In this document: one piece after another, positions 1 to 51,578 of the stretch
Position numbering within the stretch: position 1 is the stretch's first letter
Layout: the number at the start of each line of letters is the position of its first letter
Source of the DNA: an uncultured Flavobacteriales bacterium
GTDB taxonomy: Bacteria; Bacteroidota; Bacteroidia; Flavobacteriales; UBA7312
Length of the DNA: 51,578 nucleotides
Direction: 5' to 3'
Assembly (NCBI GenBank): GCA_963991165.1
Contig: CAXDOW010000002.1
Span: 1 to 51,578, forward strand
Position numbers and translations under genes: made by a program
Notes under the pieces: model-generated
Told to the model about the DNA's origin: nothing
What the model saw: the letters and a program-made list of their open reading frames with translations, nothing else
Database searches by the model: none

Positions 1-2420
1 TTTCCATCAATCCATGTGTAGGTGTCGCAAGCAAAAACTTGGACAGTACTACTAGAAATTCCCAATACATTAAACTCTAGAAAAGTAGTATCTGAGACAT
101 TACAAGTCGATGAATCAATAGAAATCAGTGAAACGTTATAAGTACCAGGTTCATCGTATATATAAGTAGGGTTTACTTCGTTTGAAAGAGAGTCATTCCC
201 AAAATTCCACTGATAAGTTATTCCATTGCTCAAATTTTCAAAAGCTACTTCTAATGGTTGACACCAACTATTGTTATTGACAGTAAAATTTGCGACCGAA
301 TTAACCCCTTCAGATTCAAAATCAATTTTAAACACTCCTATATCACATGCTGAAGGCTGCAACGAACCGTAAGCATTGGCAGTAGTTGTCATCACTGCAT
401 CAGCCAAAAAACCACATGAACAAACAGCTTGGTAAATTTTGCCTTGTGGGTCGAATCGACTGGTTCCGCCATCAACATGGTTACCTGTATAGTAAGAAGC
501 AAACTTAACTTCAGTTGCATCAGGATCTAAGACCATTAAGTAAAAGCCCCCTGAGGTGTAAAAAGCATCACTTGTTGTATACAAATTTGGGATGGTAGAT
601 AACCCTCCATGACCTGATAAATAAATACCTTTACAAACATCAACCATAAAGGCAGTTGGGGCAAAATCAAAACTAAACTGATTACCAGAACCTATCGTCG
701 TTTGCCAAATAATATCTTCTAAGTTTTCATCAAACTTGGCTAAGAACTGACTACTATTGTCATTTCCGTAGCACTGTGAAGTTATGGGAATATCACTAGT
801 ATTTTGGCCAAAAATATAGACTTCTTCATCTATATCAACATCAATAAAAAAACTTTGATCATCTCCAGAAGATCCAAAAAAACAGCTAGAAATTAAATCG
901 GTTCCAGTATCATTAACTTTGACAATGAATGCATCATAAGTTCCCCCCAAAAAAGTAGTATCATTTCCTACACTCACCATTGGAAAACCATCAGAAGCTG
1001 TTCCAGTAACATAGGTTTCAAACTCATTGGTGACTCTTAAGCCGTAAGCAGCATCATTTCCTGAAGAACCAATATAGGTTGACCAATCTAAACTGGAGGC
1101 ATCAGGGCTTAGTTTAAATACAACCCCATCTTGTCCACCAGCATTTGTCGTTTGAAAGGCATTGGCAGAAGTTGGAAAATCACTGGATGACGAAAAGCTT
1201 GATATATAAATATGATCTTGAGAATCAAGATAAATCTCGCCCCTCCAAATATCACCATAATTGATATTAATGACGTTTTGACCATCATCTGAACTACCAC
1301 CTATATAGGTAGAACCTATTAAGGTAGCTCCATCACTACTTAAATGAGATACAATAATATCATGCCCCCCATTAAGAGAGCTACTAAGTGCATTTGGACT
1401 ACAGGGGTAGTCTGTAGAATTAGTACTTCCATAAACAAACAAATTACCATTACTATTTGTAATCATACTATGTGGATAATCGCTACTACTACCTCCAATA
1501 TAGCTAGCCCAAATTAGGGCAGACCCATCAGGACTAAACTTACTAATTGCAATATCGGTAGCCCCAAAAAAACTTTCTTGAAATGCACCAAAAGTGGTGG
1601 GATATCCACTGCCAAAGCATCGTGCACCAGAAAAAATATGTTCATTTAAATCATAAGTGGCTGTATGTCCCCAAGTATCAACACTAGAGCCTGACAATGT
1701 TGAGGTCACTAAAATAGGGTCAATAACGAGAGTATATGAGGGGTCATACCCATTAGGAAAAGCAAAGGAAACGATATTTTCATTTAGCTCAAATTGGCAT
1801 GCCACCTCCAAAGTGTCTTTTTCAATTATTTGATAAGCAAAAGGGCGGCTTTCTACTATGGTTTCAAACCCCAAATCAAATATTAAATGACCATTTTCCA
1901 AACGAGGTATAATGGAATGATATTTCATTTGTATATCGTCGGCAGTAGCCAAAGGGTGAACAATAAAATCATATTTAAAGTCAGACTCTTTGGAATGCAT
2001 TCTCAAATCAATACCATTGTAGATGGATTCGCTTATGAGTTCAGAAAAAATAGGCACCATCGATGTCCACTTCGATGTATCATTGGTTAAAAAATAATTG
2101 TGATATGTTGTTTTTTTAGAGTTAGCCAAGTATTTAGATGAAGAATTGGCATTTAAAAAAGTTAAATTGTAGGCATAAGAATTAAATAAGACCTCATCAC
2201 TTAAACTATCGGAGTGATGAAAGTCATGGATGGTTTTACCATCAAAAAACTTAAAGGTTAAACGGTTCTTTTCAACAAAAATATGTCCTCCGGGGATATC
2301 GGCTCTATAAAAAATTTTAGATGCCCACTGACCCTCATTTTTAACATAGTCAACTTGCTGACCAAAGGATAAGCCAGTAGAAAAAAAAAGAAACATATGT
2401 ATGAACAAAAAATGTTTCAT
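1..2420 (-). CDS. Secreted SBBP-like beta-propeller / PKD-domain surface protein, partial (C-terminus runs off the left edge); missing from the supplied ORF track
   Basis: Manual minus-strand translation from the ATG at 2420 gives MKHFLFIHMFLFFSTGLSFGQQVDYVKNEGQWASKIFYRADIPGGH... This is a signal peptide followed by recurring STYIGGSSxD / ASYIGGSSSDY repeat units. A PKD-like stretch (NFTVNNNSWCQPLEVAFENLSNGITYQWNFGND..PGTYNVSL) lies at about 100-330. I met no stop codon down to position 1, and no competing ORF longer than 67 aa exists in these 2.4 kb. Confidence 0.75.
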   Translation of the reverse strand, partial: MKHFLFIHMFLFFSTGLSFGQQVDYVKNEGQWASKIFYRADIPGGHIFVEKNRLTFKFFDGKTIHDFHHSDSLSDEVLFNSYAYNLTFLNANSSSKYLANSKKTTYHNYFLTNDTSKWTSMVPIFSELISESIYNGIDLRMHSKESDFKYDFIVHPLATADDIQMKYHSIIPRLENGHLIFDLGFETIVESRPFAYQIIEKDTLEVACQFELNENIVSFAFPNGYDPSYTLVIDPILVTSTLSGSSVDTWGHTATYDLNEHIFSGARCFGSGYPTTFGAFQESFFGATDIAISKFSPDGSALIWASYIGGSSSDYPHSMITNSNGNLFVYGSTNSTDYPCSPNALSSSLNGGHDIIVSHLSSDGATLIGSTYIGGSSDDGQNVININYGDIWRGEIYLDSQDHIYISSFSSSSDFPTSANAFQTTNAGGQDGVVFKLSPDASSLDWSTYIGSSGNDAAYGLRVTNEFETYVTGTASDGFPMVSVGNDTTFLGGTYDAFIVKVNDTGTDLISSCFFGSSGDDQSFFIDVDIDEEVYIFGQNTSDIPITSQCYGNDNSSQFLAKFDENLEDIIWQTTIGSGNQFSFDFAPTAFMVDVCKGIYLSGHGGLSTIPNLYTTSDAFYTSGGFYLMVLDPDATEVKFASYYTGNHVDGGTSRFDPQGKIYQAVCSCGFLADAVMTTTANAYGSLQPSACDIGVFKIDFESEGVNSVANFTVNNNSWCQPLEVAFENLSNGITYQWNFGNDSLSNEVNPTYIYDEPGTYNVSLISIDSSTCNVSDTTFLEFNVLGISSSTVQVFACDTYTWIDG

Positions 2421-2536
2421 AGACGAACCCTTGTTAGGCTTGCCACAAAGATATTTAAAATCTCTCATTATATTTTATTCACAAATACAAAACCAATAAA
2501 ACTTAACAGAGAACCGTATGTTTCATTAACATAACC

Positions 2537-2544
2537 TATCTTTG
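2537..2544 (+). promoter_or_regulatory. Candidate Bacteroidota -7 promoter box (TAnnTTTG) for the photolyase operon
   Basis: TATCTTTG lies 52 nt upstream of the ATG at 2596 and matches the -7 consensus TAnnTTTG known for Bacteroides/Flavobacterium housekeeping promoters. Confidence 0.4.
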
Positions 2545-2574
2545 TATAACAAAATACATAAATAGTTATACAAA
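2541..2574. promoter_or_regulatory. Perfect 10-bp inverted repeat (TTTGTATAAC-N14-GTTATACAAA) overlapping the -7 box; candidate operator
   Basis: Read directly from the sequence: 2541-2550 TTTGTATAAC and 2565-2574 GTTATACAAA are exact reverse complements separated by a 14-nt spacer. The left arm shares TTTG with the promoter box. Confidence 0.45.
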
Positions 2575-2595
2575 ATTACTTGCGATTTAGAGTTT

Positions 2596-3675
2596 ATGAA
2601 CACGAAATACGATGATATACAACATCAACTATCGACAATTCGGCCCAGAGAATACTCCAAAAGCCGAAATTATATTGATGGTGCAGTAACTTACTTATCC
2701 CCCTATATTTCTAGGGGCGTCTTGTCCACTAAACAAGTATTAAACAGTTGTTTAGAAAGAGGCTTTAAACCCTACCAAATAGAAAAATTCATTCAAGAAT
2801 TGGCATGGCGTGATTATTGGCAACGTATTTGGCAAGAAAAAGATATCAATGTGGCTATTAAGCAACCTCAAGAGGCGGTCGAAAACGATGCCATATCACA
2901 ACGTTTGGTAGATGCTAACAGCGGTATTAACACTATTGACCAAGCCATACTAAAACTGTATGAAACGGGCTACATGCACAATCACTTAAGAATGTATGTG
3001 GCGGCCTTGGCATGCAATATCGCAAAGAGTCATTGGAAAGTACCCGCTCAGTGGATGTATTTTCATTTAATCGATGGAGACTGGGGATCCAACGCTCTTA
3101 GTTGGCAATGGGTTTGTGGTGCTAATAGTCGAAAAAAATACCTTGCCAATCAAGAAAATATAAACCGTTACACGCGCAGTGAACAACGACATACGTTCTT
3201 GGACACAGATTATGAATCTTTAGCACAGTTGCCCACTCCAAGCCATCTAAAGCCATTGAATGACAAAGAACATACGACTCCACTTCCAAATGCGTCGTCA
3301 ATACAACTTGACAATTCCATGCCCTTGTGTGTGTATAACTACTACAATTTAGACCCGTTGTGGCGTGCCAATGAACAGTGTCAACGAGTTTTATTATTGG
3401 AACCAAGTGTTTTCCAAAAGTACCCCATTGGAAAACGGCCACTAGATTTCATGATATCATTGGCACAAAACATTCCCAACATTCATCTTTTTGTTGGTGA
3501 GTTTGGCGCACTTACAAAGAAGTTTTCCAACACCGTCTATTACAAGGAACATCCTTTGAACACTCATTACAATGGTGTGCAAGACCAAAGAGATTGGCTG
3601 ACCAGTATCCAAGGATATTACCCTTCTTTCTTTGCTTTTTGGAAACGAGCTAAAAAAGAACTAAACCTAAAATAA
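2596..3675 (+). CDS. Photolyase/cryptochrome-family flavoprotein with inverted topology (NewPHL-like): N-terminal FAD-binding catalytic domain, C-terminal alpha/beta-like domain
   Basis: Photolyase FAD-domain motifs begin almost at residue 1: YLSPYISRG, ELAWRDYWQRIW, TGYMHNHLRMYVA, HLIDGDWGSNALSWQWVCG. There is no N-terminal antenna domain. The last ~130 aa (LLLEPSVFQKYPIGKRPLDFMISLAQNIPNIHLFVGEF...) resemble a Rossmann-like lobe. Confidence 0.7.
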   Translation: MNTKYDDIQHQLSTIRPREYSKSRNYIDGAVTYLSPYISRGVLSTKQVLNSCLERGFKPYQIEKFIQELAWRDYWQRIWQEKDINVAIKQPQEAVENDAISQRLVDANSGINTIDQAILKLYETGYMHNHLRMYVAALACNIAKSHWKVPAQWMYFHLIDGDWGSNALSWQWVCGANSRKKYLANQENINRYTRSEQRHTFLDTDYESLAQLPTPSHLKPLNDKEHTTPLPNASSIQLDNSMPLCVYNYYNLDPLWRANEQCQRVLLLEPSVFQKYPIGKRPLDFMISLAQNIPNIHLFVGEFGALTKKFSNTVYYKEHPLNTHYNGVQDQRDWLTSIQGYYPSFFAFWKRAKKELNLK

Positions 3676-5180
3676 TGTCAGAAAACAACTCTCAAAATAG
3701 CACTGCCTTAATTGTATTTCCACATCAACTTTTTGAGCAATCCCCTTTGTTGAATCAAAAAGGGGTTTTTTATATCGTAGAAGAACCACTCTTTTTTAGC
3801 CAATACCAATTTCATAAACACAAGCTGTTGTATCATCGAAGTTCCATGCAGTTTTATGCTGATTTTTTGCGTCAAAAAAACCGTCAAGTGATTTATATTT
3901 CACATTTTGAGACTACCTCTGACGTAAGACACTTGCTGCCACACTTAAAACAGCAAGGAATTGAGAAAATAGGCCTGATAGACTTAGATGACAATTACCT
4001 ACATCGTCGATTACATCAAACAGCCCAACAAGAAAATATACTTTGCAAATGCTACGAAAGCCCTTTGTTTTTGAATGAAAAAAGCGATTTATCGGCCTTT
4101 TTTAAGGCAGAAAAAAAGAAATTTTTCCACACCACTTTTTACATCAATCAACGCCAAAGCCGAAGTATATTACTGAATGATAATAGGAGTCCACTGGGGG
4201 GTAAATGGAGCTTTGATACAGAAAATAGAAAAAAGTACCCTAAAGATAAAATACCACCTAGTTTTCCAACCCTTACGTCTGACTCTTATTTTGTGGAAGC
4301 AATCAATTATGTCAAACACTATTTTCCCCATAATCCAGGAGTGTTACCAACACACCCATTATATCCTCATACTCATTCATTAGCTACGAGCTGGCTAATG
4401 ATTTTTTTGGAACAACGTCTCAATGAGTTTGGCACCTTTGAGGACGCCATTGTTCAAGATGAACACTTTTTGAATCACAGCGTTTTGTCGCCAATGCTCA
4501 ACAATGGCCTCATTACTCCAAAGCAAGTGATTGACGCAAGTTTATCATTCAAAGACCGTGTTCCCCTCAATTCCTTAGAAGGTTTTGTTCGTCAAATCAT
4601 TGGCTGGAGGGAATTTATTCGAGGAATATACTTAATAAAAGGAAGTCAAGAGAGAACCACTAATTTTTTTAAGCATCACAGAAAGATCCCCTCATCTTTC
4701 TACACCGCAACCACAGGCATATTGCCCATTGATGTAACAATACAAAAAGTAAACCACACGGCTTACGCTCACCACATAGAACGACTGATGATTTTGGGAA
4801 ATTTCATGCTTCTTTGCGAATTTGACCCTGATGAGGTTTACCGTTGGTTTATGGAGCTATTTATTGATGCCTACGACTGGGTCATGGTTCCTAACGTATA
4901 TGGCATGAGTCAATTTGCCGATGGTGGTCTAATGGCTACCAAGCCCTATATCAGCAGTAGCAATTACATCAAAAAAATGAGTGATTACCCTAACGGTCAA
5001 TGGCAATCTATTTGGGACGCTCTATATTGGCGATTCATTGACAAAAATCGAGCAATTTTTACCCAAAATATACGCATGAAATTCATGATTAGTTTGTTAG
5101 ACAAAATGCCTGTAGAGAAAAAAACTAATCACATACAGTTAGCGGACAACTATTTAAGGACGCTGGAGGGACAAAAATGA
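3675..5180 (+). CDS. Cryptochrome/photolyase-family protein of the PhrB/CryB (bacterial 6-4 photolyase, COG3046-like) type, lacking the Fe-S cysteine ligands
   Basis: Supporting motifs are the N-terminal LIVFPHQLF...FHKHKLLYHRSSMQFYADFL, then GWREFIRG, AYAHHIERLMILGNF, FIDAYDWVMVPNVYGMSQFADGG and KPYISSSNYIKKMSDY. The start overlaps the upstream stop (TAATG). The whole protein has only 3 Cys. Confidence 0.8.
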   Translation: MSENNSQNSTALIVFPHQLFEQSPLLNQKGVFYIVEEPLFFSQYQFHKHKLLYHRSSMQFYADFLRQKNRQVIYISHFETTSDVRHLLPHLKQQGIEKIGLIDLDDNYLHRRLHQTAQQENILCKCYESPLFLNEKSDLSAFFKAEKKKFFHTTFYINQRQSRSILLNDNRSPLGGKWSFDTENRKKYPKDKIPPSFPTLTSDSYFVEAINYVKHYFPHNPGVLPTHPLYPHTHSLATSWLMIFLEQRLNEFGTFEDAIVQDEHFLNHSVLSPMLNNGLITPKQVIDASLSFKDRVPLNSLEGFVRQIIGWREFIRGIYLIKGSQERTTNFFKHHRKIPSSFYTATTGILPIDVTIQKVNHTAYAHHIERLMILGNFMLLCEFDPDEVYRWFMELFIDAYDWVMVPNVYGMSQFADGGLMATKPYISSSNYIKKMSDYPNGQWQSIWDALYWRFIDKNRAIFTQNIRMKFMISLLDKMPVEKKTNHIQLADNYLRTLEGQK

Positions 5181-5214
5181 AGGCATCAATAGTCTTCTAT
5201 TTTGAGTAAATTAT

Positions 5215-5222
5215 TAAATTTG
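5215..5222 (+). promoter_or_regulatory. Candidate -7 box (TAnnTTTG) for the ABC operon
   Basis: TAAATTTG lies 69 nt upstream of the ATG at 5291. Confidence 0.3.
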
Positions 5223-5290
5223 TTGGTGGCTAACCAAACAATCACAATTATTTACAGTTTTACGTTTAGTCAACAAAATGGTAGAAAGAG

Positions 5291-5917
5291 ATGCTAAAGA
5301 CCCAATCAGTTTGTTTTTCCTATGATTCCTCACGCACATTTCAATTTCCTGATATCCAACTTGTAGAAGGACAAAACCTTCTAATATTGGGGCAATCTGG
5401 GGTTGGAAAAACTACCTTTATTCAAATATTAGCGGGATTATTGCATCCCAATTCAGGATTTATAGATTTGAATGACACCAAAATTAATCAGTTGTCTTCT
5501 AAAGATTTAGACCATTTTAGAGGAAAAAATATTGGAATGGTGTTTCAACGCCCCCATTTTGTCAAAAACCTATCTATCATTGAAAATTTAGAGTTGTCTC
5601 TCTATCTGTCAAACAACCCATCGGATAAAAAACGCGCCATGGAATTGTTAGATCAAATTGGCTTGGCCGACAAATACAATCAAAAACCAGATCAATTAAG
5701 CGAAGGTGAGCAACAAAGGGCCTCCATTGCTTTGGCAGTATTAAAAAATCCAGATTTAATTTTGGCGGATGAACCAACATCCAGTTTAGATGACATTAAT
5801 TGTCAGACCATAGTTACTTTACTAAAAGAACAAGCTGCCTCCACCAACGCTCACTTGATTATCATTACACACGATCAACGGTTAAAAAATGAATTCAACA
5901 ACACAATAACACTATGA
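5291..5917 (+). CDS. ABC transporter ATP-binding protein (MacB/LolD/FtsE-like)
   Basis: Walker A GQSGVGKTT, signature LSEGEQQR and Walker B LILADEPTSSLD are all present. There is a 4-nt overlap with the downstream permease gene. Confidence 0.9.
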   Translation: MLKTQSVCFSYDSSRTFQFPDIQLVEGQNLLILGQSGVGKTTFIQILAGLLHPNSGFIDLNDTKINQLSSKDLDHFRGKNIGMVFQRPHFVKNLSIIENLELSLYLSNNPSDKKRAMELLDQIGLADKYNQKPDQLSEGEQQRASIALAVLKNPDLILADEPTSSLDDINCQTIVTLLKEQAASTNAHLIIITHDQRLKNEFNNTITL

Positions 5918-7155
5918 ATATTACTCGTTTAAGTTGGAGAAACCTTACTAGTAGTCCGCTCAACACAACTTTGAGTTTGCTATTGATGACGTTTGGGGTG
6001 GGTATTATTTCACTATTGCTATTGTTGAATAACGAAGTTGAACAGCAATTACAACGCAATCTTAGAGGGATAGATATGGTTGTTGGTGCTAAAGGAAGCC
6101 CCCTTCAATTAATCCTATCTTCGGTATACCACGTAGATAATCCAACAGGAAACATCTCGTTTGAAGAAGCCAATGAATTAAACAAAAATCCATTGGTTGA
6201 ATCGACCATTCCGCTTTCCTTTGGAGATTCTTACAATGGGTTTAAAATAGTAGGAACTACCCACGATTATGTAGAACTGTATCAAGGCGTTTTGAAAGAA
6301 GGCCAATTGTGGACTTACCCCCTTGAAGCTGTTCTTGGAAGTGCTGTTGCAGAAGTCAATCAATTAAAGTTAGGTGACACCTTTCATGGCTCACACGGTT
6401 TAGTAGAAGGAGGTCATATCCATGATGAACATACTTATTATGTGGTGGGGATTTTGGAACCGTCAAACTCTGTTTTGGACAATCTGATTTTGACCAATAC
6501 AGAAAGTATTTGGTTGGTTCATCACCCTGAAACAGACCACCATGAATGCGATGATCCAGACCATCATCACCATGAACATGATGAGTCAACAGGTCATCAT
6601 TCAAATACTGATATGATGATTACTTCTATGTTGGTGACGTTTAAAAGCCCCATTGGATTGATACAAATACCTCGAAAAATAAACGAAACGACCAATCTTC
6701 AAGCAGCAGTTCCATCTTTTGAAATAAATCGATTAGTTAATCTATTGGGATTTGGTGTTCAGACGATTAACATGATTGCTATCATTATAATTCTTGTATC
6801 TGGCTTAAGTATTTTTATTAGTCTGTATAATTCGTTGAAAAAAAGACGTTACGAATTGGCTTTAATGAGAGTTCATGGGGCAAGTAGGTGGCAGATGGTT
6901 CAATTAGTCCTTCAGGAAGGGCTGTTTTTGTCCATTATCGGGGCCTTATTTGGTATAGTCATAAGTAGGATAGCGCTGTTTGTCATGCCACTCTTCTTAG
7001 ATTTGAAATATGGATTAAACACCATTCCTATCGGATTAATTAAGGAAGAATTATGGTTGTTTCCTCTAGCTTTAATCATAGGGTTGTCAGCGTCTTTCAT
7101 TCCAATTATTCAAACGTATAACATTAATATTCCAAAAACGCTATCCAATGCTTAG
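5914..7155 (+). CDS. FtsX/MacB-type ABC permease with a histidine-rich periplasmic loop
   Basis: An N-terminal TM helix is followed by a large extracytoplasmic domain and a C-terminal FtsX-like 3-TM bundle. The loop contains HGSHGLVEGGHIHDEH and VHHPETDHHECDDPDHHHHEHDESTGHHS. Confidence 0.85.
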   Translation: MNITRLSWRNLTSSPLNTTLSLLLMTFGVGIISLLLLLNNEVEQQLQRNLRGIDMVVGAKGSPLQLILSSVYHVDNPTGNISFEEANELNKNPLVESTIPLSFGDSYNGFKIVGTTHDYVELYQGVLKEGQLWTYPLEAVLGSAVAEVNQLKLGDTFHGSHGLVEGGHIHDEHTYYVVGILEPSNSVLDNLILTNTESIWLVHHPETDHHECDDPDHHHHEHDESTGHHSNTDMMITSMLVTFKSPIGLIQIPRKINETTNLQAAVPSFEINRLVNLLGFGVQTINMIAIIIILVSGLSIFISLYNSLKKRRYELALMRVHGASRWQMVQLVLQEGLFLSIIGALFGIVISRIALFVMPLFLDLKYGLNTIPIGLIKEELWLFPLALIIGLSASFIPIIQTYNINIPKTLSNA

Positions 7156-7585
7156 GTATTTTTTGATTTTATCCCTTTTTATGTTTCCAAAATTCAGCTT
7201 TTCTCAAACAGAAATAACTTGGGAAACCTTAGCCGACATAGAGTTTTCCGACAAATATATTGAAGAAGTTGATGAATATTTTTTGTATCCACATTTTGGA
7301 CCATCTGTTATAGAGCTAGAAGGACAAACTGTTATTCTGAGAGGGTTTATGTTAGCGATTGATCCAGCAGAAGGATATTACATTCTATCAAAAGGCCCTT
7401 TCTCTTCCTGTTTTTTTTGTGGCGTTGGAGGCCCTGAGACCATTGTAGAGTTAAAAATGAAGTCAGAAAAGGCCTATTTCGTAATGGATGAAATGGTCAC
7501 AATGAAAGGTACTTTGAAACTTAATGCGGATGATATTTATCAGTGCAATTATATTTTTGAAGATGCTGAAGTTCATCGTCGTTGA
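7148..7585 (+). CDS. Small secreted accessory protein, DUF3299-like (assignment from memory)
   Basis: It has a signal peptide (MLRYFLILSLFMFPKFSFSQ) and the segment GQTVILRGFMLAID...YILSKGPFSSCFFCG. An 8-nt overlap with the permease gene suggests translational coupling. Confidence 0.5.
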   Translation: MLRYFLILSLFMFPKFSFSQTEITWETLADIEFSDKYIEEVDEYFLYPHFGPSVIELEGQTVILRGFMLAIDPAEGYYILSKGPFSSCFFCGVGGPETIVELKMKSEKAYFVMDEMVTMKGTLKLNADDIYQCNYIFEDAEVHRR

Positions 7586-7676
7586 ATAATATCAATTTTT
7601 TAACATCGAAAATTTTGATTATTTTTTTTAAAAAAATATTTTTACGTTCTAAATTATTTAATTAATTCCTCATAAA

Positions 7677-8249
7677 ATGAAACGTATATCTCTAATTTTT
7701 AGTGTGTTGTTTTGCGTTGGTTTGTATGCTCAAAACAACTCAAGTTCTATTAACATGAACATTAATATGAATATCCAAAGCAATGAAGAAAACTCGGCTG
7801 AACCCGCTCAGAATACAAATATGAACCTCGATTTAAATGTGGTGGAAAACAATCCAGGTCAGCCAGCACCAAGTAGTAACCAATCACAAGCAAATACCGC
7901 TACCTCTAAACCTGAACCAGTTTATGTTTCTGGTTATAGCGGTACTATAGGATGCACGCCTCCAGTAAGTACTGAACGAATTAATGACATGGCTAAAACG
8001 GTGGAAAATCAGTCGTTTAGTGATGATAAAGTAAGAGTTTCAAAACAAATCATTCGCACCAACTGTATTACTATTGACCAGTTAATGGTACTTTTGGAAA
8101 ACTTTGACTTTGACGATGGTAAGTTACAAATCGCAAAGTTTGCATATGATCATGTATACGATTTAGAAAACTACTACAAAGTGTACAATGTATTTTCGTT
8201 TAGCAGTAGCGGAGAGGAGTTGGAAGAATATATTCAAGACAAAAACTAA
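7677..8249 (+). CDS. Secreted DUF4476-like protein with a low-complexity N-rich N-terminus
   Basis: A signal peptide and an NMNINMNIQSN low-complexity tract precede a C-terminal FSDDKVRVSKQII...DDGKLQIAKFAYDHVYDLENYYKVYNVFSFSSS segment typical of DUF4476. Confidence 0.55.
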   Translation: MKRISLIFSVLFCVGLYAQNNSSSINMNINMNIQSNEENSAEPAQNTNMNLDLNVVENNPGQPAPSSNQSQANTATSKPEPVYVSGYSGTIGCTPPVSTERINDMAKTVENQSFSDDKVRVSKQIIRTNCITIDQLMVLLENFDFDDGKLQIAKFAYDHVYDLENYYKVYNVFSFSSSGEELEEYIQDKN

Positions 8250-8647
8250 TACAGTCCTTCCTTCTTTCTTTGTTCTTCAATAAAAGGTATTCCACATGCT
8301 AATTTTTTAGCAATCTTGGAAGATTTATGTATCACTCTCCAAAAGGGAGTGATATTTTTTTGTCCATTTGCCCAGTTTTCGTAAGCAGCTTCTGAAACAA
8401 TTCTTAAAAAAACACCTGTGGTCAGTGGACAGGTTGTATCCGCACCGTGAGCAATTGCTAAGTCCTTTCTCAACGTTTTGACATCAACATCTGTTCCTTT
8501 GGGAATATTGTTAATGTACTCATCAATAATTTTTGGTGTTGCAATTAGCATATTCTGTCCCTTTTTCATGTCAGAAATATCAATATCCAAAGACTTGACT
8601 GAGTACGCTTTTTCTTGCTGTAATTTGTCGTTCCAACTTTTTTTCAT
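8246..8647 (-). CDS. MGMT/alkyltransferase-like (Atl-like) DNA-binding-domain protein without an acceptor cysteine
   Basis: The layout IPKGTDVDVKTLRKDLA...TTCPLTTGVFLRIV...ITPFWRVIH...EEQRKKEGL parallels the O6-alkylguanine transferase DNA-binding domain, with PFWRV in place of the PCHRV active site. Confidence 0.4.
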   Translation of the reverse strand: MKKSWNDKLQQEKAYSVKSLDIDISDMKKGQNMLIATPKIIDEYINNIPKGTDVDVKTLRKDLAIAHGADTTCPLTTGVFLRIVSEAAYENWANGQKNITPFWRVIHKSSKIAKKLACGIPFIEEQRKKEGLY

Positions 8648-8770
8648 TCTTGCTAAGATTGTGAATATAAAAAACTTCTATCTGTCAATAATAATTATAA
8701 CAAACTCAAACTGATTTATTGACATATAACACAAATTAAGTATAATTTTACATTCCATTTAAATTATAGT

Positions 8771-9904
8771 TTGTCTCCAATCAAGTTACATATCACCTCT
8801 AAATCCTTAAACGAAGAAGAATGGAACGCTTTGGTAAACGATGACCTACCGTTTCTTCTATTATCATTTAATCGAGCTTTTGAAGTAAGTCATAAATCCA
8901 ATATGACGCATTTATTTTATATATCAAACAATCCAGAACAACAATTAGTAGGATATGCACAGGCACTTTATCTTAATTGGCAAAATATTCATTCGTACCA
9001 ACAAAGAAACAAACTAAGTAGAGGAATTATTAGTGTTCTAATGAAGTTGACTCGTATTAAAATTGTAGCGATGGGAAATGGCTTTTTAACAAACATTCAA
9101 AATGTGTCTATCAAAACACTAAATGACAATATAGCTTTCCTTACCTCTTTAATTCAAACAATAGGTAATCAACTAAACGTCAATAATTTTATTTTTCCAG
9201 ATCACTATTTTAACGCCCTAAACATCTCAAAGCCTGAAGATAGCAATCCCAACTTTATAAGAGTAGAGGTTGAGGAAGATATGGTTTTGTCCATCAAACA
9301 ACAATGGAAATGTTTTGATGACTATTCTCAATCACTGAAAAAAAAGTACAAAACACGTCAAAGGGGAGTAATGAAAAAAAGTCGTGATGTCCTCATCAAA
9401 AAATTAACCCTTAACGACATAAAGCTACACCAAAATCGTATTCAACAATTATTCTTGAACGTACAAAGAAAGGCTTCTTTTGGGGCTGTTAGCTTTAACA
9501 CCAATACCTTTCAACTGTTAACATCACTTTCCATTCCATATTGCAATGTTTACGGGTATTTTTTAAATGATACTTTGATTGGTTTTTCTTCAGAAATTTA
9601 CGACCAATCCAAATTATATTCTTATTTCATTGGTCTAGATTATCAGTACAATGTTAGCCATCGACTCTACGAACGCATTCTTTTAGAAAACATCAACCAC
9701 GGCATAGACTTAGGTAAAAAAGAAATAGTCTTCGGACGAACGGCCGCTGAATTTAAAAGTAATGTAGGTGCCGTTCCTCTAAAGTCATTTATATACATTT
9801 ATGTCAAAAACCCACTTTTAAGATTTATCTTAAATCCAATTCTTAGCAGAATAAAACCTAAAAAATGGGTGCAAAGGTCCCCATTTAAACAAGAGCAAAC
9901 TTAA
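8771..9904 (+). CDS. GNAT/FemAB-like acyltransferase-fold protein (weak call); apparent TTG start
   Basis: The 377-aa ORF has a length and C-terminal half (FGRTAAEFKSNVGA) reminiscent of FemAB/BioF2-like acetyltransferases. There is no in-frame ATG between the upstream stop (8720) and 8771. Confidence 0.35.
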   Translation: MSPIKLHITSKSLNEEEWNALVNDDLPFLLLSFNRAFEVSHKSNMTHLFYISNNPEQQLVGYAQALYLNWQNIHSYQQRNKLSRGIISVLMKLTRIKIVAMGNGFLTNIQNVSIKTLNDNIAFLTSLIQTIGNQLNVNNFIFPDHYFNALNISKPEDSNPNFIRVEVEEDMVLSIKQQWKCFDDYSQSLKKKYKTRQRGVMKKSRDVLIKKLTLNDIKLHQNRIQQLFLNVQRKASFGAVSFNTNTFQLLTSLSIPYCNVYGYFLNDTLIGFSSEIYDQSKLYSYFIGLDYQYNVSHRLYERILLENINHGIDLGKKEIVFGRTAAEFKSNVGAVPLKSFIYIYVKNPLLRFILNPILSRIKPKKWVQRSPFKQEQT

Positions 9905-10911
9905 TTAAGCTTAAGTACTCCGTCAATTGCTGGCTCTTTCATCATTATTCGATAAGACACGCCTAATGTAAACTGATGTTGAGTGGCAAACTGAAAGCCA
10001 TTCAAGTCTTCGTATAAGGGAATATCTGCTGACACAAAATAACTTAAGTCATTATGTGAATAACTAATTTGTGGAACAAAAAGTAATTTTTCACTTCCCG
10101 TGTTATGGTCTTCAATATTGTAATTTATTAAATCGACTTTTTCAGCGGATTGTGTCTGACCAACAGTTTCGTACTTTAACTGACCCGTGACTCCAAAACC
10201 CTTGTATATCGTTTTTCCTATATAAAGACTCATACTAGAGTAATCGCCAAATTTTTGTCCCAATGAGTTATATGACTTTTTAATGTAAAGACTATTAGCA
10301 AAAATTCGCAATTTTCTTTTAGGATAAATTCTGTAAAAAAAGAAACAAAGCATGGCATCTAGAGAGCCATTAGTTAACTGAACAGCTGTTGGATTATATG
10401 CGTAAATATCACCTAATATTGGATTTGAAAACTTCAAACTGGAGTCTCTGTAACTCCCCAATGGAAATTTCAACCCTAGTCCTAATGTAATCTCGGTCCT
10501 ATGATTTTCTCTTTTCAAATTAGCCACATTGTAACGAGGAAAAATAATCAAATCTGAAATACCTGATGCGGAATAGGATTCGCTCTTATTATCTAATGAT
10601 TTACTTAAAAAATAACCCAAAGCCACTGACATACTTAGCTTATCGTTCAAGCCATAATCTGTTTTCAAAAACAGATAATCCGTTCTTAATGTATCGGCTA
10701 AATTAGAAACTGTATCTCTGTTATTATTTGTTTTGAAAGAATAACTAGAAACATATTGATATGATGTAGCAATTTCCAACTGATTTTCAAGTAAAACCCC
10801 TGATGCGGCTCCACCGGCAATAGGACTTGATGACCCACCAGAACAACATCCTTGTGAGTATAACAGTTTTACGGCAAAAAGCAATAGTGTTAAAAGAACA
10901 CATTTTTTCAT
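9901..10911 (-). CDS. Outer-membrane beta-barrel protein (MetA/transporter-like) with an N-terminal CC motif
   Basis: A signal peptide is followed by a mature N-terminus QGCCSGGSSSPIAGGAASG. Alternating amphipathic beta-strand patterning runs throughout, ending in an aromatic-rich TLGVSYRI strand. Confidence 0.55.
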   Translation of the reverse strand: MKKCVLLTLLLFAVKLLYSQGCCSGGSSSPIAGGAASGVLLENQLEIATSYQYVSSYSFKTNNNRDTVSNLADTLRTDYLFLKTDYGLNDKLSMSVALGYFLSKSLDNKSESYSASGISDLIIFPRYNVANLKRENHRTEITLGLGLKFPLGSYRDSSLKFSNPILGDIYAYNPTAVQLTNGSLDAMLCFFFYRIYPKRKLRIFANSLYIKKSYNSLGQKFGDYSSMSLYIGKTIYKGFGVTGQLKYETVGQTQSAEKVDLINYNIEDHNTGSEKLLFVPQISYSHNDLSYFVSADIPLYEDLNGFQFATQHQFTLGVSYRIMMKEPAIDGVLKLN

Positions 10912-10930
10912 AGCTATATTATTTTGACTT

Positions 10931-11689
10931 TTAGTTCAGTTTACTAAAAATGATTTTATTAGGTTCGTTTAAAATATTGATGAAGTAATTTCCTTTTGAC
11001 AAATGAGAAATATCAATTTGAGATCCTGAGGCAATGTTTTCTTGAATCATCACCACCTCACCCAACATATTAACAATAGTAAGCGATAATTGTTTTTGTC
11101 TATTGGAAGTAATGGTAATTTGATTATTTATAGAAGGGTTAGGGAAAACTTGACTGCTTTCTTTACCTGTAATGGTCTCAATGCTTGATGTTTTACATTC
11201 GGACACTGCCAAAGAGATAGCTTCTTCTAAGCCATCTGTAGAATTATTCTGGTCAAAATTTCTATTGAAATAAACCTTCCTAGAATTGCAACCAACTACA
11301 ACAGTCTTAGGCATGCCATCTCCTCCATAATCACTCATGCTAATTTGTGGACTTGAAAAGGTAGTCACCCCTCCCATTTGGAAATTAGTAGCCCAGGTCT
11401 GTAGTTGTGAACATGATGTGTTGGCATAATCATCAACTAACAAGAATTTTACTATTTCTTGATCATAAGATTCCGCCGCTAAAAAACTTGATAAGGTCGG
11501 ACTAATACACGGTGCACAAGGCATAACCCATGAAATAACAACCACCTTTCCAGCATCTAAATCATCAAAAAGATTATACATCTCGCCATTACAGTCTTCA
11601 ACTGCAAAGTTAGTTGCCACACTTTGAGCGATAGCCAACTGCATCCCAAACAACAATGTAGTAAAGATACTTAATACTAAACTCTTCAT
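10931..11689 (-). CDS. TlpA/ResA-like thiol-disulfide oxidoreductase fused to a T9SS type-A C-terminal sorting domain
   Basis: It has a signal peptide, the thioredoxin motif VVISWVMPCAPC, and the C-terminal tail VFPNPSINNQITI...GNYFINILNEPNKIIFSKLN. Confidence 0.7.
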   Translation of the reverse strand: MKSLVLSIFTTLLFGMQLAIAQSVATNFAVEDCNGEMYNLFDDLDAGKVVVISWVMPCAPCISPTLSSFLAAESYDQEIVKFLLVDDYANTSCSQLQTWATNFQMGGVTTFSSPQISMSDYGGDGMPKTVVVGCNSRKVYFNRNFDQNNSTDGLEEAISLAVSECKTSSIETITGKESSQVFPNPSINNQITITSNRQKQLSLTIVNMLGEVVMIQENIASGSQIDISHLSKGNYFINILNEPNKIIFSKLN

Positions 11690-11704
11690 TTTAAGTAAAC
11701 TATG

Positions 11705-12052
11705 TTAGTTTCTGTCATACTTACAACAAGAGTGTAAGTTTTCATATACTTCATCGTCGGCCTTATGATTTTCTGTATCGTAGCCCACTGAAGCAATCTT
11801 TTTTTGAATATCATCAAGTGTTATTTGATTCGAGTAAAACTTGACAACCATTTCTTTAGTTTCGGAACTCCATTTGGCTGATATAACCCCATCCATCGAC
11901 ATGGCGGCTTTAGTGATCTTCTCGTTACACATCCCACAATTTCCCCATACTTTAAATTTTTCCTTGACCTTATCTCCCTTAGCAAAGCCTGTAAAGGGAG
12001 CCATTAGGCAGAGAGCGAAAGAGAACATGATAACTGATTTGTATGCTTTCAT
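11705..12052 (-). CDS. Heavy-metal-associated (HMA) domain protein, secreted
   Basis: A signal peptide and the motif VWGNCGMCNEKITKA (a CxxC metal site) are followed by a second C-terminal Cys pair, HSCCKYDRN. Confidence 0.8.
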   Translation of the reverse strand: MKAYKSVIMFSFALCLMAPFTGFAKGDKVKEKFKVWGNCGMCNEKITKAAMSMDGVISAKWSSETKEMVVKFYSNQITLDDIQKKIASVGYDTENHKADDEVYENLHSCCKYDRN

Positions 12053-12074
12053 ATGATTATAGTATTTAGTTTGC

Positions 12075-12082
12075 CAAATGTA
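12075..12082 (-). promoter_or_regulatory. Candidate internal -7 box (TACATTTG on the minus strand) ahead of the HMA gene
   Basis: The plus strand reads CAAATGTA, which is the reverse complement of TAnnTTTG. It lies 23 nt upstream of the ATG at 12052. Confidence 0.35.
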
Positions 12083-12125
12083 TTTGTTTTTTCAAGTAGA
12101 ACCAATTACTTGTTTAAATATCTTA

Positions 12126-13109
12126 TTAGTCCAAAGATATAAACAAGGAATCTGTAAGGGCATATAAGAAAGCTATTAAATCTATTTTTTCGTTTTTTGT
12201 TAAATTAAACGGTTGAATAATCTCGCTCTTATTAGGGTGCGATTTTCCACCTCTTGAATAGTGGTCAATGACCTCTTCCAAGGTTTGTAAACTGCCATCG
12301 TGCATATAGGGATAGGTCAACCCTATATTTCTGAGTGTTGGAACTTTAAATATAGCCCTATCTTTTTCGTGTCCAAACAAACGCATTCGGCCGGAATCAG
12401 GATAATTGGTATACAAACCATTATTGGTCAATGAGCCATTGGTAAAATTAAATCCCCCATGACACTTTGAACAATAAAGCTCATCAAAAAAAAGTGATTT
12501 ACCTCGTTTTTGCGATGGGTTTAGTGCCGTAGTATCTTGATGATAATAAAATTTATCGTAAAGTGAATTTCCACTTATTAGTGTTCTTTCGTAAGTAGCA
12601 ATGGCCTTAGTAATGACGCTGGGGTCTGGCTCACATCCATAAGCTAGATTAGATAAACGGACATAATAGGGGTTCTTTTTCATTCTTTCAGCAACTAGTA
12701 TAATGCTAAAATCAAATTCTTGTTTCTCATGAATAGGAACATTGACTTGTGCTTCCAAACTGGGATTTAGCCCATCGAGTAAGAACTTATCTTGATAAGC
12801 CACATTTGTGAGTGTTGGAGTGTTTCTAGAAACGGATTGGTTTCTTATACCTATTCCTTTGGGTCTTCGATCGGTAAAGGCAAACTGCGGTTTATGACAA
12901 CTTGCACAAGATACACTTGAGTCTCTAGATAGAATAGTGTCAAAAAAAAGTGCTTTTCCTAACTGGATACGACTCTCTGTAATGGCATTATCGGAGGGCA
13001 CATATGGATCTGGAAACCCTTTTGGGATGTGAAGCAATGCGTTATTACCCTCTTTCAAGCTAGCAAAGACCGTCACACAGAGTAAGCAAAAAAGTATGGG
13101 TTTTATCAT
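12126..13109 (-). CDS. Di-haem cytochrome c peroxidase of the MauG/MbnH type
   Basis: Two haem-c motifs are present (CASCHKP and CSKCHGG), together with the conserved FKVPTLRNI and PYMHDG segments. An ATGA overlap links it to the upstream MbnP-like gene. Confidence 0.9.
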   Translation of the reverse strand: MIKPILFCLLCVTVFASLKEGNNALLHIPKGFPDPYVPSDNAITESRIQLGKALFFDTILSRDSSVSCASCHKPQFAFTDRRPKGIGIRNQSVSRNTPTLTNVAYQDKFLLDGLNPSLEAQVNVPIHEKQEFDFSIILVAERMKKNPYYVRLSNLAYGCEPDPSVITKAIATYERTLISGNSLYDKFYYHQDTTALNPSQKRGKSLFFDELYCSKCHGGFNFTNGSLTNNGLYTNYPDSGRMRLFGHEKDRAIFKVPTLRNIGLTYPYMHDGSLQTLEEVIDHYSRGGKSHPNKSEIIQPFNLTKNEKIDLIAFLYALTDSLFISLD

Positions 13110-14098
13110 CTAGTAACTGTAAACTGATGCCGTTGTTGAATATTTCCAGAGTTGAAAATAGCAATATAAACTCCCGAGGGCAACTCTGACTTCACAAAGT
13201 AATTGCCTTCAAATCCTATGTTTTTTTCATTGACCACAGGTTTTCCTTGCATATCGTAGATGCTAAGAGCGTAGTCGTCTTTTGGTAAGTTATAAAACAA
13301 GACAGGAGCGTAAGGCAAGGTATAGTCCGTGTAGATATTAGTGACGAGACGAGACGTTGAAATACTGCTTGTCGTATCAGCAACGTTGGTGGTGAAAACT
13401 TGTTCCTCATTGGTGTTGTCAACCGCTTTTACATTGGAGGTGTATGCCCCATGCTGAAATCCTACCGACGCCAAGTCCATGTTATTAAACCACCGATCAA
13501 CATTGACATACAAAGGAATCGTAATTTGACCATTTTCTACTTCTAGTGGAGAACTAAATTCTAAAGGATCAATAGATCTTAATAAAACATCTCCAAAACA
13601 CTCTACTTGAAACGGTTTGTTAGGGTTTCCATCGTCATTATTGTCAACTTTTCCGTGCAGAGTAAGGAAAAAGTAGCCAGAGGGCCAACCCCAATCCATT
13701 GGTGGAACTTTTGGCCCCAAAGGGTGCGACGGTGGATAATTACTCGTATTACCATGATTAGCAACATAATCTACCCCCAAATCAAACTCTATTTTTTCAA
13801 TGCTACTAATGGCGTAAGTGCTATCAATACTATAGTTAGTAACGTTGCCCTCTCCTAAGATGTAAATGCCGTTCAATGGCGTCTGTTGACCACCATCATG
13901 GGTTACTTTTAGAGAAGACAGATAATACCTAGCGCGCTCTACCCTTACAGCACGGTCTTGATTATCTGTAAAGTTTTGATTGAGCATAAAAGGTTCACCT
14001 TTAAATAGGTGGTTTAACTCCAATTTCAATGTGTTTTGTGCAGATAATGAAAGCTGGATTAATACGACTAGCGTTAAAAAGGAAAATACGTTTTTCAT
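13106..14098 (-). CDS. MbnP-like putative copper-binding protein fused to a T9SS type-A C-terminal sorting domain
   Basis: It has a signal peptide, a core LELNHLFKGEPFMLNQ...RARYYLSSLKVTHDGG...PPMDWGWPSGYFFLTLHGK resembling the MbnP family as I remember it, and a position immediately 5' of the MbnH-like peroxidase. The C-terminal ~80 aa (YALSIYDMQGKPV...GVYIAIFNSG...FTVTR) look like a Por secretion tail. Confidence 0.55.
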   Translation of the reverse strand: MKNVFSFLTLVVLIQLSLSAQNTLKLELNHLFKGEPFMLNQNFTDNQDRAVRVERARYYLSSLKVTHDGGQQTPLNGIYILGEGNVTNYSIDSTYAISSIEKIEFDLGVDYVANHGNTSNYPPSHPLGPKVPPMDWGWPSGYFFLTLHGKVDNNDDGNPNKPFQVECFGDVLLRSIDPLEFSSPLEVENGQITIPLYVNVDRWFNNMDLASVGFQHGAYTSNVKAVDNTNEEQVFTTNVADTTSSISTSRLVTNIYTDYTLPYAPVLFYNLPKDDYALSIYDMQGKPVVNEKNIGFEGNYFVKSELPSGVYIAIFNSGNIQQRHQFTVTR

Positions 14099-14220
14099 AG
14101 TTTTTTTAGCAATTTACACTATTTTTTTTTCAGCCTGAATTTTGATTTTCTTGTTTTTTTAGAAAATCTTACGTTTTCAAAGTTTTAATTATGCCTTAAA
14201 ATCAACTCATTAAAAAATGG

Positions 14221-14228
14221 TAGATTTG
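14221..14228 (+). promoter_or_regulatory. Candidate -7 box (TAGATTTG) for the neu operon
   Basis: It matches TAnnTTTG and ends only 5 nt before the ATG at 14234, implying a leaderless or near-leaderless mRNA. Confidence 0.4.
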
Positions 14229-14233
14229 TATTA

Positions 14234-14911
14234 ATGAGTCAATCAAATAAGGATATTTTGGTTATAATTCCTGCTCGTTTGGGGTCAAAACGTTTACCTG
14301 GTAAAAATTATAAAGCCCTCAACGGAAAACCCTTAATCGCTTATAGTATTGAGTTTGCTTTAAATCATATTTCAAACGCCGATGTAGTTATCTCAACGAA
14401 TGATCCGAACATAGTCGCTATTGCTGATTCGTACCCTGTTTCAGTTGATCATAGGCTCTCAGCACTCTCTACCGATGATACTCCCACATCGGCCGTCTTA
14501 CAACACCTTGTTCAAACATCAGCTCAACGCTACAAATACGTTGTTTTGCTTCAACCCACTAACCCTCTCAGGCCCCAGAATTTGTTCAAACAATGTTATG
14601 AGCAGTTGATTAGTAAGGGGGGCGAATCCCTAATTTGTCTTAGTCCGAACGATCGCAAACTAGGAACCATTGACAATGGTATTTTCAAACCTTCCAGCTA
14701 TCATTTTGGGCAACGAAGTCAAGACTTAAGTCCTTTATTTTACGAAAATGGACTGATGTATATTAGCTCTTTCGAGTTGGTAAAAAAGGGAATTCTTTTT
14801 TGTGAGCAACCGTTAGCTATGGTATTGGATCATCCATTTGCAAGCGTAGACATCGATACAGAGCTTGACTTTAAATGGGCTGAATTTGTTTTAAACAACT
14901 ATGATGATTGA
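14234..14911 (+). CDS. neuA: Acylneuraminate cytidylyltransferase (CMP-sialic acid synthetase), short form
   Basis: The N-terminal ILVIIPARLGSKRLPGKNYKALNGKPLIAYSI motif is present. At 225 aa there is no C-terminal esterase domain. Confidence 0.85.
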   Translation: MSQSNKDILVIIPARLGSKRLPGKNYKALNGKPLIAYSIEFALNHISNADVVISTNDPNIVAIADSYPVSVDHRLSALSTDDTPTSAVLQHLVQTSAQRYKYVVLLQPTNPLRPQNLFKQCYEQLISKGGESLICLSPNDRKLGTIDNGIFKPSSYHFGQRSQDLSPLFYENGLMYISSFELVKKGILFCEQPLAMVLDHPFASVDIDTELDFKWAEFVLNNYDD

Positions 14912-15935
14912 AATAGCTGGACGACATATTGGCCCCGATTGCCCTCCTTTGGTAATAGCAGAAATAGGAATAAACCACGAAGGAGACTTAACCGTAGCCA
15001 AACAAATGGTAGATGCGGCTCAAAGAGCAGGTGTTGAAATGGTTAAACACCAAACTCATATTGTTGAAGACGAAATGAGTCGCGTAGCAAAGACCGTCAT
15101 CCCTGGAAATGCTACTGTATCTATTTACGAGATAATGGAACGTTGTGCTCTTAACGAAAGAGATGAACTCGAACTCAAGAACTATGTTGAATCAAAAGGT
15201 ATGATTTTTATCAGTACGCCTTTTTCTAGGGCTGCTGCTAATCGACTAGAGTCGTGGGATGTTCCAGCTTACAAAATTGGTTCAGGAGAATGTAATAACT
15301 ACCCGTTGCTAGAGCACATTTCTTCCTTCGGAAAACCCATTATTTTAAGTACTGGTATGAATACCATTGAAAGCATCACAAAAGCCGTTCGTATTTTTGA
15401 AAAACATAACGTACAATATGCCTTATTACATACCACCAATCTTTATCCCACGCCCAATCATCTTGTTCGTTTAGGGGCTTTGAAGGATATTCAGAATGCA
15501 TTCCCAAATACCGTGTTTGGTCTCTCAGACCATACTGTTAGCAATCATGCCTGCCTGGCAGCAGTAGCATTGGGAGCATCAATACTTGAGCGTCATTTTA
15601 CAGATCATATGAATCGTACTGGACCAGACATAGTGTGCTCCATGGACGAAACCAATTGCCAGGAACTTATTGAAGGAAGCCATATTATTTGGCAACAAAG
15701 AGGAGGTAAAAAAGAACCAGCCAAAGAAGAAAAAGTAACTATTGATTTTGCCTTTGCAACCGTTTGTTCTATACAACCCATTAAAAAGGGACAAACGCTA
15801 ACAATGAACAATGTTTGGGTAAAACGGCCTGGAACTGGACCCATTTTAGCGGAACACTTCAGTGCTATCTTGGGTAAAGTCGCTACTAGAGATATTGATA
15901 CGGACGAACATTTAAATTGGTCTGATTTTAAATGA
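14901..15935 (+). CDS. neuB: N-acetylneuraminate synthase
   Basis: PLVIAEIGINHEGDL and KIGSGECNNYPLL are present, with a C-terminal SAF-like domain. It overlaps neuA by 11 nt. Confidence 0.9.
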   Translation: MMIEIAGRHIGPDCPPLVIAEIGINHEGDLTVAKQMVDAAQRAGVEMVKHQTHIVEDEMSRVAKTVIPGNATVSIYEIMERCALNERDELELKNYVESKGMIFISTPFSRAAANRLESWDVPAYKIGSGECNNYPLLEHISSFGKPIILSTGMNTIESITKAVRIFEKHNVQYALLHTTNLYPTPNHLVRLGALKDIQNAFPNTVFGLSDHTVSNHACLAAVALGASILERHFTDHMNRTGPDIVCSMDETNCQELIEGSHIIWQQRGGKKEPAKEEKVTIDFAFATVCSIQPIKKGQTLTMNNVWVKRPGTGPILAEHFSAILGKVATRDIDTDEHLNWSDFK

Positions 15936-15936
15936 T

Positions 15937-17064
15937 ATGAAAAAAATAGTTTTTCTAACAGGAACACGAGCTGACTTTGGGAAATTGAAGTCCTTAATAA
16001 AAATTACGAGTCAATCGACCGATTTTGAGGTTCATATTTTTGTTACGGGAATGCACCTTCAGCAAGAGTTTGGATATACTGTCAATGAAATTGTAAAATC
16101 AGGATTTTCAAATATTCATAAATTTTCAAATCATACCAGCGAATCCAGTATGGATTTAACCCTTGCCAAGACCATTGAAGGTCTATCCGCCTTTATTCAC
16201 CAACATCAAATTGACCTAATTTTAGTACACGGAGACAGAGTAGAAACACTTGCTGGAGCAATAGTAGGTGCATTGAACAACATCTTAGTTGGTCATATTG
16301 AGGGAGGAGAAGTTTCTGGAACTATTGATGAACTAATAAGGCATTCGGTGAGTAAACTGAGCCACATTCATTTTGTTGCCAATGAGGATGCCAAAACTCG
16401 ATTACTACAAATGGGAGAACTGGACAATCAAATTTTTGTAATTGGTTCGCCAGATGTGGACATTATGTTTTCAAAGAATTTACCGACCTTAGAGTCTGCC
16501 TTAAGTTATTACGGAATTCCTTTCCAACAGTTTAGCATTTTCATGTTTCATCCCGTTACTACGGAAGAAAATATGACTTTATATGCTCATAATTTGGTTG
16601 ATGCTGTTATGCAAGATGATGGTCACTATATTGTCATTAAACCAAATAATGATATGGGCTCTTCGGCCATCAACGAGGCCTTAAAAAAATTAGAAAATAA
16701 TTCACGGTTTGTTATTTTTCCATCCTTGAGATTCGAATTCTTTTTAGCTTTACTTAAGCATTGTCAATTTATCATTGGCAATAGCAGTGCTGGGGTTAGA
16801 GAAGCACCTCTTTATGGAGTTCCAAGTATAGATATTGGCGATCGTCAATTGAATAGAGTAAAAGCTGACAGTATCCTTCATTCATCCTATCAGAAAGACA
16901 ATATCGTTTCAAGCATAGCACAAGCCAAGCTGATGAAAGCTAAGAAAATACAATTATATGGTGATGGAAATAGTGATCATCTATTTTTAACCCTTCTTCA
17001 AAGTGGTCATTTGTGGGACATTCCTTGCCAAAAACAATTTAAAGATCGACCACTTAAAAATTAA
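15937..17064 (+). CDS. neuC: UDP-N-acetylglucosamine 2-epimerase (hydrolysing)
   Basis: KKIVFLTGTRADFGKLKSLI, VHGDRVETLAGA and HIEGGEVSGTIDE are present. The gene starts 1 nt after the neuB stop. Confidence 0.9.
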   Translation: MKKIVFLTGTRADFGKLKSLIKITSQSTDFEVHIFVTGMHLQQEFGYTVNEIVKSGFSNIHKFSNHTSESSMDLTLAKTIEGLSAFIHQHQIDLILVHGDRVETLAGAIVGALNNILVGHIEGGEVSGTIDELIRHSVSKLSHIHFVANEDAKTRLLQMGELDNQIFVIGSPDVDIMFSKNLPTLESALSYYGIPFQQFSIFMFHPVTTEENMTLYAHNLVDAVMQDDGHYIVIKPNNDMGSSAINEALKKLENNSRFVIFPSLRFEFFLALLKHCQFIIGNSSAGVREAPLYGVPSIDIGDRQLNRVKADSILHSSYQKDNIVSSIAQAKLMKAKKIQLYGDGNSDHLFLTLLQSGHLWDIPCQKQFKDRPLKN

Positions 17065-17077
17065 AAAAATTTGAAAA

Positions 17078-18097
17078 CTAAAGCGAGGAGTTAAACTGAC
17101 TCAAAAAACGGACATCATTTTCGAAGAACAGTCTTAAGTCTTTGATTTGATATTTTAACATGGCTATTCGTTCTATACCCATTCCAAAAGCATATCCTGA
17201 ATACTGTTTTGGGTCTATCTGGCAATTGCTTAGGACATTGGGATCTACCATGCCACAACCCAAAATTTCCAAATAGCCCGTATATTTACACACGTTACAT
17301 CCCTTTCCCCCGCAAATATTGCAAGAAACATCTACCTCAGCACTTGGTTCTGTAAAAGGAAAATAAGAGGGTCTCAATCGGATTTCCGTTTGATCGCCAA
17401 ACATTTCCTTTGCGAAGTACAAAAGAACTTGCTTGAGGTCTGCAAAGGATACTTTTTCATCAATATAAAGTCCTTCTACCTGATGAAAAATACAATGGGC
17501 GCGTGCCGAAATGGCTTCATTTCTATATACTCTTCCTGGGGATAAAGTTCTTATAGGGGGGGTATTATTTTCCATATACCTTACCTGAACCGAAGAAGTA
17601 TGCGTTCGTAACAGAATATCTGGATTTGTTTGAATAAAAAAGGTGTCCTGCATATCTCTAGCGGGGTGTTCTTGAGGTAAGTTTAAAGCCGTAAAATTAT
17701 GCCAATCGTCTTCAATCTCTGGACCGTCCGACAGAGTAAAACCAATGCGACTGAAGATGTTTACAATATCGTTTTTTACTAATGAAAGCGGATGCCTACT
17801 ACCAAGCTGATCAAGGCTAATTGGCTTAGATAGGTCAGATTCTGATGAGGTATGGGAAGAGCTCGAAAATAGCGACTTGCCCTCTTCTATCTTTTGCTGA
17901 ATAGACTGTTTTAGGTGATTGAGCGATTGCCCAACCTCTTTCTTTTCATTATTCGGCACCTTTTTGAAGTCCGCAAACAAATCATTGATTTTCCCTTTTT
18001 TACCTAAATACTGAATTCTAAATGCTTCTAATTCGTCAAGGTTTTGGGGCTTAAAAGAATGAACTTCATCAAGAAGAAGCTGTATTTTTTTTATCAT
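17078..18097 (-). CDS. pheS: Phenylalanine--tRNA ligase alpha subunit
   Basis: Class II aaRS motifs are present: HPARDMQDTF, RTHTSSVQ, FRVYRNE-type and GFAFGMGIERIAMLKY. Confidence 0.95.
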   Translation of the reverse strand: MIKKIQLLLDEVHSFKPQNLDELEAFRIQYLGKKGKINDLFADFKKVPNNEKKEVGQSLNHLKQSIQQKIEEGKSLFSSSSHTSSESDLSKPISLDQLGSRHPLSLVKNDIVNIFSRIGFTLSDGPEIEDDWHNFTALNLPQEHPARDMQDTFFIQTNPDILLRTHTSSVQVRYMENNTPPIRTLSPGRVYRNEAISARAHCIFHQVEGLYIDEKVSFADLKQVLLYFAKEMFGDQTEIRLRPSYFPFTEPSAEVDVSCNICGGKGCNVCKYTGYLEILGCGMVDPNVLSNCQIDPKQYSGYAFGMGIERIAMLKYQIKDLRLFFENDVRFLSQFNSSL

Positions 18098-18098
18098 T

Positions 18099-18749
18099 CT
18101 ATTTTAGAATGGTCATTTTCATAATCACCTTTTCCATAGGAAGGTCGTTTCTCCCTCTTTTTACTCGTGAGATTTTAGAAATGACATCGATTCCTTCTAC
18201 TACTTCACCAAAAACAGTATAATCACCATCTAAATGTGGAGTCCCTCCAACAGTCGTGTATGTCTTTTTTTGCAAATCAGTTAGTCTGCTACCCATTCTT
18301 TTTTCTACCATTTTTAGCTTTTCAAGATCATAAACATCTCCCTCAACAATATAAAATTGAGAGCCAGAGGATTCTTTTTTTGGATTGACACCATCAGGCA
18401 TACGTGCTGCTGCCAATGCCCCTCTTTTATGAACTAAATTAGGATTAAACTCGGCGGGTAATGTATATCCCGGACCGCCATTGCCTAATTTTTGATTTGG
18501 ATCTGGGTTTTTTGAATTTGGATCACCTCCTTGAATCATAAATTTTGGAATAACCCTATGGAATTGTATTCCATTGTAAAACCCCTCATTTACTAGTTTC
18601 AAAAAATTATCGCGATGAATAGGAGTTTCGTCATAGAGAATAACCACCATATTACCAAAATTGGTTTGAATCTCCACTTTTGGTCTTTCTTGAGCATAGG
18701 TCGTACATACAAATATGAATGTGACGAAGGTAAAGAGTATTCTTTTCAT
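18099..18749 (-). CDS. Peptidyl-prolyl cis-trans isomerase (cyclophilin type), secreted
   Basis: FHRVIPKFMIQGGDP and GSQFYIV are present. I prefer the start at the internal ATG (MKRILFTF...), which gives a clean signal peptide. Confidence 0.9.
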   Translation of the reverse strand: MKRILFTFVTFIFVCTTYAQERPKVEIQTNFGNMVVILYDETPIHRDNFLKLVNEGFYNGIQFHRVIPKFMIQGGDPNSKNPDPNQKLGNGGPGYTLPAEFNPNLVHKRGALAAARMPDGVNPKKESSGSQFYIVEGDVYDLEKLKMVEKRMGSRLTDLQKKTYTTVGGTPHLDGDYTVFGEVVEGIDVISKISRVKRGRNDLPMEKVIMKMTILK

Positions 18750-18757
18750 AATATTGT

Positions 18758-18765
18758 TATCTTTG
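18758..18765 (+). promoter_or_regulatory. Candidate -7 box (TATCTTTG) for the small lipoprotein gene
   Basis: It matches TAnnTTTG 31 nt upstream of the ATG at 18796 and lies inside the longer track ORF starting at 18715. This argues for the downstream start. Confidence 0.4.
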
Positions 18766-18795
18766 AATTGCAAATTAACAAATAATCATTACAAT

Positions 18796-19155
18796 ATGAA
18801 AATTAGTCATTTGCTTGTTTTTTTTGTCGTTATATTCCTGTTTTCTTCGTGTTATAAAGAACCGCAGACAGTTGGAATTATTACCGTTTACGATAATCAA
18901 GGAAATACTGTACCCAACGTCACAGTAACTCTTACACAAGAAGAAGTAGTTGGTGTTACTCAAACGAATGTTGTGAGTACTTTAGTATCTGACTATAATG
19001 GGCAAACGGAGCATGTATTAAAATTGGAAGCTATTATGAATGTTACCGCATTTACAATGTCTTCTAGTAATGATACGGTACTGTTCGGCGAGTCTGTCAT
19101 TCGACTGGTTCATGGCAAAACCATCTACAAAGATGTAGAGGTGCTTGCTTATTAA
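18796..19155 (+). CDS. Small lipoprotein with a carboxypeptidase-regulatory-like beta-sandwich segment
   Basis: MKISHLLVFFVVIFLFSSC is a lipoprotein signal. GIITVYDNQGNTVPNVTVTL resembles CarboxypepD_reg-like folds. Confidence 0.5.
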   Translation: MKISHLLVFFVVIFLFSSCYKEPQTVGIITVYDNQGNTVPNVTVTLTQEEVVGVTQTNVVSTLVSDYNGQTEHVLKLEAIMNVTAFTMSSSNDTVLFGESVIRLVHGKTIYKDVEVLAY

Positions 19156-19478
19156 TCAAAGTACTCTAATATAGCTTCTTTTATTAGCTTGTCTTGTTGT
19201 ATAGGGGTAAGCTGGGGTAAAGAGTCCGTTTCTTTCCAATGTGGCCATCCTTCTTCATCATGCCCTTCAAATGTGTAATACCCCCACTGACTTAACAAAG
19301 CACAAACTCCAATGTGAATTACTTCCATTTTTTCTTTCTTGTTGAGATGAACAAATCCTTTTCCAAGCTCTTGTACACCTATTAAAAACAAAATACCTTG
19401 TAAGTCCAAATCGTGATCAAACCGTTGGTTAAGTGTAGAGACCAGTTGATTCCATTTTACATTTAATGTATCGTTCAT
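19152..19478 (-). CDS. Hypothetical protein (108 aa)
   Basis: It is a clean ORF in a tight genomic slot (4-nt convergent overlap at 19152-19155). I recognise no motif. Confidence 0.45.
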   Translation of the reverse strand: MNDTLNVKWNQLVSTLNQRFDHDLDLQGILFLIGVQELGKGFVHLNKKEKMEVIHIGVCALLSQWGYYTFEGHDEEGWPHWKETDSLPQLTPIQQDKLIKEAILEYFD

Positions 19479-19491
19479 TCAACAAAAATAC

Positions 19492-19499
19492 TACTTTTG
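19492..19499 (+). promoter_or_regulatory. Candidate -7 box (TACTTTTG) for cvpA
   Basis: It matches TAnnTTTG and ends 7 nt before the ATG at 19507. Confidence 0.4.
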
Positions 19500-19506
19500 A
19501 ATTCTA

Positions 19507-20052
19507 ATGAACTACTTAGACATTATACTTGCCATTCCCTTGCTTTGGGGTCTTTACAGAGGGTTTTCCAAAGGGATAATTATCGAATTATCTACTCTTT
19601 TAGCCTTAGTTCTAGGTATATACGGGGCCATTCATTTTGCCTCCTACATTCAACCTTTTCTAATTGATGAGTTTTCTATTAACTCGACCTTTTTGCCCAT
19701 CGTATCTTTTGGTTTGACTTTTTTAGTCATTGTTTTGATTGTAAGATTGCTCGGATTTCTTGTTGATCGGTTTTTTAATTTGGTCGCATTGGGTTTTTTG
19801 AGCCGAGCTTTGGGGGGTGTTTTTGGAGTTTTGAAAATGGCCTTTATGATAAGTGCTTGTTTGTTGGTATTCAACACATTCGACTATCATCTTGAGCTTA
19901 TTTCAAAAGAACAAAAAAAATCATCTTTGTTATACAGACCCATTTGTAATATGGTCACCTCCATAGTTCCTGGCGTCAGTGATGCTCATTCGCTTATTGA
20001 AAAAGCTGAACGGATTTGGACGGAAATGCCCTCCCCTACTGGTCCTCAATAA
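19507..20052 (+). CDS. cvpA: CvpA-family membrane protein
   Basis: The N-terminus MNYLDIILAIPLLWGLYRGFSKGII and four predicted TM helices are typical of colicin V production protein homologues. Confidence 0.75.
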   Translation: MNYLDIILAIPLLWGLYRGFSKGIIIELSTLLALVLGIYGAIHFASYIQPFLIDEFSINSTFLPIVSFGLTFLVIVLIVRLLGFLVDRFFNLVALGFLSRALGGVFGVLKMAFMISACLLVFNTFDYHLELISKEQKKSSLLYRPICNMVTSIVPGVSDAHSLIEKAERIWTEMPSPTGPQ

Positions 20053-21229
20053 TCGCAGCAATACCCGGTAAGATTTTACCCTCCAGATACTCTAACATAG
20101 CTCCACCACCCGTTGACACATAACTAACATGATGAGCCAAATTAAAAGCGTTGATTGCGGCAACAGAGTCACCACCACCAACCAATGTATAGGCTCCTTG
20201 AGAGGTTGCTTGTGCTAGCGATAGAGCAATGGCTTTTGTTCCTTTTGAAAAGTTGTCCATTTCAAATACTCCCATTGGACCATTCCAAAGTAACGTTGAT
20301 GAACGACTAATAACTTCTGAAAACAAGTCTATGCTTTTAGGTCCAATATCTAAGCCCATATAATCGTTAGAAATAAGATCGATAGGGGTGTGCTCAATAG
20401 TCGCTTCATTATCAAACTTATCGGCATTGACAGAATCAACAGGCAAGTGTATATTGACCCTCCTTTGTTGGGCATCATATAGAATGGTTTGAGCTAATTC
20501 AAGGGCATCATCTTCTACCAACGAAAGACCTGTTTGCCCCCCTTTAGCTTTGATAAATGTGTAGGCCATACCCCCTCCAATAATTAAGTTATCAACCAAA
20601 TCCAAAAGCCGATATATGATGTCAATTTTTGACGAAACTTTGGCGCCTCCTACTATAGCTGTAAATGGTTTTTTGGCATTGTTGATTAACTTAGAAATAT
20701 GATCCATTTCATTGGACATAACATATCCTAAACATTTTTTATCGCCAAAAAATGAGGCAATGACAGAGGTTGAGGAATGGTTTCTGTGAGCCGTACCAAA
20801 AGCATCGTTTACATAAACATCGCCCAGCTTAGAAAGTTCTTTAGCAAAGTTCAAATCGCCCTCTTTTTCTTCTTTATAAAAGCGGAGGTTTTCGATTAAC
20901 ATGACCTGTCCAGCTTTAAGCGAAAGACTAAGGGTTTCTACTTCCAGTCCAATACATTTATCTATGAATATGACACTGTGTGATAGTAGCTTTTCTAAAT
21001 GAGAGACTATGTGTTTCATAGATAAGTGATCTTCATGCGCTTTGGGTCGGCCCCTATGCGACATGAGTACGACTTTACCACCTTTGGAAGTAATTTTTTG
21101 AATAGTTGGCAAGGCAGCACGAATTCTGGTATCATCCGTTATACGAAAACCGGCATCCATTGGAACGTTAAAATCTACTCGAATTAAAAACCGTTGATTT
21201 TCAATCGGAAAGGTATCTATTCTTCTCAT
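20036..21229 (-). CDS. pgk: Phosphoglycerate kinase
   Basis: RVDFNVP, AHRNHSS and STGGGAMLEYLEGK are present. The start is set at MRRIDTF (21229) because a -7 box lies inside the longer ORF. Confidence 0.95.
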   Translation of the reverse strand: MRRIDTFPIENQRFLIRVDFNVPMDAGFRITDDTRIRAALPTIQKITSKGGKVVLMSHRGRPKAHEDHLSMKHIVSHLEKLLSHSVIFIDKCIGLEVETLSLSLKAGQVMLIENLRFYKEEKEGDLNFAKELSKLGDVYVNDAFGTAHRNHSSTSVIASFFGDKKCLGYVMSNEMDHISKLINNAKKPFTAIVGGAKVSSKIDIIYRLLDLVDNLIIGGGMAYTFIKAKGGQTGLSLVEDDALELAQTILYDAQQRRVNIHLPVDSVNADKFDNEATIEHTPIDLISNDYMGLDIGPKSIDLFSEVISRSSTLLWNGPMGVFEMDNFSKGTKAIALSLAQATSQGAYTLVGGGDSVAAINAFNLAHHVSYVSTGGGAMLEYLEGKILPGIAAIIEDQ

Positions 21230-21245
21230 TGTTGTGAACTTTAGG

Positions 21246-21253
21246 CAAATGTA
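21246..21253 (-). promoter_or_regulatory. Candidate -7 box (TACATTTG on the minus strand) for pgk
   Basis: The plus strand reads CAAATGTA, 17 nt upstream of the ATG at 21229. Confidence 0.4.
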
Positions 21254-21288
21254 ATTCATCTTCAATAATTAGAAAAAGAAATATTCAT

Positions 21289-21296
21289 TACCTTTG
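21289..21296 (+). promoter_or_regulatory. Candidate -7 box (TACCTTTG) for holB
   Basis: It matches TAnnTTTG 18 nt upstream of the ATG at 21314 and is divergent from the pgk promoter. Confidence 0.4.
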
Positions 21297-21313
21297 AAGA
21301 AAGACGGAATTAT

Positions 21314-22468
21314 ATGCGTTTCTCTGATATTCCTACAAATCAAAATATAAAAAATCAGCTTATAAACGCCAGCATATTTGGACGTATTAGTCATGCCCAT
21401 TTGTTCGTTGCTGAGAATGGGTCATCTGGATTGGCTATGGCTTTAGCTTTTGCACAGTATCTATTGTGTCAAGACAAAATAGAAAACGACTCATGTGGAA
21501 AGTGCTCTTCTTGTTTGAAATGTGAAAAATTAGCACACCCCGATCTTCATTACATTTTTCCAGTAGTTACCAACAAAACCCCTCATGCTGTTAGCGAACA
21601 CTATCTTAAAGATTGGCGAATGGCTCTTTCTAATAATCCTTTTCTTTCTGAAGATGAATGGTATATTCAACTTGGGGCACAAAACAAACAAGGGTTTATT
21701 AGCGCCCACGAAGCTTCTAACCTTAGTGCCAAATTGAGCTTAAAACCATATGAAAATTCCTTTCGAATTGTGATTCTTTGGCACGCTGACAAAATGCATC
21801 CTTCCGCAGCTAATAAATTGTTAAAAGTACTTGAAGAACCACCACCCAAAACTATTTTTGTTCTTCTTTCACCTTCAAAGGAAGTATTGTTAGATACCAT
21901 AGTATCAAGATTACAATGTACAACTATTCCTCCTTGCTCCGAGAATGAACTTTATACTTACCTGGTCAATCGTTTTGACAGTGATGAAAGAATGGCTCGA
22001 GAAATTAGTGCTCTCTCACAAGGAAATATAGGTCGAGCTATAAAACTCATGCTAGGCAACGAACAATTGGAACAAAATACACGTGAGTTTCAAACTTTAA
22101 TGAGATTATGTTATCAAGCCAATGTAGAAGAGCTCTCGCTTTGGGTAGAAACCATAAGTCGGTGGGGACGCGAGCCATTGAAAGGGTTGTTGAATTACGC
22201 CCTTCACATGATTCGGGAATGCTTAATTTTCAACTTTGCCGATTCAAAAATTCAGAGATTGACCGATGAAGAGATGATTTTTGTTAAAAAATTTGCTCCT
22301 TTTATTCATTCACAAAACATGCCTAAAATTATTGCCGAAATCGAACGAGCTCATACACATATCACTAGAAATGGTAGTTCTAAATTTGTTTTTATGGATT
22401 TAGCCCTTAAATTAGCTGTTCTACTTCATGCTAAAAAAGTAACTTTGCAAACATCAATTAGTGAGTAA
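21314..22468 (+). CDS. holB: DNA polymerase III subunit delta-prime
   Basis: GRISHAHLF, a CGKCSSCLKCEKLAHPDLHYIFP zinc module, AANKLLKVLEEPP and the SRLQ motif are present. Confidence 0.85.
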   Translation: MRFSDIPTNQNIKNQLINASIFGRISHAHLFVAENGSSGLAMALAFAQYLLCQDKIENDSCGKCSSCLKCEKLAHPDLHYIFPVVTNKTPHAVSEHYLKDWRMALSNNPFLSEDEWYIQLGAQNKQGFISAHEASNLSAKLSLKPYENSFRIVILWHADKMHPSAANKLLKVLEEPPPKTIFVLLSPSKEVLLDTIVSRLQCTTIPPCSENELYTYLVNRFDSDERMAREISALSQGNIGRAIKLMLGNEQLEQNTREFQTLMRLCYQANVEELSLWVETISRWGREPLKGLLNYALHMIRECLIFNFADSKIQRLTDEEMIFVKKFAPFIHSQNMPKIIAEIERAHTHITRNGSSKFVFMDLALKLAVLLHAKKVTLQTSISE

Positions 22469-22469
22469 T

Positions 22470-23627
22470 ATGGGGTGTAATGGATGTTCAACAAATTGTA
22501 GCACTGGCTTACCGAGAGGGTGTAAGAACAACGGAAATTGTGGTTCAGGTGGTTGTCAACAAATGGTGGTTTTTGATTGGCTATCTAACATCCATAAAAC
22601 CGCCTCATCCCATCCGTTTGATGGTGTAGAAGTCCGTTTTAAAGGAAGCCGAAAGCAATTTTTCAAAAATAGCAGTCACTTGACTTTAGCCGTTGGTGAT
22701 ATTGTGGCAGTAGAAGCAAGTTCTGGACACGATATTGGTGTAGTTTCTATTGTTGGCGAATTGGTAAAACTTCAAATGAAAAAGAAGTTAAAATCAGACT
22801 CCACTGACAACTTAAACGTTATATACAGAAAAGCCCGAGAAACAGATATTAATAAATGGAAAAAAGCCACGGCCTTAGAAAACGACACCATGCATGGAGC
22901 TAGAAAAATGGCGCTCAATCTAGGTCTTGAAATGAAAATTAGCGATGTTGAGTATCAAGGCGATAATACAAAAGCTACCTTTTATTATACGGCTAACGGA
23001 AGGGTCGATTTTAGAGAATTAATCAAACAACTATCGGCGGCTTATAGAATAAAAATTGAGATGAGGCAAATTGGAGCTCGACAAGAATCTGCCAAACTTG
23101 GTGGTATTGGTGCCTGTGGACGAGAGTTATGTTGCTCATCATGGTTGACAGATTTTAGAACCGTCAGTACTTCAGCCGCTAGATACCAGCAGTTGTCTAT
23201 CAACCCTCAAAAACTGGCGGGGCAATGTGGGAAGTTGAAGTGTTGTTTGAACTTTGAATTGGACAGCTATATGGAGGGACTAAAAGAGTTTCCTAATGCT
23301 CAAACAAAATTAAAAACTAAAAAAGGCGACGGCACCTTAGTTAAGATGGATATATTCCAACGTAAAGTTTGGTATAGCTTTGAAGGCCTTACCAATCATC
23401 AAATGATTGAATTAGACTTAGACTACGTTAATGAGGTCATAGCCAAAAACGGCAAAGGAATTATTGTCGATGAACTAACCACCAAAGAGAATAATGACGT
23501 TGAAGTTAAAAATGATTTTAATAATGTGGTTGGACAAGACAGTATAAACAGATTCGATAAAAAAGGAAAACCATTTAAACGGAATCGAAAACGTCGATAT
23601 ACAAACAAAAAACCTAAAGAATCATGA
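22470..23627 (+). CDS. PSP1-domain protein (RicT/YaaT-like) with a Cys-rich N-terminal extension
   Basis: The PSP1 C-terminal core contains GACGRELCCSSWL and GQCGKLKCCLNFE. The N-terminus is MGCNGCSTNCSTGLPRGCKNNGNCGSGGC. I prefer the ATG at 22470 over the GTG at 22461. Confidence 0.85.
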   Translation: MGCNGCSTNCSTGLPRGCKNNGNCGSGGCQQMVVFDWLSNIHKTASSHPFDGVEVRFKGSRKQFFKNSSHLTLAVGDIVAVEASSGHDIGVVSIVGELVKLQMKKKLKSDSTDNLNVIYRKARETDINKWKKATALENDTMHGARKMALNLGLEMKISDVEYQGDNTKATFYYTANGRVDFRELIKQLSAAYRIKIEMRQIGARQESAKLGGIGACGRELCCSSWLTDFRTVSTSAARYQQLSINPQKLAGQCGKLKCCLNFELDSYMEGLKEFPNAQTKLKTKKGDGTLVKMDIFQRKVWYSFEGLTNHQMIELDLDYVNEVIAKNGKGIIVDELTTKENNDVEVKNDFNNVVGQDSINRFDKKGKPFKRNRKRRYTNKKPKES

Positions 23628-24100
23628 AGTCGCTTTTTTTCCTAGCTTTAGTTTGTTTTTTTGTAAGCTCTTGTGATAACAATAGGCAGTTTGAAAAAAA
23701 TATTAAGATTGATCAAAGTGTATGGAACATACAAAATATCCCATCTTTCGAGTATGAAAATGTAGACACACTCTCCAAACAAAAGCTCATACTAAATATC
23801 AGACACTCTAGTAGTTACCCATTTTCCAATCTGTGGCTATTTATACATAACACGACGCCAAATAACATACAAACTAGCGATACTTTAGAGTGTATATTGG
23901 CCCAACAAGACGGACAATGGATAGGTAGCGGATTAGGAGATATATGGGATTTACAAATCGAATACGATACTCGCTTATTTCGTCATCAAGGAAGCTATCA
24001 ATTTGCTATTGAGCAAGCTATGAGGCATGGCGACTTATCAAAAATAGAAAACCTTCCTGGAATCATGGAAATAGGACTTCGAATAGAAACAAGCAATTAG
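23624..24100 (+). CDS. gldH: Gliding-motility lipoprotein GldH
   Basis: A lipoprotein signal (FFVSSC), a size of ~158 aa, RHSSSYPFSNLWLF and a MRHGDL...PGIMEIGLRIE tail fit the GldH family. It has an ATGA overlap with the upstream gene. Confidence 0.75.
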   Translation: MKSLFFLALVCFFVSSCDNNRQFEKNIKIDQSVWNIQNIPSFEYENVDTLSKQKLILNIRHSSSYPFSNLWLFIHNTTPNNIQTSDTLECILAQQDGQWIGSGLGDIWDLQIEYDTRLFRHQGSYQFAIEQAMRHGDLSKIENLPGIMEIGLRIETSN

Positions 24101-24101
24101 A

Positions 24102-26363
24102 ATGGCTTTCTACTCCAAATATCAAAAGGTGTATTCCCTATGGCTATTCATGTTAAGCCCAATCATCATTCTCTCTATCATATTATATTTGACATCCACT
24201 GGTTTTTTTGGTGATCTTCCCTCATTTGAAGAGTTGGAAAACCCAAAAAGTAATTTGGCCACTGAAATCATATCTTCGGATGGTGTTGTCCTTGGAAAAT
24301 ACTTTTTCGAAAACCGTAGCAACGTCAAATTTGAAGACATTTCTCCTAACATGGTAAATGCTCTTATTGCTACCGAAGATATTCGATTTTACAAGCATTC
24401 TGGCATCGACGTTAGAGCCTTAGTTAGAGCTATTAAAGGGTTGGTAACTAGTCAAAGTTCTGGAGGTGCTAGTACTATTACTCAACAACTGGCTAAAATG
24501 CTCTTTACCAAAAAACCAGCTTCTGGATTTGAAAGAATCATGCAAAAGTTTAAGGAGTGGATTATTGCTGTTAAACTTGAAAGACAATATACAAAAGAGG
24601 AAATACTGACGATGTATTTAAATAAGTTTGACTTTATTAACAATGCTGTAGGCATTAAGTCTGCCGCTCAAATTTATTTTAACACTAATCCTTCTGAACT
24701 ATCGATTGAAGAATCTGCTGTTTTAGTTGGCATGTTAAAAAACCCCTCTTTCTACAACCCCAACAGGCGATTATTGAAAACTCAAGAAAGGAGAAATGTG
24801 GTCTTATCTCAAATGAAGAAGTACAATTATATAAGTTCATCTGAGTTTGATTCCATCTCCAATCTTCCCGTCGTGCTAGATTTTAAAAAAGCCAGTCATA
24901 ATATAGGATTAGCACCTTATCTTAGAGAATATTTACGTGGTCAAATCAAGAAATGGTGTGATAATAAAGAAAAACCCGACGGTTCAAACTATAATTTATA
25001 TACTGATGGTCTTAAAATATACACTACCATTCATTCAAAAATGCAACAATATGCAGAAGAGGCCGTACATTCTCATATAAGCGCCTTACAACAAGACTTT
25101 TATACCCATTGGAAAGGATTCACCAACGCACCCTTTCCCAAAGATTTTTCCACATCTCAGATAAATGCTATTTTGGAACAAGGGATGAAACGGTCGGAAC
25201 GGTATCGAAAATTAAAAAACACGTCGCTCACTCAGAAAGAGATAAAAACTATTTTTAATCAAAAAGTGCCCATGAAGGTGTTCTCTTGGAAAGGAGAAAT
25301 TGATACCATTATGAGTCCCATGGATTCGATTCGTTACTACAAATATTTTATTCACTCTGGATTGATGAGTATGGATCCAATTACGGGTCACGTAAAAGCT
25401 TATGTGGGAGGCATTAATTACAAACACTTTAAATACGATCATGTGAAAGTAGGAAGGCGACAAGTCGGCTCCACTTTCAAGCCCTTTCTATATGCTTTAG
25501 CTTTGCAAGAGGGCTACTCTCCATGCTATGAAGTGCCAAATGTGCCAGTCATTTTTGAGAAAGATAAATGGGGCCTTCCAGATAAAGATTGGATTCCAAA
25601 AAATTCAGATGATAAATTCAATGGCATATTAATGAACTTAAAATTCGGAATGGCTAACTCCATTAATACAGTCACAGCATATATCATGAAACAATTTGGC
25701 CCACATTCTGTTCTCGATTTTGCTAAAAAGATGGGCATAACAAGTAATTTAGATCCTGTTCCTTCCATCTGTTTAGGAACCTTCGATTTGTCAGTCTATG
25801 AAATGGTCGGCGCCTATTCCACTTTTGTCAACAAAGGCATATGGACCGAACCCATCATTGTTCAACGAATTGAAGATAAAAATGGTATCTTACTTGATGA
25901 TTTTAGTCCAAAAACAAGCGAAGCAATGAGCGAAACTACCGCCAATTTGATGGTAAGAATGTTACAAGGCGTAGTTGATGGTGTATACAACCCACATGCC
26001 GATACTAAGCTCGGTACGGGTGTCAGATTAAGGAGGAAATATCAATTTGAAAATGAAATTGGTGGTAAAACAGGAACAACACAAAACAATTCTGACGGTT
26101 GGTTTATGGGAATTACACCCAATTTAGTAACTGGTGTTTGGGCAGGAAACGAAGATAGGAGCGTTCACTTTAGAAGTACATTTTATGGTCAAGGAGCTAA
26201 TATGGCTCTGCCTATATGGGCAGAATATATGCAAAAAGTATATCAAGACTCTATTACTTTAGGTATCTTTCCAGAAAAATTTGACATCCCTAACTCCATA
26301 GATTTGATGTCAGATTGCGGAACACACGATCAAGCCATGGATCTTTTTGAAGAAGAATTTTAA
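24102..26363 (+). CDS. Penicillin-binding protein 1A (bifunctional glycosyltransferase/transpeptidase)
   Basis: GT51 motifs EDIRFYKHSGID, GASTITQQLAK and RKFKE-like are present. Transpeptidase motifs STFKP, SINT-like and KTGTT are also present. Confidence 0.9.
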   Translation: MAFYSKYQKVYSLWLFMLSPIIILSIILYLTSTGFFGDLPSFEELENPKSNLATEIISSDGVVLGKYFFENRSNVKFEDISPNMVNALIATEDIRFYKHSGIDVRALVRAIKGLVTSQSSGGASTITQQLAKMLFTKKPASGFERIMQKFKEWIIAVKLERQYTKEEILTMYLNKFDFINNAVGIKSAAQIYFNTNPSELSIEESAVLVGMLKNPSFYNPNRRLLKTQERRNVVLSQMKKYNYISSSEFDSISNLPVVLDFKKASHNIGLAPYLREYLRGQIKKWCDNKEKPDGSNYNLYTDGLKIYTTIHSKMQQYAEEAVHSHISALQQDFYTHWKGFTNAPFPKDFSTSQINAILEQGMKRSERYRKLKNTSLTQKEIKTIFNQKVPMKVFSWKGEIDTIMSPMDSIRYYKYFIHSGLMSMDPITGHVKAYVGGINYKHFKYDHVKVGRRQVGSTFKPFLYALALQEGYSPCYEVPNVPVIFEKDKWGLPDKDWIPKNSDDKFNGILMNLKFGMANSINTVTAYIMKQFGPHSVLDFAKKMGITSNLDPVPSICLGTFDLSVYEMVGAYSTFVNKGIWTEPIIVQRIEDKNGILLDDFSPKTSEAMSETTANLMVRMLQGVVDGVYNPHADTKLGTGVRLRRKYQFENEIGGKTGTTQNNSDGWFMGITPNLVTGVWAGNEDRSVHFRSTFYGQGANMALPIWAEYMQKVYQDSITLGIFPEKFDIPNSIDLMSDCGTHDQAMDLFEEEF

Positions 26364-26374
26364 CTCAATAAATT

Positions 26375-27073
26375 ATGATAAATAAACTTGTCCATTCAAT
26401 AGATGAAGCCATCTCAGGCGTCCAGGATAACATGACACTTATGGTGGGTGGTTTTGGTTTGTGTGGTATTCCCGAAAATTGCATAAAAGCCCTTTCAGAA
26501 ACTTCAGTTAAAGGATTAACCTGTATTTCAAATAATGCTGGAGTAGATGATTTTGGCTTAGGTCTTTTACTTCAAAAAAGGCAAATAAAAAAAATGATAT
26601 CTTCATATGTTGGAGAAAATGCAGAATTTGAGCGACAGATGTTGAGTGGTGAACTTGATGTCGATTTGATCCCACAAGGTTCCTTAGCAGAACGATGCAG
26701 AGCAGGAGGTGCAGGTATTCCTGCCTTTTTTACACCCGCGGGCTATGGCACTGAAGTGGCTGAAGGAAAAGAAGTAAGAGAGTTTAATGGGCAGCCACAT
26801 ATCTTGGAAACTGCACTTCATGCCGATTTTGCCTTTGTAAAAGCATGGAAAGGGGATGCGGCTGGTAATTTAATATTTAAAGGAACTGCTAGAAACTTTA
26901 ATCCCATGATGGCTATGGCTGGAAAAATTACTGTTGCTGAAGTAGAGCAGCTAGTAGAAATTGGAGAGTTAGACCCAGGACAAATTCATACTCCAGGAAT
27001 CTTTGTACAACGCATTATTGAAGGGGTTCACTATGAAAAACGAATAGAGCAATTAACCGTAACCAAAAAGTAA
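26375..27073 (+). CDS. scoA: 3-oxoacid CoA-transferase subunit A
   Basis: [10 protein letters not shown] and the [33 protein letters not shown] pattern are present. Confidence 0.9.
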
Positions 27074-27074
27074 A

Positions 27075-27731
27075 ATGTCACTAGATAAAATCGGAATAGC
27101 AAAACGAATAGCAAAAGAACTAAAAGATGGCTTTTATGTCAATTTAGGTATTGGTATTCCAACCCTAGTTGCTAATTATGTTCCATCTGCGATTAACGTG
27201 GAATTTCAATCTGAAAATGGCGTATTGGGGATGGGGCCTTTTCCATTCGAAGGAGAAGAAGATGCAGACCTAATCAATGCAGGCAAACAAACCATTACCA
27301 CTTTAAAAGGTGCCGTATTTTTTGACTCCGCAACCAGCTTTGCCATGATAAGAGGCAAACATGTTCAACTCACGGTTTTAGGTGCAATGGAAGTATCTCA
27401 AAATGGAGATATCGCTAATTGGAAAATTCCTGGTAATATGGTCAAAGGAATGGGAGGCGCCATGGACTTAGTAGCTTCTGCTGATAACATTATTGTTGCT
27501 ATGATGCATACGAATAAAGCGGGAAAAAGCAAATTGTTGAAAAGGTGTAGACTTCCTTTAACGGGAGTGAGATGTGTTAAAAAAATTGTGACAAATCTAG
27601 CTGTTCTTGATATTGTTGAAGGTGGGTTTAAACTCATAGAACGAGCTCCTGGTGTTAGTATACAAGACATCCACGATGCTACGGAAGGTCATTTAATCGT
27701 TGACCATGATGTACCTGAAATGATACTCTAG
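27075..27731 (+). CDS. scoB: 3-oxoacid CoA-transferase subunit B
   Basis: The SENG active-site region (EFQSENGVLGMG) and MVKGMGGAMDLV are present. Confidence 0.9.
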   Translation: MSLDKIGIAKRIAKELKDGFYVNLGIGIPTLVANYVPSAINVEFQSENGVLGMGPFPFEGEEDADLINAGKQTITTLKGAVFFDSATSFAMIRGKHVQLTVLGAMEVSQNGDIANWKIPGNMVKGMGGAMDLVASADNIIVAMMHTNKAGKSKLLKRCRLPLTGVRCVKKIVTNLAVLDIVEGGFKLIERAPGVSIQDIHDATEGHLIVDHDVPEMIL

Positions 27732-27763
27732 CTTTTTTAAAAAAATTAAATAGATATAAAAAT

Positions 27764-27793
27764 GATATGCCGAGGCGTTAACCCCGGCATATC
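27764..27793. terminator. Stem-loop (12-bp stem, one mismatch) in the convergent intergenic region
   Basis: The sequence is GATATGCCGAGG-cgttaa-CCCCGGCATATC. The T-rich tract is on the minus-strand side (CATTTTTATATCTATTTAATTTTTTT), so it may terminate a minus-strand transcript or act bidirectionally for scoB. Confidence 0.45.
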
Positions 27794-27939
27794 TTAACCT
27801 TAACAAGTTCATTTATGAAACGTAAGCGGCTTTAAGTCGATGTAAAAGTATAACGTAAAAAAAGTTATATAAAGTATTAACTGACGAAATGTGATTTTAT
27901 TGGATGAGGGGGTTAAAACTAATGATGAACCGTTAAAAA

Positions 27940-28176
27940 CTAAAAACAATGAGAAAGCATGAGCAAATAAAAAACCGTATCATGGTATAAAAACGACCCT
28001 GATATGGAGAGTAGTGGGCTTGCATGCTCTTTTCGTTTAGCACTCACTTTACGCCCACAATCTTCTATAAAATCAATGTTGGTAAATGTATAAGTATATT
28101 CAAAATGTCTGTCCACAAGAATTTTTGAATTATAATTTTCAAAAAAAGGTTGATTTATTATACACATCAGTGACAC
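27940..28176 (-). CDS. Orphan hypothetical ORF (78 aa, GTG start; alternative ATG at 28167)
   Basis: It is the only ORF in a 763-bp gap and is bracketed by two hairpins. I found no recognisable motif and no exact promoter box. Confidence 0.2.
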   Translation of the reverse strand: MSLMCIINQPFFENYNSKILVDRHFEYTYTFTNIDFIEDCGRKVSAKRKEHASPLLSISGSFLYHDTVFYLLMLSHCF

Positions 28177-28299
28177 AAAGAGTGCCGTTTAAAATGATCT
28201 TTTTTGATAATCCTTTACCGCCTCTATAGCTGTATATATTCTCTAAGAAATATCACAACAACTTTCAGGATTTATAATTCGAAAATAAAGAACACTTAT

Positions 28300-28339
28300 T
28301 AAAACAAGAAATCGAAGGGGGAGCCCACCCCCTTCGATT
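28300..28339 (-). terminator. Rho-independent terminator for the minus-strand ABC ATPase gene
   Basis: A perfect 12-bp stem AATCGAAGGGGG-agccca-CCCCCTTCGATT is followed on the minus strand by TTCTTGTTTT. Confidence 0.65.
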
Positions 28340-28494
28340 CCCACTACTTTAAATTTAAATCATGAAAATAATTTATCAACACGACTAAGTTATATGTAAT
28401 CAATTTAAAAGGCAACGAACAAATTGATGAAACATTAAATTTACTGATGAATAAGCAAAAACATTAGACAAATGAGATGTTGACAATAAAACAA

Positions 28495-30273
28495 CTACGA
28501 GTTCAATTCTCTTTTGATATGTTCTTTTCTTCCTTCGGGAATTGCAGCGATTAATCGCTGGGTATAAGGTGTTTTAGCTTCAGAGTAAATTTGATCCGCA
28601 TCGCCCATCTCCTCAATTTTTCCATTTTGCATAACAACCATGCGATCACTCATATACTTCACAACGGATAAATCGTGAGAAATAAAAATATAAGTCAGTC
28701 CAAACTCTTTCTTTAAATCATTTAAAAGATTAAGCACTTGAGCTTGAACCGATACGTCTAAAGCTGATACCGATTCATCACAAATGATGAATTTTGGGTT
28801 TACGGCTAACGCCCTTGCAATACCAATACGTTGTCTTTGCCCTCCTGAAAACTCATGAGGATAACGATTGAAGTGTTCGGCTCCTAAGCTCACTTTTTCG
28901 AGTAATTCTTCAACTCTATTTTTTCGTTCGCTATTGGTTTCAAGAATGCCGTGGACTTTCATGGGTTCTAAAATGGCGTTTCCGATAGTCATTCTTGGGT
29001 TTAAAGAGGAATATGGGTCTTGAAAGATGATTTGAACTTCTTTTCGAAACTCCCTTAGTTCTTTCTCATCAAAACTAGCGATATCTCTTCCTTTATAAAT
29101 CATCTGCCCATCTGTGGGCTCGTTTAACCTTAAAATGGTTCGTCCAGTGGTGGTCTTGCCACATCCTGATTCTCCAACCAATCCTAGTGTTTCTCCTGGA
29201 TATACATCAAAACTGATGTCATCTACGGCTTTTACATAGTCTGTTATTCCACCAAAAAATCCATTTCTGATGGGGAAATACGTTTTAAGGTGCTTAATTT
29301 CTAACAGTGGATTTTGATTGAAAAGTTTCTTTTGTGCTGTTTCACGTTCCGTTTTGCTAATTACTAAATCTTTTGTAAACTCTTCCACCGTTATATCGTT
29401 AGCAATAATTTTTCCATGTTCATCCGTTTTCATAAAGTCGCTTACTGTGGGGAGGAATTTATAACGTGTATCTAAGGGTGGGCGACAAGCCAACAATCCT
29501 TTGGTATATGGGTGTTGAGGGTTGTTGAAAATATCCCATACACTACCTTGTTCGACAATGTTTCCTTTGTACATTACAACTACTTTGTCGGCTAGTTCTG
29601 CAATAACACCCAAATCGTGCGTGATAAACAAAATTCCCATATCATGCTCTTTTTGGAGTTTTTGCATGAGTTCTAAAATGGTTTTTTGTACCGTCACATC
29701 TAAGGCTGTTGTGGGCTCATCAGCGACTAAAACAGACGGCTTACATGACATAGCCATGGCTATCATGACTCGTTGTTTTTGCCCCCCAGAAATTTGATGA
29801 GGATAGGTATTAAAAATTCGATGAGGATCAGGCAACTGAACTTCTTCAAACAATTTTATAGTGAGGTCTTTCGCTTCCGATTTACTAATGTTTTGGTGTA
29901 GCATAATGGCCTCCATCACTTGGTCACCACATGTGAAAACAGGATTTAAAGACGTCATGGGTTCTTGAAAAATCATAGCTATTTCGTTCCCTCTATAAGC
30001 CCTCATTTCCTTTTCAGACAATTGTAACAAATCTACTTGTTGGCCATCTTTATGAAAGATAATTTCTCCATTAGTAATTTTTCCTGGAGGACTGGGGATT
30101 AGACGCATAGCGGATAAGGACGTGACCGATTTTCCTGAACCTGACTCACCAACAATACCTATGGTTTCTCCTTTGTTAAGAGTAAAACTGATATTGTTAA
30201 CGGCTTTGACAACGTTACCTTCTGTATGAAATTCCGTGACTAAATGCTTAAATTCTAAAAGAGTAGTGCTCAT
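28495..30273 (-). CDS. Tandem-NBD ABC ATPase (fused DppD/DppF- or YejF/GsiA-like), orphan
   Basis: Two complete cassettes are present: [27 protein letters not shown] and [28 protein letters not shown]. No permease or binding-protein gene is nearby. Confidence 0.9.
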
Positions 30274-30315
30274 AATTTATAAAATGATGGGTTCAATTTA
30301 GGCGTTAATGTTTAA

Positions 30316-31032
30316 TTATGCAACTTCTATTTGATCATGTTCCAAAATGGGCTTATTTTGATAACGTAAAAAGAGTTGCGCCACTGTTAATGTGTCTTTC
30401 TGACAATAGTCTTTTATCCGTTCCAAGTCTTTTTCTTGCCAATATACTCTAGCAACCTGGCTTCCATCAATGTCGTCTTTGGGTGTGGGAATGGAAAAAA
30501 GAGCAGCAAGTAACTTAATGGAGGTAAAGTGTTTATAATCGCCAAACTTCCACATTTCCATGGTATCCAAATGACGTACTTCCCAAGGTTTTTTGCCAGA
30601 AATATCCAATGGTTTTGGTAGCGTTAAGCCATTGATCAACATTCTTCTACACAAAAAAGGATAATCAAACTCTTTACCATTGTGGGCACACAAATAGTGT
30701 TTAGAGGTTGCAAATTTTTCATCCAATAACTGCTTAAACTCCTGTAAAATTAGTTTTTCGTCGTGTCCATAAAACGATTTTAATCTAAAAAAAGACCGCT
30801 CTTTTTTCTGGAATAGATACCCCACTGAGACGCATATTACTTTGGCGAATTCGGCCATTATACCAGCTTTTAAAGAATAAAACTCTTCTGGACTTTGCTC
30901 TTTTCGTTGCCAATGCGTCTTTTCGACCCATAATTGTTGGAAGTCATTGGATAGATCATGAAAGTTCGGAGAAACAGGAACCGTTTCAATATCAAGAAAA
31001 AGAATATTTTTAATTGGAATGTTTTTTAACAT
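30316..31032 (-). CDS. 3'-5' exonuclease, PolB-exonuclease-like / RNase H-fold
   Basis: Exo motifs FLDIETV (DxE), AHNGKEFDYPFL and YCQKDTLTV (YxxxD) are present. The ATG at 31032 is preferred over the TTG at 31044. Confidence 0.75.
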   Translation of the reverse strand: MLKNIPIKNILFLDIETVPVSPNFHDLSNDFQQLWVEKTHWQRKEQSPEEFYSLKAGIMAEFAKVICVSVGYLFQKKERSFFRLKSFYGHDEKLILQEFKQLLDEKFATSKHYLCAHNGKEFDYPFLCRRMLINGLTLPKPLDISGKKPWEVRHLDTMEMWKFGDYKHFTSIKLLAALFSIPTPKDDIDGSQVARVYWQEKDLERIKDYCQKDTLTVAQLFLRYQNKPILEHDQIEVA

Positions 31033-31041
31033 AACTACAAT

Positions 31042-31049
31042 CAAAGATA
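31042..31049 (-). promoter_or_regulatory. Candidate -7 box (TATCTTTG on the minus strand) for the exonuclease gene
   Basis: The plus strand reads CAAAGATA, 10 nt upstream of the ATG at 31032. It overlaps the longer ORF's TTG start. Confidence 0.35.
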
Positions 31050-31127
31050 AGAATATAGTATGAGGTATTCCTCAAAATCGTAAAACAATGGTTTGGTTTT
31101 CCCACACTATTAGATTAACAGCTGTTG

Positions 31128-31826
31128 TTAAAACTTATGAAATGTCATTTTGAATTCTTGAGCAAGGTAGTTTTTTAAGATATCTTTGACTTCTTGCATG
31201 TCTACTTTCTGTCCCAATTCGTGCTGCATAGACGTTACCGATTTATCCTCGATTCCACAAGGAATGATATTCCCAAAATAAGACAAGTCACAGTTAACAT
31301 TAAAGGCAAATCCGTGCATGGTTACCCATCGACTGGAACGAACACCTAATGCGCAAATTTTTCTCGCTTTTTTTGTGCCCACATCCAGCCAAACTCCCGT
31401 TTCTCCATCAGATCGTAGGCCTTCTATGTCATAGTGGGCCAATGTAAGTATGACGGCTTCTTCCAAAAGGCGTAAGTATTTATGAATATCCGTAAAGAAA
31501 TTATCTAAATCTAAAATGGGATAACCCACAATTTGTCCAGGACCATGATAGGTAATATCACCCCCACGGTTTATTTTGTAAAAGGTTGCTCCTCTTGATT
31601 TTAGATAGTTTTCATCAACCAAAAGGTTGTTTTCATCTCCACTTTTTCCAAGCGTGTAAACATGAGGATGCTCGCAAAACAAGAGGTATGATAAGGTGGG
31701 GTTCTGCTTGTTTTCCTTTCTGTTATTTTTTTTAATATCAAGGATTTCATTAAAGCGTTTTTCTTGATAGTCCCAAGCTTCTTTGTAATCAATAAATCCT
31801 AAATCTTGAAAAACAACTTTTGGCAT
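31128..31826 (-). CDS. lipB: Lipoyl(octanoyl) transferase
   Basis: RGGDITYHGPGQ and ARKICALGVRSSRWVTMHGFAFNV are present. Confidence 0.95.
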   Translation of the reverse strand: MPKVVFQDLGFIDYKEAWDYQEKRFNEILDIKKNNRKENKQNPTLSYLLFCEHPHVYTLGKSGDENNLLVDENYLKSRGATFYKINRGGDITYHGPGQIVGYPILDLDNFFTDIHKYLRLLEEAVILTLAHYDIEGLRSDGETGVWLDVGTKKARKICALGVRSSRWVTMHGFAFNVNCDLSYFGNIIPCGIEDKSVTSMQHELGQKVDMQEVKDILKNYLAQEFKMTFHKF

Positions 31827-31829
31827 ACA

Positions 31830-32819
31830 TTAAACTTTGGACAGAGAGTCCTTTAAAAAGTTAATGACATCTATTTCAATAGCATCTACCTTATTAAGTT
31901 CTGATAAATGCCACGAAAGCCAGTCGCCCAAATGAATGTGATACAGGGTGTTTTCTATTTTGGATTGACCCTTACTCCAAACCTCATTAATGTTAGTTGT
32001 GTATTTCTCTAACACCTTTTTGTTGATGTCTATTCTGACCTTATTTCTCTCATGGTCACATTCATTTCTAAGAAAAATCACTCCCAACTTCTCGGTATTA
32101 ACACGCCATCCCAATAACTCATTATGATTCATTTCTGGAATAACGTGATGCCAACAGAGCATTTTACTATTTTCATTAATCTGCTGACGTAAACGAACCC
32201 CAACCCCCTCAAAACCAGAAGCAGTATAAATTACAGGAGTCGTTCCAAACAAATTTTGGGCCAGTATTTTGGCTTCACTTTGTATAGATAACTCTTCATC
32301 ATCTAAAAGAGCGATCCCTTTTTCAAAATCTAACTGAAAGGAGTCATCGATAAGTCCATAGTGATGAAGAATAAAAAACAACTGCGTAAAAGAATAACCA
32401 AACATAGCTCTTGGTGGATGTCCAGCCGGGATTTGAATGCAATTGAACCCTTTGGATTTGGACAATTCAGCCAATTTACCCCCAGAAGTAACACAAGCAA
32501 TTTGAGCATTTCTTAATCGACAGGCCTCCAAAGCATATAACGTTTCTTCCGTATTACCAGAGTACGATGAGGCAATAACTAAGGTGTTTTCATCAACGAA
32601 GTTAGGAATAGAATAATCCTTACTTGAACATAACGGTACGTTTATAAAATCAGAAACAATATCGGTAACTATCGTCCCACCAATGCCCGACCCACCTAAA
32701 CCACATATCAACACATTGCTAATCTCAGCAACGGACTCATCCAACAAGGTCGAACGTCCAATTTCCAAAGCTTCAGTCAAATGTTTTGAGAAGTCGGATA
32801 TATATATATTCATTTTCAT
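31830..32819 (-). CDS. Bifunctional phosphoglucose/phosphomannose isomerase (SIS domain)
   Basis: CGLGGSGIGG and ASSYSGNTEETL are present, with a C-terminal PGI/PMI-type domain. Confidence 0.8.
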   Translation of the reverse strand: MKMNIYISDFSKHLTEALEIGRSTLLDESVAEISNVLICGLGGSGIGGTIVTDIVSDFINVPLCSSKDYSIPNFVDENTLVIASSYSGNTEETLYALEACRLRNAQIACVTSGGKLAELSKSKGFNCIQIPAGHPPRAMFGYSFTQLFFILHHYGLIDDSFQLDFEKGIALLDDEELSIQSEAKILAQNLFGTTPVIYTASGFEGVGVRLRQQINENSKMLCWHHVIPEMNHNELLGWRVNTEKLGVIFLRNECDHERNKVRIDINKKVLEKYTTNINEVWSKGQSKIENTLYHIHLGDWLSWHLSELNKVDAIEIDVINFLKDSLSKV

Positions 32820-32890
32820 AATTAGGAAAGAAATAAAATAGGTTAAATTTTAGATGGCTAAAATACGAATTTCACCAGTCATTAATTTAA

Positions 32891-32898
32891 TATCTTTG
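32891..32898 (+). promoter_or_regulatory. Candidate -7 box (TATCTTTG) for lysS
   Basis: It lies 16 nt upstream of the ATG at 32914 and inside the longer track ORF (32854), which supports the downstream start. Confidence 0.4.
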
Positions 32899-32913
32899 CC
32901 TAAAATAAAACCT

Positions 32914-34440
32914 ATGAGTAGTTCCCTTTCAGAACAAGAAATTGTACGTAGAGACTCCTTACAAAAACTGGTAGATTTGGGTATTAACCCTTACCCCTCA
33001 GAACTCTATGAGATTAACGCATCTGCTAGTGACATTAAAAGTAATTATAGCGATGAATCAACCGCTTTCGAAAACGTTTCTATTGCAGGTCGTTTAATGA
33101 GCAGACGACTTATGGGCAAAGCGGCCTTTGCCGAGTTGCAAGATAGTAGTGGTCGAATTCAGCTCTACTTCAATCGCGATGAAATTTGCCCTGACGAAGA
33201 CAAAACCATGTACAACACGGTCTTTAAAAAGTTGTTGGACATTGGCGATTTTATTGGCGTTAAAGGCCATGTGTTTACTACAAAAGTTGGTGAAATATCC
33301 GTTCATGTCAACGAGTTTAAGGTTTTAACCAAAACACTAAGGCCCTTGCCCTTGCCTAAAGTGGACGCCGATGGTAAGGTTCACGATGCCTTTACCGACC
33401 CAGAGAAAAGATACCGCCAACGGTATGTTGATTTAGTGGTCAACCCACAGGTCAAAGAGGCATTTATCAAACGTACGAAATTGACTAACTCTATGCGTTC
33501 TTTTCTGAATGACAAGGGATACCTAGAAGTGGAAACGCCTATCCTTCAGCCCATTTATGGTGGTGCGGCCGCGCGACCCTTTAAAACGCATCACAACACC
33601 TTAGATATGCCGCTCTATTTGAGAATTGCCAATGAGCTGTATTTAAAACGCCTTATTGTAGGAGGGTTTGATGGAGTGTATGAATTTTCTAAAGACTTTA
33701 GAAACGAAGGCATGAGTCGCTTTCACAATCCTGAATTTACACAAGTAGAGCTATATGTGGCCTACAAAGACTACCACTGGATGATGGATTTGGTAGAAGA
33801 AATGGTTGAAAAAATTGCTTTAGACCTGCATGGCACAACAGAAGTACGCGTTGGCGATCACCTCATTAACTTTCAGCGTCCTTGGAAACGATATACTATG
33901 TATGAAGCCATTGAGCATTTTACAGGAATAGATGTTTCCAATATGGATGAGAAAGAAATGGCAAACACAGCCAAAAAATTAGGCGTTGAAGTCGATTCTT
34001 CTATGGGAAGAGGGAAGTTGATAGATGAAATTTTTGGTGAAAAATGCGAAAGTCAATTGATTCAACCCACTTTCATTACCGATTATCCTGTTGAAATGTC
34101 TCCATTAGCCAAAAAACATCGCGAGAAAGATGGACTAGTGGAACGCTTTGAAGCCATTTGTAATGGTAAAGAAATTTGTAATGCTTTCTCTGAACTGAAC
34201 GACCCCATTGATCAACGTGAACGCTTTGAAGAACAACTTCAACTGGCCAAAAGAGGCGATGAAGACGCCATGATGCTAGATGAAGACTTTTTACGAGCTA
34301 TTGAGTTTGGTATGCCACCTACAGCTGGCCTTGGAATTGGGATAGACCGTCTGTCAATGATAATGACCAACAGTAACTCCATTCAAGATGTGTTGTTTTT
34401 CCCACAAATGAAGCCAGAACAAAAAAAGTCGGAGGAGTAA
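32914..34440 (+). CDS. lysS: Lysine--tRNA ligase (class II)
   Basis: [22 protein letters not shown] and [14 protein letters not shown] are present. Confidence 0.95.
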
Positions 34441-34441
34441 G

Positions 34442-35437
34442 ATGTCGTTGCCACAAACTATAGCCGTCATTGGAGGGGGTAGCTGGGCTACAGCCATCGT
34501 TAAAATGTTGTCTGAAAACAGGCCCAACATTTGGTGGTGGATGAGAAATTCCAACACCATTGAACATATTCAACAATTTGGTCATAACCCCAACTACATT
34601 AGTGCCGCCAAACTAGACTCCGAGAAACTCCATATTAGCGACAACCTCATAGAAGTGGTTGAACAAGCAGATTGCCTCATTTTGGCTGTCCCGTCGGCCT
34701 TCTTGCGCTCGGTTTTAAAACAAGTGAAAGGGCAGCTGAAAGATAAATTTATCGTCTCTGCCGTTAAAGGTATTATTGCCGAAAAAAACAGAATCATTGG
34801 CGAGTACCTTCACAATAAATACAAAGTACCTTATCATCAAATTGCTGTACTTACTGGTCCATGTCATGCCGAAGAAGTAGCCCTAGAACGCCTATCGTAT
34901 TTGACCATAGCTTGTGAAGATATTGAAAATGCCGAGTGGTTTGCCAATCAGATTCGTTGCCGCTACATCAAGGCCAATACTTCCGAAGACATTTTTGGAA
35001 CAGAGATTGCCGCTGTCTTAAAAAACGTCATTGCTATTGCTTCAGGTATTTGTCATAGCTTGGGCTATGGCGATAATTTTCAGTCTGTTCTTGCATCTAA
35101 TGCCATTAGAGAAATAAAACGTTTTTTAGATACGGTTCACCCCATTAACAGAGATATAAAAGAATCGGCCTACTTGGGCGATCTATTGGTGACCATGTAT
35201 TCGCAATTTAGTCGCAACAGAACCTTTGGAAATATGATTGGTAAGGGTTATTCCGTCAAATCAGCTCAGTTGGAAATGAAAATGATTGCGGAAGGATATT
35301 ATGCCGTTAAATGCATCAAAGAGTTAAGTCAGGAACATCACATTAACTTACCTATTACCTCAGCGGTGTACAACATTCTTTACGAAAAAATTTCCCCTGT
35401 CATAGAGATGCGATTACTGTCAGACCAGCTTAATTAG
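34442..35437 (+). CDS. gpsA: NAD(P)H-dependent glycerol-3-phosphate dehydrogenase
   Basis: IAVIGGGSWATA, VKGI, LKNVIAIA and AEGYYA motifs are present. Confidence 0.95.
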   Translation: MSLPQTIAVIGGGSWATAIVKMLSENRPNIWWWMRNSNTIEHIQQFGHNPNYISAAKLDSEKLHISDNLIEVVEQADCLILAVPSAFLRSVLKQVKGQLKDKFIVSAVKGIIAEKNRIIGEYLHNKYKVPYHQIAVLTGPCHAEEVALERLSYLTIACEDIENAEWFANQIRCRYIKANTSEDIFGTEIAAVLKNVIAIASGICHSLGYGDNFQSVLASNAIREIKRFLDTVHPINRDIKESAYLGDLLVTMYSQFSRNRTFGNMIGKGYSVKSAQLEMKMIAEGYYAVKCIKELSQEHHINLPITSAVYNILYEKISPVIEMRLLSDQLN

Positions 35438-35631
35438 TCGCAAAGGTATTCCTCACAGGCCTCAAAGCTTTCAAAGCCACACTGGCTACAGCCACTATAC
35501 CCTATTTGCTCACATTCGTTAGTATCGCCGTTATAGAACCATCTTTCAAAATATACTTGACAGACCTCATTGGATGGTAGAATATGAGTACAAGCGTCAA
35601 GAACAGGTTCGCAATTATCCGAACATACCAA
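35434..35631 (-). CDS. Small Cys-rich Kunitz/BPTI-like domain protein; true 5' end unresolved (see finding)
   Basis: The cysteine spacing C-x9-C-x15-C-x7-C-x10-C-x4-C, together with ERWFYNGDTNEC..IGYSGC..FESFEACEEYLC, mirrors the Kunitz signature (RYFYN..C..F.YGGC..N.F...E.C...C). Confidence 0.55.
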   Translation of the reverse strand: MVCSDNCEPVLDACTHILPSNEVCQVYFERWFYNGDTNECEQIGYSGCSQCGFESFEACEEYLCD

Positions 35632-35673
35632 AAAGAATATGGCAAACAGAAATAAATTGGTGTTTTCATGGTC

Positions 35674-37464
35674 TTATTTTGAATTCATAATTAGGTTGGC
35701 TTTGCTATTGCCTACAAGTTTAGTAAGTTCTTTTTCATTGGCTTCTAGTACCCGTTTTACAGAGCCAAAGTGAGTAATGAGTTTTTCTACTGTTTTTGGG
35801 CCAATGCCTTCTATTGCGTCTAATGAAGTACCTAGACTGTCTTTACTTCGTCTATTGCGATGATGTTTTAGACTAAAGCGATGGGCTTCGTTTCTGAGCT
35901 GCTGTATGACTTTCAAGCTCTCCGATCGCTTGTCCAAATAAAGAGGAATGCTGTCATTAGGAAAATAGATTTCTTCTAATCGCTTGGCAATTCCGATAAT
36001 GGCGATTTTATGATGAAGATTTAGTTTTTCTAGACTTCTTCGGGCAGAGCTAAGCTGACCTTTACCGCCGTCAATAACGATGAGTTGGGGGAGGTCTTGG
36101 GCCGCTTCTTGAAGTCGTTTATAACGTCTAAAAACCACTTCTTCCATTGAAGCAAAATCGTCGGGCCCTTGTACTGTCTTGATATTAAAGAAGCGATAAT
36201 CTTGTTTACTGGGCTTGGCATTTTTAAACACTACGCAGGCCGAGGCGGGGTTACTTCCTTGTATATTAGAGTTATCAAAACACTCTATGTGGCGGGGTTT
36301 ACTATTCAGTCGTAAATCGTGTTGTAATTGTTCTAAAACCCGCTTGTTGTCAAGACGTTGGCGAAGTTCTTCATTTTTTCTTAGTCGATCTTTTTGTACG
36401 TTTTTTGCATTTTTAAAACATAAATTTACAAGCTTGTACTTATCGCCAATCTTTGGGACGCTAATTTTGAGTTGTTCCCAGTGAGATTCAATGGAAATAT
36501 TAACAAAGGCCTCTTTGGAGGTACTATGAAAACGCTGTCGTATTTCCGTAATGGCCATTGTCAGTAGCTCCTCATCGCTTTCATCTAGTTTCTTTTTTAT
36601 TTCCATAGAGTGGGCTTGGATAATGGCGCCACTAGACACTTTGAAAAAGTTAACAAAGGCATAGTCTTTGTCGGAAGCTATGGCAAAAACATCGACGTCG
36701 TTTATAATAGGGCTAACTATGGACGACTTGGACTGATAGTGCTCCAGTTGTTCTATTTTTTCTTTAACCAGTTGTGCTTTTTCATATTCCATCTTATCCG
36801 ATAGTTTTAGCATTTCAGTTTTGAAATGCTGTACAACGGTACGAATATTCCCTTTTAAAATTTGGCGAATATGATCAATATCTTGGTCATAGTCGTTGGA
36901 CTGTTGTTTGCCTACACAGGGGGCCAAACAATTGCCAATATGAAATTCTAAACACTCTTTAAATTTCTTGGCTTTGATGTTATCGTCCGATAGATTGAAC
37001 TTACACGTTCGCAAGGGGTAGATTTGGCGAATGAAGTTCAACATGGCGCTAATAATTTTGGGGTTGGTATAAGGGCCATAATATTCCGAACCATCTTTGA
37101 TGAGTTGACGGGTATAGAATACTCTTGGAAAGGGTTCTTTTTTGATACAAATCCAAGGATAGGTTTTATCGTCTTTGAGTAAAATGTTGTAGCGGGGCTG
37201 ATACTTTTTGATGAGGTTGTTTTCCAACAAAAGTGCGTCCATTTCCGTTTCGACTACCAAAATTTCTATACGTTCTATTTTACGAACCATATATGTGGTT
37301 TTGAAATTGTCGTGCTGGCGATTAAAGTAAGACGTGACACGCCGTTTGAGGTTTTTAGCTTTGCCCACATAAAGCAGACTATCCTTCTTGTCGTAAAAGC
37401 GATAGACTCCTGGTTCTGTGGTCAGGTTTTGTAAGACAGACTGTATATCCTCTGAAACTCTCAT
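35674..37464 (-). CDS. uvrC: Excinuclease ABC subunit C
   Basis: The GIY-YIG N-terminus (PGVYRFYDKKDSLLYVGKAKNLKRR), a UVR domain and a C-terminal HhH are present. The ATG at 37464 is preferred over the TTG at 37467. Confidence 0.95.
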   Translation of the reverse strand: MRVSEDIQSVLQNLTTEPGVYRFYDKKDSLLYVGKAKNLKRRVTSYFNRQHDNFKTTYMVRKIERIEILVVETEMDALLLENNLIKKYQPRYNILLKDDKTYPWICIKKEPFPRVFYTRQLIKDGSEYYGPYTNPKIISAMLNFIRQIYPLRTCKFNLSDDNIKAKKFKECLEFHIGNCLAPCVGKQQSNDYDQDIDHIRQILKGNIRTVVQHFKTEMLKLSDKMEYEKAQLVKEKIEQLEHYQSKSSIVSPIINDVDVFAIASDKDYAFVNFFKVSSGAIIQAHSMEIKKKLDESDEELLTMAITEIRQRFHSTSKEAFVNISIESHWEQLKISVPKIGDKYKLVNLCFKNAKNVQKDRLRKNEELRQRLDNKRVLEQLQHDLRLNSKPRHIECFDNSNIQGSNPASACVVFKNAKPSKQDYRFFNIKTVQGPDDFASMEEVVFRRYKRLQEAAQDLPQLIVIDGGKGQLSSARRSLEKLNLHHKIAIIGIAKRLEEIYFPNDSIPLYLDKRSESLKVIQQLRNEAHRFSLKHHRNRRSKDSLGTSLDAIEGIGPKTVEKLITHFGSVKRVLEANEKELTKLVGNSKANLIMNSK

Positions 37465-37484
37465 CAAGTTCCAAAAATACGGAT

Positions 37485-37748
37485 TTATGAACCATCTGCG
37501 GAAGTATCCGTGTTGGGTGTTTTTTCGGAATGGGAGTCTGTAGAATCTATTGGCTTTAGAGCTTTGTATAACTTAAAGACGAAACCCAAGAATAAATAGC
37601 TAAAAAATAACAGAGAAATCCACGATAAAACAGAAAGTTCCGCCAAATTATTAAGTTTTACCCATTCGTATGTTCCACACCAATAGGCCAAAAAAATGAC
37701 TCCAAAGAGATTAAAAAGAATAGTAAAGAGTTTAATGATTTGTTTCAT
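37485..37748 (-). CDS. Small membrane protein (two TM helices), hypothetical
   Basis: Two hydrophobic helices are followed by an acidic/Ser-Thr tail. The gene lies 20 nt upstream of uvrC. Confidence 0.45.
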   Translation of the reverse strand: MKQIIKLFTILFNLFGVIFLAYWCGTYEWVKLNNLAELSVLSWISLLFFSYLFLGFVFKLYKALKPIDSTDSHSEKTPNTDTSADGS

Positions 37749-37768
37749 GGTATTGAATGTTAAAATTA

Positions 37769-38536
37769 CTAGAGTGTTTGTGCAGTCTGTTGAGATGTTG
37801 GCACTTTCGGTTTAAATACATCAAAACCAATCCCAACTCCTACCCAGCTTTTGCCGTGGTAGGTCCAACGGTAATGTTCTTGGTTATCGATGTAATCTTG
37901 ACCAAAATAGATACCCGCTTGAGTTCTATTAAATTGTAACATGACTCCCCAAAACCCACTTAGAATATTGGCATTAAGGGGTGAAATGCTTGGGTTGGCG
38001 TTGCTGGCGTTGAGGTTGATAGTGCCAATACCAAAGCCAAGCTGACATATTATGGAGGCCTCTTTTAGCATTATAGATGTTTTGTAGCTCAAGGTAGAGT
38101 TGACATTAAATTCTGTAGTGTATACGTTTGTCTTACCGTATCGACTGCCTCGGTATTTAAACGGTAAGGTAAGCAAACCTATGGTCCACCTTTCGGTTTG
38201 ATTCGATTTTTTGGCAAACTTCAACATATCTTTTTTGACTTTAAAAAGCCGATTGTTGTAATAGTCAGAACGGTCTATTTTTAAAGAGCTATCGGGAATA
38301 AAATCTAAGGGTGATAAAGTGTACATTGTGTCGTTAACGTCCACTATAAAAAAGTCATAGCCCACCTCTAAATAGTTTACTGTCCTTTTAGTTGTGTCAA
38401 AATTTATGGTAAAATTTTTATCGGTATCGGTATGTTCTACGGGCCTAAAAAACTCTATTAAATCTCCCTTTTGGAAGTCTTGCCCAACACAAATTTGAGA
38501 TACTATTAGTAAGAAATAAACAAGGTGTTTTTTCAT
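37769..38536 (-). CDS. Secreted hypothetical protein with a C-terminal beta-strand-rich (possible small OM barrel) half
   Basis: It has a signal peptide (LLIVSQICVGQ) and alternating hydrophobic patterns in the last ~140 aa (GIGTINL, GFWGVMLQF, AGIYFGQDY, WVGVGIGFDVF). Confidence 0.5.
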   Translation of the reverse strand: MKKHLVYFLLIVSQICVGQDFQKGDLIEFFRPVEHTDTDKNFTINFDTTKRTVNYLEVGYDFFIVDVNDTMYTLSPLDFIPDSSLKIDRSDYYNNRLFKVKKDMLKFAKKSNQTERWTIGLLTLPFKYRGSRYGKTNVYTTEFNVNSTLSYKTSIMLKEASIICQLGFGIGTINLNASNANPSISPLNANILSGFWGVMLQFNRTQAGIYFGQDYIDNQEHYRWTYHGKSWVGVGIGFDVFKPKVPTSQQTAQTL

Positions 38537-38574
38537 CGTTTTAAATTTTAACTAGTGGCAAGTTATGTTTTTTT

Positions 38575-40035
38575 TCAGTACCAGCCAACCACCACACTTT
38601 GTTTTTGAAGAATGGGGGATTGATTGGAGTGAATAGCCTCTAGCCATACAATGTATCGACCTGTAGCGGCTGGTTCATTTCTGTCCGTTAGTCCGTCCCA
38701 ATAGTAGGTGTTGACAGTGCCAAAAAGAGTGTTGTTAATGAGTGTTTTTATGAGAAAACCCTGAACATTAAAAATAAGTAATCGCCCTCGAAAACCGCTT
38801 TGTTCAAATGTAAGTTGTATGCTTAGTATATCGTCTTGTCCATCGTTGTTGGGCGTGAAAACAGGGGGGCTTAAAGTCATAATGTCTTTGGCTGGTACTA
38901 TTTGGTGAGCTTGTGAATTGGGTAAAGTGGGTGTGGAAAATCCTGAAGGTTCTGATGCTGAATGCCAATTGTCATTGGCCGTTAAATCGGTATTTATGCG
39001 TTCCAATGACACGCCTTCGACGTCTTGCAAAAGGTCAAAGTGCATGTTTTCATCATAATGAAATTCATCAATACTAATGCTATCTAAAGCAAGAACCACT
39101 ACACCCTGATCATTGTTGTAAGTGGGCATGCTTTCCAGTTCAATAATTTGCTCTTCAAGAGCTTGGGGATGGTAATCTAATAGGGTCTGTTTGGAGATGC
39201 ATAAAACCAAAAGGTCGTTAGGCAACATAAAATCGTATCCTTCAGAAATGGGTTTCAAATTGGCGGCTTGTTGAGCGTAATAATTACCCAATTGCAACCC
39301 TTTTATACAAAGTGTTTTGGAGCTCCTATTAATAATTTCTACAAAATCGTTATCGCCTTCAAGGGGGTTAAACAGTACCTCGTTGATGACGATATCCTGA
39401 GCTTGTGGATACAAAAAGGTATCTACAAAAGAGTAACCATCAACTTCAATATTATCAAAGAAAAACTTATCGGATCGTGTGCTGGTATAGACACATTCTA
39501 TACCAAAATATTGACTGCTTAAATAGGTGTGGTCAAAACAGCTGCCTTGCAATGAAAACGTCGAGTCGCCAAAATGCTTGGCATATACATACCAATTCCC
39601 TATGCTATCCCGATGAACCAAAAGATGAATTTCTACCAATGGAACATCAATGAAATCCATTGGCCCTGTAATGAGTTTTTCAGAGATTCCATGAGTTGAT
39701 TTGTAGAAGCTAATTTCGTCATTAGTCCCTCCCAATTTGACGTAATAACCGTTTTGCATACTATCCATCGACAGATGAACGATCGTATAGTTGCTACTTG
39801 AGGGGTTAAAGTCCATTCGTATGTCTAATTGCCATTGCCCCTCCAACAAGGCCATTGAAGAATGCCAAATTTGGGCCTGATCGGCTTGTGGTGGTGCCAT
39901 TAGCTGCAGACGGCTAAGTGAATCTACGACGAACTTACTGGTATCACCTTGCCAATTACTAAAACCATCAAAATATTCAGAAAATTGAGCGGTCAACATT
40001 AAAGGGAATAGAAACAGGACTATTAGCTTTTTCAT
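38575..40035 (-). CDS. Secreted protein with a lamin-tail (LTD) domain and a gliding-motility/T9SS type-B-like C-terminal domain
   Basis: It has a signal peptide, an LTD segment INEVLFNPLEGDNDFVEIINRS and the C-terminus FTPNNDGQDDILSI...LLIFNVQG...YWDGLTDRNEPAATGRYIVWLEA. I use the ATG at 40035. Confidence 0.65.
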   Translation of the reverse strand: MKKLIVLFLFPLMLTAQFSEYFDGFSNWQGDTSKFVVDSLSRLQLMAPPQADQAQIWHSSMALLEGQWQLDIRMDFNPSSSNYTIVHLSMDSMQNGYYVKLGGTNDEISFYKSTHGISEKLITGPMDFIDVPLVEIHLLVHRDSIGNWYVYAKHFGDSTFSLQGSCFDHTYLSSQYFGIECVYTSTRSDKFFFDNIEVDGYSFVDTFLYPQAQDIVINEVLFNPLEGDNDFVEIINRSSKTLCIKGLQLGNYYAQQAANLKPISEGYDFMLPNDLLVLCISKQTLLDYHPQALEEQIIELESMPTYNNDQGVVVLALDSISIDEFHYDENMHFDLLQDVEGVSLERINTDLTANDNWHSASEPSGFSTPTLPNSQAHQIVPAKDIMTLSPPVFTPNNDGQDDILSIQLTFEQSGFRGRLLIFNVQGFLIKTLINNTLFGTVNTYYWDGLTDRNEPAATGRYIVWLEAIHSNQSPILQKQSVVVGWY

Positions 40036-40063
40036 TTTTAAGAAAATCAATATCTATGTCATT

Positions 40064-40071
40064 CAAATATA
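40064..40071 (-). promoter_or_regulatory. Candidate -7 box (TATATTTG on the minus strand) for the LTD-protein gene
   Basis: The plus strand reads CAAATATA, 29 nt upstream of the ATG at 40035. Confidence 0.35.
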
Positions 40072-40073
40072 CT

Positions 40074-40081
40074 TATTTTTG
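40074..40081 (+). promoter_or_regulatory. Candidate -7 box (TATTTTTG) for asd
   Basis: It matches TAnnTTTG 20 nt upstream of the ATG at 40101. Confidence 0.4.
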
Positions 40082-40100
40082 ATAGCTAAACGAAATTGAA

Positions 40101-41090
40101 ATGATAGTTGCAATAGTAGGGGCTACCGGTATGGTAGGAAATATGATGCTTTCTGTACTGGAAGAGCGTTCCTTTCCTGTTAGCAAGTTAATCGCGGTGG
40201 CTTCAGAAAAGTCTGTAGGAAAAACTGTTTTTTTTGCTTCTGAGTCCGTACCTGTCGTTTCTTTAGAGGATGCCCTTTCGCTTTCACCCCATGTGGTTTT
40301 GTTTTCAGCAGGCAGCGCTATTTCCAAACTCTGGGCACCGAAATTTGCTCAACAAGGCAGTGTGGTTATTGATAATTCGTCGTGTTGGCGTATGTCGCCA
40401 AATCATAAATTAATCATTCCCGAAGTTAATGGCAACTTACTGGATGCTGACGACCGCATTATTGCAAACCCTAACTGTTCGACCATTCAACTCTTAATGG
40501 CTCTCAAACCTCTTCATGATGCTTACCAAGTTAAAAGAGTCGTGCTATCTACTTATCAATCAATCACTGGCACAGGAGTGAAAGCCGTTAAGCAATTAGA
40601 GAATGAAATGAATGGAGAAAAAACCGATATGGTTTATCCTTATCCCATCCATAAAAATGCCTTACCGCATTGTGATGTATTTGAAGATAATGGGTACACC
40701 AAAGAAGAAATGAAGTTGATGAAGGAAACTAAAAAAATCATGCAAAACGACTCCATTGAGGTAAGTGCTACGGCCGTAAGAGTTCCAGTATTGGGAGGGC
40801 ACTGTGAAAGTGTCAATGTCGAATTTCATAGCGATTTTGAACTCTCCGAAGTGCGTCGGTTGTTACATGATTTTCCAGGTGTTGTTGTTCAAGATAACCC
40901 CGATGTAAATACCTACCCCATGCCCATTTATGCCGAAGGTAAAGATGAGGTGTTTGTGGGACGAATACGACGTGATTTTTCACAACAAAACACACTTAAT
41001 ATGTGGGTTGTTTCCGATAATTTAAGAAAAGGGGCTGCTACTAATACCATTCAAATAGCCGAACACTTAATAAGACGTAAGTTGATATGA
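40101..41090 (+). CDS. asd: Aspartate-semialdehyde dehydrogenase
   Basis: VAIVGATGMVG, ANPNCSTIQ (active-site Cys) and SDNLRKGAA are present. Confidence 0.95.
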   Translation: MIVAIVGATGMVGNMMLSVLEERSFPVSKLIAVASEKSVGKTVFFASESVPVVSLEDALSLSPHVVLFSAGSAISKLWAPKFAQQGSVVIDNSSCWRMSPNHKLIIPEVNGNLLDADDRIIANPNCSTIQLLMALKPLHDAYQVKRVVLSTYQSITGTGVKAVKQLENEMNGEKTDMVYPYPIHKNALPHCDVFEDNGYTKEEMKLMKETKKIMQNDSIEVSATAVRVPVLGGHCESVNVEFHSDFELSEVRRLLHDFPGVVVQDNPDVNTYPMPIYAEGKDEVFVGRIRRDFSQQNTLNMWVVSDNLRKGAATNTIQIAEHLIRRKLI

Positions 41091-41854
41091 TTATTAGTCA
41101 CAAACATAAATATGTCTTTGTAGGCTTGCCACTTGCGGCCTCCACAGCCATCTCTAAAGAGTTGTGCGAGATGTATGACGGAAAACCCATTCTTTCCAAA
41201 CACTCCATATATCAAGATTTCTTGAAAGTAGCTACTAGTGAAGAAAAATCTTATAAAGTGCTAGCTTGCTCACGAAATCCACTTGATATTTCGGTGAGTT
41301 ATTATACCAAAATGATAAGCGATATGAGTGGGAATTTTAGTAATGAAAGCTTGCTTCGAAAAAATGGTGGACACCTCAAACAAAGAGACTATAAATTGGC
41401 TCGCTATTTTAAAAAGCACAAGGCCAACTACACCACCTTTTTAAGAAAATATTACCAGTTTCCTTTCGATAATTGGTTGAGTATAACTAAGCCCTATTGT
41501 GATTTTGTCATGCGTTTCGATTATTTACAAGAAGATTTTGAAAAAGCCATATTAAGCTGTGGTATTGAACCAAAACGACTATTACCCATAGTAAACAAAA
41601 CCACTGACAAAGCGTCTTATCTAGATTTTTACACATCGGAAAATAAAGCCATGGGTCTAGCCATTTTTGGCCCCTACTTATTAGAACATAACATGGACTT
41701 CCCTGCCCAATGGGGAAGCATCAAAGTACCTTGGAGACATCAACTATTATATCAATTTATGCGTCTCATTCGAAAATGGTATTGGGAGCATAAAAGCTAC
41801 AGAGATACCAATGCTCAAAAAGTATATAAGGAATTATTGGAAAAACATCAGTAG
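41087..41854 (+). CDS. Sulfotransferase-family-2-like protein with an atypical PAPS-binding loop
   Basis: SRNPLDISVSYY (an RxPxxRxxSxY-like 3'-PB motif) and a distal FVMRFDYLQEDF...LPIVNKT segment are present. An ATGA overlap links it to asd. Confidence 0.5.
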   Translation: MIISHKHKYVFVGLPLAASTAISKELCEMYDGKPILSKHSIYQDFLKVATSEEKSYKVLACSRNPLDISVSYYTKMISDMSGNFSNESLLRKNGGHLKQRDYKLARYFKKHKANYTTFLRKYYQFPFDNWLSITKPYCDFVMRFDYLQEDFEKAILSCGIEPKRLLPIVNKTTDKASYLDFYTSENKAMGLAIFGPYLLEHNMDFPAQWGSIKVPWRHQLLYQFMRLIRKWYWEHKSYRDTNAQKVYKELLEKHQ

Positions 41855-41856
41855 GA

Positions 41857-42441
41857 CTATTTGAAGAAGGTGCGGTGAAAAAGTAGAATGTTGATGACCC
41901 CAACACTAATGGAGGCATCGGCAATATTAAATACTGGTCTAAAAAATATAAAATGATTGCCCCCAACAAAAGGCAACCAACTGGGCAAATGCCCATTAAT
42001 GATCGGAAAGTAAAACATATCCACCACTTTTCCCTGTAAAAAACCAGCGTAACCGCCTTCAAAAACTGTGGCTAGTTGGCCATAACTCTCAGAAAATATA
42101 AGACCGTAAAAAGCACTGTCAATCATATTTCCAATGGCTCCAGCTAAAATTAGTGAAATACTAAATAAGATGCCATTTTTAACCTTTGAGATAGCCAATT
42201 TTCTAAGGTAAAAAGCAATAAAAATAATGGCAACAATTCGAAAAATACTTAGAAAATATTTGCCCATATCTCCCCCAAACTCCATACCAAAAGCCATGCC
42301 CTTATTTTCAGTAAAATGAATGATAAACCAATCGAAAATTTGAAACTCCTGGCCCAACATCATATTGGTCTTAATCCAAAATTTCAAAGCTTGATCGAGA
42401 AATAAAACGACCACAATTAAAAGGATAGGTTTTTTTAGCAT
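41857..42441 (-). CDS. lspA: Lipoprotein signal peptidase (signal peptidase II)
   Basis: Four TM helices are predicted, along with NKGMAFG, GAIGNMIDS and FNIADASI motifs. Confidence 0.9.
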   Translation of the reverse strand: MLKKPILLIVVVLFLDQALKFWIKTNMMLGQEFQIFDWFIIHFTENKGMAFGMEFGGDMGKYFLSIFRIVAIIFIAFYLRKLAISKVKNGILFSISLILAGAIGNMIDSAFYGLIFSESYGQLATVFEGGYAGFLQGKVVDMFYFPIINGHLPSWLPFVGGNHFIFFRPVFNIADASISVGVINILLFHRTFFK

Positions 42442-42445
42442 GGGA

Positions 42446-42820
42446 CTATTGGGCTCGTTTGGCCTCTATACTCAAAGTGGCGTGTGGCACAAGTTTTAAT
42501 CGTTCCTTTTGAATTAGTTTTCCCGTTACTCGGCAAATGCCGTACGTTTTGTTGTCAATTCGCTTGAGTGCATTTTTTAGATTATAGATGAACTTCTCTT
42601 GTCGAAGAGCTAATTGGGCGTTTTCTTCTTTAGATAGTGTCTCTGAGCCCTCTTCGAATCCCTTAAAAGTGGGGGAGGTATCATCAGTTCCATTGTTGGC
42701 GTCGTTGGTATATGCGCTTTTAATGAGTTCTAGATCGTATTCTGCTTTGTCAATTTTATCTTCGATTATTTGACGAAATTCTTCTAACTCTGTATCGGTA
42801 TATCGTGTTTTTTCTGTCAT
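42446..42820 (-). CDS. DksA/TraR-family protein with a degenerate zinc finger
   Basis: A coiled-coil N-terminal part is followed by a C-terminal YGICRVTGKLIQKERLKLVPHATLSIEAK segment. Only one of the four canonical Cys residues is present. Confidence 0.75.
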   Translation of the reverse strand: MTEKTRYTDTELEEFRQIIEDKIDKAEYDLELIKSAYTNDANNGTDDTSPTFKGFEEGSETLSKEENAQLALRQEKFIYNLKNALKRIDNKTYGICRVTGKLIQKERLKLVPHATLSIEAKRAQ

Positions 42821-45800
42821 TATTTTACATTTTGTATTTCTATACTTGTTTGCACGCCTTCCACCAGTTCAATGTGCTTTTCCTGATGGTCAGATATACT
42901 AACAATACGTAAGTCGTCTGCTAATGTTTCAGAACAAATATAATTTAAATTCTCATTTATAGCTGTGTTTAATGTCTCCTGTGAGCCCACGGATACATGT
43001 ATTCTGTCTGTTACTTCCAAGCCCGACTCTTTTCTAATGGTTTGTATTCGGTTGACTAGCTCTCTGGCAAGTCCCTCGTTAATTAAGGATTGGTCTAGAC
43101 TGATGTCTAAAGCCACTGTTAGCCCGTTCATAGACGTGACAGCCCAACCTGGAATATCTTCGGTGCTTATTTCTACATCTTGACGGTCAATGTGAATTTT
43201 CTCATCATTATGAACTAGAGTGTAGCTGCCGTTATTTTCAATGCTGTCAATGTCCTCAGCTGTGAACTGAGCTATGGCCTGGGCTATGGTTTTCATTTGC
43301 GAGCCAAACTTCGGCCCAAGTGTTTTAAAATTAGGTTTTATCTTTTTAACCAAAATTCCTGAATCGGCAGTCATAAACTCTAGATCTTTGACATTAACTT
43401 CGGCCAATACGAGCGGTTTTACGGCTTGTATGTGTTGTTTTGTTGTTTCGTTGATTACAGGCACTAAGATTTTTCGAAGGGGTTGCCTAACCCTCAAATT
43501 TTCTTTCTTTCTAAGTGAAAAGGCCATGGAGGTAAGGCTTTGTGCAAGGCCCATTTTTTCTTCCAAGTCCTTATTGATGTATTGCTCCTGAATCTTTGGC
43601 CATTGGGTTAAATGCACCGATTCATGTTTAGATTTTTGGGTAACCATATTTAGGTCGTTGAACAAACGATCCATAAAAAAAGGAGCTATGGGCGAAGCGA
43701 TGACTGCAATGGTTTCTAAGCAAGTATACAGGGTTTGATAGGCCGAAATTTTGTCAGTGCCGTAATCGCCTTTCCAAAAGCGTCTGCGACACAAACGAAC
43801 ATACCAATTGCTGAGGTTATCATTAACAAAAGTTTGAATTAGACGTGAGGCTTTGGTGGGTTCATAGTCTTCAAGAGAAGAGTGAACTTGCTTGTTTAAA
43901 GTATTTAGTTCCGATAAAATCCACTGGTCTATTTCAGGGCGATTTTCAACCGAAATTGTTTCCTCTTGGAAACAAAAACCATCAATATTGGCGTACAGGG
44001 CAAAAAAGGAATAGGTATTGTACAAAGTGCCAAAAAATTTCCGTTTTACTTCGGCGAGTCCTTCTATATCAAATTTTAGATTATCCCACGGTTGGGCGTT
44101 ACTTATCATGTACCAACGAGTAGCATCTGCTCCATATTCTTCCAGAGTAGTAAAGGGATCTACGGCATTGCCTAAACGTTTAGACATTTTGTTTCCTGTT
44201 TTGTCCAAGACCAATCCGTTGGACACTACATTTTTGAAGGCTACACTGTCAAATAATATGGAAGCAATAGCATGAAGAGTAAAAAACCATCCACGTGTTT
44301 GATCTACTCCTTCGGCAATGAAATCTGCTGGAAAATTGCTTTCAAAGCGGTCTTTATTTTCAAAAGGATAGTGAAGTTGGGCATAGGGCATAGAACCCGA
44401 ATCAAACCATACGTCAATAAGGTCTTTTTCTCTGTACATGGGTTGACCATCTGAGGTGGCTAATACAATATCATCAACAAATGGTCGGTGTAAGTCAAAG
44501 GTCTTATAATTTTCTTTTGACATGTTTCCTACCTCAAAATCAGCTAAGGGGTTATGGCTCATTACCCCTACATTCTGGGCGTGTTCTATTTCTTGTTTGA
44601 GTTGCTCTATGGATCCGATACAGATTTGTTCATGACCATCTTGTGATACCCAAATAGGCAAAGGAATTCCCCAAAATCGCGAGCGCGATAAGTTCCAATC
44701 AACTAGGTTTTCTAACCAATTCCCAAAACGTCCTTCGCCGGTTGATTTGGGTTTCCAATGTATGGATTTATTTAAGGCGACCATTCGTTCTTTGGCGGCA
44801 GTTGTTTTTACAAACCAACTTTCTAGAGGATAATATAAAATGGGTTTATCGGTTCGCCAACAATGCGGATAAGAGTGCTCGTATTTTTCAGCTTTAAAGC
44901 ATTTGTTTTCTTCTTTGAGCTTGATGACAATTTGAATATCGGCTGACTTTTCTGGAGCTTTTCCATCATCATAAAATTCATTTTTGACATACATTCCAGC
45001 AAAGTCTGTCACTTCCTCAACAAAACGTCCTTGAGTGTCCACTAAGGTTAATGAACCTATGCCGTTTTGTTTAGCGACCAAATTATCATCGGCTCCAAAA
45101 CTCGGTGCTAAATGCACGATGCCAGTACCATCTTCGGTCGTTACAAAATCGCCAATCAAAACTTTAAAAGCCTCGCCGTCTTGAGGTTGAACATAAGGCA
45201 GTAATTGCTCGTAGCGTAAACCGGCTAAGTCTGTTCCTTTTATTTCTTGAATTAGATCGAACGGGATGTTTTTGTCTCCTTCCTTGTAATCGCTTAATGA
45301 GAGGGTGGCATTTTTTTCTAAAAAATACGTGCCAAATAGTGCCTTGGCAAGAATGACCGTTATGGGTTTAAAGGTATAGGTGTTGAAGGTGTTTACCACA
45401 ACATAGTCTATGTTCTTTCCAACAGCTAAGGCGGTGTTGGATGGTAGAGTCCATGGGGTGGTTGTCCATGCTAAAAAGAAGACGTCTCCATGGCTTTTTT
45501 CAAATAAAAATTCAGAATCTGTGTATTTTATTGCTTTGAATTGAGCGATAGCCGATAGGTCTTTAACATTGCGGTAACAACCTGGTTGATTGAGCTCATG
45601 AGAGCTTAGTCCTGTTCCAGCTTTGGGAGAATAGGGTTGTATGGTATAACCCTTATATAGCATGTCTTTTTTATCCATTTGACTCAATAGCCACCATACA
45701 CTTTCTATGTATTTGTTGTCAAAAGTGACATAGGGGTCGTTCATATCTACCCAATAGCCCATTTTGTTGGTCAAGTCTTCCCATGTGCTTTTGAAGGTCA

Positions 45801-46176
45801 TGACGTTTTCACGACACTTTTGATTGTAGTCCGCAATGGAAATGCTGTTACCAATATCTTCTTTGGTGATACCTAGTTCTTTCTCTACGCTTAGTTCAAC
45901 TGGTAATCCATGAGTATCCCAACCTGCTTTACGATTTACTTTGAATCCTTGGAGGGTTTTAAAACGACAAAAAATATCTTTGATTGCCCGCCCCATTACG
46001 TGGTGAATACCGGGCTTTCCATTCGCTGAGGGAGGACCTTCATAAAAGGTAAAAGATGGATTTCCATCTCTGGTAGAAAGACTTTTTTCAAAGATGTAAC
46101 GTTCTTTCCACTGTGCTAAGACCTCGGTATTGATGGCTGAAAGATCTAGCTGTTTGTATTCAGGGTATTTTTTCAT
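42820..46176 (-). CDS. ileS: Isoleucine--tRNA ligase
   Basis: A HIGH-type motif (PSANGKPGIHHVMG) and KMSKR are present in a 1118-aa type-2-length protein. Confidence 0.97.
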   Translation of the reverse strand: MKKYPEYKQLDLSAINTEVLAQWKERYIFEKSLSTRDGNPSFTFYEGPPSANGKPGIHHVMGRAIKDIFCRFKTLQGFKVNRKAGWDTHGLPVELSVEKELGITKEDIGNSISIADYNQKCRENVMTFKSTWEDLTNKMGYWVDMNDPYVTFDNKYIESVWWLLSQMDKKDMLYKGYTIQPYSPKAGTGLSSHELNQPGCYRNVKDLSAIAQFKAIKYTDSEFLFEKSHGDVFFLAWTTTPWTLPSNTALAVGKNIDYVVVNTFNTYTFKPITVILAKALFGTYFLEKNATLSLSDYKEGDKNIPFDLIQEIKGTDLAGLRYEQLLPYVQPQDGEAFKVLIGDFVTTEDGTGIVHLAPSFGADDNLVAKQNGIGSLTLVDTQGRFVEEVTDFAGMYVKNEFYDDGKAPEKSADIQIVIKLKEENKCFKAEKYEHSYPHCWRTDKPILYYPLESWFVKTTAAKERMVALNKSIHWKPKSTGEGRFGNWLENLVDWNLSRSRFWGIPLPIWVSQDGHEQICIGSIEQLKQEIEHAQNVGVMSHNPLADFEVGNMSKENYKTFDLHRPFVDDIVLATSDGQPMYREKDLIDVWFDSGSMPYAQLHYPFENKDRFESNFPADFIAEGVDQTRGWFFTLHAIASILFDSVAFKNVVSNGLVLDKTGNKMSKRLGNAVDPFTTLEEYGADATRWYMISNAQPWDNLKFDIEGLAEVKRKFFGTLYNTYSFFALYANIDGFCFQEETISVENRPEIDQWILSELNTLNKQVHSSLEDYEPTKASRLIQTFVNDNLSNWYVRLCRRRFWKGDYGTDKISAYQTLYTCLETIAVIASPIAPFFMDRLFNDLNMVTQKSKHESVHLTQWPKIQEQYINKDLEEKMGLAQSLTSMAFSLRKKENLRVRQPLRKILVPVINETTKQHIQAVKPLVLAEVNVKDLEFMTADSGILVKKIKPNFKTLGPKFGSQMKTIAQAIAQFTAEDIDSIENNGSYTLVHNDEKIHIDRQDVEISTEDIPGWAVTSMNGLTVALDISLDQSLINEGLARELVNRIQTIRKESGLEVTDRIHVSVGSQETLNTAINENLNYICSETLADDLRIVSISDHQEKHIELVEGVQTSIEIQNVK

Positions 46177-46595
46177 TCGTCAATGGTGGCGATTACTTTT
46201 AATTCTATGGCAATAGGAGTAGGTAGGCAGTTGATTTCTACAGTTGTTCTACAGGGTTGATTATCGGCAAAAAACTCGGCATAAATTGTATTGTAGGTTT
46301 TAAAGTCGTCTTTCATATTGGTTAAAAAGACTGTGACGTCTATTATTTTATCCCAAGATGAGCCTGATTCCTCCACAATAGTGCGGACGTTGTTGAATAC
46401 CGATCGGCATTGTGTTGCTATATCGTATGAAACTATATTTCCAGAGTCATCTAGTTCAACTCCAGGAATTTTTTTGGTGCCTTTTTCTCGTGGGCCCACT
46501 CCTGATAAAAACAAGAGATTGCCATGCTGTCGAGCATGTGGGTAAAGGCCTACTGGCTCGGGTGCTTTGGTCGATTCTATTTTCTTACTGCTCAT
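46173..46595 (-). CDS. ridA: RidA/YjgF-family reactive intermediate deaminase
   Basis: LFLSGVGP and the C-terminal CRTTVEI...IELKVIA pattern are present. It has an ATGA overlap with ileS. Confidence 0.85.
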   Translation of the reverse strand: MSSKKIESTKAPEPVGLYPHARQHGNLLFLSGVGPREKGTKKIPGVELDDSGNIVSYDIATQCRSVFNNVRTIVEESGSSWDKIIDVTVFLTNMKDDFKTYNTIYAEFFADNQPCRTTVEINCLPTPIAIELKVIATIDE

Positions 46596-46681
46596 AGATC
46601 AAAATTTAATGGTGCGAAAATACTCATTGCTAAGGACAATAGCAATGTATGAAAAATCGCGTAAAACATCAGAAAATTAAA

Positions 46682-46689
46682 TACCTTTG
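46682..46689 (+). promoter_or_regulatory. Candidate -7 box (TACCTTTG) for tRNA-Ala
   Basis: It matches TAnnTTTG and ends 12 nt before the first tRNA nucleotide. Confidence 0.45.
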
Positions 46690-46701
46690 TGGGCAATTAT
46701 T

Positions 46702-46778
46702 GGGGATGTAGCTCAGTTGGCTAGAGCGTTTGACTGGCAGTCAAGAGGTCGTGGGTTCGAGTCCCATCTTCTCCACCA
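46702..46778 (+). tRNA. tRNA-Ala (anticodon GGC), CCA encoded
   Basis: A hand-folded cloverleaf fits: acceptor GGGGATG/CTTCTCC with the G3:U70 alanine identity pair, D arm GCTC..GAGC, anticodon stem TTTGA/TCAAG with loop CTGGCAG, and T arm GTGGG-TTCGAGT-CCCAT, followed by ACCA. Confidence 0.9.
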
Positions 46779-46779
46779 A

Positions 46780-46822
46780 AGCGGAATCCATCTCATTTTA
46801 AGATAGTGTTCCGCTTTTTTTT
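46780..46822 (+). terminator. Rho-independent terminator after tRNA-Ala
   Basis: AGCGGAA ... TTCCGCT is followed by T8. Confidence 0.7.
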
Positions 46823-46948
46823 ATTTTCATATATTCAAATGGTTCTTCTATATGGAGTTAGGTTTGCTAAAAAAGTTCTATTGAAAATTTTAAACTTGTT
46901 TAAAACGTGAGCACATAGAAAAATTAAAAAAAGCAATTTGATAATTAT

Positions 46949-46956
46949 TATCTTTG
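46949..46956 (+). promoter_or_regulatory. Candidate -7 box (TATCTTTG) for the giant adhesin gene
   Basis: It matches TAnnTTTG 70 nt upstream of the ATG at 47026. Confidence 0.35.
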
Positions 46957-47025
46957 TAATAATATCGATTAGATATTCATATGCAAGTTTATTTCTCAGT
47001 ATTATTACAAATAACAAATTAAGAA

Positions 47026-50000
47026 ATGAAGGACGTTAAAAAAATCGTAATAGTTTTTTGGTTTTTGGTTTTTTCAAGTCAAATTATCAATGCGCAACAA
47101 GTCTTCATCAGTCAAGACTTTGAAGGTCCTTTAACTGTTGATTGGACTTGGAACGAGATTGTGCCCTTTTTGAGCACAGTAAGTTCCACTAGTAACACCT
47201 TTGTTGTAAACGACATCTACCAAGGTGGATTGGTTCAGTTTGAACCATTATTTTCTCCCAATATACCAAATACAACCGATCAGGGTTATCAGCCCAATAG
47301 CAATTACCTTCATACCGTTTCTTTTTCTGCACTAAATGGAACACCTCCCAACTTTGCCCCTGTCCCTAATTGTAACTATATAGATCAATTCAATAATGGT
47401 GTTAATCAAGAGTTGATTTGTGCTGTTACACCTGATTATAGCACCATTGGTTTTGACAGTGTGGATGTCGCATTTTGGTGGTTCAGTGGACAATCGGAAA
47501 CATCTTTTGGAACCGAAGTGTACTATTCAATTGACCAAGGAGTAGCTTGGACACAAATTGATGGTCCTTTAGTAGCTAATAATACATGGCAAGAAACAGT
47601 CATTGATTTGGGAGTAGCCATCGACAATCAGCCCAATGTAAGATTTGCTTTTGTTTTTAATAATGAAATGGAAGACAATATTCTTACTCCACCACCCATT
47701 TGGAATTCTGGTGTTGGCTTTGGTTTAGATGATTTTAGACTTATTGCCGATTGCGACTTTTCTTTACCTCAAGATTATACCGTTTGTTCTGGAGAATCAA
47801 CTACCATTTTTGCCGATACTGCCTGGTACAATAACTTTGTTTGGAATACAGGTTCATTGGCAGATAGTACGTCACTAATTATTAATCAAGATACCAACAT
47901 AGTTGTAATTGCAACAAACCCTTATTGCAATGTGACCGATACCATTACCGTTTTTGTTCAAACTGTTTGTAATGAAAACGAAATTGATTGTGAAGAGTTT
48001 TCAATTGCTGTAAATTTTGCTGATTTATATTGTCATGAATTAAACGGACCTGCAAGTGGCCAAATAGAAATCACTGCCTCAGGTGGTACGCCACCTTATG
48101 TGCAATATGAGATTTCTTCTACAAACCAAAGCCCCAATAATCTTTTCGCAAATTTAGAAGCAGGCACCTATAATTGTTTTGTTTTAGATGCTAATGGTTG
48201 TGGTTCTGATACAGTACAAGTTAATCTGTCCTCTCCTGATCCAATTAGCATTGCGTCAAGCTCAGTTCTTCCAACATTAAACTCAAATAATGGTAGTATA
48301 GATGTTGTTGTCAACGGTGGGGTTGGCCCCTATTCCTTTGAGTGGACTGGTCCGTCAAATTTCAACTCTGACAATCAAAATATCTCTGATTTGGTTTCCG
48401 GAATTTATGTTCTGACAGTTTTTGACTCTAATGGATGTTCTATTTCCGAGGAATTTAACTTAAATGAAAACTTGAATTGCACAAATATTTCAAGTTTGAA
48501 CCTGAATAGTGTTATTCAAGCATTAGAATGTTATTCTGACACGGTTATTTTTAGTTTGGAAAATTATATTGATCTAGATTTTTATACCATTTCAAGTCAA
48601 TGGATTAATCAATCAAATGCTTTTACATGGGGTCAAAATGGTGTATTTTGGTTTCATCCTTCTAGTCTTATTGGAAACAGCGATGATAGTTTTTTTTCGG
48701 AGGATGCGCTAACTTTTGAAATATACGATCAAAATCAAAGTCTTTGTGATACTGACACAATTAATTTAAACAATGTAGTGTGTGATGATGATATCAACAA
48801 CTGTGATTTTTCATTAGAAATATACACATACAATTTAGAATGTTCGTTTTATGATAATGATGGCATTCTTACACCAAATTATGGAGGGATTAATATTGTG
48901 AACCCTACTAACGCAACAGCCATAGTTGAAATAACTAATCTAGGCAGTCAAGAAGAGTTTGGTGTTGAATTAAATTCTCAAGAATCGTATTATTTTGGCC
49001 TTTCATCTGGCAACTATTTGCTCACTGCGTACTATCCTGAATTTGATTGTTTTTACAATCAAGAGTTCAGCATTTTAGATAATAGTATGAATGTTAACTT
49101 CTTTTCTACACCATCTTCCAGTGTAAACAGTCAAGATGGTTCAATAAGCTTAAACATAAGTTCCGGAACTCCCAATTATTCAGTTTCAATTTATGGCCCA
49201 AACGGATTTAGTACGTTTTATAACGAAATTGAAGGGTCATTATTTATTGGTAATTTGCTGGCCGGTCCATATGATTTTTACATAACAGATAGCATCGGTT
49301 GTTTAGAATCTATTTTTGTCTTTATCAATTTTATGCCAAATGTCTTTGGCTGTACAGATTCATTAGCGGTCAACTACAATCCGCTTGCCGATGTCGATGA
49401 TGGGACCTGCGACTATTGTCAAATCACATTAGTTAGTACCGAAAATACAAGCTGTGAAATGAATGGTGGATTTATCGAAGTGGCTACTAACGCATTAGGT
49501 TATGAATATGATATTCAAATATTGGAGGATGGTAATTGGATTTCATATAATGATGGATGCTTCAATAATTTAGATTATGGGGCATATTGGAGTTGTTTGC
49601 CGGCAGATACATTTATGATCATTGGCTATGGTCCAAACAATTGTGTGGACACTATAAGCAATTCAAACATTAATTTGACGGAACTAATTGAAAATGAAGA
49701 ACTAGAAATGATTCAATTATACCCACTAACAGATGATGTGTATTCAGATGTTGTTTCAATAGGGTTCCCCTTTACATACATGGGCGTAACTTACGAGGAA
49801 TGCTTAATTAGTTCTAACAATTATTTGTCGTTCAATCTGAACAATGCTATGTTTTATTCTCAATGGTCAATAAATAATGCTGTTCCGTCTGATATGATCC
49901 CTACTAATGCAATTATGACACCATTTCAAGATTTAAATCCAGCTATTGGAGGTGATATTGAATACTTGACATATGGCGTGGCGCCTAATAGAGTGTTTAT

Positions 50001-51507
50001 TGTTAGATGGAAAGAAATCCCAATGTATTCATGTGTTGATGAATTGTTTTCATCTACCATTTATCTTTTCGAGGGCAGTAATATTATCGAAACTCATATT
50101 GAAAACAAACCTGTTTGCCCAACCTGGAATGAAGGAGCGGCGATACATGCTTTGCACAATGCTAATGGAACTGAGGCCGATGTTGTTTTTGATAACAGCA
50201 TTAATAGTTTTAGAAACTATCCTAATCTTTGGACAACCGCCAATAACGGCTATCAATTTGTTCCCGACCAAAATAGTCTTGATTATCAGCTTAACAATGT
50301 AGAATATGGCAGCCAATATCAGTCAGAAAATTACCTTTCCACTATAAATGAAGGAGAAATAGGATGTACCGATCCAAATGCTCTAAACTACAATGCTTTA
50401 GCAGTATGTAGTGACAACAGTTGTATTTATCCCCTTGTATTTGGGTGTACGGATTCAACTTCTTTTAATTACGATTCACTTGCTAATGTAAGCGATGGTA
50501 GTTGTTGTTATCAAAATCCTTTAACTGTGGTTTTAAACTCGGGCCAAAATCCATGGGAATCCAGTTGGAGTATAGCAAGTCTTTTTGATTCAACAATATA
50601 CTACAGCCAAGACACAATAATGTTTGAGGATTTGGATTCGGTCAGTACAGAGTTTTTCTGTTTGAGTAATGGGTGCTATCAATTAAACATGTTTAATTGG
50701 ATAGGTGGGTCAATAGACTTGTTCTACTTCAATAACCTATTTATAAGCCTGCAGCCAGCTATTGGTTCAGATATTACAACCCTTGAGTTTTGTCTACCAA
50801 TAAATCTAGAGGGGTGTACGGATTCGTTAGCTTGCAACTTTAACCAATATTCAAATATAGACGATGGCAGTTGTTCTTATCCACAATTTGTAAATCAAGA
50901 GTTTACAGTGTGTGGAGGATTTGATTTAGATGGCGATTTCTATGAACAATCATTTACTCACATTGATACATTAATTAGCTCAGGCGGATGTGATAGTATT
51001 GTAAATACGTTTTATGACATTCAATATGGACCACAAGCTGACATGTTTATCAATTTTATATCGAACCTGCTTTCAGTACAAACAGATATTTTGCCAGAAG
51101 AAGCTACTTTTTTATGGAATACCAATGAAAATACCTCTTATATATATATTGACTCAAATGGTGTTTACTCTGTTTTGGTAACAGATACATCAAATAATTG
51201 CAGTACTAGTTCGTCAATTGTTGTAAACTGGTTTGAAACGAATGATATTTTATTTAGTGACATTGATAATCAAATTACAATTTTTCCAAATCCATTTTAT
51301 GATGAAACAACATTAACATTCTCAAATAAAGAAAATGATAATGCCACTGTTCAATTAGTTGATTCAAGAGGAAGATTAGTGAGAAGATATGACAATTTAA
51401 AAACTGAAAAGTTGATAATTGAAAAAGATAATTTATCTAACGGACTGTATTACATCAATTTGAAAATCAATGAACGGGTGTATAGATCAAAAATAATTAT
51501 TCAGTAA
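47026..51507 (+). CDS. Giant (1493 aa) T9SS-secreted multidomain surface protein/adhesin with SprB-like repeats
   Basis: It has a signal peptide and SprB-type repeats (GQIEITASGGTPPYVQYEIS; GSIDVVVNGGVGPYSFEWTGP...SGIYVLTVFDSNGC; GSISLNISSGTPNYSVSIYGP). Four short GCTD...NY...DDGSC.Y motifs are present. The type-A Por tail is ITIFPNPFYDETTLTF...GLYYINLKINERVYRSKIIIQ. Confidence 0.85.
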   Translation: MKDVKKIVIVFWFLVFSSQIINAQQVFISQDFEGPLTVDWTWNEIVPFLSTVSSTSNTFVVNDIYQGGLVQFEPLFSPNIPNTTDQGYQPNSNYLHTVSFSALNGTPPNFAPVPNCNYIDQFNNGVNQELICAVTPDYSTIGFDSVDVAFWWFSGQSETSFGTEVYYSIDQGVAWTQIDGPLVANNTWQETVIDLGVAIDNQPNVRFAFVFNNEMEDNILTPPPIWNSGVGFGLDDFRLIADCDFSLPQDYTVCSGESTTIFADTAWYNNFVWNTGSLADSTSLIINQDTNIVVIATNPYCNVTDTITVFVQTVCNENEIDCEEFSIAVNFADLYCHELNGPASGQIEITASGGTPPYVQYEISSTNQSPNNLFANLEAGTYNCFVLDANGCGSDTVQVNLSSPDPISIASSSVLPTLNSNNGSIDVVVNGGVGPYSFEWTGPSNFNSDNQNISDLVSGIYVLTVFDSNGCSISEEFNLNENLNCTNISSLNLNSVIQALECYSDTVIFSLENYIDLDFYTISSQWINQSNAFTWGQNGVFWFHPSSLIGNSDDSFFSEDALTFEIYDQNQSLCDTDTINLNNVVCDDDINNCDFSLEIYTYNLECSFYDNDGILTPNYGGINIVNPTNATAIVEITNLGSQEEFGVELNSQESYYFGLSSGNYLLTAYYPEFDCFYNQEFSILDNSMNVNFFSTPSSSVNSQDGSISLNISSGTPNYSVSIYGPNGFSTFYNEIEGSLFIGNLLAGPYDFYITDSIGCLESIFVFINFMPNVFGCTDSLAVNYNPLADVDDGTCDYCQITLVSTENTSCEMNGGFIEVATNALGYEYDIQILEDGNWISYNDGCFNNLDYGAYWSCLPADTFMIIGYGPNNCVDTISNSNINLTELIENEELEMIQLYPLTDDVYSDVVSIGFPFTYMGVTYEECLISSNNYLSFNLNNAMFYSQWSINNAVPSDMIPTNAIMTPFQDLNPAIGGDIEYLTYGVAPNRVFIVRWKEIPMYSCVDELFSSTIYLFEGSNIIETHIENKPVCPTWNEGAAIHALHNANGTEADVVFDNSINSFRNYPNLWTTANNGYQFVPDQNSLDYQLNNVEYGSQYQSENYLSTINEGEIGCTDPNALNYNALAVCSDNSCIYPLVFGCTDSTSFNYDSLANVSDGSCCYQNPLTVVLNSGQNPWESSWSIASLFDSTIYYSQDTIMFEDLDSVSTEFFCLSNGCYQLNMFNWIGGSIDLFYFNNLFISLQPAIGSDITTLEFCLPINLEGCTDSLACNFNQYSNIDDGSCSYPQFVNQEFTVCGGFDLDGDFYEQSFTHIDTLISSGGCDSIVNTFYDIQYGPQADMFINFISNLLSVQTDILPEEATFLWNTNENTSYIYIDSNGVYSVLVTDTSNNCSTSSSIVVNWFETNDILFSDIDNQITIFPNPFYDETTLTFSNKENDNATVQLVDSRGRLVRRYDNLKTEKLIIEKDNLSNGLYYINLKINERVYRSKIIIQ

Positions 51508-51543
51508 ACTATCGAAATAAGGACGCTTAGGTCCACCAAAAAG

Positions 51544-51569
51544 AAACCCACTCAATTGAGTGGGTTTTT
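51544..51569 (+). terminator. Rho-independent terminator after the adhesin gene
   Basis: AAACCCACTC-aatt-GAGTGGGTTT is followed by a T-run. Confidence 0.7.
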
Positions 51570-51578
51570 GTATTATTT

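What the first reader, a model, noticed from the sequence alone, without database searches (positions are those of the whole stretch)
9901..14098. MbnP/MbnH-like copper module apparently re-routed to the cell surface through T9SS, with HMA, thioredoxin and a CC-motif porin
Five co-directional, tightly spaced genes form this cluster. The first two overlap by ATGA, and a possible internal promoter sits at 12075-12082. They encode:
1. an MbnP-like protein;
2. a di-haem MauG/MbnH-like peroxidase with two CxxCH motifs;
3. a secreted HMA protein with both GNCGMC and a terminal HSCC pair;
4. a TlpA-like thioredoxin (PCAPC);
5. a small outer-membrane barrel whose mature N-terminus is QGCCSGG.

In methanotroph-type systems, MbnH converts a Trp of periplasmic MbnP to kynurenine to build a Cu site, and a TonB-dependent receptor is the usual partner. 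Here the MbnP-like and thioredoxin proteins both end in type-A Por sorting tails, which predicts export and surface attachment. There is no TonB-dependent receptor and no methanobactin precursor gene, and a small barrel with a Cys pair is present instead. I have not seen this combination described as a unit. It may represent a Bacteroidota-specific extracellular copper (or other thiophilic metal) capture and redox module.
Basis: partly seen in the sequence, partly recalled or inferred. Interest (0 to 1): 0.7.

Follow-up and report, generated by a model that had tools for sequence, protein, structure and literature searches.

The report
Surface-routed MbnP/MbnH joined to Cys-relay operon
Five co-directional genes for secreted, probably copper-handling proteins are really there, but they are two separately conserved Bacteroidota modules lying side by side: a copper-protein/haem-enzyme pair whose copper protein carries a cell-surface export tag, and a widespread, unstudied three-gene operon full of invariant cysteine motifs.

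Summary
Five minus-strand genes (14098..9901) encode:
- an MbnP-family protein with a T9SS type A tail;
- an MbnH-like di-haem enzyme;
- a secreted HMA protein (CGMC plus HSCC);
- a CxxC protein with a T9SS tail;
- an outer-membrane barrel whose mature N-terminus is QGCCSGG.

Comparative data show two independent modules, not one unit.

**Module A, MbnP(CTD)-MbnH.** The pair is adjacent in 76 of 79 Bacteroidota loci. All 24 sampled MbnP relatives carry the T9SS tail.

**Module B, HMA / CxxC-CTD / CC-barrel.** The triad is kept in essentially every locus that holds the barrel (Trx-like 63/65, HMA 48/49). MbnH lies upstream in only 5 of 31 loci, all close relatives of the window. A Bacteroidetes-type -7 box in front of the HMA gene fits a separate promoter.

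**Links between the modules.** The same HMA-HxCC family also sits directly upstream of MbnP-MbnH in other lineages. TonB-linked receptors with a CC motif, multicopper oxidases, CopA-like and Cus-like genes recur nearby.

**Best reading (inferred).** This is an envelope route for copper, or another thiophilic metal, between the cell surface and the periplasm. The metal, the direction of transport and the kynurenine site are untested. The thioredoxin fold is only weakly supported.

The parts
13106..14098 (-). MbnP-family protein with a T9SS type A C-terminal sorting domain (330 aa). It has a signal peptide ending ...SLSA|Q. The MbnP core is residues 22-211 (13466-14035). The tail is residues 268-326 (13121-13297).
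   Evidence: Pfam PF20243 E 1.2e-23. TIGR04183 30.9 bits against a cut-off of 23. The AF2 model has pLDDT 86.7. Foldseek's top hit is MbnP 7L6G (E 6e-8, probability 1.0, TM 0.41-0.47), and the tail matches the NucA CTD 8glk_D.
13685..13699 (-). MDWGW: the WxW motif (W136, W138) with the preceding Met134. This is the candidate kynurenine/copper site.
   Evidence: W136 and W138 are invariant and M134 is at least 90% conserved in 24 relatives. TIGR04052 'MbnP_like_WxW' aligns to residues 86-153. In M. trichosporium MbnP, Kyn174 derives from the Trp of a conserved WxW motif (PMC11951088).
12126..13109 (-). MbnH-like di-haem cytochrome c peroxidase/MauG-family enzyme (327 aa). Haem motifs are CASCH (12894-12908) and CSKCH (12459-12473). 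It overlaps the MbnP gene by ATGA.
   Evidence: CCP_MauG E 6.9e-47. TIGR04039 MbnH family 270.8 bits, best NCBIfam hit but below its cut-off. The best PDB match is 6E1C (a di-haem enzyme; identified from memory as MbnH of M. trichosporium) at E 8e-41 over the full length, against about 1e-13 for MauG. It is adjacent to MbnP in 76/79 loci.
12075..12082 (-). TACATTTG, a Bacteroidetes-type -7 promoter box 22 nt upstream of the HMA start codon, inside the only sizeable intergenic gap (73 nt).
   Evidence: Present. The same motif lies 10-60 nt (mostly 13-31) before the HMA start in 21 of 49 triad loci, against about 0.035 expected per locus. On its own in this window it is not above chance.
11705..12052 (-). 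Secreted HMA-domain metallochaperone (115 aa) with CGMC (11927-11938) and a C-terminal LHSCCKYDR tail (HSCC 11723-11734).
   Evidence: PF00403 E 1.3e-9. Best NCBIfam hits are the MerTP HMA domain and CopZ. Both motifs are conserved in 51 orthologues. The same family sits next to MbnPH in 21/79 loci.
10931..11689 (-). CxxC protein with a T9SS type A tail (252 aa). The N-terminal domain (residues 22-172, 11174-11626) has invariant W..MPCxxC (CAPC 11507-11518), DDYAN (11420-11434), GMPK (11306-11317) and Cys33/Cys93. The tail is residues 181-250 (10940-11149). It probably has a thioredoxin-like fold.
   Evidence: Por_Secre_tail 49.2 bits. Invariants are from 25 relatives. There is no Pfam/NCBIfam hit for the N-terminal domain. 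Weak in-register matches to thiol-disulfide oxidoreductases: 2lja, 3kcm, ResA, 4k9z, 2l5o (E 0.07-1.5). hhalign P 0.0025. Longer relatives insert PKD/PA14/SprB spacers before the tail.
9901..10911 (-). Outer-membrane beta-barrel (336 aa). Its mature N-terminus, QGCCSGG...PIAGGAA.GVL (10792-10854), is invariant across the family.
   Evidence: 735 homologues with no Pfam domain. The invariant N-terminal segment is seen in 27 sequences. The AF2 model has pLDDT 74.3. Foldseek's best hits are the COG4313 channel 4RL8 (TM 0.62/0.76) and FapF. There is a weak Phenol_MetA_deg hit, E 0.007.

Best explanation
The locus joins two independently conserved Bacteroidota envelope modules that most likely traffic copper, or another thiophilic metal, between the cell surface and the periplasm.

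Module A (MbnP-CTD plus MbnH):
- Both proteins enter the periplasm through Sec.
- The di-haem MbnH-like enzyme is inferred to oxidise a Trp of the invariant WxW motif of the MbnP-like protein to kynurenine, creating a copper site.
- The folded protein is then exported by the type IX secretion system and is displayed on the surface or released. This would make it a functional analogue of the surface copper protein MopE of methanotrophs.

Module B (own promoter):
- A periplasmic HMA chaperone carries CxxC plus an HxCC tail.
- A plugged barrel has a flexible N-terminal Cys-Cys segment that could sit in the lumen.
- A surface-displayed CxxC protein, probably with a thioredoxin-like fold, completes the set.
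- Together they are inferred to form a thiolate ligand-exchange relay that moves a metal ion across the outer membrane without TonB.

The HMA protein is the shared hub. In one Flavobacteriales clade, including this window, MbnPH has been placed directly upstream of the triad.

Shown: domain and fold assignments, sorting tails, motif invariance and gene-neighbourhood statistics.
Inferred: the identity of the metal, kynurenine formation, the relay, and the direction of transport (uptake slightly favoured over export).
For: Family and fold:
- MbnP.
- MbnH-like.
- HMA.
- Barrel.

Surface routing:
- TIGR04183 is above its cut-off on both proteins.
- It is present in 24/24 and 25/25 relatives.
- Spacer domains typical of surface proteins occur in longer Trx-like relatives.
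- The window encodes other T9SS cargo.

Two modules:
- MbnP-MbnH adjacent in 76/79 loci.
- Triad: Trx-like 63/65, HMA 48/49, MbnH upstream 5/31.
- In three diverse contigs the triad stands alone.
- The -7 box recurs before the HMA gene in triad-only loci.

Hub:
- The HMA-HxCC family lies directly upstream of MbnP-MbnH in L003, L005 and L006.
- It lies within 8 kb of MbnP in 21/79 loci.

Metal context:
- Near MbnPH: multicopper-oxidase-like proteins with T9SS tails, a gene cluster that looks like a CopA-type P-type ATPase (read from its sequence, not scanned against families), and HYC_CC_PP.
- Next to the triad: a Cus-like RND system in L081 and probably L143, and a TonB-linked receptor with a CC motif in L082, L094 and L146.

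Invariant motifs: Cys motifs in all three triad proteins and WxW in MbnP.

The biochemistry of MbnP/MbnH is taken from PMC11951088. MopE/CorA surface proteins with partner di-haem peroxidases are described in PMC3621798.
Against: - No experiment or expression data exist. All relatives are annotated as hypothetical proteins or carry only generic family or domain names.
- TIGR04052 and TIGR04039 score far below their equivalog cut-offs (32 vs 140; 271 vs 363). These are distant relatives of the characterised pair, and the di-haem protein scores almost as well against ordinary peroxidases.
- Foldseek TM to 7L6G is only 0.41-0.47.
- The His and Met copper ligands could not be mapped because no model coordinates were available.
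- The thioredoxin fold is not significant by any sequence test.
- The barrel's N-terminal segment is modelled with pLDDT below 50, so its position in the lumen is conjecture.
- A surface thiol protein has no obvious reductant.
- Vicinal Cys pairs and the best HMA hits (MerTP) fit mercury as well as copper.
- The adjacent Cus-like genes in two loci fit export as well as uptake.
- The two modules are adjacent in only one clade, so their coupling may be incidental.
Confidence: 0.5

Rival explanations
1. One reading: all five genes form one dedicated functional unit, a Bacteroidota-specific extracellular copper capture and redox module that replaces the TonB-dependent partner with a small Cys-pair barrel.
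For: - The genes are co-directional and tightly spaced, with an ATGA overlap.
- The five-gene order is conserved in relatives down to about 61-64% identity: L001, L083, L086, L087, L102, with partial copies in L084, L088 and L089.
- The HMA family is independently linked to MbnPH elsewhere.
Against: - Only 1 of 79 MbnP-anchored loci and 5 of 31 barrel-anchored loci with enough sequence show the combination.
- Each module is conserved alone across many families.
- There is a promoter-like box between the modules.
- TonB-linked receptors do accompany both modules in other lineages.
Confidence: 0.15
2. The HMA/CxxC-CTD/barrel triad is a detoxification route. It moves Cu(I), Ag(I) or Hg(II) out of the periplasm, or sequesters it at the surface. 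MbnP-CTD is a secreted metal sink rather than an acquisition protein.
For: - The triad lies directly after a CusCBA-like RND system in L081 (Pfam-annotated), and after homologous genes in L143.
- The best NCBIfam hits of the HMA protein are the MerTP HMA domain and CopZ.
- Multicopper-oxidase-like proteins and a gene cluster that looks like a CopA-type ATPase (by eye) lie near MbnPH.
- From general knowledge, vicinal Cys pairs are a hallmark of Hg(II) hand-over in MerT and MerA.
Against: - The triad is a core-like operon in many marine Flavobacteriales from metal-poor waters, and it has no adjacent merA or regulator.
- Four loci place it behind a TonB-linked receptor, which is an uptake device (three of the four carry the CC motif).
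- Characterised MbnP relatives are linked to copper acquisition contexts (PMC3621798).
- A passive barrel cannot pump against a gradient.
Confidence: 0.25
3. The triad is not a metal transporter. The CxxC-CTD protein is a surface thiol-disulfide oxidoreductase, the barrel a COG4313-like channel for a hydrophobic or peptide substrate, and MbnH simply a periplasmic peroxidase detoxifying H2O2.
For: - The closest barrel folds are a hydrophobic-substrate channel and a polypeptide transporter (PMC4493636).
- The di-haem protein matches canonical peroxidases almost as well as MbnH (1e-39 vs 8e-41).
- The Trx-like domain has no metal-protein homologue.
Against: - An HMA metallochaperone is the invariant first gene of the triad (48/49).
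- The only invariant potential ligands of the barrel's N-terminal segment are the Cys-Cys pair.
- MbnH-like is locked to an MbnP-family gene in 76/79 loci, which is unlike housekeeping peroxidases.
Confidence: 0.1

Closest known systems
MbnP/MbnH of Methylosinus trichosporium OB3b (PDB 7L6G; 6E1C, identified from memory as its MbnH)
   Same: - Adjacent gene pair.
- Pfam MbnP hit.
- Best structural match and best PDB sequence match for the di-haem partner.
- Invariant WxW motif, which holds the Trp that becomes kynurenine in the copper site (PMC11951088).
   Different: - About 15% identity.
- Below the TIGR04052/TIGR04039 equivalog cut-offs.
- Carries a T9SS type A tail, so it is predicted to leave the periplasm.
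- No methanobactin genes and no TonB-dependent transporter in this locus.
- The copper ligands His and Met are not mapped.
MopE/CorA with their partner di-haem peroxidases (MCA2590/CorB) in Methylococcus and Methylomicrobium
   Same: A surface-associated or secreted copper-binding protein containing kynurenine, encoded next to a MauG-like di-haem peroxidase (PMC3621798, PMC11951088). This is the same overall logic as a surface-routed MbnP plus MbnH.
   Different: - Different fold and no sequence similarity to MbnP.
- Not exported by T9SS.
- Restricted to methanotrophs.
COG4313 outer-membrane channels (Pput2725, 4RL8) and FapF
   Same: - Best fold matches of the barrel (TM up to 0.76 on the target).
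- Both have an N-terminal segment that occludes the lumen (PMC4493636), as proposed here for the QGCCSGG segment.
- Weak Pfam Phenol_MetA_deg hit.
   Different: - Pfam score is below the gathering threshold.
- Those substrates are hydrophobic molecules or unfolded polypeptides.
- No Cys-Cys motif and no HMA partner.
- The model here may have more than 12 strands, and its N-terminus is low-confidence.
MerP-to-MerT mercury hand-over and CopZ-type Cu(I) chaperones (general knowledge)
   Same: A secreted HMA protein with CxxC that passes a thiophilic metal to a membrane protein bearing a vicinal Cys pair. The best NCBIfam hits of the HMA protein are the MerTP HMA domain and CopZ.
   Different: - The acceptor here would be an outer-membrane barrel, not an inner-membrane helix bundle.
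- No merA or merR nearby.
- An extra HxCC tail on the chaperone.
TlpA/ResA/Sco thioredoxin-fold proteins of copper-centre and cytochrome maturation
   Same: CxxC followed by a cis-Pro-like GMPK loop, aligned in register with 2lja, 3kcm, ResA, 4k9z and 2l5o. Their link to copper delivery is general knowledge.
   Different: - No significant HMM or PDB match.
- Family-specific invariant DDYAN motif and a second Cys pair.
- A T9SS tail places it outside the cell, away from known reductants.

Membership tests
MbnP family (PF20243 / TIGR04052) | Match to the family HMM above the curated threshold | tested here: met
   Pfam PF20243 scores 84.4 bits against a gathering score of 27, E 1.2e-23. The narrower NCBIfam equivalog TIGR04052 scores only 32.4 bits against a cut-off of 140. 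It is therefore a family member but not an equivalog of the characterised protein.
MbnP family (PF20243 / TIGR04052) | Conserved WxW motif that supplies the kynurenine-forming Trp | tested here: met
   W136-G-W138 is invariant in 24/24 relatives. The TIGR04052 alignment covers it.
MbnP family (PF20243 / TIGR04052) | MbnP fold | tested here: met
   Foldseek's top six hits are the six chains of 7L6G (E 6e-8 to 5e-7, probability 1.0), but TM is only 0.39-0.47.
MbnP family (PF20243 / TIGR04052) | Adjacent MbnH-type di-haem partner | tested here: met
   ATGA overlap in the window. Adjacent in 76/79 loci.
MbnP family (PF20243 / TIGR04052) | Kynurenine, His and Met copper site; copper binding | not testable with these tools
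Candidate ligands are M134, H125, H216, H30 and H67.
MbnH family (TIGR04039) / MauG-bCCP superfamily | Two CxxCH haem motifs and the CCP_MauG domain | tested here: met
   CASCH and CSKCH. PF03150 E 6.9e-47.
MbnH family (TIGR04039) / MauG-bCCP superfamily | Score above the curated TIGR04039 cut-off | tested here: not met
   270.8 bits against 362.85. It is still the best NCBIfam hit, ahead of MauG at 216 bits. The best PDB hit is 6E1C at 8e-41, but ordinary peroxidases reach 1e-39.
T9SS type A cargo (TIGR04183 / PF18962) | C-terminal sorting domain above threshold at the extreme C-terminus, plus an N-terminal signal peptide | tested here: met
   TIGR04183 scores 30.9 and 45.5 bits against a cut-off of 23. 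Pfam PF18962 scores 49.2 bits (Trx-like protein, above 27) and 25.8 bits (MbnP-like protein, just below 27). The tail of the MbnP-like model matches the T9SS substrate domain 8glk_D with TM 0.71; the Trx-like family profile matches the same domain by sequence at E 1.2e-7. Present in 24/24 and 25/25 relatives. Actual secretion is not testable.
HMA domain metallochaperones (PF00403) | HMA fold match with the CxxC metal loop | tested here: met
   38.8 bits against 24.8. G(N)CxMC is conserved in 51 orthologues.
Thioredoxin-like TlpA/ResA family | Significant match to a thioredoxin-fold family model or structure | tested here: inconclusive
   No Pfam or NCBIfam hit at E up to 0.1. PDB matches to thiol-disulfide oxidoreductases have E 0.07-1.5 but are in register from CxxC to the GMPK loop. 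hhalign P 0.0025, probability 12%.
COG4313 / Phenol_MetA_deg outer-membrane channels (PF13557) | Family HMM above threshold | tested here: not met
   16.9 bits against 22, E 0.007.
COG4313 / Phenol_MetA_deg outer-membrane channels (PF13557) | [quoted passage not shown] | tested here: inconclusive
   The fold match to 4RL8 is E 2e-9 with TM 0.62/0.76. However, DSSP shows about 13 strand segments, and the N-terminal 14-37 has pLDDT below 50.
Methanobactin operon | MbnA precursor with MbnB/MbnC and an MbnT TonB-dependent transporter nearby | tested here: not met
   The neighbours are HMA, Trx-like and barrel genes, a FemAB-like gene, and cytidylyltransferase/NeuB/epimerase genes. Small precursor ORFs were not searched exhaustively.

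The most novel reading that the evidence does not exclude
Bacteroidota possess a TonB-independent, high-affinity copper uptake route.
- A kynurenine-bearing MbnP displayed by the type IX secretion system captures copper outside the cell.
- It hands the copper through a surface CxxC protein and the Cys-Cys N-terminal arm of a plugged barrel to a periplasmic HMA-HxCC chaperone.
- The HMA/CxxC-CTD/CC-barrel triad would then be a previously unrecognised class of outer-membrane metal translocator working by thiolate ligand exchange.
Probability: 0.15. Interest if true: 0.85.

Novelty: new variant of a known kind. Interest (0 to 1): 0.6.

Why it matters
- **MbnP/MbnH function.** The biological role of MbnP/MbnH is still unsettled even in methanotrophs. 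A large Bacteroidota branch in which every sampled MbnP carries a surface-export tag gives a clear, testable prediction: the copper site is built in the periplasm and used outside the cell. It also points to a possibly more tractable system (Fluviicola and relatives; that cultured strains exist is from memory).
- **The triad.** It is a widespread operon: at least 735 barrel homologues, and 462 Trx-like cluster representatives at E no greater than 1e-10. Two of its three proteins have no family model, yet their Cys motifs are invariant. It is a good candidate for a new way of moving soft metals across an outer membrane.
- **Ecology.** Marine Flavobacteriales are major carbon recyclers, so their trace-metal acquisition matters for ocean biogeochemistry.

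Tried and rejected
- Direct sequence searches of the MbnP core and of the family profile against PDB found no 7L6G match. Only the fold search linked them.
- The copper ligands could not be mapped, because model coordinates are not exposed and the primary papers (PNAS 2021, JBC 2018/2019) are not held.
- Thioredoxin-fold tests with a single sequence, two profiles and hhalign all stayed below significance.
- The exhaustive profile search of the Trx-like domain listed only close family members, so it gave no bridge to known thioredoxin families.
- The sigma-70 promoter and intrinsic terminator scans were at chance level and are not suited to Bacteroidota.
- The literature searches found nothing. 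No held paper mentions MbnH together with Bacteroidetes, and a search on T9SS, copper, thioredoxin and HMA returned nothing describing this triad. Two searches were poorly targeted.
- Rejected: that the cluster is a methanobactin-type system.
- Rejected: that the T9SS tails are chance matches, since they are family-wide.
- Rejected: that the barrel is a general porin. OmpF-type matches have TM of about 0.3.

Full report
**1. What is in the sequence**

Five minus-strand ORFs occupy 14098..9901 exactly as described.
- The first two overlap by ATGA.
- The remaining gaps are 73, 15 and 19 nt.
- All five products begin with a signal-peptide-like hydrophobic segment. Three of the predicted mature N-termini start with Gln (read directly from the sequences).
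- The quoted motifs are all present: WGW (residues 136-138), CASCH and CSKCH, CGMC and HSCC, CAPC, and QGCCSGG.

**2. Family assignments**

MbnP-like protein (protein 1):
- It matches Pfam MbnP well above threshold (E 1.2e-23), and TIGR04183, the T9SS type A tail, at 30.9 bits against a cut-off of 23.
- Its AF2 model (pLDDT 86.7) has MbnP of Methylosinus trichosporium (7L6G) as its six top PDB matches, one for each of the six chains. E values are 6e-8 to 5e-7, probability is 1.0 and TM is 0.39-0.47.
- Its tail superposes on a T9SS substrate sorting domain (8glk_D, TM 0.71).

MbnH-like protein (protein 2):
- It is a CCP_MauG di-haem protein.
- Its best NCBIfam model is the MbnH family (270.8 bits, below the cut-off of 362.85).
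- Its best PDB match is 6E1C (a di-haem enzyme; identified from memory as MbnH of M. trichosporium) at 8e-41. Canonical peroxidases reach 1e-39 and MauG about 1e-13.

HMA protein (protein 3): an HMA domain protein.

Trx-like protein (protein 4):
- Only the sorting tail is recognised (49.2 bits).
- The 150-residue N-terminal domain has no Pfam or NCBIfam hit at E up to 0.1.

Barrel (protein 5):
- It has only a sub-threshold Phenol_MetA_deg hit.
- Its AF2 model (pLDDT 74.3) is closest to the COG4313 channel 4RL8 and to FapF.
- In COG4313 (PMC4493636) an N-terminal segment occludes the lumen of the 12-stranded barrel; that FapF is likewise plugged by an N-terminal segment is from general knowledge.

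**3. The five genes are two modules**

MbnP-anchored loci:
- A scan of species-representative genomes with the MbnP-like family found at least 567 relatives, and 79 loci were fetched. Nearly all are labelled Bacteroidota; a few titles are uninformative or look mis-binned. Families include Crocinitomicaceae, Fluviicola, Parvicellaceae, Saprospiraceae and Lewinellaceae.
- MbnP and MbnH are adjacent in 76 of the 79.
- The Trx-like and barrel genes follow them only in L001, the closest relative at 61% identity.

Barrel-anchored loci:
- The barrel family has 735 homologues, none with a Pfam domain and only 'hypothetical protein' as a name.
- Three diverse contigs and 80 metagenome loci were examined.
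- The order HMA, Trx-like-CTD, barrel is kept almost without exception. Trx-like is adjacent in 63/65 loci; the two exceptions are a frameshift and a duplication. HMA is present in 48/49.
- MbnH lies upstream in only 5 of 31 loci with enough sequence. All five are close relatives of the window, with barrel identity of at least 64%.

Promoter:
- The 73-nt gap between the modules carries TACATTTG, 22 nt before the HMA start codon.
- That motif alone is at chance level in the window (77 found, 71.8 expected).
- However, the same Bacteroidetes -7 box lies 10-60 nt before the HMA start in 21 of 49 triad loci, against about 0.035 expected per locus.

**4. The modules are nevertheless linked**

The triad's HMA proteins share G(N)CxMC and a C-terminal LHxCC(K/Q)Y(D/E)R tail.
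- Proteins of the same type lie directly upstream of MbnP-MbnH in L003, L005 and L006.
- They lie within 8 kb of MbnP in 21 of 79 loci.

Other recurrent neighbours of MbnPH:
- multicopper-oxidase-like proteins with T9SS tails;
- another T9SS-tailed small protein;
- the HYC_CC_PP family;
- a gene cluster that looks like a CopA-type P-type ATPase (judged by eye, not scanned against families).

Other neighbours of the triad:
- The triad follows a CusCBA-like system in L081 and homologous genes in L143.
- In four loci it follows a TonB-linked receptor. In L082, L094 and L146 that receptor carries a KAACCNL(S/A)ESF motif; the fourth copy, in L116, is cut at the contig edge.
- The same receptor type also sits beside MbnPH in L050, L060 and L061.

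So 'no TonB-dependent receptor' holds for this window but not for the wider system.

**5. Conserved features**
- MbnP family: W136 and W138 are invariant. M134, H125, H216, H30 and H67 are invariant or nearly so.
- All 24 sampled MbnP relatives carry the T9SS tail, as do all 25 Trx-like relatives.
- Longer Trx-like relatives insert PKD, PA14 or SprB spacers before the tail, as surface proteins do.
- Trx-like domain: invariant W..MPCxxC, DDYAN, GMPK and a second Cys pair.
- An exhaustive profile search of that domain finds 673 cluster representatives at E up to 0.001, 462 of them at E no greater than 1e-10. Nearly all of the 150 listed are about 250-260 aa.
- Barrel: the mature N-terminus QGCCSGG..PIAGGAA.GVL is invariant in 27 diverse sequences. 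These are the only invariant Cys residues, and no His or Met is invariant.
- The window also encodes other T9SS cargo, so the organism uses this secretion system.

**6. How it probably works**

These steps are inferred unless a tool result is cited.

Module A:
- In M. trichosporium, MbnH converts the Trp of the WxW motif of MbnP into kynurenine. Together with His, Met and water this forms a copper site (PMC11951088).
- Here both proteins should reach the periplasm through Sec.
- T9SS cargo passes through the periplasm before crossing the outer membrane (that it does so folded is general knowledge). MbnH can therefore act first, and the modified protein is then displayed on the surface or released.
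- This parallels MopE/CorA, the surface kynurenine-copper proteins of methanotrophs, which have their own di-haem partners (PMC3621798).

Module B:
- The components read as a ligand-exchange relay: a surface CxxC protein, the barrel's Cys-Cys arm, and a periplasmic HMA with CxxC and HxCC.
- Copper is favoured by the neighbours.
- Mercury or silver cannot be excluded.
- Direction is open. The TonB-linked receptors and the MbnP link point to uptake. The Cus-like neighbours point to export.

**7. Weak points**
- The thioredoxin fold rests on non-significant but in-register matches.
- The barrel's N-terminus is modelled with low confidence.
- The equivalog cut-offs are not met.
- The copper ligands are unmapped.
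- No expression or biochemical data exist.

**8. Novelty**
- No held paper mentions MbnH together with Bacteroidetes, and a search on T9SS, copper, thioredoxin and HMA returned nothing describing this triad. The key primary papers could not be read.
- Annotation pipelines give at least some of these proteins generic labels such as 'MbnP family protein' and 'T9SS type A sorting domain-containing protein'.
- I rate the finding as a new variant of a known kind. It combines a surface-routed MbnP/MbnH branch with an uncharacterised conserved Cys-motif operon.
- Interest is 0.6.

Noticed in passing
window 5291-7585 (+): An ABC ATPase (5291-5917) is followed by an FtsX/MacB-like permease (5914-7155) whose periplasmic loop carries a His/Asp-rich run, HHPETDHHECDDPDHHHHEHDESTGHHSNTD. 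Next comes a secreted 145-aa protein (7148-7585) with SSCFFCGVGGP and no Pfam hit. The set looks metal-related and lies 2.3 kb from the barrel gene. Distantly related FtsX pairs lie about 3.7 kb upstream of the HMA gene in L121, L123 and L150.
   Followed up: partly
L050, L060, L061 (next to MbnPH); L082, L094, L146 (directly upstream of the triad): A TonB-linked outer-membrane receptor with a vicinal-Cys motif, KAACCNL(S/A)ESF(E/S)TN, often preceded by an HYC_CC_PP family gene, accompanies both modules. In L060 an HMA-domain 243-aa protein follows it.
   Followed up: partly
L038-L077 (Saprospiraceae, Lewinellaceae, Chitinophagales loci): In these loci MbnP is followed by two di-haem genes: a close MbnH-like one and a more divergent paralogue (phmmer about 1e-50).
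   Followed up: no
L010, L012, L013, L018, L019, L025, L032 (Crocinitomicaceae/Fluviicola): A larger conserved cluster reads: HYC_CC_PP, HMA-HxCC, a T9SS-tailed 224-aa protein, two multicopper-oxidase-like proteins (at least one family member carries a T9SS tail), one or two MbnP-CTD genes, and MbnH.
   Followed up: partly
L008 5404-5748; L021 4842-5186: In some lineages the HMA-HxCC protein has a lipoprotein-type Cys after its signal peptide (..TISC|SSG..LASC|ANS) instead of a plain signal peptide.
   Followed up: no
window 47026-51507 (+) and 38575-40050 (-): Other T9SS cargo in the window: a 1493-aa SprB-repeat protein with a type A tail, and a 491-aa protein with a sub-threshold CHU_C (type B) tail hit (26.3 bits against a gathering score of 27).
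   Followed up: yes
window 8771-9904 (+): A 377-aa protein with a weak FemAB_like hit converges on the barrel gene, and the two stop codons overlap. It is syntenic downstream of the barrel in the window's close relatives (L001, L083-L086, L089, L102) but not in other triad loci.
   Followed up: partly
window 2596-5180 (+): A pair of photolyase-related genes (FAD_binding_7, then a DPRP family protein).
   Followed up: no
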